In this document: piece after piece, positions 1-32,000 of the stretch
How the letters are laid out: the number at the start of each line of letters is the position of its first letter
Position numbering within the stretch: position 1 is the stretch's first letter
NCBI RefSeq assembly: GCF_001598795.1
Contig: NZ_BCZP01000009.1
Span: 60,001 to 92,000, forward strand
Reading direction: 5' to 3'
DNA from: Delftia acidovorans NBRC 14950
Lineage (GTDB): Bacteria > Pseudomonadota > Gammaproteobacteria > Burkholderiales > Burkholderiaceae_C
Length of the DNA: 32,000 bases
Made by a program: the position numbers and the translations under genes
Notes under the pieces: model-generated
What the model was told of the DNA's origin: nothing
Seen by the model: the letters and a program-made list of their open reading frames with translations, nothing else
Databases searched by the model: none

Positions 1-67
1 GGGTTTTCGTGCCCGCCAGAAGGGCTCGGACCATCGGCGCCGAAAACAGGATCGGTCGTTCTTTCAT
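1..67 (-). CDS. 5' end (22 codons) of a phage gene that continues beyond the left edge
   Basis: ATG at 67-65 is preceded by AAGGAGAG. ATGA overlap with the stop of the upstream gene. Translation MKERPILFSAPMVRALLAGTKT resembles an N-terminus I recall from prophage proteins (not searched). Confidence 0.5.
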   Translation of the reverse strand, partial: MKERPILFSAPMVRALLAGTKT

Positions 68-477
68 GTGCTCTCCTTGTGCCCAGTGGGGCGCTGGAAC
101 AGAGACAGGGCATGGGCCTCGGCGCGCACTGCAGCGGCGGCCTCGGCGCCGTAGCCCCAGATGTCGCCGTTCTTGGGGTCCATCCGGCTCGGCGCGATGT
201 ATTCCGGGTGCAGCAGCTCGCCGCGCAGGATGTAGTGGTGCAGGGCCTCGACAAGGTTCTGCAAGGTGCCCCCGTGGGTGAAACCGCGCCAGCGGCCCCG
301 GTACGCCACATAGACCCGCGCGCCCCGGTACTCATCGATCAGCCAGACGCGGCCCCGGGCATCCAGTTCCAGACGCGCGATGGCGCCGGATTCGCGGTTG
401 TGGAAGAAGCGGCGGCCGTGCCGGCTGATGATCTCTATCAGGGCATTGGCATGCCCCAGGCGTTCGGCTTTACTCAT
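64..477 (-). CDS. hypothetical phage early protein (137 aa)
   Basis: Complete ORF with high GC3. Start overlaps the stop of the upstream gene (ATGAGTAA) and the stop overlaps the next start (ATGA). Confidence 0.7.
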   Translation of the reverse strand: MSKAERLGHANALIEIISRHGRRFFHNRESGAIARLELDARGRVWLIDEYRGARVYVAYRGRWRGFTHGGTLQNLVEALHHYILRGELLHPEYIAPSRMDPKNGDIWGYGAEAAAAVRAEAHALSLFQRPTGHKEST

Positions 478-793
478 CGCTCGCCCCCTTGGCTGCTGCC
501 TGGGCTGCGCGACCCGCGTAGTAGCAGAGAGCTGTTGTCACCGGGAACGCGCCAGGGCCTGGTCCGCTCGCAGGTTCGTGCCAGTTGCTCCAGCCGCCAC
601 GGCGCGGCACGCAGCGCATGTAGCCATGCACCGGCGCCCCGATTTCATCGCCGTCCTCGCCGTCGCTGGCTCGCACCCACTCGTCGCGGACTGCCTGCGC
701 TCGGAAGGCTGCCAGTTCATGGTGCCCGCGCGACTTCAGGAAGGCCTCGTCGTCGTTGTAGAGCTTTTTGATTTCCAGCGGATGTTTGCTCAT
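470..793 (-). CDS. hypothetical phage early protein (107 aa)
   Basis: Complete ORF, translationally coupled on both sides (790-793 ATGA-type overlap with the upstream gene). No recognisable motif. Confidence 0.65.
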   Translation of the reverse strand: MSKHPLEIKKLYNDDEAFLKSRGHHELAAFRAQAVRDEWVRASDGEDGDEIGAPVHGYMRCVPRRGGWSNWHEPASGPGPGAFPVTTALCYYAGRAAQAAAKGASDE

Positions 794-2124
794 TGGTCAC
801 CGCCTTCCTTGGCCTGGGCTGCGGCCACCGTGTCGAGGTCCAGTGCGGACTGGTTCAGCACATGGAACTGCGTGCACTCCAAGTAGCCAGCCTGGGCCGC
901 GCGCAGCAGCAGGGCATAGTCCACATCTGTCTCGTTGCAGTCTGCGAACTCTTCCACCGCACGCTTGATCTCCAGCAGCTCGGCGTGGGTGAACGCATCC
1001 ACTGCAGGCGCAGCAGGTGCTGCCATGCCCAGCAGCATGGTCCACGCGCGCTCGTAGTCATCCCAGGATTCCTGGTTGTATTTGCCGGCCGATGCACGGC
1101 TGGAGCCGAGGCAGGTCTGCCGGTCCTTCAGGAATTGGGCGAGGCGCTGGGCCTCGGCGGGCGCAGCAGGTGCCTGGGGCGCTGCTGCCAGCGCGGCATG
1201 CCAGGCCTGTTTCGCCATCAGCTTGGACCGGCCATCGCCAGCGCGCTCCCACCACGCATCGAATCCAGGCGGGGCTGCAGGCGCTTCCAGGGCGGGCGCT
1301 GCGTCCAGCAGTCGGCGCAGAGCCCATTTGCCCTTGGCGCCAGGCAGCATGGCAGAGCCGGGTTGGTCGTCGGGCAGCTCGTCCAGCAGGTCCAGGGCCG
1401 CGTCCAGCTTCTCGAAGTCGGCGCGCTGCACCTGAATGAAGCTTGCGCCCTCGTCGCTGCTGTCATCGGCGGCATGGGACGCAGCCACGGCCACGGCGCA
1501 GAGGGCTTCGAGTGCCTGGCGCTCCACCAGGGCCAGGGCCGGCCCAGCCACAGCTGCAGGCTGCTCGGCGCGGGTCCAGACCACTGCAGCGTTCAGCTCC
1601 TCGCCCTGGCCGATCCAGCGCCCGTCCAGCACACGCTCGCGGCTCACGGTCGGCGGCACGGCAATCGCACAGCGGCGGCCATCCTTCTCGATGTACTGGG
1701 CACCATAGACCGGCAAGGCTTGGTCCATCGTCAGCAGGTTGTTCACCAGGTCGGCCACGGTGCGCGTGGGGCAGATCCACTGGCGCTCGCCCTGGGGCGC
1801 AACAGCGGCAGGAGCTGCCCCGGCGAGCTCGATGTGCGCGACGAACTGGTCGTGCAGGCGCGGCAGCTCACACCACGCGACGACGTTGCCGCTAACGCCC
1901 CAATGCTGCTCCTCGTGCTGGTTCATCTCGTACCAGCCAGCGGGGCAGAAGTATTCGTCTTTCTCCTCGCTGTATTCGCCCCATTCGGGATCGGCGTCAT
2001 CCCCTAGCGGTAGGGTGTGCTGGGCTGCCCACATGGCGCGCATTGGGATCTTCGCGCCCTCCAGCCAAGCGAGGACGTAGCGGCCAGATTTCGGGAGAGC
2101 CTCGGAGGTCTTGATGATCTTCAT
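790..2124 (-). CDS. modular phage protein with DUF551-like N-terminal domain (444 aa)
   Basis: N-terminal 90 aa (EALPKSGRYVLAW...CPAGWYEMNQ...VVAWCELPRL) fit the DUF551 pattern. The remainder is split by five Ala/Pro-rich linkers (AAPAAVAP, QPAAVAGPA, APALEAPAAPP, AAPQAPAAPA, AAPAAPAV). Confidence 0.75.
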   Translation of the reverse strand: MKIIKTSEALPKSGRYVLAWLEGAKIPMRAMWAAQHTLPLGDDADPEWGEYSEEKDEYFCPAGWYEMNQHEEQHWGVSGNVVAWCELPRLHDQFVAHIELAGAAPAAVAPQGERQWICPTRTVADLVNNLLTMDQALPVYGAQYIEKDGRRCAIAVPPTVSRERVLDGRWIGQGEELNAAVVWTRAEQPAAVAGPALALVERQALEALCAVAVAASHAADDSSDEGASFIQVQRADFEKLDAALDLLDELPDDQPGSAMLPGAKGKWALRRLLDAAPALEAPAAPPGFDAWWERAGDGRSKLMAKQAWHAALAAAPQAPAAPAEAQRLAQFLKDRQTCLGSSRASAGKYNQESWDDYERAWTMLLGMAAPAAPAVDAFTHAELLEIKRAVEEFADCNETDVDYALLLRAAQAGYLECTQFHVLNQSALDLDTVAAAQAKEGGDQ

Positions 2125-2235
2125 GGTGAGTCTTTCAGGAAGAGACGGGAGCCAGGCACCAGGCGCTGGCAGTGGTGTTGATGACGTGGCCTGCGCGCTG
2201 CAGCAGCGGGCACGCGGCCTGGGGTGGGGTCGGGG

Positions 2236-4350
2236 TCATGCAGCAACCCCGTAGATCAGGGCTTCGTGCGCGAAGTTGGCGCGGGCCAGGGCCTCGGCGA
2301 GCGGCGGGCAGACGCTGTTGCCGCACATGCGGACCTGCGCGGTCGTGCTCAGGTCGATGAGGGGCACGTCACGCGGGTCGCTGGCTTGCTTGCCATTGCG
2401 GAACAGCAGGGCCGGGTCAGGCACGCGCTCGAAGTGGTAGTCGCGCGGGAAGCCTTGGGCCCGGAACAGCTCGCGCGGCTTGAGCATGCGCAGCGTGATG
2501 TCCACCAGCACCCACCACTGGCCGGCGTGCCACATGAGCACCAGCTCGGCCGGATCGGGGAAGTGCTCGGGCAGGTGCTTGTGCAGCAGCTCGGCGCAGA
2601 GCCGGGCGCGCTCGGCATGCTCGGGCGCCAGCGTTGCTGCCGGCACCTGGCAGGTCTGCACCAGGCCCATGCGCGCCTTGGTGGGCACGGTGTGCATGGG
2701 CTCGCTGCAGGCGCTGTCCTGGCCGCCCTCGCTGTAGTACTTCACGAGGTAGGCGGTGATGAGCCGCTGCTGGGTGCCGCTGGATGTGACCGTGGACATC
2801 GGATCGCCCACGGCGCGCCCGTCGCCGTCATAAAACCCGCCGTTGGCCTGCTCCAGGCACGCGGCCACCATGGCCTGCTCGCCCCGGTGGGCGCCCGTCA
2901 CGGTGCGCAGCGGCTCGCGCGGGTCGTTTCCGGTGCGCTCGCCGTGGTGCGTGAGGTGGGTCAGGTGCACGGCAGCCAGCGCGCTGGTGCCGCCGCTGGC
3001 GGTCACGGTGTTGAGCGGCACCTCCAGGCTGCGGATGCCGTGGCTGAAGCGCTTGCCGCCGGCCGGGCCCTCGCCGTGGCCCATGTCCACCAGGTGCGCT
3101 GCCACCAGGGCATGGTGGCCGCCTGTTGTCACGGTGCGCAGTGGGCTGTCCGGTGCGGCGCCTGGGTGGCCGGTGGTGTTGGTCATGACCAGGTGGCCCT
3201 GCACCACGGCGCTCTTGATGCCACCGGCCACCACGGTCCCCAGTGGCGTCTCGATGTCCTGCACGCGCGGCTGCTGGCCCTCTCGCTCGCCGTAGCCGAT
3301 GGTGACCAAGTTGGCGCCCACCAGCGCGTGATGTGTGCCAGACGCGGCCACGGTGGACAGCGGTGCATCCACGGCATGGCCGACCAGGTGCTGCTCGGAC
3401 GTGCCGCGCATCGGGGCCATGACGGGCGCCATCACTGGCTGGGCCACAGCGCGGTGGTTCTGCGTGGTGACGGTGCCGATGGGGCGATCCGTGGGCGCCG
3501 GCCTGCCCGAATACACCGGGCCGCCGGCACCGACGATGAACGGGCTGGCACTGGTGAGCACATGGCGCCACAGGCCCTTCGCCACGCGGCGCATGGTGTT
3601 GTCCACCAGGGCGCGCTTGCGGCCGAACACGCTCTCGGCATGCAGGTCGAAGTCGATGCACTCGGCGGCCGTGCGGTGCGCGGCCAGCTTGCCAGCGATC
3701 ACGCGCCGGTCGGTGGGCTCTGCGTGGGTCTGCTCGGGCCAGACGATGGGCAGGCCGTCGCGGCGGGCCACGAGGAACAGGCGCTTGCGGATGGTGGGCG
3801 TGCCGTGGTCGCTGGCGCGCAGCTCGCGCCAGTCCACCTGGTAGCCGTGGGCCTTGAGCTGGCGCACGAACGACTGGAAGGTCTTGCCGCGGCGCGCGGG
3901 GTCCGGCCGGGCCATGCCATCGGGGCCCACAAGGATCGGGCCCCAGGTCTGGAACTCCTCCACGTTCTCGAGCATGAGCACGCGGGGCTTGCACATGGCC
4001 ACCCAGCGCATGCCCACCCAGGCCAGGCCCCGGATGTGCTTCGACACGGGCGTGCCGCCCTTGGCCTTCGAGAAGTGCTTGCAGTCGGGCGACAGCCAGA
4101 CCAGGGCCACGGGCTGATTGCCGGTGACCTGAATGGGGTTCACGTCCCAGACCGATTCGCACAGGTGCAGCGTGTGCGGGTGGTTGGCCGCGTGCATCGC
4201 CAAGGCTTCCGGGTCATGGTTGATGGCGATGTCCACGGGCCGACCGAACGCGGCCTCCAGCCCGGTGGACGTGCCGCCGCCGCCGGCAAAATTGTCAATG
4301 ATCAACTCGCCGGGGAAGGCCAGCGGCATGGTGAAGTTGTCGCGCTTCAT
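2236..4350 (-). CDS. DNA (cytosine-5)-methyltransferase with expanded variable region (704 aa)
   Basis: Motif I DNFAGGGGTSTG, motif IV WLSPDCKHFSKAKG (Asp-Cys instead of the usual Pro-Cys), motif VI MLENVEEF, motif VIII TIRKRLFLVA, motif IX QGFPRDY, motif X GNSVCPPLAEAL. GGAG lies 9-12 nt upstream of the ATG at 4350. Eight P-x-x-T-V repeats lie between motifs VIII and IX. Confidence 0.95.
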   Translation of the reverse strand: MKRDNFTMPLAFPGELIIDNFAGGGGTSTGLEAAFGRPVDIAINHDPEALAMHAANHPHTLHLCESVWDVNPIQVTGNQPVALVWLSPDCKHFSKAKGGTPVSKHIRGLAWVGMRWVAMCKPRVLMLENVEEFQTWGPILVGPDGMARPDPARRGKTFQSFVRQLKAHGYQVDWRELRASDHGTPTIRKRLFLVARRDGLPIVWPEQTHAEPTDRRVIAGKLAAHRTAAECIDFDLHAESVFGRKRALVDNTMRRVAKGLWRHVLTSASPFIVGAGGPVYSGRPAPTDRPIGTVTTQNHRAVAQPVMAPVMAPMRGTSEQHLVGHAVDAPLSTVAASGTHHALVGANLVTIGYGEREGQQPRVQDIETPLGTVVAGGIKSAVVQGHLVMTNTTGHPGAAPDSPLRTVTTGGHHALVAAHLVDMGHGEGPAGGKRFSHGIRSLEVPLNTVTASGGTSALAAVHLTHLTHHGERTGNDPREPLRTVTGAHRGEQAMVAACLEQANGGFYDGDGRAVGDPMSTVTSSGTQQRLITAYLVKYYSEGGQDSACSEPMHTVPTKARMGLVQTCQVPAATLAPEHAERARLCAELLHKHLPEHFPDPAELVLMWHAGQWWVLVDITLRMLKPRELFRAQGFPRDYHFERVPDPALLFRNGKQASDPRDVPLIDLSTTAQVRMCGNSVCPPLAEALARANFAHEALIYGVAA

Positions 4351-4370
4351 CGGTTGGGGCTCCAGAAACG

Positions 4371-4402
4371 AAAAAAGCCTGGCGGCATTACCCGGGCAGG
4401 CT
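4371..4402 (-). terminator. weak hairpin plus T6 in the methyltransferase 5' leader (possible attenuator)
   Basis: AGCCTG/CAGGCT 6-bp stem (4376-4381 / 4397-4402) with a 15-nt loop, followed on the minus strand by TTTTTT (4371-4376). It lies about 20 nt upstream of the MTase start. Confidence 0.3.
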
Positions 4403-4441
4403 TTGAGATGGGAAGGTGGGAATCCGCAGTGGCCCTAGTGG

Positions 4442-4469
4442 CTTATTGGCGGCGGCGGATGCCTGTCAA
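4442..4469 (-). promoter_or_regulatory. candidate sigma70 promoter for the methyltransferase
   Basis: Minus strand reads TTGACA (4469-4464), 16-nt spacer, AATAAG (4447-4442), with AT-rich sequence upstream. Confidence 0.4.
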
Positions 4470-4491
4470 GCAAATAAATGCGTTGAGGGGG

Positions 4492-4519
4492 TTGCAATCT
4501 GGGAAAAGGGTTGTATTAT
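4492..4519 (+). promoter_or_regulatory. candidate plus-strand sigma70 promoter in the AT-rich island
   Basis: TTGCAA (4492-4497), 16-nt spacer, TATTAT (4514-4519). It fires toward the hairpin at 4531. Confidence 0.4.
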
Positions 4520-4530
4520 TGACTTAAAGA

Positions 4531-4563
4531 GGCCGTCAGCAAATGTTGTTGACGGCCTTTTTT
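4531..4563 (+). terminator. intrinsic terminator (strong on plus strand, possibly weakly bidirectional)
   Basis: GGCCGTCAGCAA / TTGTTGACGGCC 12-bp stem (one G.U) with a 3-nt loop, followed by TTTTTT (4558-4563). On the minus strand the same stem is followed by TCTTTAAGT. Confidence 0.75.
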
Positions 4564-4617
4564 CGTCCATCAGTTTCTGATGGTATTGACAATAACTAAA
4601 ATAATAGAAAGATAAAA

Positions 4618-4863
4618 ATGACAAAAAAATCTAATAAAAACAACAATCTAACTTTTTCTTGCGGGCATGTTGCTCGCAGAGGGCGTGGTCGTTCCAACCG
4701 ATGCACCCGGGCCTTTTCCAAGGTACAAGCGGCCTATCGCATATTCAAATGGGGTCAAGATTTGGACTTGGACTTGGACTTGGACTTGGAGCATGGCGAC
4801 TCCAGCGGCTGGGGTGAATGGTTCGCTGAGAACGTCCTTGGCTTCTTTACTGGCGGTTTGTGA
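4618..4863 (+). CDS. doubtful orphan ORF (81 aa) containing the (LD)n-encoding hexamer repeat
   Basis: Only plus-strand ORF in the intergenic island. AT-rich 5' end, weak SD (AGAAAGA). The C-terminal half (GDSSGWGEWFAENVLGFFTGGL) looks protein-like. No homology recognised. Confidence 0.25.
   Translation: MTKKSNKNNNLTFSCGHVARRGRGRSNRCTRAFSKVQAAYRIFKWGQDLDLDLDLDLEHGDSSGWGEWFAENVLGFFTGGL
4762..4790. repeat. hexanucleotide microsatellite (TTGGAC) x 4.8
   Basis: Perfect tandem copies ttggac ttggac ttggac ttggac ttgga read directly from the sequence. Confidence 0.95.
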
Positions 4864-4901
4864 ATGCAGGACCTATTGCAGGCCCCGCATTTGCGTCTGC
4901 T

Positions 4902-5216
4902 TCAAGTGGCAGGCGAGACCTGGAACGGCGCGCGATCCTTACCGTTGATCCAGTTCGGCGGCTTGCCCCTGCCGGTCCAGGTGGCGCCGGTGGCGGGGTC
5001 ACGGTACTTCGGTGCGCCCACGCTGCCGGCCTTCTTTGCTTTTGATCCGGGAAAAAGCTCATCAGTCGTGATGCCGTGCTCATCAGCAAGTGAGCGGGCC
5101 TGCAGGGTGATCTCGCGGAGTTGCAGGATTGCTTGGGCGCGCTCTGCAGCCCGAGCGGCTGCAATCTGTGCATCGAGTTCTGCCCTCTTGGCCAGCAGTG
5201 TCTGGTAGTCGCTCAT
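4902..5216 (-). CDS. H-NS family nucleoid-associated protein (104 aa)
   Basis: N-terminal coiled coil (LLAKRAELDAQIAAARAAERAQAI) and C-terminal DNA-binding signature KYRDPATGATWTGRGKPPNW typical of betaproteobacterial H-NS/Bv3F-like proteins. SD AAAGGAAG. ATGA coupling to the upstream gene. Confidence 0.85.
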   Translation of the reverse strand: MSDYQTLLAKRAELDAQIAAARAAERAQAILQLREITLQARSLADEHGITTDELFPGSKAKKAGSVGAPKYRDPATGATWTGRGKPPNWINGKDRAPFQVSPAT

Positions 5217-5512
5217 TTCAGCTTCCTTTCTGTATCTGGAAAAACTTCAACCCTTCCGTCGGGGTAGTAGAGGCGCCCGCCGACGCGCGAGGGCAGTCGA
5301 TAGGCAGCCATGCGTTCTGGCGGGATGCCAGGGTTTGTTTTCAACTCGGCCCCTGTGTAAAGGTTGTCTTGTCGGCCCCATGGGTTGTGCCAGGGAGTGG
5401 TCGCAGCAAGCGATTCTTTTCGCTGTTGCAATTCGCTTGGGCGGAGCACTTGTGGCACCTTTCCACCCACGGTGAATGCACTGTCAGGAGATGGTGTTTT
5501 TCGGTTTGCCAT
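5213..5512 (-). CDS. hypothetical protein (99 aa; start uncertain)
   Basis: Coding-like C-terminal part of ORF 5213-5686. The internal ATG at 5512 was chosen because the upstream part overlaps the better-supported gene 5484-5702. No clear SD. Confidence 0.5.
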   Translation of the reverse strand: MANRKTPSPDSAFTVGGKVPQVLRPSELQQRKESLAATTPWHNPWGRQDNLYTGAELKTNPGIPPERMAAYRLPSRVGGRLYYPDGRVEVFPDTERKLK

Positions 5513-5702
5513 GGTTGGGGAGGGGCATGCAGAGGTTGTAGATGGCCAGCCAGTGCATTGCGCGGTGGCTGTGGAACGGGTAGCGGCAGCCTTCATTCGG
5601 CGTCTGGCCAGCGGCATGGGCTTCCCGTGCCTCGCGTTCAATGACCGCCTTGGGGACACTGGTTGTCCAGGTGCCGCATTGGTCAACGATGGGGTCAGCC
5701 AT
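5484..5702 (-). CDS. hypothetical small protein (72 aa)
   Basis: ATG at 5702 is preceded by AAGGAGGA and overlaps the stop of the upstream gene (5695-5702). Confidence 0.65.
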   Translation of the reverse strand: MADPIVDQCGTWTTSVPKAVIEREAREAHAAGQTPNEGCRYPFHSHRAMHWLAIYNLCMPLPNHGKPKNTIS

Positions 5703-6027
5703 GGGTATCCTCCTTCGAGCGTGGCGGCACCAATGCAGCGCAGACCATATGGGCGTGCACCTCACTCCTGGGCGGCCTGCAATGCAGGGTGTGCACCTGG
5801 GCGCGCTCCAGTTCCACAACGAGTGCGGCACCTGGAACCAGGTGCACCCGGTTCTCATGCCAAAAGCGCTGGGCGGCGTTGCCCGTCCAGGTGACGCGCC
5901 AGGGCTCAACGCGATGGGGGCCGAGGCGGTCATACAGCAGTAGCTGTAGCTGGAAGGCCCCGCACGCCGCGTGGGTCGCCTGGGGCGGTGTGCGGCTCAA
6001 AAAGACGGTGCCGGTGTGGTTCATCAT
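5695..6027 (-). CDS. hypothetical protein (110 aa)
   Basis: ATGATG at 6027-6022 is preceded by GGAGG. ATGA overlap with the upstream Zn-ribbon gene. Confidence 0.65.
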   Translation of the reverse strand: MMNHTGTVFLSRTPPQATHAACGAFQLQLLLYDRLGPHRVEPWRVTWTGNAAQRFWHENRVHLVPGAALVVELERAQVHTLHCRPPRSEVHAHMVCAALVPPRSKEDTHG

Positions 6028-6236
6028 TGCCTCCGTTCGGCTGGTTGCCCTGTGCTCGGTGCGGCTGCAGGGGGTGGTAGACGATCCAGGCGGACGGAAC
6101 AATCAGCGCAGACATGGCAGGCGCGGAAACGGCGCGAGCCAGCGGCGGGCTTTTCTTGTTCGCACTGGATGCAGAAGATGGCTTCGGCCAGGTCATGGAG
6201 CCGCATGGGCTCTCGGCCTTTCTTTGGACTGCGCAT
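6024..6236 (-). CDS. small CxxC...CxxC zinc-ribbon-like protein (70 aa)
   Basis: ATG at 6236 is preceded by GGAAAGGAG. Two Cys pairs are present (CIQC and CHVCADC). Confidence 0.6.
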   Translation of the reverse strand: MRSPKKGREPMRLHDLAEAIFCIQCEQEKPAAGSRRFRACHVCADCSVRLDRLPPPAAAPSTGQPAERRQ

Positions 6237-6323
6237 GGCGCTCCTTTCCGGTGGTGCATCAGGCCAGCGCCCTGGCTGCAAGGCGCTGGGCTGATGGCCC
6301 TCGCATGGGGCGAGGGCGCGAGG

Positions 6324-7163
6324 TCAGGCCTTGGTGTAGGTGCCGATGAGGACCGGCGAAGTGTTTTCAACTGCCGTGCGGATGAGCGTGGCGAACTCGT
6401 TGGCCATCTGCTCCACCTGCTCCTCAAAAGCGGCCGGGCGCAGGATCAGCCGTGGCTTGTCATCCAGCAGCACGCTCAGCCGCAGCGAGAACGTGCGCGT
6501 CTGCAGGTCCGGGTAGGGCGTGCAGGTGAAGAGCAGGTGTGTGGGCAGCGTGTGGCTGCTGCTGGCCCGCGCCCTCTCCAGCACGGATTGCTCGGTGCTC
6601 AGGGCCTGCACATTGCTCTGAGCCTTCTTCATTGCCTCGACGGAAATGTCGCGGACTGCCGAGACCGCCTTGCGTACTTCCAGGGGCACACCATCGCTTT
6701 GCGCCTGCAGGAAAAGGGACCAGTCTTCGAGCCATTCGGCCATGTCCTTCTGGCTCTGTTGGCGGTTGATGATGGCGAGCAGCGCGGCGTAGGCTGCCGT
6801 GGCTCCTGGCTTGAGGATGGCTGTGTGCGCGCAGTGGCCGGGCTCGGTGGGCGTGCCCAGGTCCAGCACTGCCGTGGCGGTCATGGCCTCCGCATTCACG
6901 AAGACTGTGCAGCCCTCATCGCGGTGGCTGGCCATGTATGTCACGAAGTCGTTGATGTACGGCGAGACCATCTTGCCGGCGGCGCGGCGCCGGGCTGGCA
7001 GGTAGGCCTCCAGGTCGTGGACCTTGAACTGCTCAGGCAGGGCCAGGGCGCCGCTGTGCGTGCTCAGCGCGGCGGAGAGGGCGGCCTCGGCTTGGTCGAT
7101 GTCCTTCTCAGGCGCGCCCAGGGCGTGAGCGTTGGCGTGCAGGGCGGTGGAAGTGCTGTTCAT
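6324..7163 (-). CDS. DUF2303 / YfdQ-like phage protein (279 aa)
   Basis: Complete ORF with good codon bias. Size and the segment HDLEAYLPARRRAAGKM recall the Rac-prophage YfdQ family (from memory, not searched). Confidence 0.55.
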   Translation of the reverse strand: MNSTSTALHANAHALGAPEKDIDQAEAALSAALSTHSGALALPEQFKVHDLEAYLPARRRAAGKMVSPYINDFVTYMASHRDEGCTVFVNAEAMTATAVLDLGTPTEPGHCAHTAILKPGATAAYAALLAIINRQQSQKDMAEWLEDWSLFLQAQSDGVPLEVRKAVSAVRDISVEAMKKAQSNVQALSTEQSVLERARASSSHTLPTHLLFTCTPYPDLQTRTFSLRLSVLLDDKPRLILRPAAFEEQVEQMANEFATLIRTAVENTSPVLIGTYTKA

Positions 7164-7184
7164 TGATATCTTTCAGGTACGGTT

Positions 7185-7214
7185 GAAAAGAAGCGGCCCG
7201 CAAGTGGCGGGCCG
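7185..7214 (-). terminator. intrinsic terminator / inter-cistronic hairpin
   Basis: CGGCCCGC / GCGGGCCG 8-bp GC stem (7194-7201 / 7207-7214), followed on the minus strand by CTTCTTTT. It lies just downstream of gene 7239-7607. Confidence 0.6.
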
Positions 7215-7238
7215 TTCAGTAGGGATGGGTGGTGCGGG

Positions 7239-7607
7239 TCAGGACAGCTGCTTGGCGCCGTCCTTTGCGTCGGCAAACATCTGTGTCTGGTTCTGGGGCA
7301 TGAGCGTCATCACGCCGAACTTGCCCACGTGCATCACCGTCTTGCGCGTGGCTTCCTCGGCGGCCTTGCCATCGGCCGTGGGCCGTGTGTACTTCAGGGT
7401 GTGCGACACGGTCACCTGGCTGGTGCCGGGGATGCGAGTGATCTTGAATTTCACGTCGACATCGCCCTGGCGGTCGTTGTCAACCACGCCGGCCGCCACC
7501 TTGCCCAGTGCGGCGGACAGCATGCGGTCGAACTGGCCGCCGTCGAGGTCGGTAATGAACTCGCTGACGTCTATTTGCGAGGCCGAAGTTTGGGGAACTT
7601 GATGCAT
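7239..7607 (-). CDS. hypothetical phage protein (122 aa)
   Basis: ATG at 7607 is preceded by AAAGGAG. Good codon bias. Confidence 0.7.
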   Translation of the reverse strand: MHQVPQTSASQIDVSEFITDLDGGQFDRMLSAALGKVAAGVVDNDRQGDVDVKFKITRIPGTSQVTVSHTLKYTRPTADGKAAEEATRKTVMHVGKFGVMTLMPQNQTQMFADAKDGAKQLS

Positions 7608-7633
7608 GGAAATGCTCCTTTCGAGCGGTTGGG

Positions 7634-7750
7634 TTAGAGAACAGGGCCAGGGGGAAAGAGAACGAGGGCGGCAAGGCCGGTGCCGTTGATCAGGAACAGC
7701 AGCCAGAAGGCCACCGCCAGGGCTCGTGCGTGCAGCAGGGGGCGCCTCAT
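7634..7750 (-). CDS. tiny hydrophobic peptide (38 aa, one predicted TM helix)
   Basis: MRRPLLHARALAVAFWLLFLINGTGLAALVLFPPGPVL. The start forms an ATGA overlap with the stop of the preceding 46-codon ORF. Confidence 0.45.
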   Translation of the reverse strand: MRRPLLHARALAVAFWLLFLINGTGLAALVLFPPGPVL

Positions 7751-7887
7751 GCGATGCGCTGGAGGGCTCGGGCGCTTATGGAACGCGCGCCTGGGTGGCG
7801 CTCCATGGCATCGCACACTGCCGCGCAGCTGCTGCGTGCGAGAGCGATGTGCGTGAGGGCGCCGATGGTGATCAGAAATGGGCGCAT
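7747..7887 (-). CDS. small protein (46 aa) with hydrophobic N-terminus
   Basis: ATG at 7887 is preceded by AGGAG. MRPFLITIGALTHIALARSSCAAVCDAMERHPGARSISARALQRIA. Below the ORF-track size cut-off; translated by hand. Confidence 0.45.
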   Translation of the reverse strand: MRPFLITIGALTHIALARSSCAAVCDAMERHPGARSISARALQRIA

Positions 7888-8117
7888 GGAAGAACTCCTG
7901 TGGGGTACTGAGGCATGGCCGGCGCGCCAGCGCGCACGCGGCGGCGGGGCAGGTTCACCAGCATCTGGTCAGGGTCAACTTCAACTGTGGGCACCATGCA
8001 CCGCTGCTGTTGCGCTCGGGCGATCGTTGCGGCGATGTCGGTGCAGCGGCTGTCGCGGTATGCGAATGCGCTGCTTGTGAGCGGGATGCTGGGCATGGTG
8101 ATGCGGGCGGCTGTCAT
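7872..8117 (-). CDS. hypothetical protein (81 aa)
   Basis: Internal ATG at 8117 is preceded by AGGAGA. Confidence 0.55.
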   Translation of the reverse strand: MTAARITMPSIPLTSSAFAYRDSRCTDIAATIARAQQQRCMVPTVEVDPDQMLVNLPRRRVRAGAPAMPQYPTGVLPCAHF

Positions 8118-8221
8118 GGCGGCTCTCCTGGTTGGATATGGAAAAGCCGCCTCATGGGCGGCCTGAAGTGCACTGCGGCAGGGCGGTGACAATGGCGCCT
8201 TCAACAATGGAGGAGCCGCAG

Positions 8222-8449
8222 ATGCTGGACGTGACGATGACGAACGGGAAGGCGATGGACCAGGCCATCAACTGGATGCGCACGGCGGCGCGCGAGCTGG
8301 ATGAGCGCTATGGCGAGGGGTATGCCAAGGCCAATCCGCAGCTGGTCGCGGCCATGGTCCAGGCCGCGGCAACGGACCAGCACTTTCAGGGCGTCAATGC
8401 GCTCTCGGAGGCTGTGGTCGAGGCTGCCGATGCGATGCGGGGTACGTAG
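8222..8449 (+). CDS. hypothetical small helical protein (75 aa), opposite orientation to its neighbours
   Basis: ATG at 8222 is preceded by GGAGGAG. High GC3 throughout. MLDVTMTNGKAMDQAINWMRTAARELDERYGEGYAKANPQLVAAMVQAAA... Confidence 0.6.
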   Translation: MLDVTMTNGKAMDQAINWMRTAARELDERYGEGYAKANPQLVAAMVQAAATDQHFQGVNALSEAVVEAADAMRGT

Positions 8450-8643
8450 TGCAGAGCCTGGGGACCGCAGCGGTTCCCAAACTTGAATGGGTCGCGCTCG
8501 AATTCGCAGGCCTTGTCCAGTGGCTTTCCATTGACCGGGTCCGTGCCCTGGTGAGGCGCTTTGCAACGGTCATCGAATCGGCCTGTGTTGGTGCGGTGGT
8601 AGTGAGCGCAGTCCTTGCAGAGCTGCTGCGGTGTAGGGTTCAT
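8386..8643 (-). CDS. small Cys-rich protein (85 aa)
   Basis: ATG at 8643 is preceded by AGGAGG. CKDCAHYH...C...C...C pattern. The 3' 64 nt overlap the convergent gene 8222-8449. Confidence 0.6.
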   Translation of the reverse strand: MNPTPQQLCKDCAHYHRTNTGRFDDRCKAPHQGTDPVNGKPLDKACEFERDPFKFGNRCGPQALHYVPRIASAASTTASESALTP

Positions 8644-8658
8644 GGTGCCTCCTGGCGC

Positions 8659-8688
8659 AAAAGAAGCGGCCCGCTCAGTGGCGGGCCG
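8659..8688 (-). terminator. intrinsic terminator / inter-cistronic hairpin (second copy of the 7185-7214 module)
   Basis: Same CGGCCCGC / GCGGGCCG stem (8667-8674 / 8681-8688), followed on the minus strand by CTTCTTTT. The stop codon of gene 8675-9016 sits in the loop. Confidence 0.6.
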
Positions 8689-9016
8689 TGGGTTGCTCAA
8701 AGAAGGTGGTGCCGCACCATGCATAGAGCAGCATCCCGTCGTCCCGGGTTCGTGCTGCAGACGCACTCGTCTCATCTGTCTGCTTGGTGCGCGCTCCGTA
8801 GAGAGCAAGTTGAGTAACGTTGTCCGTGCCGGGGCCGCGCTTTGCGTGGCTGCGTTTGCAGAGCTGATCCAAGGCTGCTGTTTCCGCCAGATCCCGGAAA
8901 TAGGCGGCGAGCCAGAAAGCGGGGTGATGTGTGCCAGGAGATTCCGGGTAGGGCATGCTCAGATGCTCGGCTCTTGGCTTTCGAGGTGGACGACGCGGTG
9001 GGATGGCATTGGCCAT
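8675..9016 (-). CDS. hypothetical protein (113 aa)
   Basis: Internal ATG at 9016 is preceded by GAAAGG. Basic Pro/Arg-rich N-terminus. Confidence 0.55.
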   Translation of the reverse strand: MANAIPPRRPPRKPRAEHLSMPYPESPGTHHPAFWLAAYFRDLAETAALDQLCKRSHAKRGPGTDNVTQLALYGARTKQTDETSASAARTRDDGMLLYAWCGTTFFEQPTARH

Positions 9017-9110
9017 GGTTGTGCCTTTCGTCAGGTGGATGCATTGAAATAAAAAAGGCCGCAGGTGCGCATCACTACGTTTCCGCATCTCCTAGATTCG
9101 CGCGGCCGGG

Positions 9111-9143
9111 AAAAGAAAAAGCCCGCATCGTGCGGGCTTTTTT
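9111..9143. terminator. bidirectional intrinsic terminator
   Basis: AGCCCGCA / TGCGGGCT stem (9119-9126 / 9130-9137) flanked by an A-run (9111-9119) and a T-run (9137-9143). It lies just downstream of the DUF4124 gene. Confidence 0.85.
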
Positions 9144-9163
9144 TGAGTGTGTGAGGCTGGCTG

Positions 9164-9730
9164 CTATTGACCCAGGCTCGTCTCGATGTCTTTGCGCTCG
9201 GCCAGTAGCCGATCCAGATCACGGCTCAGGCGGCGTTGATCGCTGTCGCACTGGGTTGCCAACGCTTGCATTTCTGTGGAGAGCGAATTCTCATACGTGG
9301 CACCCGCCAGGTTGTTTGTGGCAAACCGCTTGTTGTTTCGTAGACCGGCCATCCGTAGTTCACACTGATTCTTGGCGTTCTCCACGGCGCCGTAGGCATC
9401 GGGAATATGCCGATTCTTGAGATCCGACAGCCTGTTGCGCTTGCGAATGGTGGCGGCTTGGGCATTTAGTCGATCTGCTTCACTCATCGGCTTGGCTGCC
9501 GGCACTGCTGCAGCGCTGTCAGAAGGCTGCGGTGCTGCTGTTACAGCAGCGGGCTTGGCTGCGTGGCCTGCGGCTGGCTTGACATCAATTTCGCCGCCTT
9601 TGCTGCCGCCAGCGCATGGCGTTTCCTGAAATGAAAATCGGCCATTGGCGTCCTGGCACTTGAAAACGGCCCACGCAGGGCTCGTAAAAGCGCATGCCGC
9701 TATTACGGCTGCAAGCATGTGCATTCGCAT
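9164..9730 (-). CDS. secreted DUF4124-domain protein with C-terminal coiled coil (188 aa)
   Basis: Signal peptide MRMHMLAAVIAACAFTSPAWA, then FKCQDANGRFSFQETPC (DUF4124 pattern). GAGGAG SD 10 nt upstream. Has its own terminator. Confidence 0.75.
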   Translation of the reverse strand: MRMHMLAAVIAACAFTSPAWAVFKCQDANGRFSFQETPCAGGSKGGEIDVKPAAGHAAKPAAVTAAPQPSDSAAAVPAAKPMSEADRLNAQAATIRKRNRLSDLKNRHIPDAYGAVENAKNQCELRMAGLRNNKRFATNNLAGATYENSLSTEMQALATQCDSDQRRLSRDLDRLLAERKDIETSLGQ

Positions 9731-10149
9731 TCTCTGGGTTCTCCTCTGTCTGTGATCCGTATCGAGTTGTAGCACAGAGGAGAAATCGCACACCAGCCTG
9801 TGGGGTGTGCGATAGGAATTGTTGCCCGCTGCTTTCCCGGGCTGGTCAGGCGGGATGCATCAGCCCGATGCATCCACAGCCGCCTGCAGTTACCGCGCCA
9901 ATGCAGGTAGGCGCCGCTCTTGCGAGCGATCAGGCCCTGTAGTGTCAACGCGCACCACGCGATGCGCTCGGCCAGGGAGGACCAGGTTTCGCGCGCTTTC
10001 TTTCAGGCTGCAGGCGCGGGACGGGTGCAGTGCGCCTCGGCTTGCCGCCCAGGTCGCGTTCTTATCCCTGTGAATTTTGAAGGACCGGGGCTGATGCCCG
10101 GTCGATGCCGAGTGGCCCAACACGACCTGTGGCGTGTTGAGGTGCACTG

Positions 10150-10217
10150 TAGCGAAACGCTAGAAAATACTCCAGCTATTCGCTAGATAAGTTGACTAGC
10201 GAATGTGGTTATCGCTA
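10150..10217. promoter_or_regulatory. operator cluster at the 3' end of the repressor gene (OL-like)
   Basis: TAGCG-AAA-CGCTA palindrome (10150-10162). ATTCGCTAG-N9-CTAGCGAAT perfect 9-bp inverted repeat (10178-10204). An extra TCGCTA half-site (10212-10217) overlaps the repressor stop codon. Confidence 0.7.
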
Positions 10218-10973
10218 TATACCCCCTTGCCGATAGACAAATTCTCCTTTGATCGCTAGAAGGTCGGAGCTCTCAGGGGGGATGCGCTCGTCAGGGAATC
10301 GACTTTTGTTGGTGTTCCTGCTTTCAAGCACCCAGGAACCATCTATTCCTCTGCGTAACTGCTTGATTTTCAAGCCATCTGGGTGCTGGATGAGAAAGAT
10401 GGCCCCGCTGCGTGGTGATGTCTTTGTGCGGTCGAAAATGACTATGTCTCCGTCCACGATGAAGTCAGCCATGCTGTCTCCGTCGGCCATGATCGCCATT
10501 GCATCTTTTGGTCTAACTCCATAGCGCTCGAACCATGTTCGCTCCTTCGCAAGGCGGCCCTTCAATCTGCTCTCCCAGTTGTTGCTGCCCCCTCCGCAGG
10601 AGCCACGCACATCCCAATATTCGATTGACAGGGTCTCCACCCCGTCCTCCCCTTCTTCGTGGAGGGTAAGTTCGGTCTCGATCGCGTTGGTAGCTTGGTC
10701 AGGCCCGCCCAGATGCTGAGGTAAGGGGGCGTCATTGTCGAACCACCCTCGACGCAGGCGCCACTCATCCTCGATGCGCTCTGCAGCCTTGTCGCCCAGC
10801 GAGCGGGGGCTCTGAGAGCCGTCCTTTTTAGGGGGCAGCAGTGTGCCTGCGAGGACTTGTGTCAGGGTTTGATAGTTCATGCCCGCCCGATCGGCAACGG
10901 ACTTGATCCCCCCTGGCACGGCATCCGCCAGCATCTTCAGTTTGCGTTTTCTGCGCTCAGATCCTGTTTCCAT
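10215..10973 (-). CDS. CI-like repressor, N-terminal HTH plus C-terminal S24 (LexA-like) autopeptidase (252 aa)
   Basis: HTH region IKSVADRAGMNYQTLTQVLAG. Catalytic GDSM ... KIKQL Ser/Lys dyad. Divergent from a Cro-like gene. No SD before the ATG. Confidence 0.9.
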   Translation of the reverse strand: METGSERRKRKLKMLADAVPGGIKSVADRAGMNYQTLTQVLAGTLLPPKKDGSQSPRSLGDKAAERIEDEWRLRRGWFDNDAPLPQHLGGPDQATNAIETELTLHEEGEDGVETLSIEYWDVRGSCGGGSNNWESRLKGRLAKERTWFERYGVRPKDAMAIMADGDSMADFIVDGDIVIFDRTKTSPRSGAIFLIQHPDGLKIKQLRRGIDGSWVLESRNTNKSRFPDERIPPESSDLLAIKGEFVYRQGGI

Positions 10974-10983
10974 AATGCATTTC

Positions 10984-11051
10984 TAGCAAAGTGCTACTAG
11001 CGTTTCATGCGATTCGCTTGTTCGTTGTCTAGCGATAAGCTATATTCGCTA
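10984..11051. promoter_or_regulatory. operator/promoter region between repressor and cro-like gene (OR-like)
   Basis: TAGCA-AAG-TGCTA palindrome (10984-10996), TAGCG (10998-11002), TTCGCT (11013-11018), TAGCGA-N10-TCGCTA (11030-11051). Candidate rightward promoter TTGTTC (11018-11023), 17-nt spacer, TATATT (11041-11046). Confidence 0.7.
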
Positions 11052-11052
11052 C

Positions 11053-11295
11053 ATGACCATTCCGCAGTACTCACCTGAGAGGCGTCGATCCCTGGCCAAG
11101 GAGTTGGGGATCGAAGAGCAGTACCTGTACCAAATCTCGAAGGGTCTGCGGGTGGCCAGTCCAGCACTGGCCCGCAGCCTCAACAGGGTTGATCCTCAGG
11201 CGCAGTTGCAAGACTTGCGTCCTGACGACTGGCATCTGATCTGGCCAGAGTTGGCCTTGCAGCCCATCAGGGCAGAGGGTGCCTGCCGTGTCTGA
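11053..11295 (+). CDS. Cro / YdaS-like HTH regulator (80 aa)
   Basis: LAKELGIEEQYLYQISKGLRVASPALARSL fits the Cro/YdaS-type HTH. Divergent from the repressor. No SD, and the ATG lies 7 nt after the candidate -10. Confidence 0.75.
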   Translation: MTIPQYSPERRRSLAKELGIEEQYLYQISKGLRVASPALARSLNRVDPQAQLQDLRPDDWHLIWPELALQPIRAEGACRV

Positions 11296-11455
11296 TTCGA
11301 TCTTTCCAGACGTGCGTGCGATAGACCGCGCGTACAGCGCTGTCGGCCTGAGCCGGGTCTTTGATCCTGCTTCCGCCGAGGCCGTGGCCCGTGAGCTCTT
11401 TGCGCGCTTGACCCGCCCCCAGCCTGATGAAGGTCGTGAGGTGCGCCATGGCTGA
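11288..11455 (+). CDS. possible small ORF (55 aa, GTG start)
   Basis: GTG overlaps the cro-like stop (GTGTCTGA). GAGGG lies 7 nt upstream. Moderately high GC3. Below the ORF-track cut-off; translated by hand. Confidence 0.35.
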   Translation: MSDSIFPDVRAIDRAYSAVGLSRVFDPASAEAVARELFARLTRPQPDEGREVRHG

Positions 11456-11477
11456 TCACCATTGGTGTGGCCTACGG

Positions 11478-11711
11478 TCATGGCGCGACTGCATCTGCCA
11501 TCCGGCGCAGCTGCTGCACGACTGCTGGACGCACGCTGCCTGTTTCCTCCATGCGTTGCATGCAGAGGTGGCTCCAGCGTCGCAGCTTGGCGACCGTGAA
11601 GCCGCGGCCCTCGCACTCCAGCACGAAGGCCATCTGGCCTACCAGCAGTTCCATTGCATCCATCCAGTCTCGAGTGGTGTCCGCTTCGGGTGTGGTGCGT
11701 TCCTGGTTCAT
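11478..11711 (-). CDS. hypothetical protein (77 aa) encoded antisense to the rightward early operon
   Basis: ATG at 11711 is preceded by AAAGGA. High GC3 and protein-like sequence (MNQERTTPEADTTRDWMDAMELLVGQMAFVLECEGRGF...). Confidence 0.6.
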   Translation of the reverse strand: MNQERTTPEADTTRDWMDAMELLVGQMAFVLECEGRGFTVAKLRRWSHLCMQRMEETGSVRPAVVQQLRRMADAVAP

Positions 11712-11741
11712 CGCTTCTTGTCCTTTCGAGGGTGAGTGCTG

Positions 11742-12263
11742 ATGTCCACGACTTTCTCAATTTCTCTGCCTGGCGGATATGGCGGCGTGGGCCCAGCGGC
11801 CGACACTCAGCTGGGGATGGACGAGATCCTGGCTGCGCAGCAGGCAGCCCAGGCGTTCAAGGGCGGGGTGCCTGCGCTGGCCCAGGCCATGGGCATATCG
11901 CCCAACACGCTGCAGCACAAGCTCAACCCGGGCAGCACGCGCCATCACCTGACCCTGCGTGAGTCCATTGCTCTGCAACGCATCACGCGCGACGTGGGCG
12001 TGATGCGCGCCATGGCCAAGGCCCTGGGCTATGTCTGTGTGCTGGCCACGCCAGACCAGGGAGAGGGCGACCCTGTGCAGGCATTCGCCAATTTCCAGGG
12101 CGAGGTGGCCGACTTCTCCCGCGCCATCGCCGACGCCATGGTCCACCAGCCTCCCAGCCCCAACGCCCAGCGCCGCATCGACTACCGCGCACAGGAAGTG
12201 ATTGCGGCCACGTGCCACATGGTGAGCACCACGGCGGCCATGGTTCCAAAGCGGGCGACCTGA
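11742..12263 (+). CDS. phage regulatory protein CII (CP76 family)-like (173 aa)
   Basis: LAQAMGISPNTLQHKLNPGSTRHHLTLRESIALQRITRDVGVMRAMAKALGYV matches the CP76/CII pattern. GAGGGTGAG SD before ATG 11742 (the GTG at 11736 is also possible). Confidence 0.7.
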   Translation: MSTTFSISLPGGYGGVGPAADTQLGMDEILAAQQAAQAFKGGVPALAQAMGISPNTLQHKLNPGSTRHHLTLRESIALQRITRDVGVMRAMAKALGYVCVLATPDQGEGDPVQAFANFQGEVADFSRAIADAMVHQPPSPNAQRRIDYRAQEVIAATCHMVSTTAAMVPKRAT

Positions 12264-12273
12264 CATGTTTCCA

Positions 12274-12372
12274 GCGACCACCCTAAGCCACAACCACCAC
12301 GGCCTGGCCTTGTCCGCCATTCGGGCCTGCACCTCTATCTCCCTGCTGATTCGTGGTGGTCAGGGTGGTCGC
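12274..12372 (+). other. long interrupted inverted repeat in the primase leader
   Basis: GCGACCACCCT (12274-12284) pairs with AGGGTGGTCGC (12362-12372). ACCACCACG (12293-12301) pairs with CGTGGTGGT (12352-12360). That gives 20 bp in total, with a 50-nt apical region. Confidence 0.6.
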
Positions 12373-12690
12373 TCCTTTCTTGCCGCACTCGCGGCCCAAC
12401 GCACGCGTGGGGGTGACAGCCCATGCGCACGCACAACAGCAGGCACCAGCATGCACACATCTCCCTCGCGCCCCGCCCCGGCCGCGCGCACCCTGTTCCC
12501 CGCCCCCCTTTGCTTTCAGGAAGGCGCGCACACGCGCCTGTCAGTTGGGGGGTGGATGGCTTTGTCGCTTTTTTGCAACGGCTGCTTAAAAATTAAGCAA
12601 ACCGATCACGGGTCCTTCCTGGCGAGCTTCAAAGCGGGTAATTCGAACCTTTTCCGCCGGGTAGTCAGTGGCGCTGGGAGTTACTGACTG

Positions 12691-15159
12691 ATGTCCTCGA
12701 ACTATGACGACGTCCTGGGCCAGCTCGTCCAGGCCGGCCTGGAGGTGGATCGGCTCGAAGTGGGGCGCCTGCGCCGCTGCCGGGTCGAGGGCCGGGGCAA
12801 GGAAAAGCCCGGCTGGTATCTGCTGCATGAGATGCGGCTGGACAACGGCAATGATCTGATCGTCGGCAGCTTCGGCGTCTGGAGCGGCGCCGAGAACAAT
12901 GCCCGCAAGGTCGAGATCCGCAAGTCGGAGCTCAGCCGCGAGCAGTCCGAGGCGCTGCGCAAGCGCCTGGCCGAAGACAAGCGCCGCGCCGAGGCGGAGC
13001 GCAAGGCCGAGGCCGAGCGCGCAGCGGCCAGGGCCACGGCCGCATGGAAGAAATGCCAGCCGACGGGCGACAGCGACTACCTGGCCCGCAAGGGCGTGGG
13101 CGGCTACGGTGTGCGCCACTCGCCCAGCGGCGCCATGGTCATCCCGCTGCTGGACGCCATGGGCCACATCCACGGCCTGCAGATCATCCGCGGCAAGGAT
13201 CGCAAGCCCGGCACGCGCGAGAAGGAATACTGGCCGCTGGGCCTGGTCAAGAAGGGGCGCTTCCACCTGATCGGCATGCCGGTGCCTGGCGGGGTGGTGC
13301 TGGTCGCCGAGGGCTATGCGACGGCGGCCAGCCTGCACATGGCCACCAACGTGCCGGTGGCCGTGGCCTTCGACGCCAACAACGTGCCGCTGGTGGCCGA
13401 GGCGCTGCGCGCCCGCTACAAGGGCGTGCGCCTGCTGATGTGCGCCGACGACGACAACACGCAGCGCTGCCATGCCAAGGACGAGGCCGAGAGCCAGCGC
13501 CTGGGCAAGCATGTGGAGTGCCGGGCCCGGGTGTGGCTGCCCGACGGCCGGACCTGCCCGAAGTGCGGCCAGGACCACAACGCGGGCAATGCCGGCATGA
13601 CCATGGCCAGCACGGCCGCCATGCAGGTGGACGGCCAGTGGTTGGCGCCAGCCTTTGCCGATCCGGTGGCGTTGCGCGCCGGCTGGCTTGACGATGGCGC
13701 CAAGCTCAACGACTTCAACGACCTGCATCTGGCCGAAGGGCTGCATGTGGTGCGCGCCCAGGTGGAGGCCCGCCTGCTGGAATTGGGGTGGCGCACGCGC
13801 AGCGGGGCACAGCGCCTGCAGCCCAGCCGGGGGGAGGGGGGTGGCACGGTGCTGGAGCAGCTGCGGCCCATCGACAGCCTGGACGAGCTGCTGGAACGTT
13901 TTGCCCTGGTGTACGGCCAGGGCGGCGCAGTGTTCGACCACGACGAGCACCGGCTGGTGACCCTCACCGACATGGGCCACATCTGCCTGAGCCGCGACCT
14001 GTATCGGACCTGGAGCGAGCACCCCGACCGGCAGATCGTGCGGCCCGAGCAGGTGGGATTCGACCCGGCGTGCACGGATGAGTCCATCACCTGCAATCTG
14101 TGGGACGGCTGGCCCACCCGGCCCAAGCCTGGCAGCTGCGAGAAGCTGCTGGAGCTGCTGTGGCACATGTGCAGCGGCGACGGCAACGCGGATGTGCTCT
14201 ACAACTGGGTGATCAGCTGGCTGGCCTACCCGCTGCAGCACCCAGGCGCGAAGATGAAATCCGCAATCGTCGTGCACGGGCCGCAGGGCACGGGCAAGAA
14301 CATGTTCTTCGAGGCCTACATGGCCATCTTCGGCAAGTACGGCTGGACCATCGACCAGTCCGCCATCGAGGACAAGTTCAACGACTGGGCCAGTCGCAAG
14401 CTGTTCCTGATCGCCGACGAGGTGGTGGCCCGCTCTGATCTGTACCACGTCAAGAACAAGCTCAAGGCCTTCATCACCGGGGACCAGATCCGCATCAATC
14501 CCAAGAACATGGCGGCCTACTACGAGGCCAACCACGTCAACATGGTGTTCCTGTCCAACGAGGCCATGCCCGTGGTGCTCGAAGAGGACGACCGGCGCCA
14601 CGCCATCATCTGGACGCCAGCCAAGCTGGATGCCGAGTTCTACCGGGCCGTAAAGGCGGAGATCGATGCTGGCGGCGCCGCTGCGCTGTACGACTTCCTG
14701 TTGGGCTGGGATGTGGGCGATTTCGACAACGCCACGCAGCCCCCCATGACCGAGGCCAAGCAGGAGCTGATCGCACTGAGTCTGGACAGCCCGAGCAAGT
14801 TCGTGCGGGCCTTCGAGGCAGGGGACGTGCCAGGCTTCCCTGGCAAGGGCGCGCCGGGCCTGCTGACGCCGTGCCTGACCACGGACATCTACGAGCTCTA
14901 CAAGTGGTGGTGCGGCAACACCAATGAGAAGGCGTTGACCCTACCCAGGTTCGCCAACGCTCTCAAGCGCAAGCACCAGGCCGGCATCGAGCGCAAACGC
15001 TACGTGCTGGATTTCAACCGGACGGTAGGCCCTGCCAGCGTCTGCTATCTGCCCGGTGGCCAGGAGCTGCCCCCCGGCCGCCCCGAGACGGAGTGGCTGG
15101 GCGAGCGCATCGACGTCTTCAAGCGGTCGATGAAAGACGCCAAGGGAGGTGCCCTGTGA
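12691..15159 (+). CDS. replicative primase-helicase fusion: Toprim primase plus SF3 (P4-alpha / D5-like) helicase (822 aa)
   Basis: Toprim motifs VLVAEGYATAASL and LLMCADDD. A Cys4-type insertion (C..C...CPKC) lies in the primase part. Walker A VVHGPQGTGKN (about 14270-14300) and Walker B LFLIADEV (about 14400-14424). GGGAG SD. Confidence 0.9.
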   Translation: MSSNYDDVLGQLVQAGLEVDRLEVGRLRRCRVEGRGKEKPGWYLLHEMRLDNGNDLIVGSFGVWSGAENNARKVEIRKSELSREQSEALRKRLAEDKRRAEAERKAEAERAAARATAAWKKCQPTGDSDYLARKGVGGYGVRHSPSGAMVIPLLDAMGHIHGLQIIRGKDRKPGTREKEYWPLGLVKKGRFHLIGMPVPGGVVLVAEGYATAASLHMATNVPVAVAFDANNVPLVAEALRARYKGVRLLMCADDDNTQRCHAKDEAESQRLGKHVECRARVWLPDGRTCPKCGQDHNAGNAGMTMASTAAMQVDGQWLAPAFADPVALRAGWLDDGAKLNDFNDLHLAEGLHVVRAQVEARLLELGWRTRSGAQRLQPSRGEGGGTVLEQLRPIDSLDELLERFALVYGQGGAVFDHDEHRLVTLTDMGHICLSRDLYRTWSEHPDRQIVRPEQVGFDPACTDESITCNLWDGWPTRPKPGSCEKLLELLWHMCSGDGNADVLYNWVISWLAYPLQHPGAKMKSAIVVHGPQGTGKNMFFEAYMAIFGKYGWTIDQSAIEDKFNDWASRKLFLIADEVVARSDLYHVKNKLKAFITGDQIRINPKNMAAYYEANHVNMVFLSNEAMPVVLEEDDRRHAIIWTPAKLDAEFYRAVKAEIDAGGAAALYDFLLGWDVGDFDNATQPPMTEAKQELIALSLDSPSKFVRAFEAGDVPGFPGKGAPGLLTPCLTTDIYELYKWWCGNTNEKALTLPRFANALKRKHQAGIERKRYVLDFNRTVGPASVCYLPGGQELPPGRPETEWLGERIDVFKRSMKDAKGGAL

Positions 15160-15185
15160 AGCACTGCACCCTCGCTCGCCCTGAT

Positions 15186-15437
15186 CTGTGCGGCATGTGC
15201 GGCATGCCGTGCGGCTTCGCGTGCGTCATTAAGTCATTGATTTCAAAGGCATGTGCGGCATGTGCGCCATCCCTCCTTATGTGTGTGGGCGCAGGCGTGT
15301 GCGCACACCTGCGCAGGTGCGCGCATGTGCCTATGCGTGAGCATGGCGCACATACCGCACATAGCGCACACATCAAGCGCGACAAGCACTTACGTCATTT
15401 TCACGACGCACATCTAGCCGCACTACATACCGCACAA
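15186..15437. repeat. dyad-symmetric iteron array (candidate origin of replication)
   Basis: Forward ATGTGCG(G/C) copies at 15187, 15195, 15209 (partial), 15251, 15260 and 15325 (partial). Reverse (C/G)CGCACAT copies at 15346, 15355, 15364 and 15407, with degenerate copies at 15419 and 15430. Adjacent copies are 9 bp apart. Central palindrome GTGTGCGCACAC (15297-15308). AT-rich patch GTCATTAAGTCATTGATTTCAAAGG (15225-15249). Confidence 0.8.
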
Positions 15438-15458
15438 CCCTTTTTGAAAGGAAAAGAG

Positions 15459-15698
15459 ATGGAGAGAGAAGAAAAGAGGGTGATTGGCTGCACGGCCGAG
15501 AACGCTGCTCTGGTGCGCGACGTGGTCAAGACCTGGCCGCAGCTGCACGGGCTGGTCCACCAGCTGCAGGCCGCCGGCATCTTCCCTGGCTTGCGTTCCC
15601 TGGAGTTCACACTGCGCGGCGGCCCACAGTTCCGGGCCCAGGGCCTGGAGGCGCTTGTGGCGAGCCGCGCGGCAGTGGAAGAGGGGGGCGCGGCATGA
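15459..15698 (+). CDS. hypothetical protein (79 aa)
   Basis: ATG at 15459 is preceded by GAAAGGAAAAGAG. The upstream part of track ORF 15093-15698 is merely translated iterons. Confidence 0.6.
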   Translation: MEREEKRVIGCTAENAALVRDVVKTWPQLHGLVHQLQAAGIFPGLRSLEFTLRGGPQFRAQGLEALVASRAAVEEGGAA

Positions 15699-16540
15699 GC
15701 AGCTTCTCCGTCGAAATGTCGGCCCGGGTGCTGGGCCAGGCCGAATTGCTGGCCCAGCTGCACGGCATGACCGGAGCACAGGCGGCAGGCGCCTACGCCA
15801 AGGCCATCAACGACACGGCATTCGAGGTGCGGCGCGCCATGCAGGCCGAGATGCGTGCCCGGTTCGACCGGCCCACGGACTACATCCTGCGCTCGCCGCG
15901 CGTGAAGATGGCTACGGCGGCGCGCCTGTCGGCCTCGATCGCGCCGGACTACATGGGCGGCAAGGGGATTGATCCGCAGAAGATCCTGCGTGCCCAGGGC
16001 GAGGGCGGCACCCGCCGCGACAAGCGAAGTGAGGTGGCTCTGCGGCGCGCCGGGATTCTTCCTAACGGATATCAGACTGCAATTCCAGCCGATAGGTATG
16101 GCGGGCCGTATCCGGGTAGCGACGATGGGCGCGGCAACCTCAAGGGCAGCTTTCTGGTGCAGCTGCTGGCGTACTTCCAGGCCTTTGCAGATGAGGGGCG
16201 TGGCTTCAAGGCCAACATGACCGAGAAGGGCTACAAGCGCGTGCACAAGGGCACGAAGAAGGCTGTGGGCCGGCGCTACTTCGTGGCCTACGGCAAGGCA
16301 CGCGGCGGCGCGCGCACCACGGCCCTGGGCGAAGCCGACGCCCGCACGTCCCACCTTGCCCCGGGTATCTGGGCTGCGAGCGGCACGGGCGGCGCGGATG
16401 TGCGCGCCGTGCTGTTGTTCGTGAAGCGGGCCCACTACAGCGTGCGCCTGGAGAGCGAAGCAATCGCCAAGCGCGCCGACGCACAGAACTACCTGGAAAA
16501 GCGCCTGCGCTATCGCGTAAGGGAGGCGGCCGGAGTATGA
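15695..16540 (+). CDS. hypothetical basic phage protein (281 aa)
   Basis: ATGA coupling on both sides. Good codon bias. No family recognised. Confidence 0.7.
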   Translation: MSSFSVEMSARVLGQAELLAQLHGMTGAQAAGAYAKAINDTAFEVRRAMQAEMRARFDRPTDYILRSPRVKMATAARLSASIAPDYMGGKGIDPQKILRAQGEGGTRRDKRSEVALRRAGILPNGYQTAIPADRYGGPYPGSDDGRGNLKGSFLVQLLAYFQAFADEGRGFKANMTEKGYKRVHKGTKKAVGRRYFVAYGKARGGARTTALGEADARTSHLAPGIWAASGTGGADVRAVLLFVKRAHYSVRLESEAIAKRADAQNYLEKRLRYRVREAAGV

Positions 16541-17154
16541 GCGAGCACCGCATGCATCCTGAAGAAATGAGCCTGGGCGAGTTCAACCGCCACATGGGCT
16601 ACAAGGGCCGCTTCGCCTGGCAGCTCAAGAATGAGCAGCGCCTGGTAATGAGCGATGACGGCAAGCGTGTGCGCGTGGCCGATTCCATCCGCTTGATCAA
16701 CGAAACCAAGGACCCCAGCCGGGCCGCTGTGGCCGCCCGCCATGCCGCTGGCAGACAGGGCGCGCTGGCCTCCGCGCCAGAAGAACCGGAGGACGACAGC
16801 GAGAGCGCTGTCTCTGAGCCGGGTGCGACGGGCAGCGGTTTCAAGTTTCACGACGGCAAGGCCAAGCGTGAGCACTATTCGGCGCTGCGCGAGGAGATTG
16901 CCTACTTCAAGGAAGTGGGCCAGCTCATGGATGCCGACGAAGCCCTTGGTGCCTTCGCGGACGCGGGGGCGCGCGTGGGCGCGGTGCTGGACACCGTGCC
17001 CGCCAGCGTCGGCCCCATGCTGGTGGGGCAGCCTGCCGAGGAGATTGTGAGGATCCTGGAAGACCAGATGGATGTGGCCCGGGCCGAGCTGGCCGTGGCC
17101 GTCGAAAAGCTGGCCGCCGAGATCAGCAAGCGCAGGAAAGAGGGGACCGCTTGA
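16537..17154 (+). CDS. putative terminase small subunit (205 aa)
   Basis: Lies immediately upstream of, and coupled to, the gpA-type TerL. Acidic middle and coiled-coil C-terminus. Assignment rests mainly on position. Confidence 0.6.
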   Translation: MSEHRMHPEEMSLGEFNRHMGYKGRFAWQLKNEQRLVMSDDGKRVRVADSIRLINETKDPSRAAVAARHAAGRQGALASAPEEPEDDSESAVSEPGATGSGFKFHDGKAKREHYSALREEIAYFKEVGQLMDADEALGAFADAGARVGAVLDTVPASVGPMLVGQPAEEIVRILEDQMDVARAELAVAVEKLAAEISKRRKEGTA

Positions 17155-19130
17155 ACAGCGCCGCACAACGAAACATCGGCTGCCCCAGCGTCGCGCTGCG
17201 CGCCATGGCCAAGACCATAGGGCCACGCAAGCGCCGGTCCGTCAGCCAGTGGGCGGATGCAGAGCGCAAGCTCTCGGGCAAGGGCAGCGCGATTACCGGG
17301 CAATGGCGCACCAGCCGCAACCCGCCGCTGCGCGAGCCCATGGACTGCGCATCGCCCAAGTCCGGGGTGCATGAAATCGTCTTGATGTTCCCCATCCAGT
17401 TCGGCAAGACCGAGGTGGAGGTCAACATCCTGGGCCACACCATGACCGACGACCCGTGCCCGGTGATGGTCGTGCTGCCCGGCGAAGTCTCGATGAACAA
17501 ATGGGTCAACCAGAAGTTGAACCCCATGATCGAGGAATGCGACGCGGTGCGCGGGGCGCTGCGCAGCGTGGCCAGCCGGGATGCCAGCAACACGCGCGAG
17601 TTCAAGGACTTCGTGGGCGGCCAGCTGTACATGGAGCATGCCGGCTCGCCCTCGCGCGCCAAGTCCTCCTCGATCCGCAAGCTGTTGGTCGACGAGCTCG
17701 ATGAGATCGCGGCCAACTGGAAGGGCGGCGACGACCCTGTCGAGATGTTCGACGGCCGCACCAGCGCCTTCCCGGCCACCGGCCTGCGCGTGTACATCAG
17801 CAGCCCCCAGGTACGGGGCCTGAGCCGCATCGAGGCCAAGTACCTCAAGTCCGACCAGCGCCGCTACCACGTCCCGTGCCCGCACTGCAGCCACATGCAG
17901 CCCCTGAAATGGTCGGGCCTGCACTGGAGCCCTGATCGGTCCAAGGTCTGGTATGTCTGCGAGGAAAACGGCTGCTGCATCGATGAGCACCACAAGACGG
18001 CCATGATCGCCGCCGGCCGCTGGGTCGCCGAGAACCCCGACAGCAAGATCCGCGGCTACCACATCAACTGCCTGTACTACCAGTTTGGCCTGGGCCCGAC
18101 CTGGGCCACCCTGGTGGAGATGTGGCTCGACGTGCAGGGCGACCCGGCCCGGCTCAAGACGTTTGTGAATGACCGCCTGGCCGAGCCCTGGGAGGACAAG
18201 TCCATGCGTCTGGTGCGCCACAACGTCATCCAGGAGCGGGCCGAGCCCTACGTGCTGCGCGTTGCGCCCCGTGGTGTGCTCTACGTCACGGCGGGCGTGG
18301 ACACGCAGGACGACCGGCTGGCTGTGCACCTGACCGGCTGGGGCCGCGGCATGGCCTTCTGGACGCTGGACTACTTCGAGCTGCCAGGCGACCCCGCCGA
18401 GGGCGCCGTGTGGGCGGCCTTGACCGAGGCACTCAACAAGGCCATTCAGCGCGTGGACGGCGTGCTGCTGCGCGTGGAGGCCATGGCCCAGGACCAGGGC
18501 GGCCACCGCACCGACGAGGTCAAGAACTACATCCGCCAGGCCCTGGTGCGCCGGCCCATGTCCATCCATGGAGCCATCGCCAACAACGCGCCCGTGCTCA
18601 GCAAGCCCAAGCTGATGGACGTCACCCACAAGGGCAGGACGGACAAGAAGGGCGTGCGGGTCTACACGGTGGGTACGGTGTCTTGCAAGGACTGGCTGTT
18701 CGGCCGGCTCAGCGTGGATGCGGAGCGCAAGCCCGAGGAGCGCGTCACGCACTTCAGCGACCAGCTGGATGCCTTCTATTTCGCAGGCTTGGTGTCGGAG
18801 ACCTACGACCCCTCGAAAAACCGCTATGTGGTGAAGAAGGGCGCGCGCAACGAGCCGCTGGACACCTGGTGCTACAGCTATGCCGCAGCCCATCACCCTG
18901 AGCTGCGCCTGCACCGGCACCGGGAGGTTGATTGGGACGCGCGTGAGAAGTACCTGTTGCAACAGCTTGCGCGGCAGCCGGATGGATCCTTTGTGCCCGC
19001 CGCTCCGCTCCCACGGAACGGCACTTCGCCCGAACCCGCCAGCCCGCCAGCGCCCACCAAGCCGAGGCCTGCACCACGCCGGCCACAGAAATCCCACTTT
19101 GCCTCTGATGATTGGAGTAGCCGACTATGA
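17151..19130 (+). CDS. terminase large subunit, lambda gpA family (659 aa, TTG start)
   Basis: VSQWADAERKLSGKGSAITGQWRTSRNPPLREPMD... and overall length fit Terminase_GpA. TTG at 17151 is preceded by GGAAAGAGGGG and overlaps the TerS stop. An alternative ATG lies at 17205. Confidence 0.9.
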   Translation: MNSAAQRNIGCPSVALRAMAKTIGPRKRRSVSQWADAERKLSGKGSAITGQWRTSRNPPLREPMDCASPKSGVHEIVLMFPIQFGKTEVEVNILGHTMTDDPCPVMVVLPGEVSMNKWVNQKLNPMIEECDAVRGALRSVASRDASNTREFKDFVGGQLYMEHAGSPSRAKSSSIRKLLVDELDEIAANWKGGDDPVEMFDGRTSAFPATGLRVYISSPQVRGLSRIEAKYLKSDQRRYHVPCPHCSHMQPLKWSGLHWSPDRSKVWYVCEENGCCIDEHHKTAMIAAGRWVAENPDSKIRGYHINCLYYQFGLGPTWATLVEMWLDVQGDPARLKTFVNDRLAEPWEDKSMRLVRHNVIQERAEPYVLRVAPRGVLYVTAGVDTQDDRLAVHLTGWGRGMAFWTLDYFELPGDPAEGAVWAALTEALNKAIQRVDGVLLRVEAMAQDQGGHRTDEVKNYIRQALVRRPMSIHGAIANNAPVLSKPKLMDVTHKGRTDKKGVRVYTVGTVSCKDWLFGRLSVDAERKPEERVTHFSDQLDAFYFAGLVSETYDPSKNRYVVKKGARNEPLDTWCYSYAAAHHPELRLHRHREVDWDAREKYLLQQLARQPDGSFVPAAPLPRNGTSPEPASPPAPTKPRPAPRRPQKSHFASDDWSSRL

Positions 19131-19513
19131 ACACACAACCCCAATGCCTTGATGCACAGGCGGCAGATGCTGTCTTGCAACTGGAATACGACCTGGTCGA
19201 GATGGTGAGGGAGGAAATGGGTTGGCCCGAAGCCCAGGCCTATCCCTTGGCCAAGGCTTTGGTGCGAGGGATGCGCAAGCGGTATGGGGGCATGCGCATC
19301 GGTGGTCGCGGCGCGGCCATCTACATCCCAGCGCCAAGCAAGGAGGAGCGGAACGAGGCAATCAGGCGGGAGTTCGATGGAACGAACCGGGCGGCCGTCA
19401 TGGCCAAGTACGGCATCAAGCGCACGCAGCTGTATCGCATCATCAGCCGGCGACCCGGGGCTGCGCGGATTGGCGTGTCCAGCGCGAAAGTCCCATTTTT
19501 CGACAAGAAATGA
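19127..19513 (+). CDS. Mor-family transcriptional activator-like protein (128 aa)
   Basis: C-terminal IYIPAPSKEERNEAIRREFDGTNRAAVMAKYGIKRTQLYRIISRR matches the Mu Mor/C-type HTH pattern. ATGA overlap with the TerL stop. Confidence 0.75.
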   Translation: MNTQPQCLDAQAADAVLQLEYDLVEMVREEMGWPEAQAYPLAKALVRGMRKRYGGMRIGGRGAAIYIPAPSKEERNEAIRREFDGTNRAAVMAKYGIKRTQLYRIISRRPGAARIGVSSAKVPFFDKK

Positions 19514-19558
19514 AACAGGCATTGCTGTAGCTTGCGATCACCAATCTAGGGGCTGCAC

Positions 19559-19780
19559 ATGACTGCCATCACCAAGGAACATCTTGATCAGCTCGACCTG
19601 GCAATCGCCACGGGAGAGCTGACCGTCTCGTACAGGGGACGGACACACACCTACCAAACCACCGACCAGATGCTCAAGGCGCGCGCCCACATTGCCCGGC
19701 TGCTTCGGCAGCAAAGCGGTGCTGGGACTGCCGCCTTTGCAGGCCGGAGCTACGGCCTCGCCAGTTTTGATCGGGAATGA
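19559..19780 (+). CDS. gpW-like head-tail joining protein (73 aa)
   Basis: Size, position between TerL and portal, and LDQLDLAIATGELTVSYRGRTHTYQTTDQMLKARAHIARLL fit the gpW family. Confidence 0.75.
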   Translation: MTAITKEHLDQLDLAIATGELTVSYRGRTHTYQTTDQMLKARAHIARLLRQQSGAGTAAFAGRSYGLASFDRE

Positions 19781-19789
19781 AAGCCCACC

Positions 19790-21349
19790 ATGACCCTGAA
19801 CCTGATTGATCGACTCGTTGGCTGGTGGTCTCCCGTGGATGGCGTGCGCCGTGCTCAGGCACGCAATGTGCTCGCCCACTATGAGGCCGCTCAACCCACC
19901 CGGCTGCGCAAGCACCGCAACATCAACCCATCGCCCAATAGCCTGGTGGAGCGCAGCGCTGGTGCCCTGCGCAACCATGCCCGCTACCTGGAGCGGAATC
20001 ACGACCTGACCCGGGGTGCGCTGCGGACCCTCGTCAACAATGTGGTCGGTCCCAATGGCATCGGTATCGAACCGCAGCCGCGGCGACGCGATGGCTCGAT
20101 ACACACGGAATATGCCGAACAGCTGCGGCGGTTGCGGCGACAGTGGTGTCGGCGGCCAGAAGTCACGGGCCGCATGCATTGGGCCCAGGCCGAGCGCATG
20201 TCGGCCTACAGCTGGATACGCGATGGCGAGATGTTCTCCCAACTGGTTATAGGGGAAGTCGCCGGGCTCAGGCATGCCGGATCGGTGCCGTTCAGCATTG
20301 AATTGCTGGAGGCGGATTTCGTGCCGCTGGAGTACAGCGACCTGAACCGCAAGATCCGCCAAGGCATACAGGTCAATGACTGGGGCCGGCCTGTGAATTA
20401 CCACGTCTTCCGACGAGACCCCCGTGAGGCTGGGGCGTGGATCTCCCCGACAGATCTCAAAAGCATCCCGGCGGCAAATATGCTGCATGTTTCGACCATG
20501 GATCGTCTCCACCAATGGCGCGGGATAAGTGAATTCGCCAGTGTCCTTAATCGTGTCGAAGATCTCAAGGACTACGAGGAAAGTGAGCGAATTGCCGCCA
20601 AAATCGCCGCGTCCATGGCGGCATACGTGAAGCGCAATGCGGGTACGGACGGCTTTGATACCGAACAAGATAAGCGCGAGAAAGACGAAGATGGCAGGCC
20701 GATCCCGCGTGAAATGCGCATGCAACCGGGAATGATCTTTGACGACCTGATGGTGGGCGAAGAGATCGGGCTCATCGACACCAATCGGCCCAACCCCAAC
20801 CTGGTAGCCTGGCGCAGCGGCCAGTTGCGGGCCTATGCGGCGGGGATCGGTGCCAGCTACAGCAGCATCAGTCGTGACTACAGCGGAACATACAGCGCGT
20901 TGCGCCAAGAGCTGGTGGAGCAATGGGTGCACTATGCGGTGCTGGCCGACGACTTTGCGGGCCAGTTCAGCCTGCCGGTTTGGGAAACCCTGGTACGTGT
21001 TGCGCACTTGAGCAACGTCTTGCCAATCCCCAAGGATGTCGAACCGGGGACAGAGGCAGAGTGCTTGCTGATCGGCCAGGCCATGCCCTGGATCGATCCA
21101 CTCAAGGAGGCAAACGCCTGGGAGAAGCTGGTGCGCGGAGGGTTTGCCAGCGAGGTTGAGGTCATCCGGCGCCGGGGCGGCAATCCTCGGGAGACGTTGG
21201 ACCAGATCCAACAGTTCCGGCGTGATGCCGCAGAGAGGGGACTCCGCATGGCTTCGAATCCTGCGGATGACCGGGCAGCACCGTTGACTCCCGATGGCAG
21301 CGAGGATCCCGACCAGGAGGAGGGGGTCAAGGTCACGCCAGACACCTGA
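19790..21349 (+). CDS. portal protein, lambda gpB family (519 aa)
   Basis: The N-terminus LIDRLVGWWSPVDGVRRAQARNVL...YEAAQPTRLRK...LERNHDLTRGAL.. is typical of Phage_portal_2. Gene order agrees. Confidence 0.9.
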   Translation: MTLNLIDRLVGWWSPVDGVRRAQARNVLAHYEAAQPTRLRKHRNINPSPNSLVERSAGALRNHARYLERNHDLTRGALRTLVNNVVGPNGIGIEPQPRRRDGSIHTEYAEQLRRLRRQWCRRPEVTGRMHWAQAERMSAYSWIRDGEMFSQLVIGEVAGLRHAGSVPFSIELLEADFVPLEYSDLNRKIRQGIQVNDWGRPVNYHVFRRDPREAGAWISPTDLKSIPAANMLHVSTMDRLHQWRGISEFASVLNRVEDLKDYEESERIAAKIAASMAAYVKRNAGTDGFDTEQDKREKDEDGRPIPREMRMQPGMIFDDLMVGEEIGLIDTNRPNPNLVAWRSGQLRAYAAGIGASYSSISRDYSGTYSALRQELVEQWVHYAVLADDFAGQFSLPVWETLVRVAHLSNVLPIPKDVEPGTEAECLLIGQAMPWIDPLKEANAWEKLVRGGFASEVEVIRRRGGNPRETLDQIQQFRRDAAERGLRMASNPADDRAAPLTPDGSEDPDQEEGVKVTPDT

Positions 21350-21407
21350 CATCCACAACTCTGCAAATAGTCCCATTTCTCGGCAAGAAATGGGACGCCT
21401 AGAAAAA

Positions 21408-21457
21408 GAAACTGCCTGCATTCGCCCTGTTTGGGCTCAACGAATGCAGGCAGTTTC
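21408..21457 (+). other. perfect 17-bp stem-loop immediately upstream of the protease-capsid start
   Basis: GAAACTGCCTGCATTCG (21408-21424) and CGAATGCAGGCAGTTTC (21441-21457) are exact reverse complements with a 16-nt loop. The ATG at 21460 follows 2 nt later with no SD. Confidence 0.9.
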
Positions 21458-21459
21458 AC

Positions 21460-23568
21460 ATGAGCACAACCCAGAAGTGGTACGCGATCCGGCGCAAGAG
21501 CGCAATGGCCGCTGCTGCAGCCGGCACGCTGGCTGCCGCTGAAATCTTCATCTATGGCGACATCGGTGAGAGCTGGTGGGATGAAACCGTCAGCGCCCGG
21601 GATTTCGTGGCCGAACTGCAGGCGCTGGACGTTGAAGCGATCACCGTGCGCATCAACAGCGTGGGCGGCAGCGTGCCGGATGGCTTGGCCATCTACAACG
21701 CCATGCGGCGTCACAAGGCCACCGTCACTGTCGAAGTGGATGGCATGGCCTTCTCCATCGCCAGCTTGATTGCCATGGGCGGCGACAAGGTCCATATGGC
21801 CGACAACGCCATGCTCATGATCCATGCGCCCTGGACCTATGCCGCTGGCAACGCGGCCGAGCTGCGCGATCTTGCAGACCAGCTGGATACCTGGGCTGCA
21901 GCAATGGCGACCAGCTATGCAGCCCGTACCAACGACCACGACGGCGCCCTGGCGCTGCTCACCGATGGCAAGGACCACTACTACACGGCGGCCGAGGCCA
22001 AGGCCGCTGGCTTTGTCGACGAGGTCACCGAAGCCCACCCCATTGCGGCCAGCGCATCCCGCGACCTGCCGATTTCTCGCTATCGCTCCCTGCCGTCCGC
22101 CTTGGCGCAGACGGTGGGCTCTCCTGCGGCAACAGCCGCGCCATCCGCTCCTCAAGAGGAACCCATGAACAAGAACCGCAAGCACTCGCCACAGAACGCC
22201 ATTGGCGCTTCCGGCGCCGCTGCTGCAGGTGGCGGAAGCGCCGCACCCGCAGTAGCCACCGCGCCTGAAGCAGCCTCTGTGCTGGCCGCCGACCAGACGC
22301 GGCGCCAGTCCATTCGCACAGCATTCGCCGCTTTCTCCGACCGCCCAGGGGTGGTTGCGCTGCAGCAGACCTGCGAGGATGACTATGGCATCACCGCCGA
22401 GGCAGCCGGCGCACGCCTTCTGGCGCACCTCGGCTCCCAGGCTACCCCCGTGGCAGGCCTTGCCACGGTGGAAGACGAAACCGACAAGCGTCGTGGTGCG
22501 GCTGTCGCTGCGCTGTTGGTGCGTGCAGGCTATGCCACCAAGGATCAGGTGGCTGCGCAGGCGAGCAATCCCTACCGGGGCATGAGCCTTGTGGAGATGG
22601 CACGGGCATCACTGGAGCGCATCGGCGTGTCGGCCCGTGGCATGGACAAGCGCGACCTCGTCGCCGCAGCTTTCACCCAGTCGACCAGCGATTTCCCCAT
22701 CCTGCTCACGGATGCGATCCATCGCACGCTGCTGTCGGCCTACTCGGTGCAGGCCCTGACCTGGCAGCGCTTTTGCAAGCGCGGCTCTGTGTCCGACTTC
22801 CGCGCGCATCACCGGCTGCGCGCTGGCTCCCTGGGCAACCTGCAGCCCAAAAATGAACTGGGCGAGTACAAATCCATCGCCATCCCCGATGGTGAAAAGT
22901 CCAGCATTGCGGCGGCAACCAAGGGCTACATCATCAATCTCAGCCGCGAGATGGTGATCAACGATGACCTGGGTGCTCTCACTGATCAAGCCGCAGCCAT
23001 GGGCCGCAGTGCCGCCCGTACCGTTGAAACGGATGTCTACAAGCTGCTGGCCGAAAACGACGGCATGGGCCCCACGATGGACGACGGCAAAACCCTGCTG
23101 CACTCTGACCACGGCAACGTGGTGACTGCACCGGCCGGGCCGACTACCCAGTCGTTCCAAGACTTCCGCGTGCTCATGGCCAAGCACAAGGACATCAGCA
23201 AGAACGATTTTCTCAACCTCCTGCCCGCAGTGTGGCTGGGCCCGCTCGGCCTGGAGGCGCTTGCAAAGCTGGTGAACCAGGCCCAGTACGAGCCGAGCAC
23301 CTCCAAAAACGCCATGACGCCAAACATCAGCCTGGGCCTCTTCCGGGACATCGTGGGTTCTCCTCGTCTGGAAGGCACACGCCACTACGCGCTCACCGAT
23401 CCGAACGAGGCAGCAGCCATCGAAGTGGCTTTCCTCGACGGCGTGGATACGCCTTTTCTTGAGCAGGAATCCGCCTTCACCACCGACGGCACTCGCTTCA
23501 AGGTGCGCCTTGACTACGGCGTCGGTGCCCATGACTGGCGCGGTATCGCCACCAACGCAGGCGCCTGA
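21460..23568 (+). CDS. prohead protease (ClpP/S14-like) - scaffold linker - major capsid protein fusion (702 aa)
   Basis: The N-terminal 195 aa show a ClpP-like fold pattern (INSVGGSVPDGLAIYNAM...GMAFSIASLIAMGGDKVHMADNAMLMIH...AAEAKAAGFVDEV). A low-complexity Ala-rich linker follows. The C-terminal 330 aa or so are capsid-like. It is a single uninterrupted frame. Confidence 0.8.
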   Translation: MSTTQKWYAIRRKSAMAAAAAGTLAAAEIFIYGDIGESWWDETVSARDFVAELQALDVEAITVRINSVGGSVPDGLAIYNAMRRHKATVTVEVDGMAFSIASLIAMGGDKVHMADNAMLMIHAPWTYAAGNAAELRDLADQLDTWAAAMATSYAARTNDHDGALALLTDGKDHYYTAAEAKAAGFVDEVTEAHPIAASASRDLPISRYRSLPSALAQTVGSPAATAAPSAPQEEPMNKNRKHSPQNAIGASGAAAAGGGSAAPAVATAPEAASVLAADQTRRQSIRTAFAAFSDRPGVVALQQTCEDDYGITAEAAGARLLAHLGSQATPVAGLATVEDETDKRRGAAVAALLVRAGYATKDQVAAQASNPYRGMSLVEMARASLERIGVSARGMDKRDLVAAAFTQSTSDFPILLTDAIHRTLLSAYSVQALTWQRFCKRGSVSDFRAHHRLRAGSLGNLQPKNELGEYKSIAIPDGEKSSIAAATKGYIINLSREMVINDDLGALTDQAAAMGRSAARTVETDVYKLLAENDGMGPTMDDGKTLLHSDHGNVVTAPAGPTTQSFQDFRVLMAKHKDISKNDFLNLLPAVWLGPLGLEALAKLVNQAQYEPSTSKNAMTPNISLGLFRDIVGSPRLEGTRHYALTDPNEAAAIEVAFLDGVDTPFLEQESAFTTDGTRFKVRLDYGVGAHDWRGIATNAGA

Positions 23569-23597
23569 GCGCATTGCTATCAAAGGAGTAGCGGCAA

Positions 23598-23963
23598 ATG
23601 GCAAACAACCACATTGCACCCGGCCGGGTGATGGACTACGTCAATACAGGCGCGGAAATCGTGAACAGCGGAGATGTCGTGGTCTCTGGCAGCACCCTGG
23701 GTGTTGCCCTGGTCAATATTGCGCCGGGAGCCACTGGCTCTGTGGCAGTCGATGGTGTCTTTCGCGTGCCCAAGGTTGCCGGCGCGGCCATTGGCCAGGG
23801 CGTGGCTCTCGTGTTCAAGAAGGCTTCCCAAGCGTTCTCTGTCGGCGCAACTGCTGCAGGCGATGTATCCGGGCCCGCTGCTGTCGCCTGGGCTTCGGCT
23901 GCTCAGGCGGCCGAATGGGTGGACGTCAAGTTCACGGGCGTGCCCGGAACGGTGGCCGCATGA
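23598..23963 (+). CDS. DUF2190-family capsid decoration/cement-like protein (121 aa)
   Basis: AAGGAG SD. Pattern G..V.....G...GVAL..I..G..G.V...GVF..PK typical of DUF2190. It sits right after the capsid gene. Confidence 0.75.
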   Translation: MANNHIAPGRVMDYVNTGAEIVNSGDVVVSGSTLGVALVNIAPGATGSVAVDGVFRVPKVAGAAIGQGVALVFKKASQAFSVGATAAGDVSGPAAVAWASAAQAAEWVDVKFTGVPGTVAA

Positions 23964-24292
23964 TGTCTGCCACGCCGAACCTCGCGCCCTTCGCTGCGGC
24001 GCAGTCAAGGCTGGGCGCCGCCGTGCAGCAGCGTCTGTCCAATGCGATTGCCACATGGCAAGGCGGGTCCAGGTTTGGCGTGCTCTTCGATCGTGACGAC
24101 GAGGACTACATGCCGGAAACCGTCTCGGCAGTTCGCTTGACCGTGTCCATGTGCGTGGCCAACGCGCCAGGCATTGCCGAAGGCGAGAGAGGCCTGGTGG
24201 TGGATGGCCAACCCTACATCGTGTCCAGCCCGGTCATCCCCGATGCCGGAGGCTGGGCCACGTTCGCCGTGATGCCCCAGGGAGGTGCCTGA
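23960..24292 (+). CDS. putative head-tail joining / head completion protein (110 aa)
   Basis: ATGATG overlaps the upstream stop. Size and position are typical of head-tail adaptor proteins. Confidence 0.55.
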   Translation: MMSATPNLAPFAAAQSRLGAAVQQRLSNAIATWQGGSRFGVLFDRDDEDYMPETVSAVRLTVSMCVANAPGIAEGERGLVVDGQPYIVSSPVIPDAGGWATFAVMPQGGA

Positions 24293-24702
24293 TGCTGGAG
24301 CTTGAACCCGTTCTAGCCCAGCGCCTGGCTGCACTGCCGGCCTTCACTGGCTGGCGGATCAGCGGAGGCACCGACGCCGCCAATCGCACCCTGGTGCCAG
24401 GTGCCGATGTACGCATGAGCGGTGCCAATGGCGCTGCTGAGCGGCGCACGGTTTCCCAGCTGCAATTCGTTTGGACGGTGGGTCTTGTCGTCCCCCGGAG
24501 CGACAGCGCAGCCGGGCAACTTGGCGCGGCCATGCGCGCCGCCTTGGGGGCCTTGCACAACTGGCGGCCGGGGAGTGTGGCCGGGCAGGAATGGACCGAG
24601 CTGCAGTTCGCCAATGTCCGCGAAGCGGCCTTCAGCGATTCGGGCCTGGCCGGCTTCGAGATCTCCTTCACCACGACGACCCTGGTGCCCGGCCAGACCT
24701 GA
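24292..24702 (+). CDS. putative neck / tail-completion protein (136 aa; DUF1834/Gp37-like?)
   Basis: TGATG coupling to the upstream gene. Assignment by position; the family call is tentative. Confidence 0.5.
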   Translation: MLELEPVLAQRLAALPAFTGWRISGGTDAANRTLVPGADVRMSGANGAAERRTVSQLQFVWTVGLVVPRSDSAAGQLGAAMRAALGALHNWRPGSVAGQEWTELQFANVREAAFSDSGLAGFEISFTTTTLVPGQT

Positions 24703-24728
24703 CAAACCATTTTCAAGGATCACCCGCA

Positions 24729-25526
24729 ATGCCTATCCAGCACACCTCCAACCAGTACCTGATCCCGCGTGGCCGGGCCTACTTCGACCCCTTCGATGCC
24801 AATGAAGCCTTGACCGGCGAGATCGATCTGGGCAACTGCCCGGACATCAAGATCACTGTTGCCAGCGAAAAGGCCGAGCACTTCAGCAGCCAGACAGGCC
24901 TGCGTGAAAAGGACGGCAGCTGGGTCGTGCAGATCAACCGCACGGGCTCGGTCACCTGCGACAACTTCTCGCCCCGCAATGCCGCACTGTGGCTGTCTGG
25001 CACCCACTCGATCAAGCAGCAGGCGGCGGTTGCTGTGGCTGGCGAAGTCCGCTCGGTGTTGCCCGGCCGCCAGTATCAACTGGGGGCCACCCCGGCGAAT
25101 CCACTGGGCGTGCGCAACGTGACAGAGGTGACCGTCAAGAGCGAGGACGGTCAGACCGATTTCGATGCGGGCGTGCACTTCAACGTCGATACCGAAACTG
25201 GCCGCGTGCAGATCCTGGAGCTCGAGACAGGCGGCATCCCGGCGGGAAAGGTGATGTTCGGCTACAAGCCCGTGGCCGGTCGGTTCGAGTCGGTGGCCTC
25301 GGGCGCCAAGGCTGAGCTCTCCGGCGCGCTCCGCATCGTGTCGAACAACGCTGCAGGCGGAAACCGGGACTGGTATCTGCCCAAGGTCACCCTCTCTCCC
25401 AATGGGGATTTGGCCCTGATCGCCGAAGGCACTGACCCCGTGAGCATGGAGATGGGCCTGGAAGTGCTCAAGCCAGCCAATGCCGAGGCCGTTTACTGCG
25501 ACGGCAGGCCGATCTCCATGCCCTGA
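24729..25526 (+). CDS. putative major tail (tube) protein (265 aa)
   Basis: AAGGA SD. It is the gene immediately before the tape measure and is followed by a strong hairpin, as is common for highly expressed tail genes. Confidence 0.55.
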   Translation: MPIQHTSNQYLIPRGRAYFDPFDANEALTGEIDLGNCPDIKITVASEKAEHFSSQTGLREKDGSWVVQINRTGSVTCDNFSPRNAALWLSGTHSIKQQAAVAVAGEVRSVLPGRQYQLGATPANPLGVRNVTEVTVKSEDGQTDFDAGVHFNVDTETGRVQILELETGGIPAGKVMFGYKPVAGRFESVASGAKAELSGALRIVSNNAAGGNRDWYLPKVTLSPNGDLALIAEGTDPVSMEMGLEVLKPANAEAVYCDGRPISMP

Positions 25527-25536
25527 CCCTCAACCT

Positions 25537-25558
25537 CCACCCGGCGCCTGCCGGGTGG
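25537..25558 (+). terminator. GC-rich stem-loop after the major tail gene (attenuator or mRNA stabiliser; no U-tract)
   Basis: CCACCCGGC / GCCGGGTGG 9-bp perfect stem with a 4-nt loop, followed only by TT. Confidence 0.5.
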
Positions 25559-25630
25559 TTGGCCCTGCGGCTTGCCAAGGACGCAGCGCCAACCATCGAG
25601 CCCCACCCCCACCAGCCTCACCAGCACACC

Positions 25631-28321
25631 ATGGCCTTCAAGCCCATCGAGATCATCATCAACGCCAAGGACAACGCCTCGGCGGTGTTCGGGCGTCTGC
25701 AGACCATGATCGTCACTGTGGGCGCGGCTTTGCTCAGCTATTTCGGCGTGACCGCCTTTGCTGGTGCGGTAAAGGGTGCCGCAGATTTCGAGGAGGCCAT
25801 GAGCCGCGTGAAGGCGGCAACAGACGGCACGGCCGAGGAAATGGCGGCCCTGAGAAAGGCTGCAGAGGACGCTGGGGCAAACACCAAGTACACCAGCGTC
25901 GAGGCCGCTGCGGCGTTGGAGAACCTTGCCAAGGCCGGCCTGAGTGCCAACGACGCTATAGCTGCGCTGCCCGCTGTGTTGTCGCTGGCCCAGGCTGGCG
26001 ACCTCGCTCTGGGCCAGTCGGCCGAGTTCGTGACCAAGGCCGTCATGGGCATGGGCCTTTCGTTCCAGGATGCAGGTAGGGTTGCCGACGTCCTTGCGAA
26101 GGGTGCGAACGCAACCAACACCAGCGTGGAAGGACTGGCGCAGGCGCTGAGCTATGCGGCGCCCGTGGCCAACACGCTGGGCCTCAGCCTGGAAAGCACC
26201 GTCGCCATCATCGGCAAGTTCGCTGACGCTGGCATCGATGCCAGTCGCGCCGGCACGGCCCTCAATTCCATCCTGAGCCAGTTCGCCAACCCCGCAAGCC
26301 AGTTCCGCAAGGAGTTGGGTGCAGCCGGGATCGTCACCACTGATTTCGAGAAGGCACTGCACCAGCTGGCGGCCAAGGGACCGGAGGGAGCTCGGGCCAT
26401 CAACGCCGTGGGCCTTGAGGCCGGGCCCGCACTGCGCGCGCTGCTCAACCAGGGCATGGGCGCGCTGGACGATCTGACAGGCAAGCTGCGTGAGGCCGAG
26501 GGCAGTGCGGCGGCGACTGCAAAGACCATGTCCGACAACCTCAACGGCTCCATCAAAGGCCTGTCGAGCGTCTGGGACTCCCTCACCAATGCGCTGGCCA
26601 CGCCCGTGTTGCCTGTCCTCAAGCAGGCCTTCGATGACCTGGCCCTGTCCTTGAGGGGCATCGTCTCCGATGGCACGGTGACGCGGTTTGGCGAATCCAT
26701 CGCCACCGCATTCAAGAACGGCATCGACTACATACGTCAGTTCCTGCAGACCATCGACTTCCAGGCCGTGGGCGTGAAGCTCCAGGCCTTTGCCGACGAG
26801 ACGAATGCCGCATTCACGAAGGTCGGGGAGTACGCCACCAATGCGGGCAACACGCTGCAGACCGTCTGGGGCGTGATGACGGCAGGGACAAATGCCGTCC
26901 TGACTGTTATCTACGGCCTGGGCAGCGTGTTCGCCGAGGTGGCCAGCTCCATCATGACGGGCGTGTCCAAGCTGCGGCAGGGGCTGGCGACGGTCACCTT
27001 CGGCAAGCTCTCCGAATCGTTCAAGCTCGCGGCGGACGACGCGGTGCTGGCAGCCGAGGGTTTCAGCGATGCCGCCCAGGCGATGCGCGACAAGGCCGCC
27101 GAAGCGTTGCAGGATACGGCCGATGCGGCGCAGACTGCACGAGCCGGGTTTGCCGGTCTGATCGGCGCTTCCAAGGAGGCCGGCGCTGCGGCAAGCCAGT
27201 CATCGCTGAATTTCCGCGAAGTCGCCGCTGCAATCGAAGAGACTGGCCGTAAATCCGCTGAAGCCAAAAAGGCCTCTCTGGACAAGGCAGCTGCGGATAC
27301 TGCTGCTGCAGAGAGCGTCAAGCGCCTGCGGGCCGAATACAGCGAACTGATGGCGAGCGGCAACCTTCAGGCTGCGGCCGAGAAGCTGCGCGAAATCGAC
27401 AAGGCTCAACGGGGAGTGGCCGACTCTGCGAAGTTGGCCGCCGAGGCTACTGCGCTGATCGACCAAGCCTATGCCGACCTGGGCCTGACCACTGGAACGG
27501 AACTCAAGCGCCTGGCCGACCAAGGCCGGGCCGCTTTCAGCCAGCTGGAGAAGGACGGCACGCAGTCTGCACTGCGCATGGCCGACGCCTTCAAGGTGAT
27601 GGCTGAGCGTGCCATTGCTGCCAATGGCGGGATCGTTCCTGCATGGCTGAAGCTGGAGGCATCGGCAAAAGGCTACACGATTGCACTGGACGATGCCGGC
27701 AAAGCGGTCGTCAATACCGACAAGGCCACTCGCAGTGCAACTGGCTCTATGGTTGACAGCCTTGACCGCGTGGGCAACGCCACAAGGCGCGTCAGCGGGT
27801 ATGTGCGAGATCTGGGCAGCGACTTCGGCTTCACGGCGGATGCGGCAATCAAACTGGCCCAGGCTGGCCAGCATCTGGCGGCCGTGCAGGCCCAGAAGAA
27901 TCAGGACACGGCTGATTCGAGCATCACCAAGACGCAAGGTCAGACAAATGCCATCAGCAACTTGGTGCCGGCTTTCGAGACCGTAGAAGAGCTTCGGGCC
28001 TGGAACGAAGAATGGAAGCGCCAATACGGGGAGATGAACCCGTTCTCGGTCAAGAGCAGCGGAGCGCTTGGCAACTACCAATATGACCTCACGCAGTTCG
28101 CCGTTTCCGAGGCGGAAAAGGCGATCAAGCTCAAGCAGGCCAGTGCCACAGGCAAGGCGTCATCCGGCCAAGCCGGCGGCACGACCTCCACCACTCGCAC
28201 GATCAACCTCAACATCAACGGGCGGGCGCTGGGTGCCGTCAACACTGACGCAGCCGGAGAAGCCGCGCTTGAGCGCTTGCTGGATGAACTCGAGCGCAGC
28301 AAGGCGCTTGCGGGGCAGTGA
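25631..28321 (+). CDS. tail tape measure protein, TP901-family core (896 aa from ATG 25631)
   Basis: EEMAALRKAAEDAGANTKYTSVEAAAALENLAKAGLS...LAKGANATNTSVEGLAQALSYAAPVANTLGLS...GKFADAGIDASRAGTALNSIL is the canonical TMP core, followed by a long coiled-coil. The track ORF starts at TTG 25559, which looks less likely. Confidence 0.9.
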   Translation: MAFKPIEIIINAKDNASAVFGRLQTMIVTVGAALLSYFGVTAFAGAVKGAADFEEAMSRVKAATDGTAEEMAALRKAAEDAGANTKYTSVEAAAALENLAKAGLSANDAIAALPAVLSLAQAGDLALGQSAEFVTKAVMGMGLSFQDAGRVADVLAKGANATNTSVEGLAQALSYAAPVANTLGLSLESTVAIIGKFADAGIDASRAGTALNSILSQFANPASQFRKELGAAGIVTTDFEKALHQLAAKGPEGARAINAVGLEAGPALRALLNQGMGALDDLTGKLREAEGSAAATAKTMSDNLNGSIKGLSSVWDSLTNALATPVLPVLKQAFDDLALSLRGIVSDGTVTRFGESIATAFKNGIDYIRQFLQTIDFQAVGVKLQAFADETNAAFTKVGEYATNAGNTLQTVWGVMTAGTNAVLTVIYGLGSVFAEVASSIMTGVSKLRQGLATVTFGKLSESFKLAADDAVLAAEGFSDAAQAMRDKAAEALQDTADAAQTARAGFAGLIGASKEAGAAASQSSLNFREVAAAIEETGRKSAEAKKASLDKAAADTAAAESVKRLRAEYSELMASGNLQAAAEKLREIDKAQRGVADSAKLAAEATALIDQAYADLGLTTGTELKRLADQGRAAFSQLEKDGTQSALRMADAFKVMAERAIAANGGIVPAWLKLEASAKGYTIALDDAGKAVVNTDKATRSATGSMVDSLDRVGNATRRVSGYVRDLGSDFGFTADAAIKLAQAGQHLAAVQAQKNQDTADSSITKTQGQTNAISNLVPAFETVEELRAWNEEWKRQYGEMNPFSVKSSGALGNYQYDLTQFAVSEAEKAIKLKQASATGKASSGQAGGTTSTTRTINLNINGRALGAVNTDAAGEAALERLLDELERSKALAGQ

Positions 28322-28323
28322 AC

Positions 28324-28713
28324 ATGGCAACCACAAACCACACCCTCGGCGCATTGCCGCTGCCCTCCGGAATGATCTGGGTCGATGAGTTCGATTGGAC
28401 CTCTGTGGCCAGGAGCAGCGAACGCAGCATCACGGGCGCCTTGCTCGTTGACGAGGCTGCGATTGTGGCCGGCAGGCCCGTCACTCTTGAGGGCGAGGAG
28501 TCCCAAGGGTGGATACGCAGGGCCACTTTGCTGGCACTGATGGAAATGGCGGATGACCTGGGCCAGACCTACGAGCTCCGTCTGGCTGACGGGCGCACCT
28601 TGAACGTTCAATTTTCAGGTTCGCAACCTATCACCGCAAAGCCTATCGGCCGGCCGGAGTTGCCTGTTGCTGCACACCCCTATGTGGCGACGGTGCGCCT
28701 GATCACCGTATGA
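28324..28713 (+). CDS. distal tail protein (129 aa)
   Basis: Lies immediately after the TMP stop (the GTG at 28318 is also possible). Good codon bias. Confidence 0.7.
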   Translation: MATTNHTLGALPLPSGMIWVDEFDWTSVARSSERSITGALLVDEAAIVAGRPVTLEGEESQGWIRRATLLALMEMADDLGQTYELRLADGRTLNVQFSGSQPITAKPIGRPELPVAAHPYVATVRLITV

Positions 28714-28723
28714 GGACAAGTAC

Positions 28724-30616
28724 ATGACTATCAAAGACGGCGACATCGTGCTGCTCGCCAGCAAGGTGATGGACGACGTGCCCGAGGGCGGCGGCGGTCC
28801 CTCGGGCAACGTGATCGAGTGGGGCGTCAGCAATGGCGTGTTCCCCGATGTGACCGAGGTGGACCGTGCCGGCGGCGACGCCAGCATCCGGCAGCTTTTC
28901 TCTGCCGTGCGAACCCCGAATACAGAGGCGCTGCTGGACGCTAACGTGATCCTGTCGGGCATGCCCACGGACCCCAACGTCAGCGTGACGCTGGTGCCTT
29001 GCGGGGCCTTCGACCGGCGCACCGAGATCGCTGCGGCCATCGCCAGCTATCTGATCCCTGCGCCGGAATGGAACGGCTACCTGCTCGAGAACCACGTTCA
29101 GGGACAGGCCGCCATCCACATCTTCCACCGGCCCGGCACCCCCGCACCCACCATCGGCCGCACCTTGGTGCTGGTGGCAAACGAGGGGGCTGCAAACGAG
29201 GTGCTGCAGTACGTGCGTGTGCTACGGGTCGAGACCGAGACGCAGAGTTTTACGTATTCCGTGTCCGGCGGCTATGTCGACTACCAAGCCAGTGTCACCC
29301 GCTGCGAGATCACGCCGCGCCTGCGCACAGCCTTCGCCGGCAGCCCGCCGAACCGGACGTTTGTTCGTGACCCGGGCAAGACGAAGATCCGCGACACCAC
29401 CGTCGCTGATGCTGCCACCTACTACGGCGCGCAGACCCTGAGCGCTGCGGTCTCCCTCGGCGAAAACGTCCTGCGCGTGTCCAGCATCTACACCCAGCTG
29501 GTGCCCAGCTCGCGTACCGAGTCCGTTGCGCTGGACCAGCGGCCGGCCGGCGTGCGGCAGCTGACCCTGGCCACGGCGCCGCGCGACATCAAGGTGGCCG
29601 CTGCGCCCCACACGCGGCGCATCCGCGTGAGCCAAGAGAACCGGGGCTACTCATGGGTGCACATCCTGCGGCCCTTTCCCGCGCCCAACACCGTGGCCGT
29701 GTCGTTCCAGATCCTGGGCATCTGGTACACGGCCACGGACAACGGGCAGGGTGAGCTGACGGGCGGCGCCGTGGGCACGGTCAACTACACCAACGGCTCC
29801 ATCTCGGTCACGCTGCCGGAGCTGCCTGATGACAGTTCCAGCATCATCTTCCAGTGGGGCGAAGCAAGCGCGTTCGTGAATCGTTCGGGCGCCACGGGCT
29901 GGCGGCTGCCCGAGCATGCGCTGCGCCTGGACCACCGGGGCATCAAGCGTGGCACGCTGTCGATCAAGTGGCAGTCGGCCGGTGTGCTGCGCACGGCCAC
30001 CGACAACGATGGACAGCTGCAGGGCGATGCCACGGGCGAGATCAACTATGCCTCGGGCGCGCTGCTGCTGCGCCCCAAGTTCATGATCGATGCTGGCGGC
30101 CAGTTCGCCATCGAATACGACTACGCGAACATCATCGAAAAGAACGTGGTCGTGACCCCCGATGCGGGCGGCTTCGCCACGGTCAACTTCGACACCGAAC
30201 CTGCGGCCGGGTCGGTGTCCATCGGCTGGATCACGGTGCGCAATCTGTCGGCCAGCTCGGGCGCGTCATCGGCGGGGACGGCGGCCGGCAAGAACACCGG
30301 CAACACCAGCAAGGTGAGCTACATGCCCCAGGTGCCGCCCGTGGCGCCGCCGGCAACGACCAGCCGCGTGCCGCTGCCAGGCAACGACATCTATGCCAAG
30401 TACATGGCCCCAGGCGGCACGCGAGTGCTGACGCAGGAGGCCGTCTACATCGAAGTGACCGCTGCATATGCGCCGGACGGCTACCACTACCCCGTGCCCG
30501 ATGCCACGGGCGTCACCTGGTCCGAGGGGGACTATGCGCAAGGGCAGATCAGCATCGGGGGCACCACCTACAGGCGCTGGGGTTCATCCATCACCAATGG
30601 GAGTAACGGATCATGA
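28724..30616 (+). CDS. tail / baseplate-hub-like structural protein (630 aa)
   Basis: GAGGA SD. Large beta-rich protein in the post-TMP position. Confidence 0.75.
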   Translation: MTIKDGDIVLLASKVMDDVPEGGGGPSGNVIEWGVSNGVFPDVTEVDRAGGDASIRQLFSAVRTPNTEALLDANVILSGMPTDPNVSVTLVPCGAFDRRTEIAAAIASYLIPAPEWNGYLLENHVQGQAAIHIFHRPGTPAPTIGRTLVLVANEGAANEVLQYVRVLRVETETQSFTYSVSGGYVDYQASVTRCEITPRLRTAFAGSPPNRTFVRDPGKTKIRDTTVADAATYYGAQTLSAAVSLGENVLRVSSIYTQLVPSSRTESVALDQRPAGVRQLTLATAPRDIKVAAAPHTRRIRVSQENRGYSWVHILRPFPAPNTVAVSFQILGIWYTATDNGQGELTGGAVGTVNYTNGSISVTLPELPDDSSSIIFQWGEASAFVNRSGATGWRLPEHALRLDHRGIKRGTLSIKWQSAGVLRTATDNDGQLQGDATGEINYASGALLLRPKFMIDAGGQFAIEYDYANIIEKNVVVTPDAGGFATVNFDTEPAAGSVSIGWITVRNLSASSGASSAGTAAGKNTGNTSKVSYMPQVPPVAPPATTSRVPLPGNDIYAKYMAPGGTRVLTQEAVYIEVTAAYAPDGYHYPVPDATGVTWSEGDYAQGQISIGGTTYRRWGSSITNGSNGS

Positions 30617-32000
30617 CCGGGATGGCCGCAGCCGTCGTCACGACGACAACCAATACCAACTCGACAGCCACGTCGACCTCCAGCCATAGCAGGACCAGCT
30701 ACCAGACCAGCAAGACGCAGGACACAGTGCGCCATCTGCTGACCGACGATGGCCATGGCTCGTTCGGCCCGGATGGGACGATCAGCTACGCGGGCAAGTT
30801 CGCCAACGTGCGCTTCGTGCAGCTGGACAGCAAGACCGAAGGCTACAACAGCGATTTTGAGGACGCCAAGACCTTCGAGTCCACTTCGATGTCCGGCGGC
30901 GGAGGCGACCCTGGTTCGAGCAGCTCGTCGTCCAAGGGCGGCGAGCGCAGCGACACCTCGGTCAGCGAAGAGATCCTGGCGGCCAGCACCGTCACACTGA
31001 CGTATGCCGAGGGCTTTGCTTCCCCGCAACACCACGTGATGAGCTACACGCCCGAGCCGCTCACGCTGGACTTGTGCCCCTACACCACCGACTACATCGT
31101 GCCCAACAGCGTGCGATTCCGGTGGATGGGCCAGGTGTATGAGGACTACGACGGAGTGCTTGTGCGGGGCCGCACTGCAATCAGCCCGGGCATCGTCGCG
31201 GGCGCCCTGGACTATTCCAGTGGAGTCGCGCGCATCACGGACTATGTCGTGGGCGGCTCGCCCACCGATTTCGCCGTCGAGAGCCTGTGGACCGTGCGCC
31301 AGAACTGGACCACGGCCAGCATCTTCATGCGTACCGCAGCTTCGCCGGTCAAGCCTTCGGGTTTCGTCATGAACCTGTCCGATGCCACCGGCGCCCAGAT
31401 CACGGCCATCGCCGGTATCGACGGGCTGATCACGGGCGATCACCTGCGCGGGCGCATCGACTACCAGACCGGCGTGGTGGAGCTGCAGTTTGGTGACTAC
31501 GTCCTCGACACCTCGCTGACGGCCGCGCAGAAGGCCGAGTGGTGGTACTCGGCCGACGACGTGGGCGCCGTGCAGCCGGACAAGATCTGGCGCCCCTGGC
31601 CCGTGGACCCGACCACGCTGCGCTACAACAGCGTCAGCTATTTCTACTTGCCGCTGGACGAGACCGTCATCGGCCTGGACCCGGTGCGCCTGCCGCAAGA
31701 TGGCCGCGTGCCTATCTACCGGGTGGGCGGCTACCTGGTGATCGGCCACACGGGCAAGATCGGCCCCGCCCAGCTCACCAACGGCCAGACCCTCAACTGC
31801 GGTCGCACCCGGCTCTCGCGCGTGTACTTGGTGGGCGCTGACAGCAAGCTGATCCACCAGGGCTGGACCGTGGACCTCGACGCCGGCCTGGTCAGCGTGC
31901 AGGATACGACGGGCTGGGTGCAGCCCGTGCGCGTGTTCCACCGAATCGAAGAGATGGCCAGGGCGTCGGACGTGCAGATCAGCGGAGCCATCACCCTTAC
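30613..32000 (+). CDS. large tail protein, 5' part (more than 462 codons, continues beyond the right edge)
   Basis: ATGA overlap with the upstream stop. Hand translation (MTGMAAAVVTTTTNTNSTATS...RIEEMARASDVQISGAITL) has no stop to the end of the window. It is absent from the ORF track only because it is open-ended. Confidence 0.8.
   Translation, partial: MTGMAAAVVTTTTNTNSTATSTSSHSRTSYQTSKTQDTVRHLLTDDGHGSFGPDGTISYAGKFANVRFVQLDSKTEGYNSDFEDAKTFESTSMSGGGGDPGSSSSSSKGGERSDTSVSEEILAASTVTLTYAEGFASPQHHVMSYTPEPLTLDLCPYTTDYIVPNSVRFRWMGQVYEDYDGVLVRGRTAISPGIVAGALDYSSGVARITDYVVGGSPTDFAVESLWTVRQNWTTASIFMRTAASPVKPSGFVMNLSDATGAQITAIAGIDGLITGDHLRGRIDYQTGVVELQFGDYVLDTSLTAAQKAEWWYSADDVGAVQPDKIWRPWPVDPTTLRYNSVSYFYLPLDETVIGLDPVRLPQDGRVPIYRVGGYLVIGHTGKIGPAQLTNGQTLNCGRTRLSRVYLVGADSKLIHQGWTVDLDAGLVSVQDTTGWVQPVRVFHRIEEMARASDVQISGAITL

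What the first reader, a model, noticed from the sequence alone, without database searches (positions are those of the whole stretch)
2656..3483. Cytosine-5 methyltransferase with eight tandem TRD-like modules (candidate hyper-multispecific anti-restriction methylase)
Between catalytic motifs VIII (TIRKRLFLVA) and IX (QGFPRDY), where C5-MTases carry their target-recognition domain, the protein has eight consecutive units. Each unit starts with P-[LIM]-x-T-V and is followed about 8 residues later by a hydrophobic (A/L)-(L/V)-V stretch. The units are: PIGTVTTQNHRAVAQ (aa 289), PLSTVAASGTHHALVGANLV (330), PLGTVVAGGIKSAVVQGHLV (369), PLRTVTTGGHHALVAAHLV (403), PLNTVTASGGTSALAAVHL (445), PLRTVTGAHRGEQAMVAACL (480), PMSTVTSSGTQQRLITAYLV (517) and PMHTVPTKARMGLV (551). 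Unit spacing is 34-42 aa, about the size of a single TRD. The T-V dipeptide sits where the conserved T-L/T-V of C5-MTase TRDs is found. Multispecific MTases of Bacillus phages (SPR, phi3T, rho11s) carry 3-4 tandem TRDs at this location and protect the phage against several R-M systems at once. Eight units in a proteobacterial prophage enzyme would be an extreme case. Motif IV is also non-canonical (SPDC rather than PPC).
Basis: partly seen in the sequence, partly recalled or inferred. Interest (0 to 1): 0.75.

Follow-up and report, generated by a model that had tools for sequence, protein, structure and literature searches.

The report
Prophage cytosine methylase with modular array
A prophage in Delftia acidovorans encodes a DNA cytosine methyltransferase carrying eight interchangeable ~40-residue modules where such enzymes read DNA sequence; relatives of this enzyme are published to shield DNA from many different restriction enzymes, so the modules are probably alternative reading heads, though that is not yet shown.

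Summary
The 704-aa ORF (window 2236-4350, minus strand) is a C5 DNA methyltransferase. It has eight P-[LIM]-x-T-V units between motifs VIII and IX, against 0.045 expected by chance.

The array is not an oddity of this gene. It defines a very large family of phage and prophage enzymes with an SPDC motif IV, found in Proteobacteria, Firmicutes and other groups, and carrying 2-13 units. The variable region grows by about 42 aa per unit.

The units fall into about 25 conserved types. The query reads P-D-B-J-H-F-C-A. Each type is about as conserved as the catalytic domain. Type order is about 99% collinear, yet 79% of enzyme pairs with at least 95% identical catalytic domains differ in which units they carry.

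Published experiments on homologues (Paracoccus JCM7686_0772 and _2655; Aeromonas ARM81mr_p29) report "relaxed specificity", with partial protection against 16 restriction enzymes of unrelated sites. Those papers do not mention tandem recognition domains.

A multispecific enzyme with many recognition modules is the best reading (about 0.6), but it is unproven. AlphaFold gave no usable model of the array, and homology to the Bacillus phage recognition domains is not detectable. Eight units is typical for this family, not extreme.

The parts
2236..4350 (-). Gene for the 704-aa orphan C5 DNA methyltransferase
   Evidence: ORF. Pfam PF00145 at 91.5 bits. phrog_116 'DNA methyltransferase' at 2e-96. 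100% identical to D. acidovorans WP_034394109. The confidently modelled core matches the C5 methyltransferase fold.
4261..4302 (-). Motif I, AdoMet binding (IIDNFAGGGGTSTG, aa 17-30)
   Evidence: Invariant in alignment A1. Aligns to motif I of 3g7u and 8yf3.
4054..4098 (-). Motif IV with the catalytic Cys90 in the non-canonical form SPDC (WLSPDCKHFSKAKGG, aa 85-99)
   Evidence: Aligns to GGPPCQGFS of 3g7u. S87, P88, D89 and C90 are invariant in A1, and the equivalent residues are invariant in A2. SPDC occurs in 52 of the 62 representatives in which a motif IV was found.
3952..3981 (-). Motif VI, ENV (VLMLENVEEF, aa 124-133)
   Evidence: Alignment to PDB C5 methyltransferases. Invariant residues.
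3766..3804 (-). Motif VIII (GTPTIRKRLFLVA, aa 183-195)
3424..3525 (-). Unit 1, type P (aa 276-309, PIGTV at 290)
   Evidence: (17.0 bits with the Firmicute-only profile).
3304..3405 (-). Unit 2, type D (aa 316-349, PLSTV at 330)
3187..3288 (-). Unit 3, type B (aa 355-388, PLGTV at 369). This type is shared with Firmicute enzymes such as that of phi105.
3085..3186 (-). Unit 4, type J (aa 389-422, PLRTV at 403). Replaced by type G in 94%-identical P0003 and absent in P0015.
   Evidence: (29.3 bits).
2959..3060 (-). Unit 5, type H (aa 431-464, PLNTV at 445)
2854..2955 (-). Unit 6, type F (aa 466-499, PLRTV at 480). Absent in P0037.
2743..2844 (-). Unit 7, type C (aa 503-536, PMSTV at 517). This penultimate unit is present in nearly all family members (type E in Firmicutes).
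2641..2742 (-). Unit 8, type A (aa 537-570, PMHTV at 551). This terminal unit is present in virtually all family members and sits where monospecific enzymes have their single TL element before motif IX.
2437..2493 (-). Motif IX (LRMLKPRELFRAQGFPRDY, aa 620-638)
   Evidence: Aligns to motif IX of 3g7u and DNMT1/MET1.
2296..2331 (-). Motif X (RMCGNSVCPPLA, aa 674-685), with the canonical Asn678
   Evidence: G677, N678, S679 and V680 are invariant. This bears on the CmoX rival.

Best explanation
The gene encodes a prophage-borne orphan C5 cytosine DNA methyltransferase of a very widespread phage family with an SPDC motif IV. The canonical catalytic core is interrupted between motifs VIII and IX by a collinear array of eight recognition-domain-like modules of about 34-42 aa (types P-D-B-J-H-F-C-A).

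Each module has an invariant P-x-x-T-V/I-T element, which is the counterpart of the T-L element next to the flipped cytosine in solved C5 methyltransferases. That element is flanked by two type-specific loops and followed by a hydrophobic strand.

Inferred mechanism: the modules are alternative DNA-reading heads that use the one catalytic core in turn. The enzyme would therefore methylate several unrelated short motifs and protect phage DNA against many restriction systems at once when the prophage is induced or infects a new host. Recombination in register between the conserved anchors of neighbouring or allelic units adds, removes or swaps heads, so the repertoire changes quickly.

Shown here: the enzyme class, the array, its modular turnover, and its conservation. 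Shown in the literature for homologues only: protection at many sites. Inferred: one unit equals one specificity, and the anti-restriction role.
For: - Enzyme class: Pfam PF00145, PHROG 116, fold match to DNMT1, M.HaeIII and 3g7u, and motifs I, IV, VI, VIII, IX and X all present.
- Orphan gene in a prophage: CII-like regulator, primase and large terminase lie in the window, and no nuclease or defence neighbour was found.
- The repeat is real.
- Additive modules: the variable region fits 92 + 41.7 aa per unit, r = 0.93, for 2-11 units in 234 homologues. Up to 13 matched stretches were seen per protein among 1875 cluster representatives.
- About 25 unit types. Types A, B, G and J are shared between Proteobacteria and Firmicutes.
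- 120 architectures in 234 proteins, with clean loss, gain or swap of units between 85-96% identical Delftia proteins.
- 79% of pairs with at least 95% identical catalytic domains differ in architecture, while type order is about 99% collinear.
- Positions -14..-5 and +7..+13 around the core are conserved within a type and different between types.
- Units are as conserved as the catalytic domain: 0.65-0.89 against about 0.8 within a set, and 0.40-0.51 against 0.42-0.47 across phyla.
- Experiments on homologues: JCM7686_0772 and _2655 give partial protection against 16 restriction enzymes (AGCT, GGCC, CCWGG, CCSGG, CCGG, GCGC, ACGT, CTCGAG and others) and none against 12 others (PMC3925955).
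- Link to this family: those proteins are about 69% identical to Pyei1_p05 (PMC6536676). Pyei1_p05 matches the query over 97% of its length and has SPDC plus 8 units. ARM81mr_p29, described as having 'relaxed specificity' (PMC5537653), has SPDC plus 5 units.
- Precedent: tandem recognition domains give multispecificity in Bacillus phage methyltransferases (PMC8936443; PMC12707154).
Against: - There is no direct data for this protein.
- AlphaFold2 gave pLDDT of 20-35 across the whole array, both for the query and for a 3-unit homologue with a 148-sequence alignment. The fold of a unit and its docking to the core are therefore unknown.
- The unit profile does not significantly match the SPR, rho11s, H2 or phi3T recognition domains. 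Profile-profile comparison aligns only motifs IV-VIII. No solved structure matches the unit profile.
- Protection in the published homologues was only partial, and the authors read it as relaxed specificity.
- The last two units are nearly universal, and natural 2-unit enzymes exist. Those two units alone could make the functional recognition domain.
- Strict collinearity of types is also what a position-specific structural repeat would show.
- A related homologue (Phi2LM21_p23) showed no activity in E. coli.
Confidence: 0.6

Rival explanations
1. Relaxed-specificity enzyme with one functional recognition domain. Only the two near-universal C-terminal units (types C/E and A) form the real recognition domain and read a very short or degenerate motif. 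The upstream units are accessory DNA-binding arms that raise non-specific affinity or processivity, or they tune activity without defining targets.
For: Types C/E and A occur in nearly every member, and natural 2-unit enzymes of 431 aa exist. [quoted passage not shown] The array is predicted with disorder-like confidence.
Against: The protected sites (AGCT, ACGT, GCGC, CTCGAG, GGCC, CCGG) share no single short motif, whereas CGCG, GATC, CATG and GGNNCC are not protected. Internal units carry type-specific residues conserved across phyla at the same level as the catalytic core, which is more than non-specific arms would need. The unit repertoire turns over rapidly while sequence within each type is preserved.
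Confidence: 0.25
2. A single structural repeat domain. The units stack into one elongated beta-rich domain, like a solenoid, that contacts DNA as a whole. Copy number would tune footprint or affinity rather than add specificities.
For: The period is regular at about 42 aa, each unit contains a hydrophobic strand, and type order is about 99% collinear.
Against: AlphaFold2 did not build any repeat fold, even with 148 sequences. Internal units are deleted or exchanged singly in near-identical proteins. Unit number ranges from 2 to 13 with 120 architectures in 234 proteins. The published multi-site protection is not explained by this model.
Confidence: 0.1
3. Not a plain methyltransferase. The unusual SPDC motif IV marks a C5 transferase that installs another group, such as the carboxymethyl group added by CmoX, as a handle for hypermodification.
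For: The phage C5-carboxymethyltransferase 8yf3 is among the sequence and fold matches and shares the FAGGGG motif I. Motif IV is non-canonical.
Against: CmoX candidates are defined by SPPC plus an Arg (R350) that binds the carboxymethyl group (PMC12783734). The query has SPDC and the canonical G-N-S-V motif X, which is invariant in the family. No CmoA- or CmoY-like gene was found among the neighbouring ORFs scanned. The homologues block enzymes that are sensitive to 5mC.
Confidence: 0.03

Closest known systems
Multispecific C5 methyltransferases of Bacillus SPbeta-group phages (M.SPRI, M.Phi3TI, M.Rho11sI, M.H2I)
   Same: These are phage-borne orphan C5 methyltransferases with one catalytic core. 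Several contiguous recognition domains of about 40 aa lie between motifs VIII and IX, each built around a P/S-x-T-[LIV]-[TSN] element followed by G and a hydrophobic strand (sequences read). Related enzymes differ in which domains they carry, in a collinear order. Their role is anti-restriction (PMC8936443, PMC12707154).
   Different: They belong to a different lineage. The catalytic region is only 23% identical, and the match is confined to motifs IV-VIII. Their motif IV is SPC/FPC, not SPDC. The units are not detectably homologous. The Bacillus enzymes have 2-4 TL-type elements in 440-504 aa, against 2-13 here. The one-domain-one-target rule was proven genetically for the Bacillus enzymes (my knowledge: Trautner and colleagues; that paper is not held in the library) and is untested here.
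Large (~560-700 aa) prophage m5C methyltransferases with 'relaxed specificity': Paracoccus aminophilus JCM7686_0772/_2655, Paracoccus phage Pyei1_p05, Aeromonas phage ARM81mr_p29, Sinorhizobium Phi2LM21_p23, Rhizobium phage RR1-A
   Same: This is the same protein family. Matches cover the full length at 37-41% identity over 96-97% of the query. The three sequences I could read have SPDC and arrays of 5-8 units built from the same types. All are on temperate phages.
   Different: The published work describes a phenotype, namely partial protection against many restriction enzymes. In the texts I could read it does not mention a tandem module array. Unit sets differ from the query. The Delftia enzyme itself is untested.
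M.BceSV (Bacillus cereus ATCC 10987 prophage)
   Same: It is described as a multi-specific C5 methyltransferase, prophage-encoded and silent in the lysogen, that modifies GCNGC and other sites (PMC3526280; PMC6765204; PMC11347163).
   Different: I could not obtain its sequence or the primary paper. Whether it belongs to the SPDC family or to the SPR group is unresolved.
Monospecific C5 methyltransferases (M.HhaI, M.HaeIII, E. coli prophage CP-933R 3g7u)
   Same: They share the catalytic fold and motif order. Their single recognition domain between motifs VIII and IX contains one T-L-type element, which corresponds in position to the query's last unit.
   Different: They have one recognition domain, the canonical P-C motif IV, and a length of about 320-380 aa.
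Type I HsdS specificity subunits
   Same: Target-recognition modules exchanged by recombination diversify specificity while the catalytic machinery stays constant (an analogy only; PMC12707154).
   Different: HsdS has an unrelated fold, is a separate subunit, has two recognition domains used together for one bipartite site, and serves adenine methylation.

Membership tests
C5 cytosine DNA methyltransferases (Pfam PF00145) | Profile match above the curated threshold | tested here: met
   PF00145 scores 91.5 bits against a cut-off of 22.
C5 cytosine DNA methyltransferases (Pfam PF00145) | Motif I (FxGxG), motif VI (ENV), motif VIII (RxR), motif IX (RE..GFP) and motif X (GNS/AV) in the canonical order | tested here: met
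   DNFAGGGG, LENV, TIRKR, PRELFRAQGFP and CGNSV are present.
C5 cytosine DNA methyltransferases (Pfam PF00145) | Motif IV Pro-Cys dipeptide with the catalytic Cys | tested here: inconclusive
   Cys90 aligns with the catalytic Cys of 3g7u, but the preceding residue is Asp (SPDC) and not Pro. This is invariant in the family. The homologues are active, so the variant is compatible with catalysis.
C5 cytosine DNA methyltransferases (Pfam PF00145) | Rossmann-type catalytic fold | tested here: met
   The confidently modelled core matches DNMT1, M.HaeIII and 3g7u in Foldseek at E of 1e-9 to 1e-10.
NCBIfam TIGR00675 (dcm) | Score above the curated cut-off | tested here: not met
   81.1 bits against a cut-off of 100.65. 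Only the N-terminal half aligns because of the roughly 300-aa array.
Multispecific phage C5 methyltransferases (SPR/phi3T/rho11s/H2 type) | Phage-borne, with no cognate endonuclease | tested here: met
   Prophage genes lie in the window. No nuclease or defence hit was found among the neighbours.
Multispecific phage C5 methyltransferases (SPR/phi3T/rho11s/H2 type) | Several contiguous recognition domains of about 40 aa between motifs VIII and IX | tested here: inconclusive
   Eight units of 34-42 aa occupy exactly this position and have recognition-domain-like anatomy and modular behaviour. That they are recognition domains is inferred, and structure prediction failed.
Multispecific phage C5 methyltransferases (SPR/phi3T/rho11s/H2 type) | Each recognition domain confers one target sequence (shown by deletion and swap genetics) | not testable with these tools
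   This needs methylome analysis of unit deletions and swaps.
Multispecific phage C5 methyltransferases (SPR/phi3T/rho11s/H2 type) | Methylation of several unrelated sites by one polypeptide | not tested
   Not measured for this protein. Homologues give partial protection against 16 restriction enzymes (PMC3925955).
Multispecific phage C5 methyltransferases (SPR/phi3T/rho11s/H2 type) | Sequence homology to the group, including its recognition domains | tested here: not met
   23% identity confined to motifs IV-VIII. hhalign aligns only that block. The unit profile is not significant on the Bacillus recognition domains.
SPDC-type phage m5C methyltransferases with 'relaxed specificity' (JCM7686_0772/_2655, Pyei1_p05, ARM81mr_p29, RR1-A) | Full-length homology | tested here: met
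   tblastn gives 37-41% identity over 96-97% of the query, with E of 1e-106 to 1e-130.
SPDC-type phage m5C methyltransferases with 'relaxed specificity' (JCM7686_0772/_2655, Pyei1_p05, ARM81mr_p29, RR1-A) | SPDC motif IV and an array of PxxT[VI] units of the shared types | tested here: met
   ARM81mr_p29 has 5 units (M-N-O-E-A), and RR1-A and Pyei1_p05 have 8 units each. All three have SPDCKHFS.
SPDC-type phage m5C methyltransferases with 'relaxed specificity' (JCM7686_0772/_2655, Pyei1_p05, ARM81mr_p29, RR1-A) | Protection of DNA against many 5mC-sensitive restriction enzymes | not tested
   Published only for the Paracoccus and Aeromonas members.
CmoX C5-carboxymethyltransferases | SPPC motif, a conserved Arg (R350) that binds the carboxymethyl group, and an associated CmoA | tested here: not met
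   The query has SPDC, the canonical GNSV motif X, and no CmoA-like neighbour among the ORFs scanned.

The most novel reading that the evidence does not exclude
The family is a natural combinatorial library of DNA-reading heads. At least about 25 conserved peptide types of about 34 aa each specify a short DNA motif. They are strung in collinear arrays of up to 13 on one catalytic core, and the core uses them one at a time as flexible elements that fold on DNA. Recombination at the invariant PxxTV and hydrophobic-strand anchors reshuffles the repertoire faster than the catalytic domain diverges by 5%. Phages would thereby gain an evolvable, broad-spectrum counter to restriction systems. Researchers would gain a look-up table from peptide type to DNA motif.
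Probability: 0.4. Interest if true: 0.8.

Novelty: new variant of a known kind. Interest (0 to 1): 0.6.

Why it matters
Multispecific C5 methyltransferases have so far been a textbook curiosity of a few Bacillus phages with 2-4 recognition domains. How one catalytic core serves several recognition domains has, as far as I know, never been seen structurally.

If the units here are recognition domains, the same strategy exists on a much larger scale. It would occur in a separate lineage present in thousands of temperate phages across bacterial phyla, with up to 13 heads per enzyme and a repertoire that turns over quickly. That would explain the published 'relaxed specificity' of these enzymes.

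It would also make the recognition code of C5 methyltransferases directly testable, because nature has already provided single-unit deletions and swaps in near-identical backbones. Practical consequences include predicting phage host range, interpreting 5mC methylomes, and engineering methyltransferases.

If instead only the terminal units read DNA, the finding reduces to an ordinary member of a known relaxed-specificity family with an unexplained conserved repeat.

Tried and rejected
1. AlphaFold2 on the query with 68 homologues and on the 3-unit phi105-type homologue P0121 with 148 sequences. The catalytic core was confident in both, but the whole array had pLDDT of 20-35. The test of whether each unit forms its own lobe could not be made. 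Fold searches on the array would be meaningless, so only the core was searched.

2. Sequence homology of the units to the Bacillus phage recognition domains. The unit HMM against SPR, rho11s, H2 and phi3T was not significant, although the best local alignments fall on their PTITT and EPAFTVNTIDRHGVA elements. BLASTP of the terminal unit gave nothing. hhalign of family against SPR group aligned only motifs IV-VIII.

3. The unit profile against all PDB sequences gave no hit. The last unit plus C-terminus against the PDB aligned only motifs IX-X.

4. DNA-level tandem or direct repeats. Only short stretches that encode the motif were found, so recent duplication is rejected.

5. CmoX-like carboxymethyltransferase: rejected on SPDC, GNSV and the absence of CmoA.

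6. Restriction partner or defence-system context: none found. Rfam search of the window found nothing.

7. Primary papers that are not held in the library: Trautner 1996 EMBO J, Dziewit and Radlinska 2016 J Gen Virol, and Xu 2012 J Bacteriol on M.BceSV. As a result, the ARM81 specificity data and the family membership of M.BceSV remain unchecked.

8. Literature searches for tandem or multiple recognition domains in phage C5 methyltransferases outside Bacillus returned nothing relevant. This covers open-access text only and is not proof of absence.

9. An early single-linkage clustering of the units collapsed them into one cluster and included a spurious 'PAATL' hit downstream of the array. It was replaced by average-linkage clustering.
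Full report
**Observation.** The finding lies inside a 704-aa ORF on the minus strand, window 2236-4350. [quoted passage not shown]

P-[LIM]-x-T-V occurs eight times, at aa 290, 330, 369, 403, 445, 480, 517 and 551. The rest, and the 34-42 aa spacing, are exact. Aligned, the units read ...G..(R)......P-L-x-T-V-T-a-x-G-x-x-x-A-L-V-x-a-H-L-V.

Shuffles of the protein give 0.045 motifs on average, with a maximum of 3 in 100,000. A profile built only from Firmicute homologues recovers all eight units, at 104 bits against 6.5 for the best of 1000 shuffles.

The DNA shows no tandem repeat, only short matches that encode the motif itself. The units are therefore ancient and diverged.

**What the protein is.**
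- Pfam PF00145 matches the N-terminal half, and PHROG 116 'DNA methyltransferase' matches the whole protein.
- The confidently modelled core matches DNMT1, M.HaeIII and the E. coli prophage methyltransferase 3g7u.
- Motifs I (DNFAGGGG), VI (ENV), VIII (TIRKR), IX (PRELFRAQGFP) and X (GNSV) are canonical.
- Motif IV is SPDC, with Asp in place of the usual Pro before the catalytic Cys. This is invariant across the family.
- The array sits exactly between motifs VIII and IX, where C5 methyltransferases carry their target-recognition domain.
- The window is a prophage, with a CII-like regulator, a primase and a large terminase. No nuclease or defence gene is adjacent. The enzyme is an orphan phage methyltransferase.

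**The array defines a large family.**
- More than 8000 database proteins match the query.
- 139 phage genomes encode a full-length relative. These include Pseudomonas F116, Bacillus phi105, Myxococcus Mx4, Rhodobacter RcapNL, and phages of Klebsiella, Escherichia, Vibrio, Nostoc and Roseburia.
- In 234 homologues from two searches, the number of units runs from 2 to 11. The length of the variable region fits 92 + 41.7 aa per unit, with r = 0.93.
- A profile of the eight window units, searched against 1.84 billion cluster representatives, found 1875 proteins at E of 1e-3 or better and 830 at 1e-10 or better. Up to 13 matched stretches occurred per protein.

Eight units is therefore ordinary for this family.

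**Anatomy and evolution of the units.** Average-linkage clustering of 1581 units gives about 25 types, each with a strongly conserved sequence.
- The query reads P-D-B-J-H-F-C-A.
- Types A, B, G and J occur in both Proteobacteria and Firmicutes.
- The last two units (C or E, then A) are nearly universal, and the smallest natural enzymes (431 aa) are just E-A.
- I counted 68 architectures among 117 proteobacterial proteins and 52 among 117 firmicute proteins.
- Delftia proteins that are 85-96% identical differ by whole units with clean junctions. J is replaced by G in P0003, J is missing in P0015, B and J are missing in P0024, and F is missing in P0037. Unit M is missing in the query itself.
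- 79% of pairs with at least 95% identical catalytic domains have different architectures. Only about 1% of type-pair orderings depart from one common order.
- Around the invariant P-x-x-T-[VI] core, positions -14..-5 and +7..+13 are conserved within a type and differ between types. Positions -4..-1 vary freely.
- Units of one type are about as conserved as the catalytic domain in the same protein pairs. The values are 0.65-0.89 against about 0.8 within a set, and 0.40-0.51 against 0.42-0.47 across phyla.

These results show independent, selected modules. They do not fit decaying pseudo-domains or mere linkers. One caveat applies: the types were defined by sequence identity, so low variation within a type is partly built in. 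The contrast between positions, and the comparison with the catalytic domain, are the informative parts.

**Experimental evidence from homologues.** Dziewit et al. 2014 (PMC3925955) cloned two prophage m5C methyltransferases of Paracoccus aminophilus, JCM7686_0772 and _2655.
- They found partial protection against 16 restriction enzymes: AluI (AGCT), BsuRI (GGCC), EcoRII (CCWGG), NciI (CCSGG), Bme1390I (CCNGG), HpaII and MspI (CCGG), Hin6I (GCGC), PauI (GCGCGC), TaiI (ACGT), XhoI (CTCGAG), PvuII, CaiI, BglI, EcoO109I and HpyF10VI.
- They found no protection against 12 others, including those cutting CGCG, GATC, CATG, CTAG and GGNNCC. They called this relaxed specificity.
- Those proteins are about 69% identical to Paracoccus phage Pyei1_p05 (PMC6536676). 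Pyei1_p05 is one of my full-length hits and has SPDC plus eight units.
[quoted passage not shown] It also says that Aeromonas ARM81mr_p29 has relaxed specificity. Both are in my hit list and carry SPDC and arrays of 8 and 5 units.
- None of the texts I could read mentions tandem recognition domains.

The protected sites share no single short motif. That fits several heads better than one degenerate head. However, protection was partial, and the point is not settled.

**Comparison with the known multispecific enzymes.** I fetched the SPR, rho11s, H2 and phi3T methyltransferases. Their variable regions contain 2-4 elements of the same form: S/P-x-T-[LIV]-[TSN], then G, then a hydrophobic strand.

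They are a different lineage. Identity to the query is 23% and is limited to motifs IV-VIII. Profile-profile comparison aligns only that block. The unit profile is not significant on their recognition domains. The present enzyme therefore works like them, probably, but is not a member of their family.

M.BceSV, a prophage 'multi-specific C5 MTase' of B. cereus, could not be placed because neither its sequence nor the paper was available.

**Structure.** Both AlphaFold2 jobs modelled the catalytic core well and gave pLDDT of 20-35 for the entire array. This held even for a 3-unit homologue with a 148-sequence alignment. The result is compatible with flexible heads that order only on DNA. It is equally compatible with a failure of the method on variable-copy repeats. 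I count it as inconclusive. No solved structure matches the unit profile.

**Rivals.**
- A single functional recognition domain (the universal C/E and A units) with accessory upstream arms remains possible, at about 0.25.
- A rigid repeat domain is less likely, at about 0.1, given the single-unit losses and swaps.
- A CmoX-like carboxymethyltransferase is rejected. CmoX candidates are defined by SPPC plus Arg350 (PMC12783734), whereas this family has SPDC and the canonical GNSV.

**Verdict.** The gene is a member of a known but under-described phage family whose members have published multi-site protection. The modular array is real, under selection, and varies rapidly and combinatorially. It is the best available explanation for that phenotype.

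I file it as a new variant of a known kind: multispecific phage C5 methyltransferases, here in a separate lineage with far larger arrays. My confidence in the multi-head mechanism is 0.6. The decisive experiment is a 5mC methylome of the enzyme and of the natural single-unit variants.

Noticed in passing
window 4902-5216 (minus strand): A prophage-encoded H-NS family protein of 104 aa lies just upstream of the methyltransferase in the same orientation. It matches PF00816 over its C-terminal domain at 3e-12 and phrog_10171.
   Followed up: partly
window 4351-4900: A roughly 550-bp gap separates the H-NS-like gene from the methyltransferase. GC falls to 0.57 for window 4001-5000, against about 0.70 for the methyltransferase gene. 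The gap contains a very AT-rich stretch (about 4540-4660), a perfect hexanucleotide microsatellite (TTGGAC x 4.8 at 4762-4790), and hairpin-plus-T-run sequences near 4520-4560 and 4370-4400 (read). No Rfam family matches.
   Followed up: partly
window 790-2124 (minus strand): A 444-aa ORF lies immediately downstream of the methyltransferase and has strong coding GC3 bias. It has several Ala/Pro-rich linker-like segments. It has no Pfam, PHROG or PADLOC match.
   Followed up: partly
P0327 (1485 aa) and P0323 (1206 aa), homologues: Some family members are interrupted by intein-like insertions that begin with C and end with HN followed by C. In P0327 one sits at the catalytic Cys of motif IV (SPD-[C...VVHN]-CRHHS) and a second just after motif VI (ENVPEY-[C...VVHN]-CDWGPL). 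The sequences were read.
   Followed up: no
P0001 and P0024: The same Delftia acidovorans genomes (accession series KFJ and QQB) encode two paralogues of this methyltransferase, presumably on different prophages. Their unit sets differ: P-D-B-J-H-F-C-A (704 aa) and P-M-D-H-F-C-A (663 aa, 70% identity).
   Followed up: partly
window 6324-7163 and 7239-7607 (minus strand): Conserved phage genes of unknown function lie in the same leftward block: DUF2303/phrog_210 (279 aa) and phrog_204 (122 aa).
   Followed up: no
window 2224-4527 (plus strand): A 767-aa ORF runs antisense across the whole methyltransferase gene. It did not pass the GC3/GC2 coding filter that retained the methyltransferase frame. 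It is most likely a stop-free frame produced by about 70% GC, not a gene.
   Followed up: partly
L009 (Escherichia phage Eeyore) and E. coli genomes: An E. coli member of the family, next to a phage N6-adenine methyltransferase or PAPS-reductase-like gene, is present at 98% nucleotide identity in 13 of 5426 complete E. coli genomes. This offers a native-host system for methylome tests.
   Followed up: partly

Follow-up and report, generated by a model that had tools for sequence, protein, structure and literature searches.

A complete temperate phage with a repeat array behind its primase-helicase gene

The 32-kb stretch of DNA analysed here (the window; 64% GC) represents a temperate phage or prophage, and its genes and features are collected in Table 1. 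It encodes TerS, TerL, a portal protein and a ClpP-capsid fusion, together with further large ORFs and CI-like and CII-like regulators. SaPIs and PICIs are satellites, which lack a full set of structural and packaging genes and rely on a helper phage; the present element has terminase, portal, capsid and tail genes of its own and, being a complete phage, does not count as a PICI. The closest named phage is the autonomous Stenotrophomonas phage S1, with 54% identity in the primase-helicase (PRI), and nearer relatives (72-99%) are found among prophages of Comamonas and other Comamonadaceae and among IMG/VR contigs. PRI matches the Pfam families Toprim_3, DUF5906 and VapE-like, PHROG 2249 (DNA primase) and the primase helicase domain of PDB entry 6k9c (E=1e-16). 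At least 2716 homologues of PRI were found at E<=1e-10 among 8000 candidates scored; the full-length protein was used as query in place of the C-terminal 136 residues, which returned 4 matches only.

Table 1. Genes and sequence features of the phage, in window coordinates.
Feature	Position	Strand	Sequence or remark
CI-like S24 repressor	10215-10973	-	
Small ORF	11053-11295	+	cro position
CII/CP76-like protein	11736-12263	+	
'ORF140'	12264-12690		apparently non-coding stretch
PRI primase-helicase	12691-15159	+	822 aa; Toprim primase, SF3 helicase (DUF5906/VapE-like), putative C-terminal DNA-binding domain
Winged-helix-like domain (PRI 724-822)	14860-15156	+	AlphaFold2 model; proposed iteron reader; best predictor of iteron class
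Intergenic region holding the array	15160-15458		
Iterons F1-F4	15187-15228	+	TGTGCGGCA (15187), TGTGCGGCA (15196), CGTGCGGCT (15208), CGTGCGTCA (15220); position and number as in relatives
IHF consensus, perfect	15230-15242	-	AATCAATGACTTA, matching WATCAANNNNTTR; between F4 and F5
Iterons F5-F6	15252-15269	+	TGTGCGGCA (15252), TGTGCGCCA (15261)
Dyad centre	15270-15343		74 bp, 65% GC; alternating purine/pyrimidine tract including palindrome GTGTGCGCACAC
Iterons R1-R3	15344-15370	-	TGTGCGCCA (15344), TGTGCGGTA (15353), TGTGCGCTA (15362), read on the - strand; 9-bp spacing
IHF-like mirror site, degenerate	15380-15392	+	CGACAAGCACTTA; 6 of 9 specified positions match; between R3 and R4
Iterons R4-R6	15404-15436	-	TGTGCGTCG (15404-15412), AGTGCGGCT (15416-15424), TGTGCGGTA (15428-15436), read on the - strand
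ORF79	15459-15698	+	
ORF281	15695-16540	+	
TerS	16537-17154	+	
TerL	17151-19130	+	lambda gpA family
Mor-like ORF	19127-19513	+	
Portal	19790-21349	+	lambda-type
ClpP-capsid fusion	21460-23568	+	

Anatomy of the array

Twelve copies of a 9-mer with the consensus TGTGCGSYA occupy 15187-15436, the first of them 27 nt past the PRI stop codon. They form two opposed sets around a central region with strict polarity, six forward copies on the left (4+2) and six reverse copies on the right (3+3), with a spacing of 9-13 bp between adjacent copies. An earlier note on this DNA had described a dyad of about ten 8-bp iterons at 15186-15437; its positions are right to within 1 nt and the dyad stands, but the repeats are twelve 9-mers and their arrangement is more regular than the note had it. 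Over the whole window the core TGTGCGS is found at chance level (25 matches against 25.7 expected), yet 10 of these 25 matches fall within 15187-15436, where ~0.2 would be expected (Poisson P ~1e-14). The five at 15187-15298 all lie on the + strand and the five at 15301-15430 all on the - strand. There is no second TGTGCGS cluster, and the array is the sole iteron cluster of the window.

Perfect matches to the IHF consensus are rare, with 2 in the 32-kb window against 0.15 expected, and one of the two is the site in the left arm. The AT-rich patch with two copies of GTCATT at 15225-15249, which the earlier note had taken as the segment flanked by the iterons, is present, but it lies inside the left arm and holds this perfect IHF consensus; the true centre of the dyad is no richer in AT than the rest of the window, and so differs from the AT-rich melting region of SaPIs and PICIs. 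The 12-bp palindrome reported at 15297-15308 is indeed there, within the dyad centre. The potential of the centre to form a hairpin or cruciform is not significant (z=-1.3).

Searches with Rfam and scans for tRNAs, promoters and terminators gave no match in or near the array, and DNA similarity searches of 14600-17200 against phage records gave none. Two other kinds of repeat locus were considered and rejected: a CRISPR-like array, as the copies abut without unique spacers, and a partition site, as no ParA or ParB was seen in the window.

Conservation of the array among related phages

With PRI as probe we assembled a comparison set of 119 loci from genomes and viral contigs. A simple exact-7-mer detector run over the 113 PRI-bearing loci found the array in 93 related phages and prophages; the ~20 loci in which this detector found none may carry degenerate or different repeats. 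The layout common to the ~93 loci is four forward copies, an IHF-like site, two forward copies, the centre, three reverse copies, a second IHF-like site and three further reverse copies, with the left IHF-like site on the reverse strand and the right one on the forward strand. The IHF consensus is perfect at the left-arm position in 30 of 78 relatives, and many relatives have a perfect site at the right-arm position (L002, L007, L008, L011, L066, L074 and L087, for example). The centre measures 74-86 bp in those classes in which the iteron core does not recur within it; in the CGG and CGC classes GTGCGC/GCGCAC occurs in the centre too, which made automatic measurement unusable. The sequence of the centre is variable and its type of composition conserved, although it is A-rich in the lower-GC relatives L074, L064 and L080.

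The array keeps its place directly behind PRI, as the earlier note had it for the window. The distance from the PRI stop codon to the first copy has a median of 26 nt (IQR 16-28) and is within 89 nt at 92 of the 93 loci, whereas the distance from the last copy to TerS ranges from 32 to 3081 nt. The order PRI, ~300 nt of non-coding DNA, ORF79, ORF281, TerS, TerL is retained down to ~60% PRI identity. In S1-like phages PRI is followed by ~350 nt and then TerS, the array lying only 32-75 nt upstream of TerS, and in one relative (L138) an ORF281 homologue precedes PRI while the array still adjoins the PRI stop codon.

The array of phage S1 is at 2471-2733 and is the only iteron cluster in the complete 40-kb genome. 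It falls inside an annotated gene, 'gp2' (2454-2804), and an open frame (15093-15698) likewise spans the region in the window, which would suit a stretch of coding sequence or of functionless repeats. Against this, both the 15093-15698 frame and 'ORF140' fall below the 0.72 GC3 filter that every confident gene of the window passes, 11 of the 20 TGTGCGG matches of the S1 genome are concentrated within 'gp2', and the layout is kept while the 9-mer changes in all copies at once, which is not a codon-level pattern. We give a coding or functionless stretch next to no weight.

Iteron class follows the C-terminal domain of PRI

At least ten iteron classes occur among the relatives, and within each locus all copies carry the same version. 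Examples are TGTGCGGYA, TGTGCGCYA, TGTGGGGYA, TGTGAGGCA, TGTGCAGGG, TGTGCCGGG, TGTGAAGGG, TGTGCGGGG and TGAGACGGG, and distant PRI lineages have GCACGGG, GGTTACG, TTATTACG and other iterons. The concerted change of all copies points, therefore, to a co-evolving sequence-specific binding protein.

A sliding-window comparison of same-class and different-class pairs among 77 PRI sequences, taken relative to overall identity, gave a peak of association with iteron class at PRI residues 730-805 (AUC 0.76-0.83); the rest of PRI scored ~0.33-0.62 except for residues 408-468, and TerS, ORF79, ORF281 and TerL reached at most 0.62 after the same normalisation. The second peak, at 408-468, was rejected as a specificity determinant, since it has the look of a clade marker that the window class has in common with the CGC and GGG classes. 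In a nearest-neighbour test, which leaves out pairs of more than 85% overall identity, the nearest neighbour had the same iteron class in 64 of 74 cases (86%) for PRI 720-760, 65 of 74 (88%) for 755-800 and 64 of 74 (86%) for 760-822, as against 29 to 50 of 74 (39-68%) for other PRI segments. The corresponding values were 42 of 66 (64%) for full-length TerS (range for TerS 59-64%), 28 of 49 (57%) for ORF79, 13 of 46 (28%) for ORF281 and 9 of 55 (16%) for TerL. In these statistics, neither of them corrected for kinship (though several classes recur on different backbones), iteron class tracks PRI 720-822 and not TerS, TerL or the two intervening ORFs.

A pair of relatives, L071 and L085, illustrates this most sharply. 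Their intergenic DNAs are almost identical except that 11 of the 12 iterons differ by one base, A versus C (TGTGCAGGG versus TGTGCCGGG). Their PRI proteins are 95% identical overall and 95-99% identical within residues 1-750, but only 72% identical in 750-800, where the differences lie in ...RKH(x6)RKR... and the next strand (ITDRKRIGQGSNPKTVLYL versus KVERKRLGGSSNPVRVLHL). On another PRI backbone, too, the 'NPxT' version goes together with CAGGG iterons.

An AlphaFold2 model of PRI 724-822 (pLDDT 91) has the order helix, helix, long beta-hairpin, helix, and the class-specific residues map in the model to the end of the second helix and the hairpin. A longer model of 156 residues, its N-terminus disordered, gave a best Foldseek E-value of 0.02; trimming to 99 residues raised pLDDT to 91, with a best E-value of 0.19, and no match was at 0.001 or lower. 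The neighbours, all of them weak, are almost all winged-helix DNA binders, among them the MarR and ArsR families, the DNA-binding domain of RFX (prob 0.89, rmsd 3.4 over 62 columns) and Orc1/Cdc6 on origin DNA. Because no match is significant, the assignment rests on the topology and on the nature of the matches, and on these grounds the C-terminal domain of PRI is predicted to be winged-helix-like. Co-variation and model together lend support to the earlier proposal that the C-terminal domain of the putative initiator may read the iterons.

The position of the array directly upstream of ORF79 and the packaging genes would also suit an operator or promoter serving ORF79, ORF281, TerS and TerL as a late operon. 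Its regulator might be, for example, ORF79, CII or the Mor-like protein; a CII-like protein and a Mor-like activator are encoded nearby. However, no sigma-70-like promoter was found in 12200-15800, ORF79 does not track iteron class (of the three candidate regulators, the co-variation test covered ORF79), twelve sites over 250 bp in a dyad are atypical of an operator, and the array stays with PRI where the downstream genes differ. A late operator is for these reasons highly improbable.

The cohesive end lies on the other side of PRI

In lambda, cosB combines repeated protein-binding elements with an IHF site. The array resembles it in both respects, the TerL of the phage belongs to the lambda gpA family and its portal is of the lambda type, and in S1-like relatives the array almost abuts TerS. 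These features would suit a terminase recognition site of the cosB or pac kind, in which TerS would bind the repeats, IHF would bend the DNA and packaging would begin; a role in terminase recognition had been named in the earlier note as the alternative to an origin. The ends of related contigs allow this to be judged.

All relatives share a conserved element before PRI, composed, in this order, of CCGRTCNNGGGTCCTYCC, ~15 nt, GCG|GGTAATTCGaaCC, GTAGTCAGTG, GAGTTACTGA and ATG. Eleven independent contigs (L009, L010, L021, L023, L060, L072, L076, L080, L090, L097 and L103) start exactly at the G that follows GCG, ~51 nt before the PRI start codon, and a further one (L074) starts one base later. 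Two more contigs carry foreign sequence here, L091 an Illumina adapter fused 2 nt inside this start point and L066 a cloning linker (NotI, SalI and XbaI sites) fused precisely there; both junctions mark a physical DNA end. Scanning viral contigs for the pattern turned up L126, which stops at ...GGGTAATGCGAAC, 12 nt beyond the same point, and both L102 and the S1 record begin ~10-12 nt after it. Contig starts, junctions, the L126 end and the start of the S1 record therefore point to a 12-nt cohesive end, and to judge from these sequences the cos site of the phage family is the equivalent of window positions 12637-12648 (GGTAATTCGAAC). The array is 2.5 kb farther downstream, with PRI in between. 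The genome termini that the earlier note had considered possible within the array itself thus map, in the relatives, some 50 nt upstream of the PRI start codon.

The cos element is also present in phages that lack PRI, where TerL follows ~600-900 nt later and short direct repeats come after cos (GGTTGAC three times, for example). No forward/reverse array was found within 6 kb in these PRI-less phages, which share both cos and a gpA-type TerL. Conversely, two loci (L169 and L161) have a distant PRI homologue with a dyad array of its own, of GGTTACG/CGTAACC repeats in L169 and of GTTACG/CGTAAC-type repeats in L161, upstream of cos; there cos therefore separates the array from the terminase genes.

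Unlike lambda cosB, then, the array is symmetric, a form ill-suited to directional packaging, its class follows the PRI C-terminus and not TerS, and its distance is fixed to PRI and variable to TerS. The array belongs to PRI, not to the terminase. The comparison among relatives largely refutes the terminase site, which we judge to have only a very slight chance of being right.

A probable origin of replication

The analysis shows how the array is built, that it is strictly linked to the PRI stop codon, that its iterons change in concert and co-vary with PRI 720-822, and that cos lies elsewhere; with these results in view we think it likely that 15187-15436 is the replication origin of the phage. 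The linkage, the co-variation and the winged-helix-like model favour an origin of the SaPI/PICI/P4-alpha kind, as the earlier note had suggested.

In the proposed mechanism, PRI would act as a single-polypeptide initiator that combines a Toprim primase, an SF3 helicase and the winged-helix-like domain, the last of which would bind the 9-bp iterons. With six copies each, pointing in opposite directions, the arms would set two PRI assemblies head-to-head, one to each side of the 74-bp centre, and host IHF may bend each arm between its outer and inner iteron groups and so compact the complex. The centre would then open as the zone of melting and helicase loading, SF3 rings could load themselves onto the single strands with no need of a loader protein, and the first primers would come from the Toprim primase fused to them. 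That PRI binds the iterons, that IHF bends the arms, that the centre melts and that DNA synthesis begins in it are steps that we infer by analogy with SaPI Rep (PMC9371898), the pri-rep-ori units of E. coli PICIs (PMC6092414), P4 alpha and the SF3 initiators of eukaryotic viruses.

SaPIs and PICIs offer a first comparison. In SaPIs, Rep combines an SF3 helicase with a C-terminal winged-helix domain and binds 6-12 iterons, which directly follow rep and point opposite ways to the left and right of the melting region (PMC9371898), and the pri-rep-ori units of E. coli PICIs sustain plasmid replication (PMC6092414). Those systems have an SF3 initiator with a C-terminal winged-helix domain, sometimes with a fused primase, and the phage has an SF3 helicase, the proposed initiator, whose C-terminal domain is predicted to be winged-helix-like and to read the iterons; in both the origin (probable in the phage) lies immediately 3' of the initiator gene, with short iterons in two opposed sets around a central region (6-12 in SaPIs and PICIs, 12 here); and in both the iterons differ between elements together with the winged-helix specificity (predicted in the phage). 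The phage array differs in its 9-mers at 9-13 bp spacing grouped 4+2 and 3+3, in an IHF consensus inside each arm (the right one degenerate in the window) and in a centre that is GC-rich with alternating purines and pyrimidines where theirs is AT-rich. The primase here is of the Toprim type. It is in its GC-rich centre that the array departs most from SaPI/PICI origins, and of the proposed steps the opening of this centre is understood least.

P4 alpha offers a second comparison. Like PRI, it unites Toprim primase, SF3 helicase and, at the C-terminus, an origin-binding domain (putative in PRI) in one polypeptide, and P4 too has short iterons in both orientations, with an iteron cluster (crr) directly 3' of alpha. 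Homology is weak: BLASTP aligns PRI and alpha at 30% identity over 142 aa of the Toprim region (E=1e-10), the P4-family model TIGR01613 (primase_Cterm) gives a weak, sub-threshold match in PRI, no sequence similarity is detectable between the C-terminal domains, and the top 50 structural matches of Foldseek do not include the P4 origin-binding domain. The type I iteron of P4 is the octamer TGTTCACC, as opposed to TGTGCGSYA here. The phage is not a close relative of P4.

In P4 the ori proper lies 4.5 kb from crr, and both are required in cis; in N15, initiation takes place inside repA. The array could by the same token bind PRI and yet be an auxiliary cis element, crr-like, autoregulatory or serving in handcuffing, with the true start elsewhere, for instance inside PRI. 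That the P4 cluster directly 3' of alpha is crr and not the origin proper speaks for this, as does the centre of the window array, which is not AT-rich. On the other side, P4 needs two separated clusters, whereas neither the window nor the complete S1 genome has more than one, and inverted arms around a spacer match the SaPI and PICI origins for which initiation and melting have been shown (PMC9371898, PMC6092414). An auxiliary role accordingly seems improbable, if less so than the operator or terminase site.

A mechanistic analogy also exists outside bacteria. SV40 large T antigen and papillomavirus E1 are SF3 helicase initiators with their own origin-binding domain, and in their origins inverted short elements direct head-to-head double-hexamer assembly around the melting region. 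These are eukaryotic viruses, however, with another origin-binding fold, no fused primase and no IHF sites, and the parallel is one of mechanism only.

Implications for the phage family

In its working the array would thus resemble a SaPI/PICI origin, as well as the P4 system of alpha and iterons, and the class of mechanism is already known. What the assignment adds, for a family of temperate phages in Comamonadaceae, Xanthomonadales and other Proteobacteria that is large and for the most part unannotated, is a probable replication origin and a cos site; in phage S1 the candidate origin is at present annotated as protein gp2. The useful outcomes are the comparative mapping of cos and a matched series of iteron and winged-helix specificities. 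With at least ten iteron classes the latter is a natural series for how a winged-helix domain may read a 9-mer, in which L071 and L085, separated by one base in 11 of 12 iterons and a handful of beta-hairpin residues, form a near-isogenic pair, and it could be used for orthogonal origin-initiator pairs in high-GC hosts.

The PICI-type organisation of the origin has been described as common to no other known replicon (PMC6092414). Iteron sets 3' of pri-rep, described as a hallmark of PICI satellites, occur in complete phages too. Two related readings, which we regard as possible though rather unlikely, are that this is an origin without an AT-rich unwinding element and that PRI and the origin form a portable cassette that has moved relative to cos. 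In the first, two IHF-bent iteron arms might clamp a GC-rich tract of alternating purines and pyrimidines prone to Z-DNA or cruciform formation. Since the type of composition of the tract is conserved while its sequence drifts, opening might use a supercoil-driven structural transition or direct melting by the SF3 rings, unlike the AT-rich melting of SaPIs and PICIs. If the cassette reading is true, the 'PICI-type' organisation would be a widespread module of temperate phages that satellites have borrowed. The PRI-origin unit lies on the terminase-gene side of cos in the window and on the early-gene side in L169 and L161.

A probable cos site upstream of the primase-helicase gene

The segment lying directly upstream of the gene for the primase-helicase PRI, the proposed initiator, is probably a cos site, as judged from its sequence and from its counterparts in related phage and prophage loci and viral contigs. 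The element is laid out as GGGTCCTTCC, a stretch of ~17 nt, GCG|GGTAATTCGAAC and then the inverted pair GTAGTCAGT / GTTACTGAC. In a comparison of contig ends, a homologous G was the first base of 11 related contigs, an adapter or linker was attached at this G or at most 2 nt away in two contigs, and one related contig terminated 12 nt past it. The record of Stenotrophomonas phage S1 likewise has its first base 12 nt after the homologous G. Taken together, the contig starts, the adapter and linker joints, the contig end and the start of the S1 record point to a cohesive end of 12 nt. The two contigs with foreign sequence, L091 and L066, are public IMG/VR entries: L091 retains an Illumina adapter (GTGACTGGAGTTCAGACGTGTGCTCTTCCGATCT) at positions 1-37, and positions 1-53 of L066 are a cloning linker that carries NotI, SalI and XbaI sites. 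Both additions are contaminants, yet they are useful, since each shows where a real DNA molecule ended.

Coordinates of the features in the window
Feature	Position	Strand	Remark
704-aa protein	2236-4350	-	N-terminal C5 cytosine methylase domain; leftward early region
DUF2303 protein	6324-7163	-	Leftward early region
'ORF140'	12265-12687		Between CII and PRI; probably not a gene
Probable cos site	12600-12690		Directly upstream of PRI
Predicted cohesive end	12637-12648		12 nt; from homologous contig ends
ORF79	15459-15698		Small ORF directly after the iteron array
ORF281	15695-16540		Between origin and TerS
Mor-family transcription-activator-like ORF	19127-19513		Between TerL and the portal gene

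Doubtful reading frames over cos and the iteron array

The cos element lies inside the reading frame 'ORF140', which falls below the GC3 filter of 0.72 whereas every confident gene in the window lies above it. 'ORF140' is conserved at only 84-86%, compared with 96-99% for its neighbours, and gave no match in Pfam, PHROGs or NCBIfam. In phage S1 (L001, NC_011589) a hypothetical protein, 'gp2', is annotated at 2454-2804 and spans the iteron array. This 'gp2' is probably the origin mis-annotated as a protein, because 11 of the 20 matches to the iteron core TGTGCGG in the whole S1 genome cluster at 2471-2733.

Cos and the replication module in different lineages

In the family to which the window belongs, the unit of PRI and origin lies downstream of cos, on the terminase side, whereas in L169 (~4690-7413) and L161 (~5753-8078) it lies upstream, on the early-gene side. 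These opposite placements indicate that the order of cos and the replication module has changed in evolution. Among the viral contigs that have CCGRTCNNGGGTCCTYCC in common (L121-L199), many phages without PRI carry the cos-like element, and in these it is followed by three to four short direct repeats and then the terminase genes. The repeats, among them GGTTGAC, GGTTGTC, GGTAGTCA, GGTGCAAC and TTGAAC, resemble TerS sites of the cosB type whose sequence differs from lineage to lineage.

Genes after the array and elsewhere in the window

ORF79 follows the array in relatives as distant as ~59% PRI identity, and conservation is seen in its ribosome-binding region, TTTTTGAAAGGA, and around its start (...R-x-I-x-C-T-x-E-N...); searches of Pfam, PHROGs and NCBIfam gave no family match for it. 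ORF281 matched PHROG 1924 ('minor tail protein') and, weakly, PHROG 27 (neck/tail completion). It is placed before PRI in L138 and before cos in L169, and behaves as a mobile module.

No ORF with a GC3 of at least 0.72 was found in window ~8450-10200, a segment that may have been recently acquired. The Mor-family transcription-activator-like ORF occupies an unusual place.
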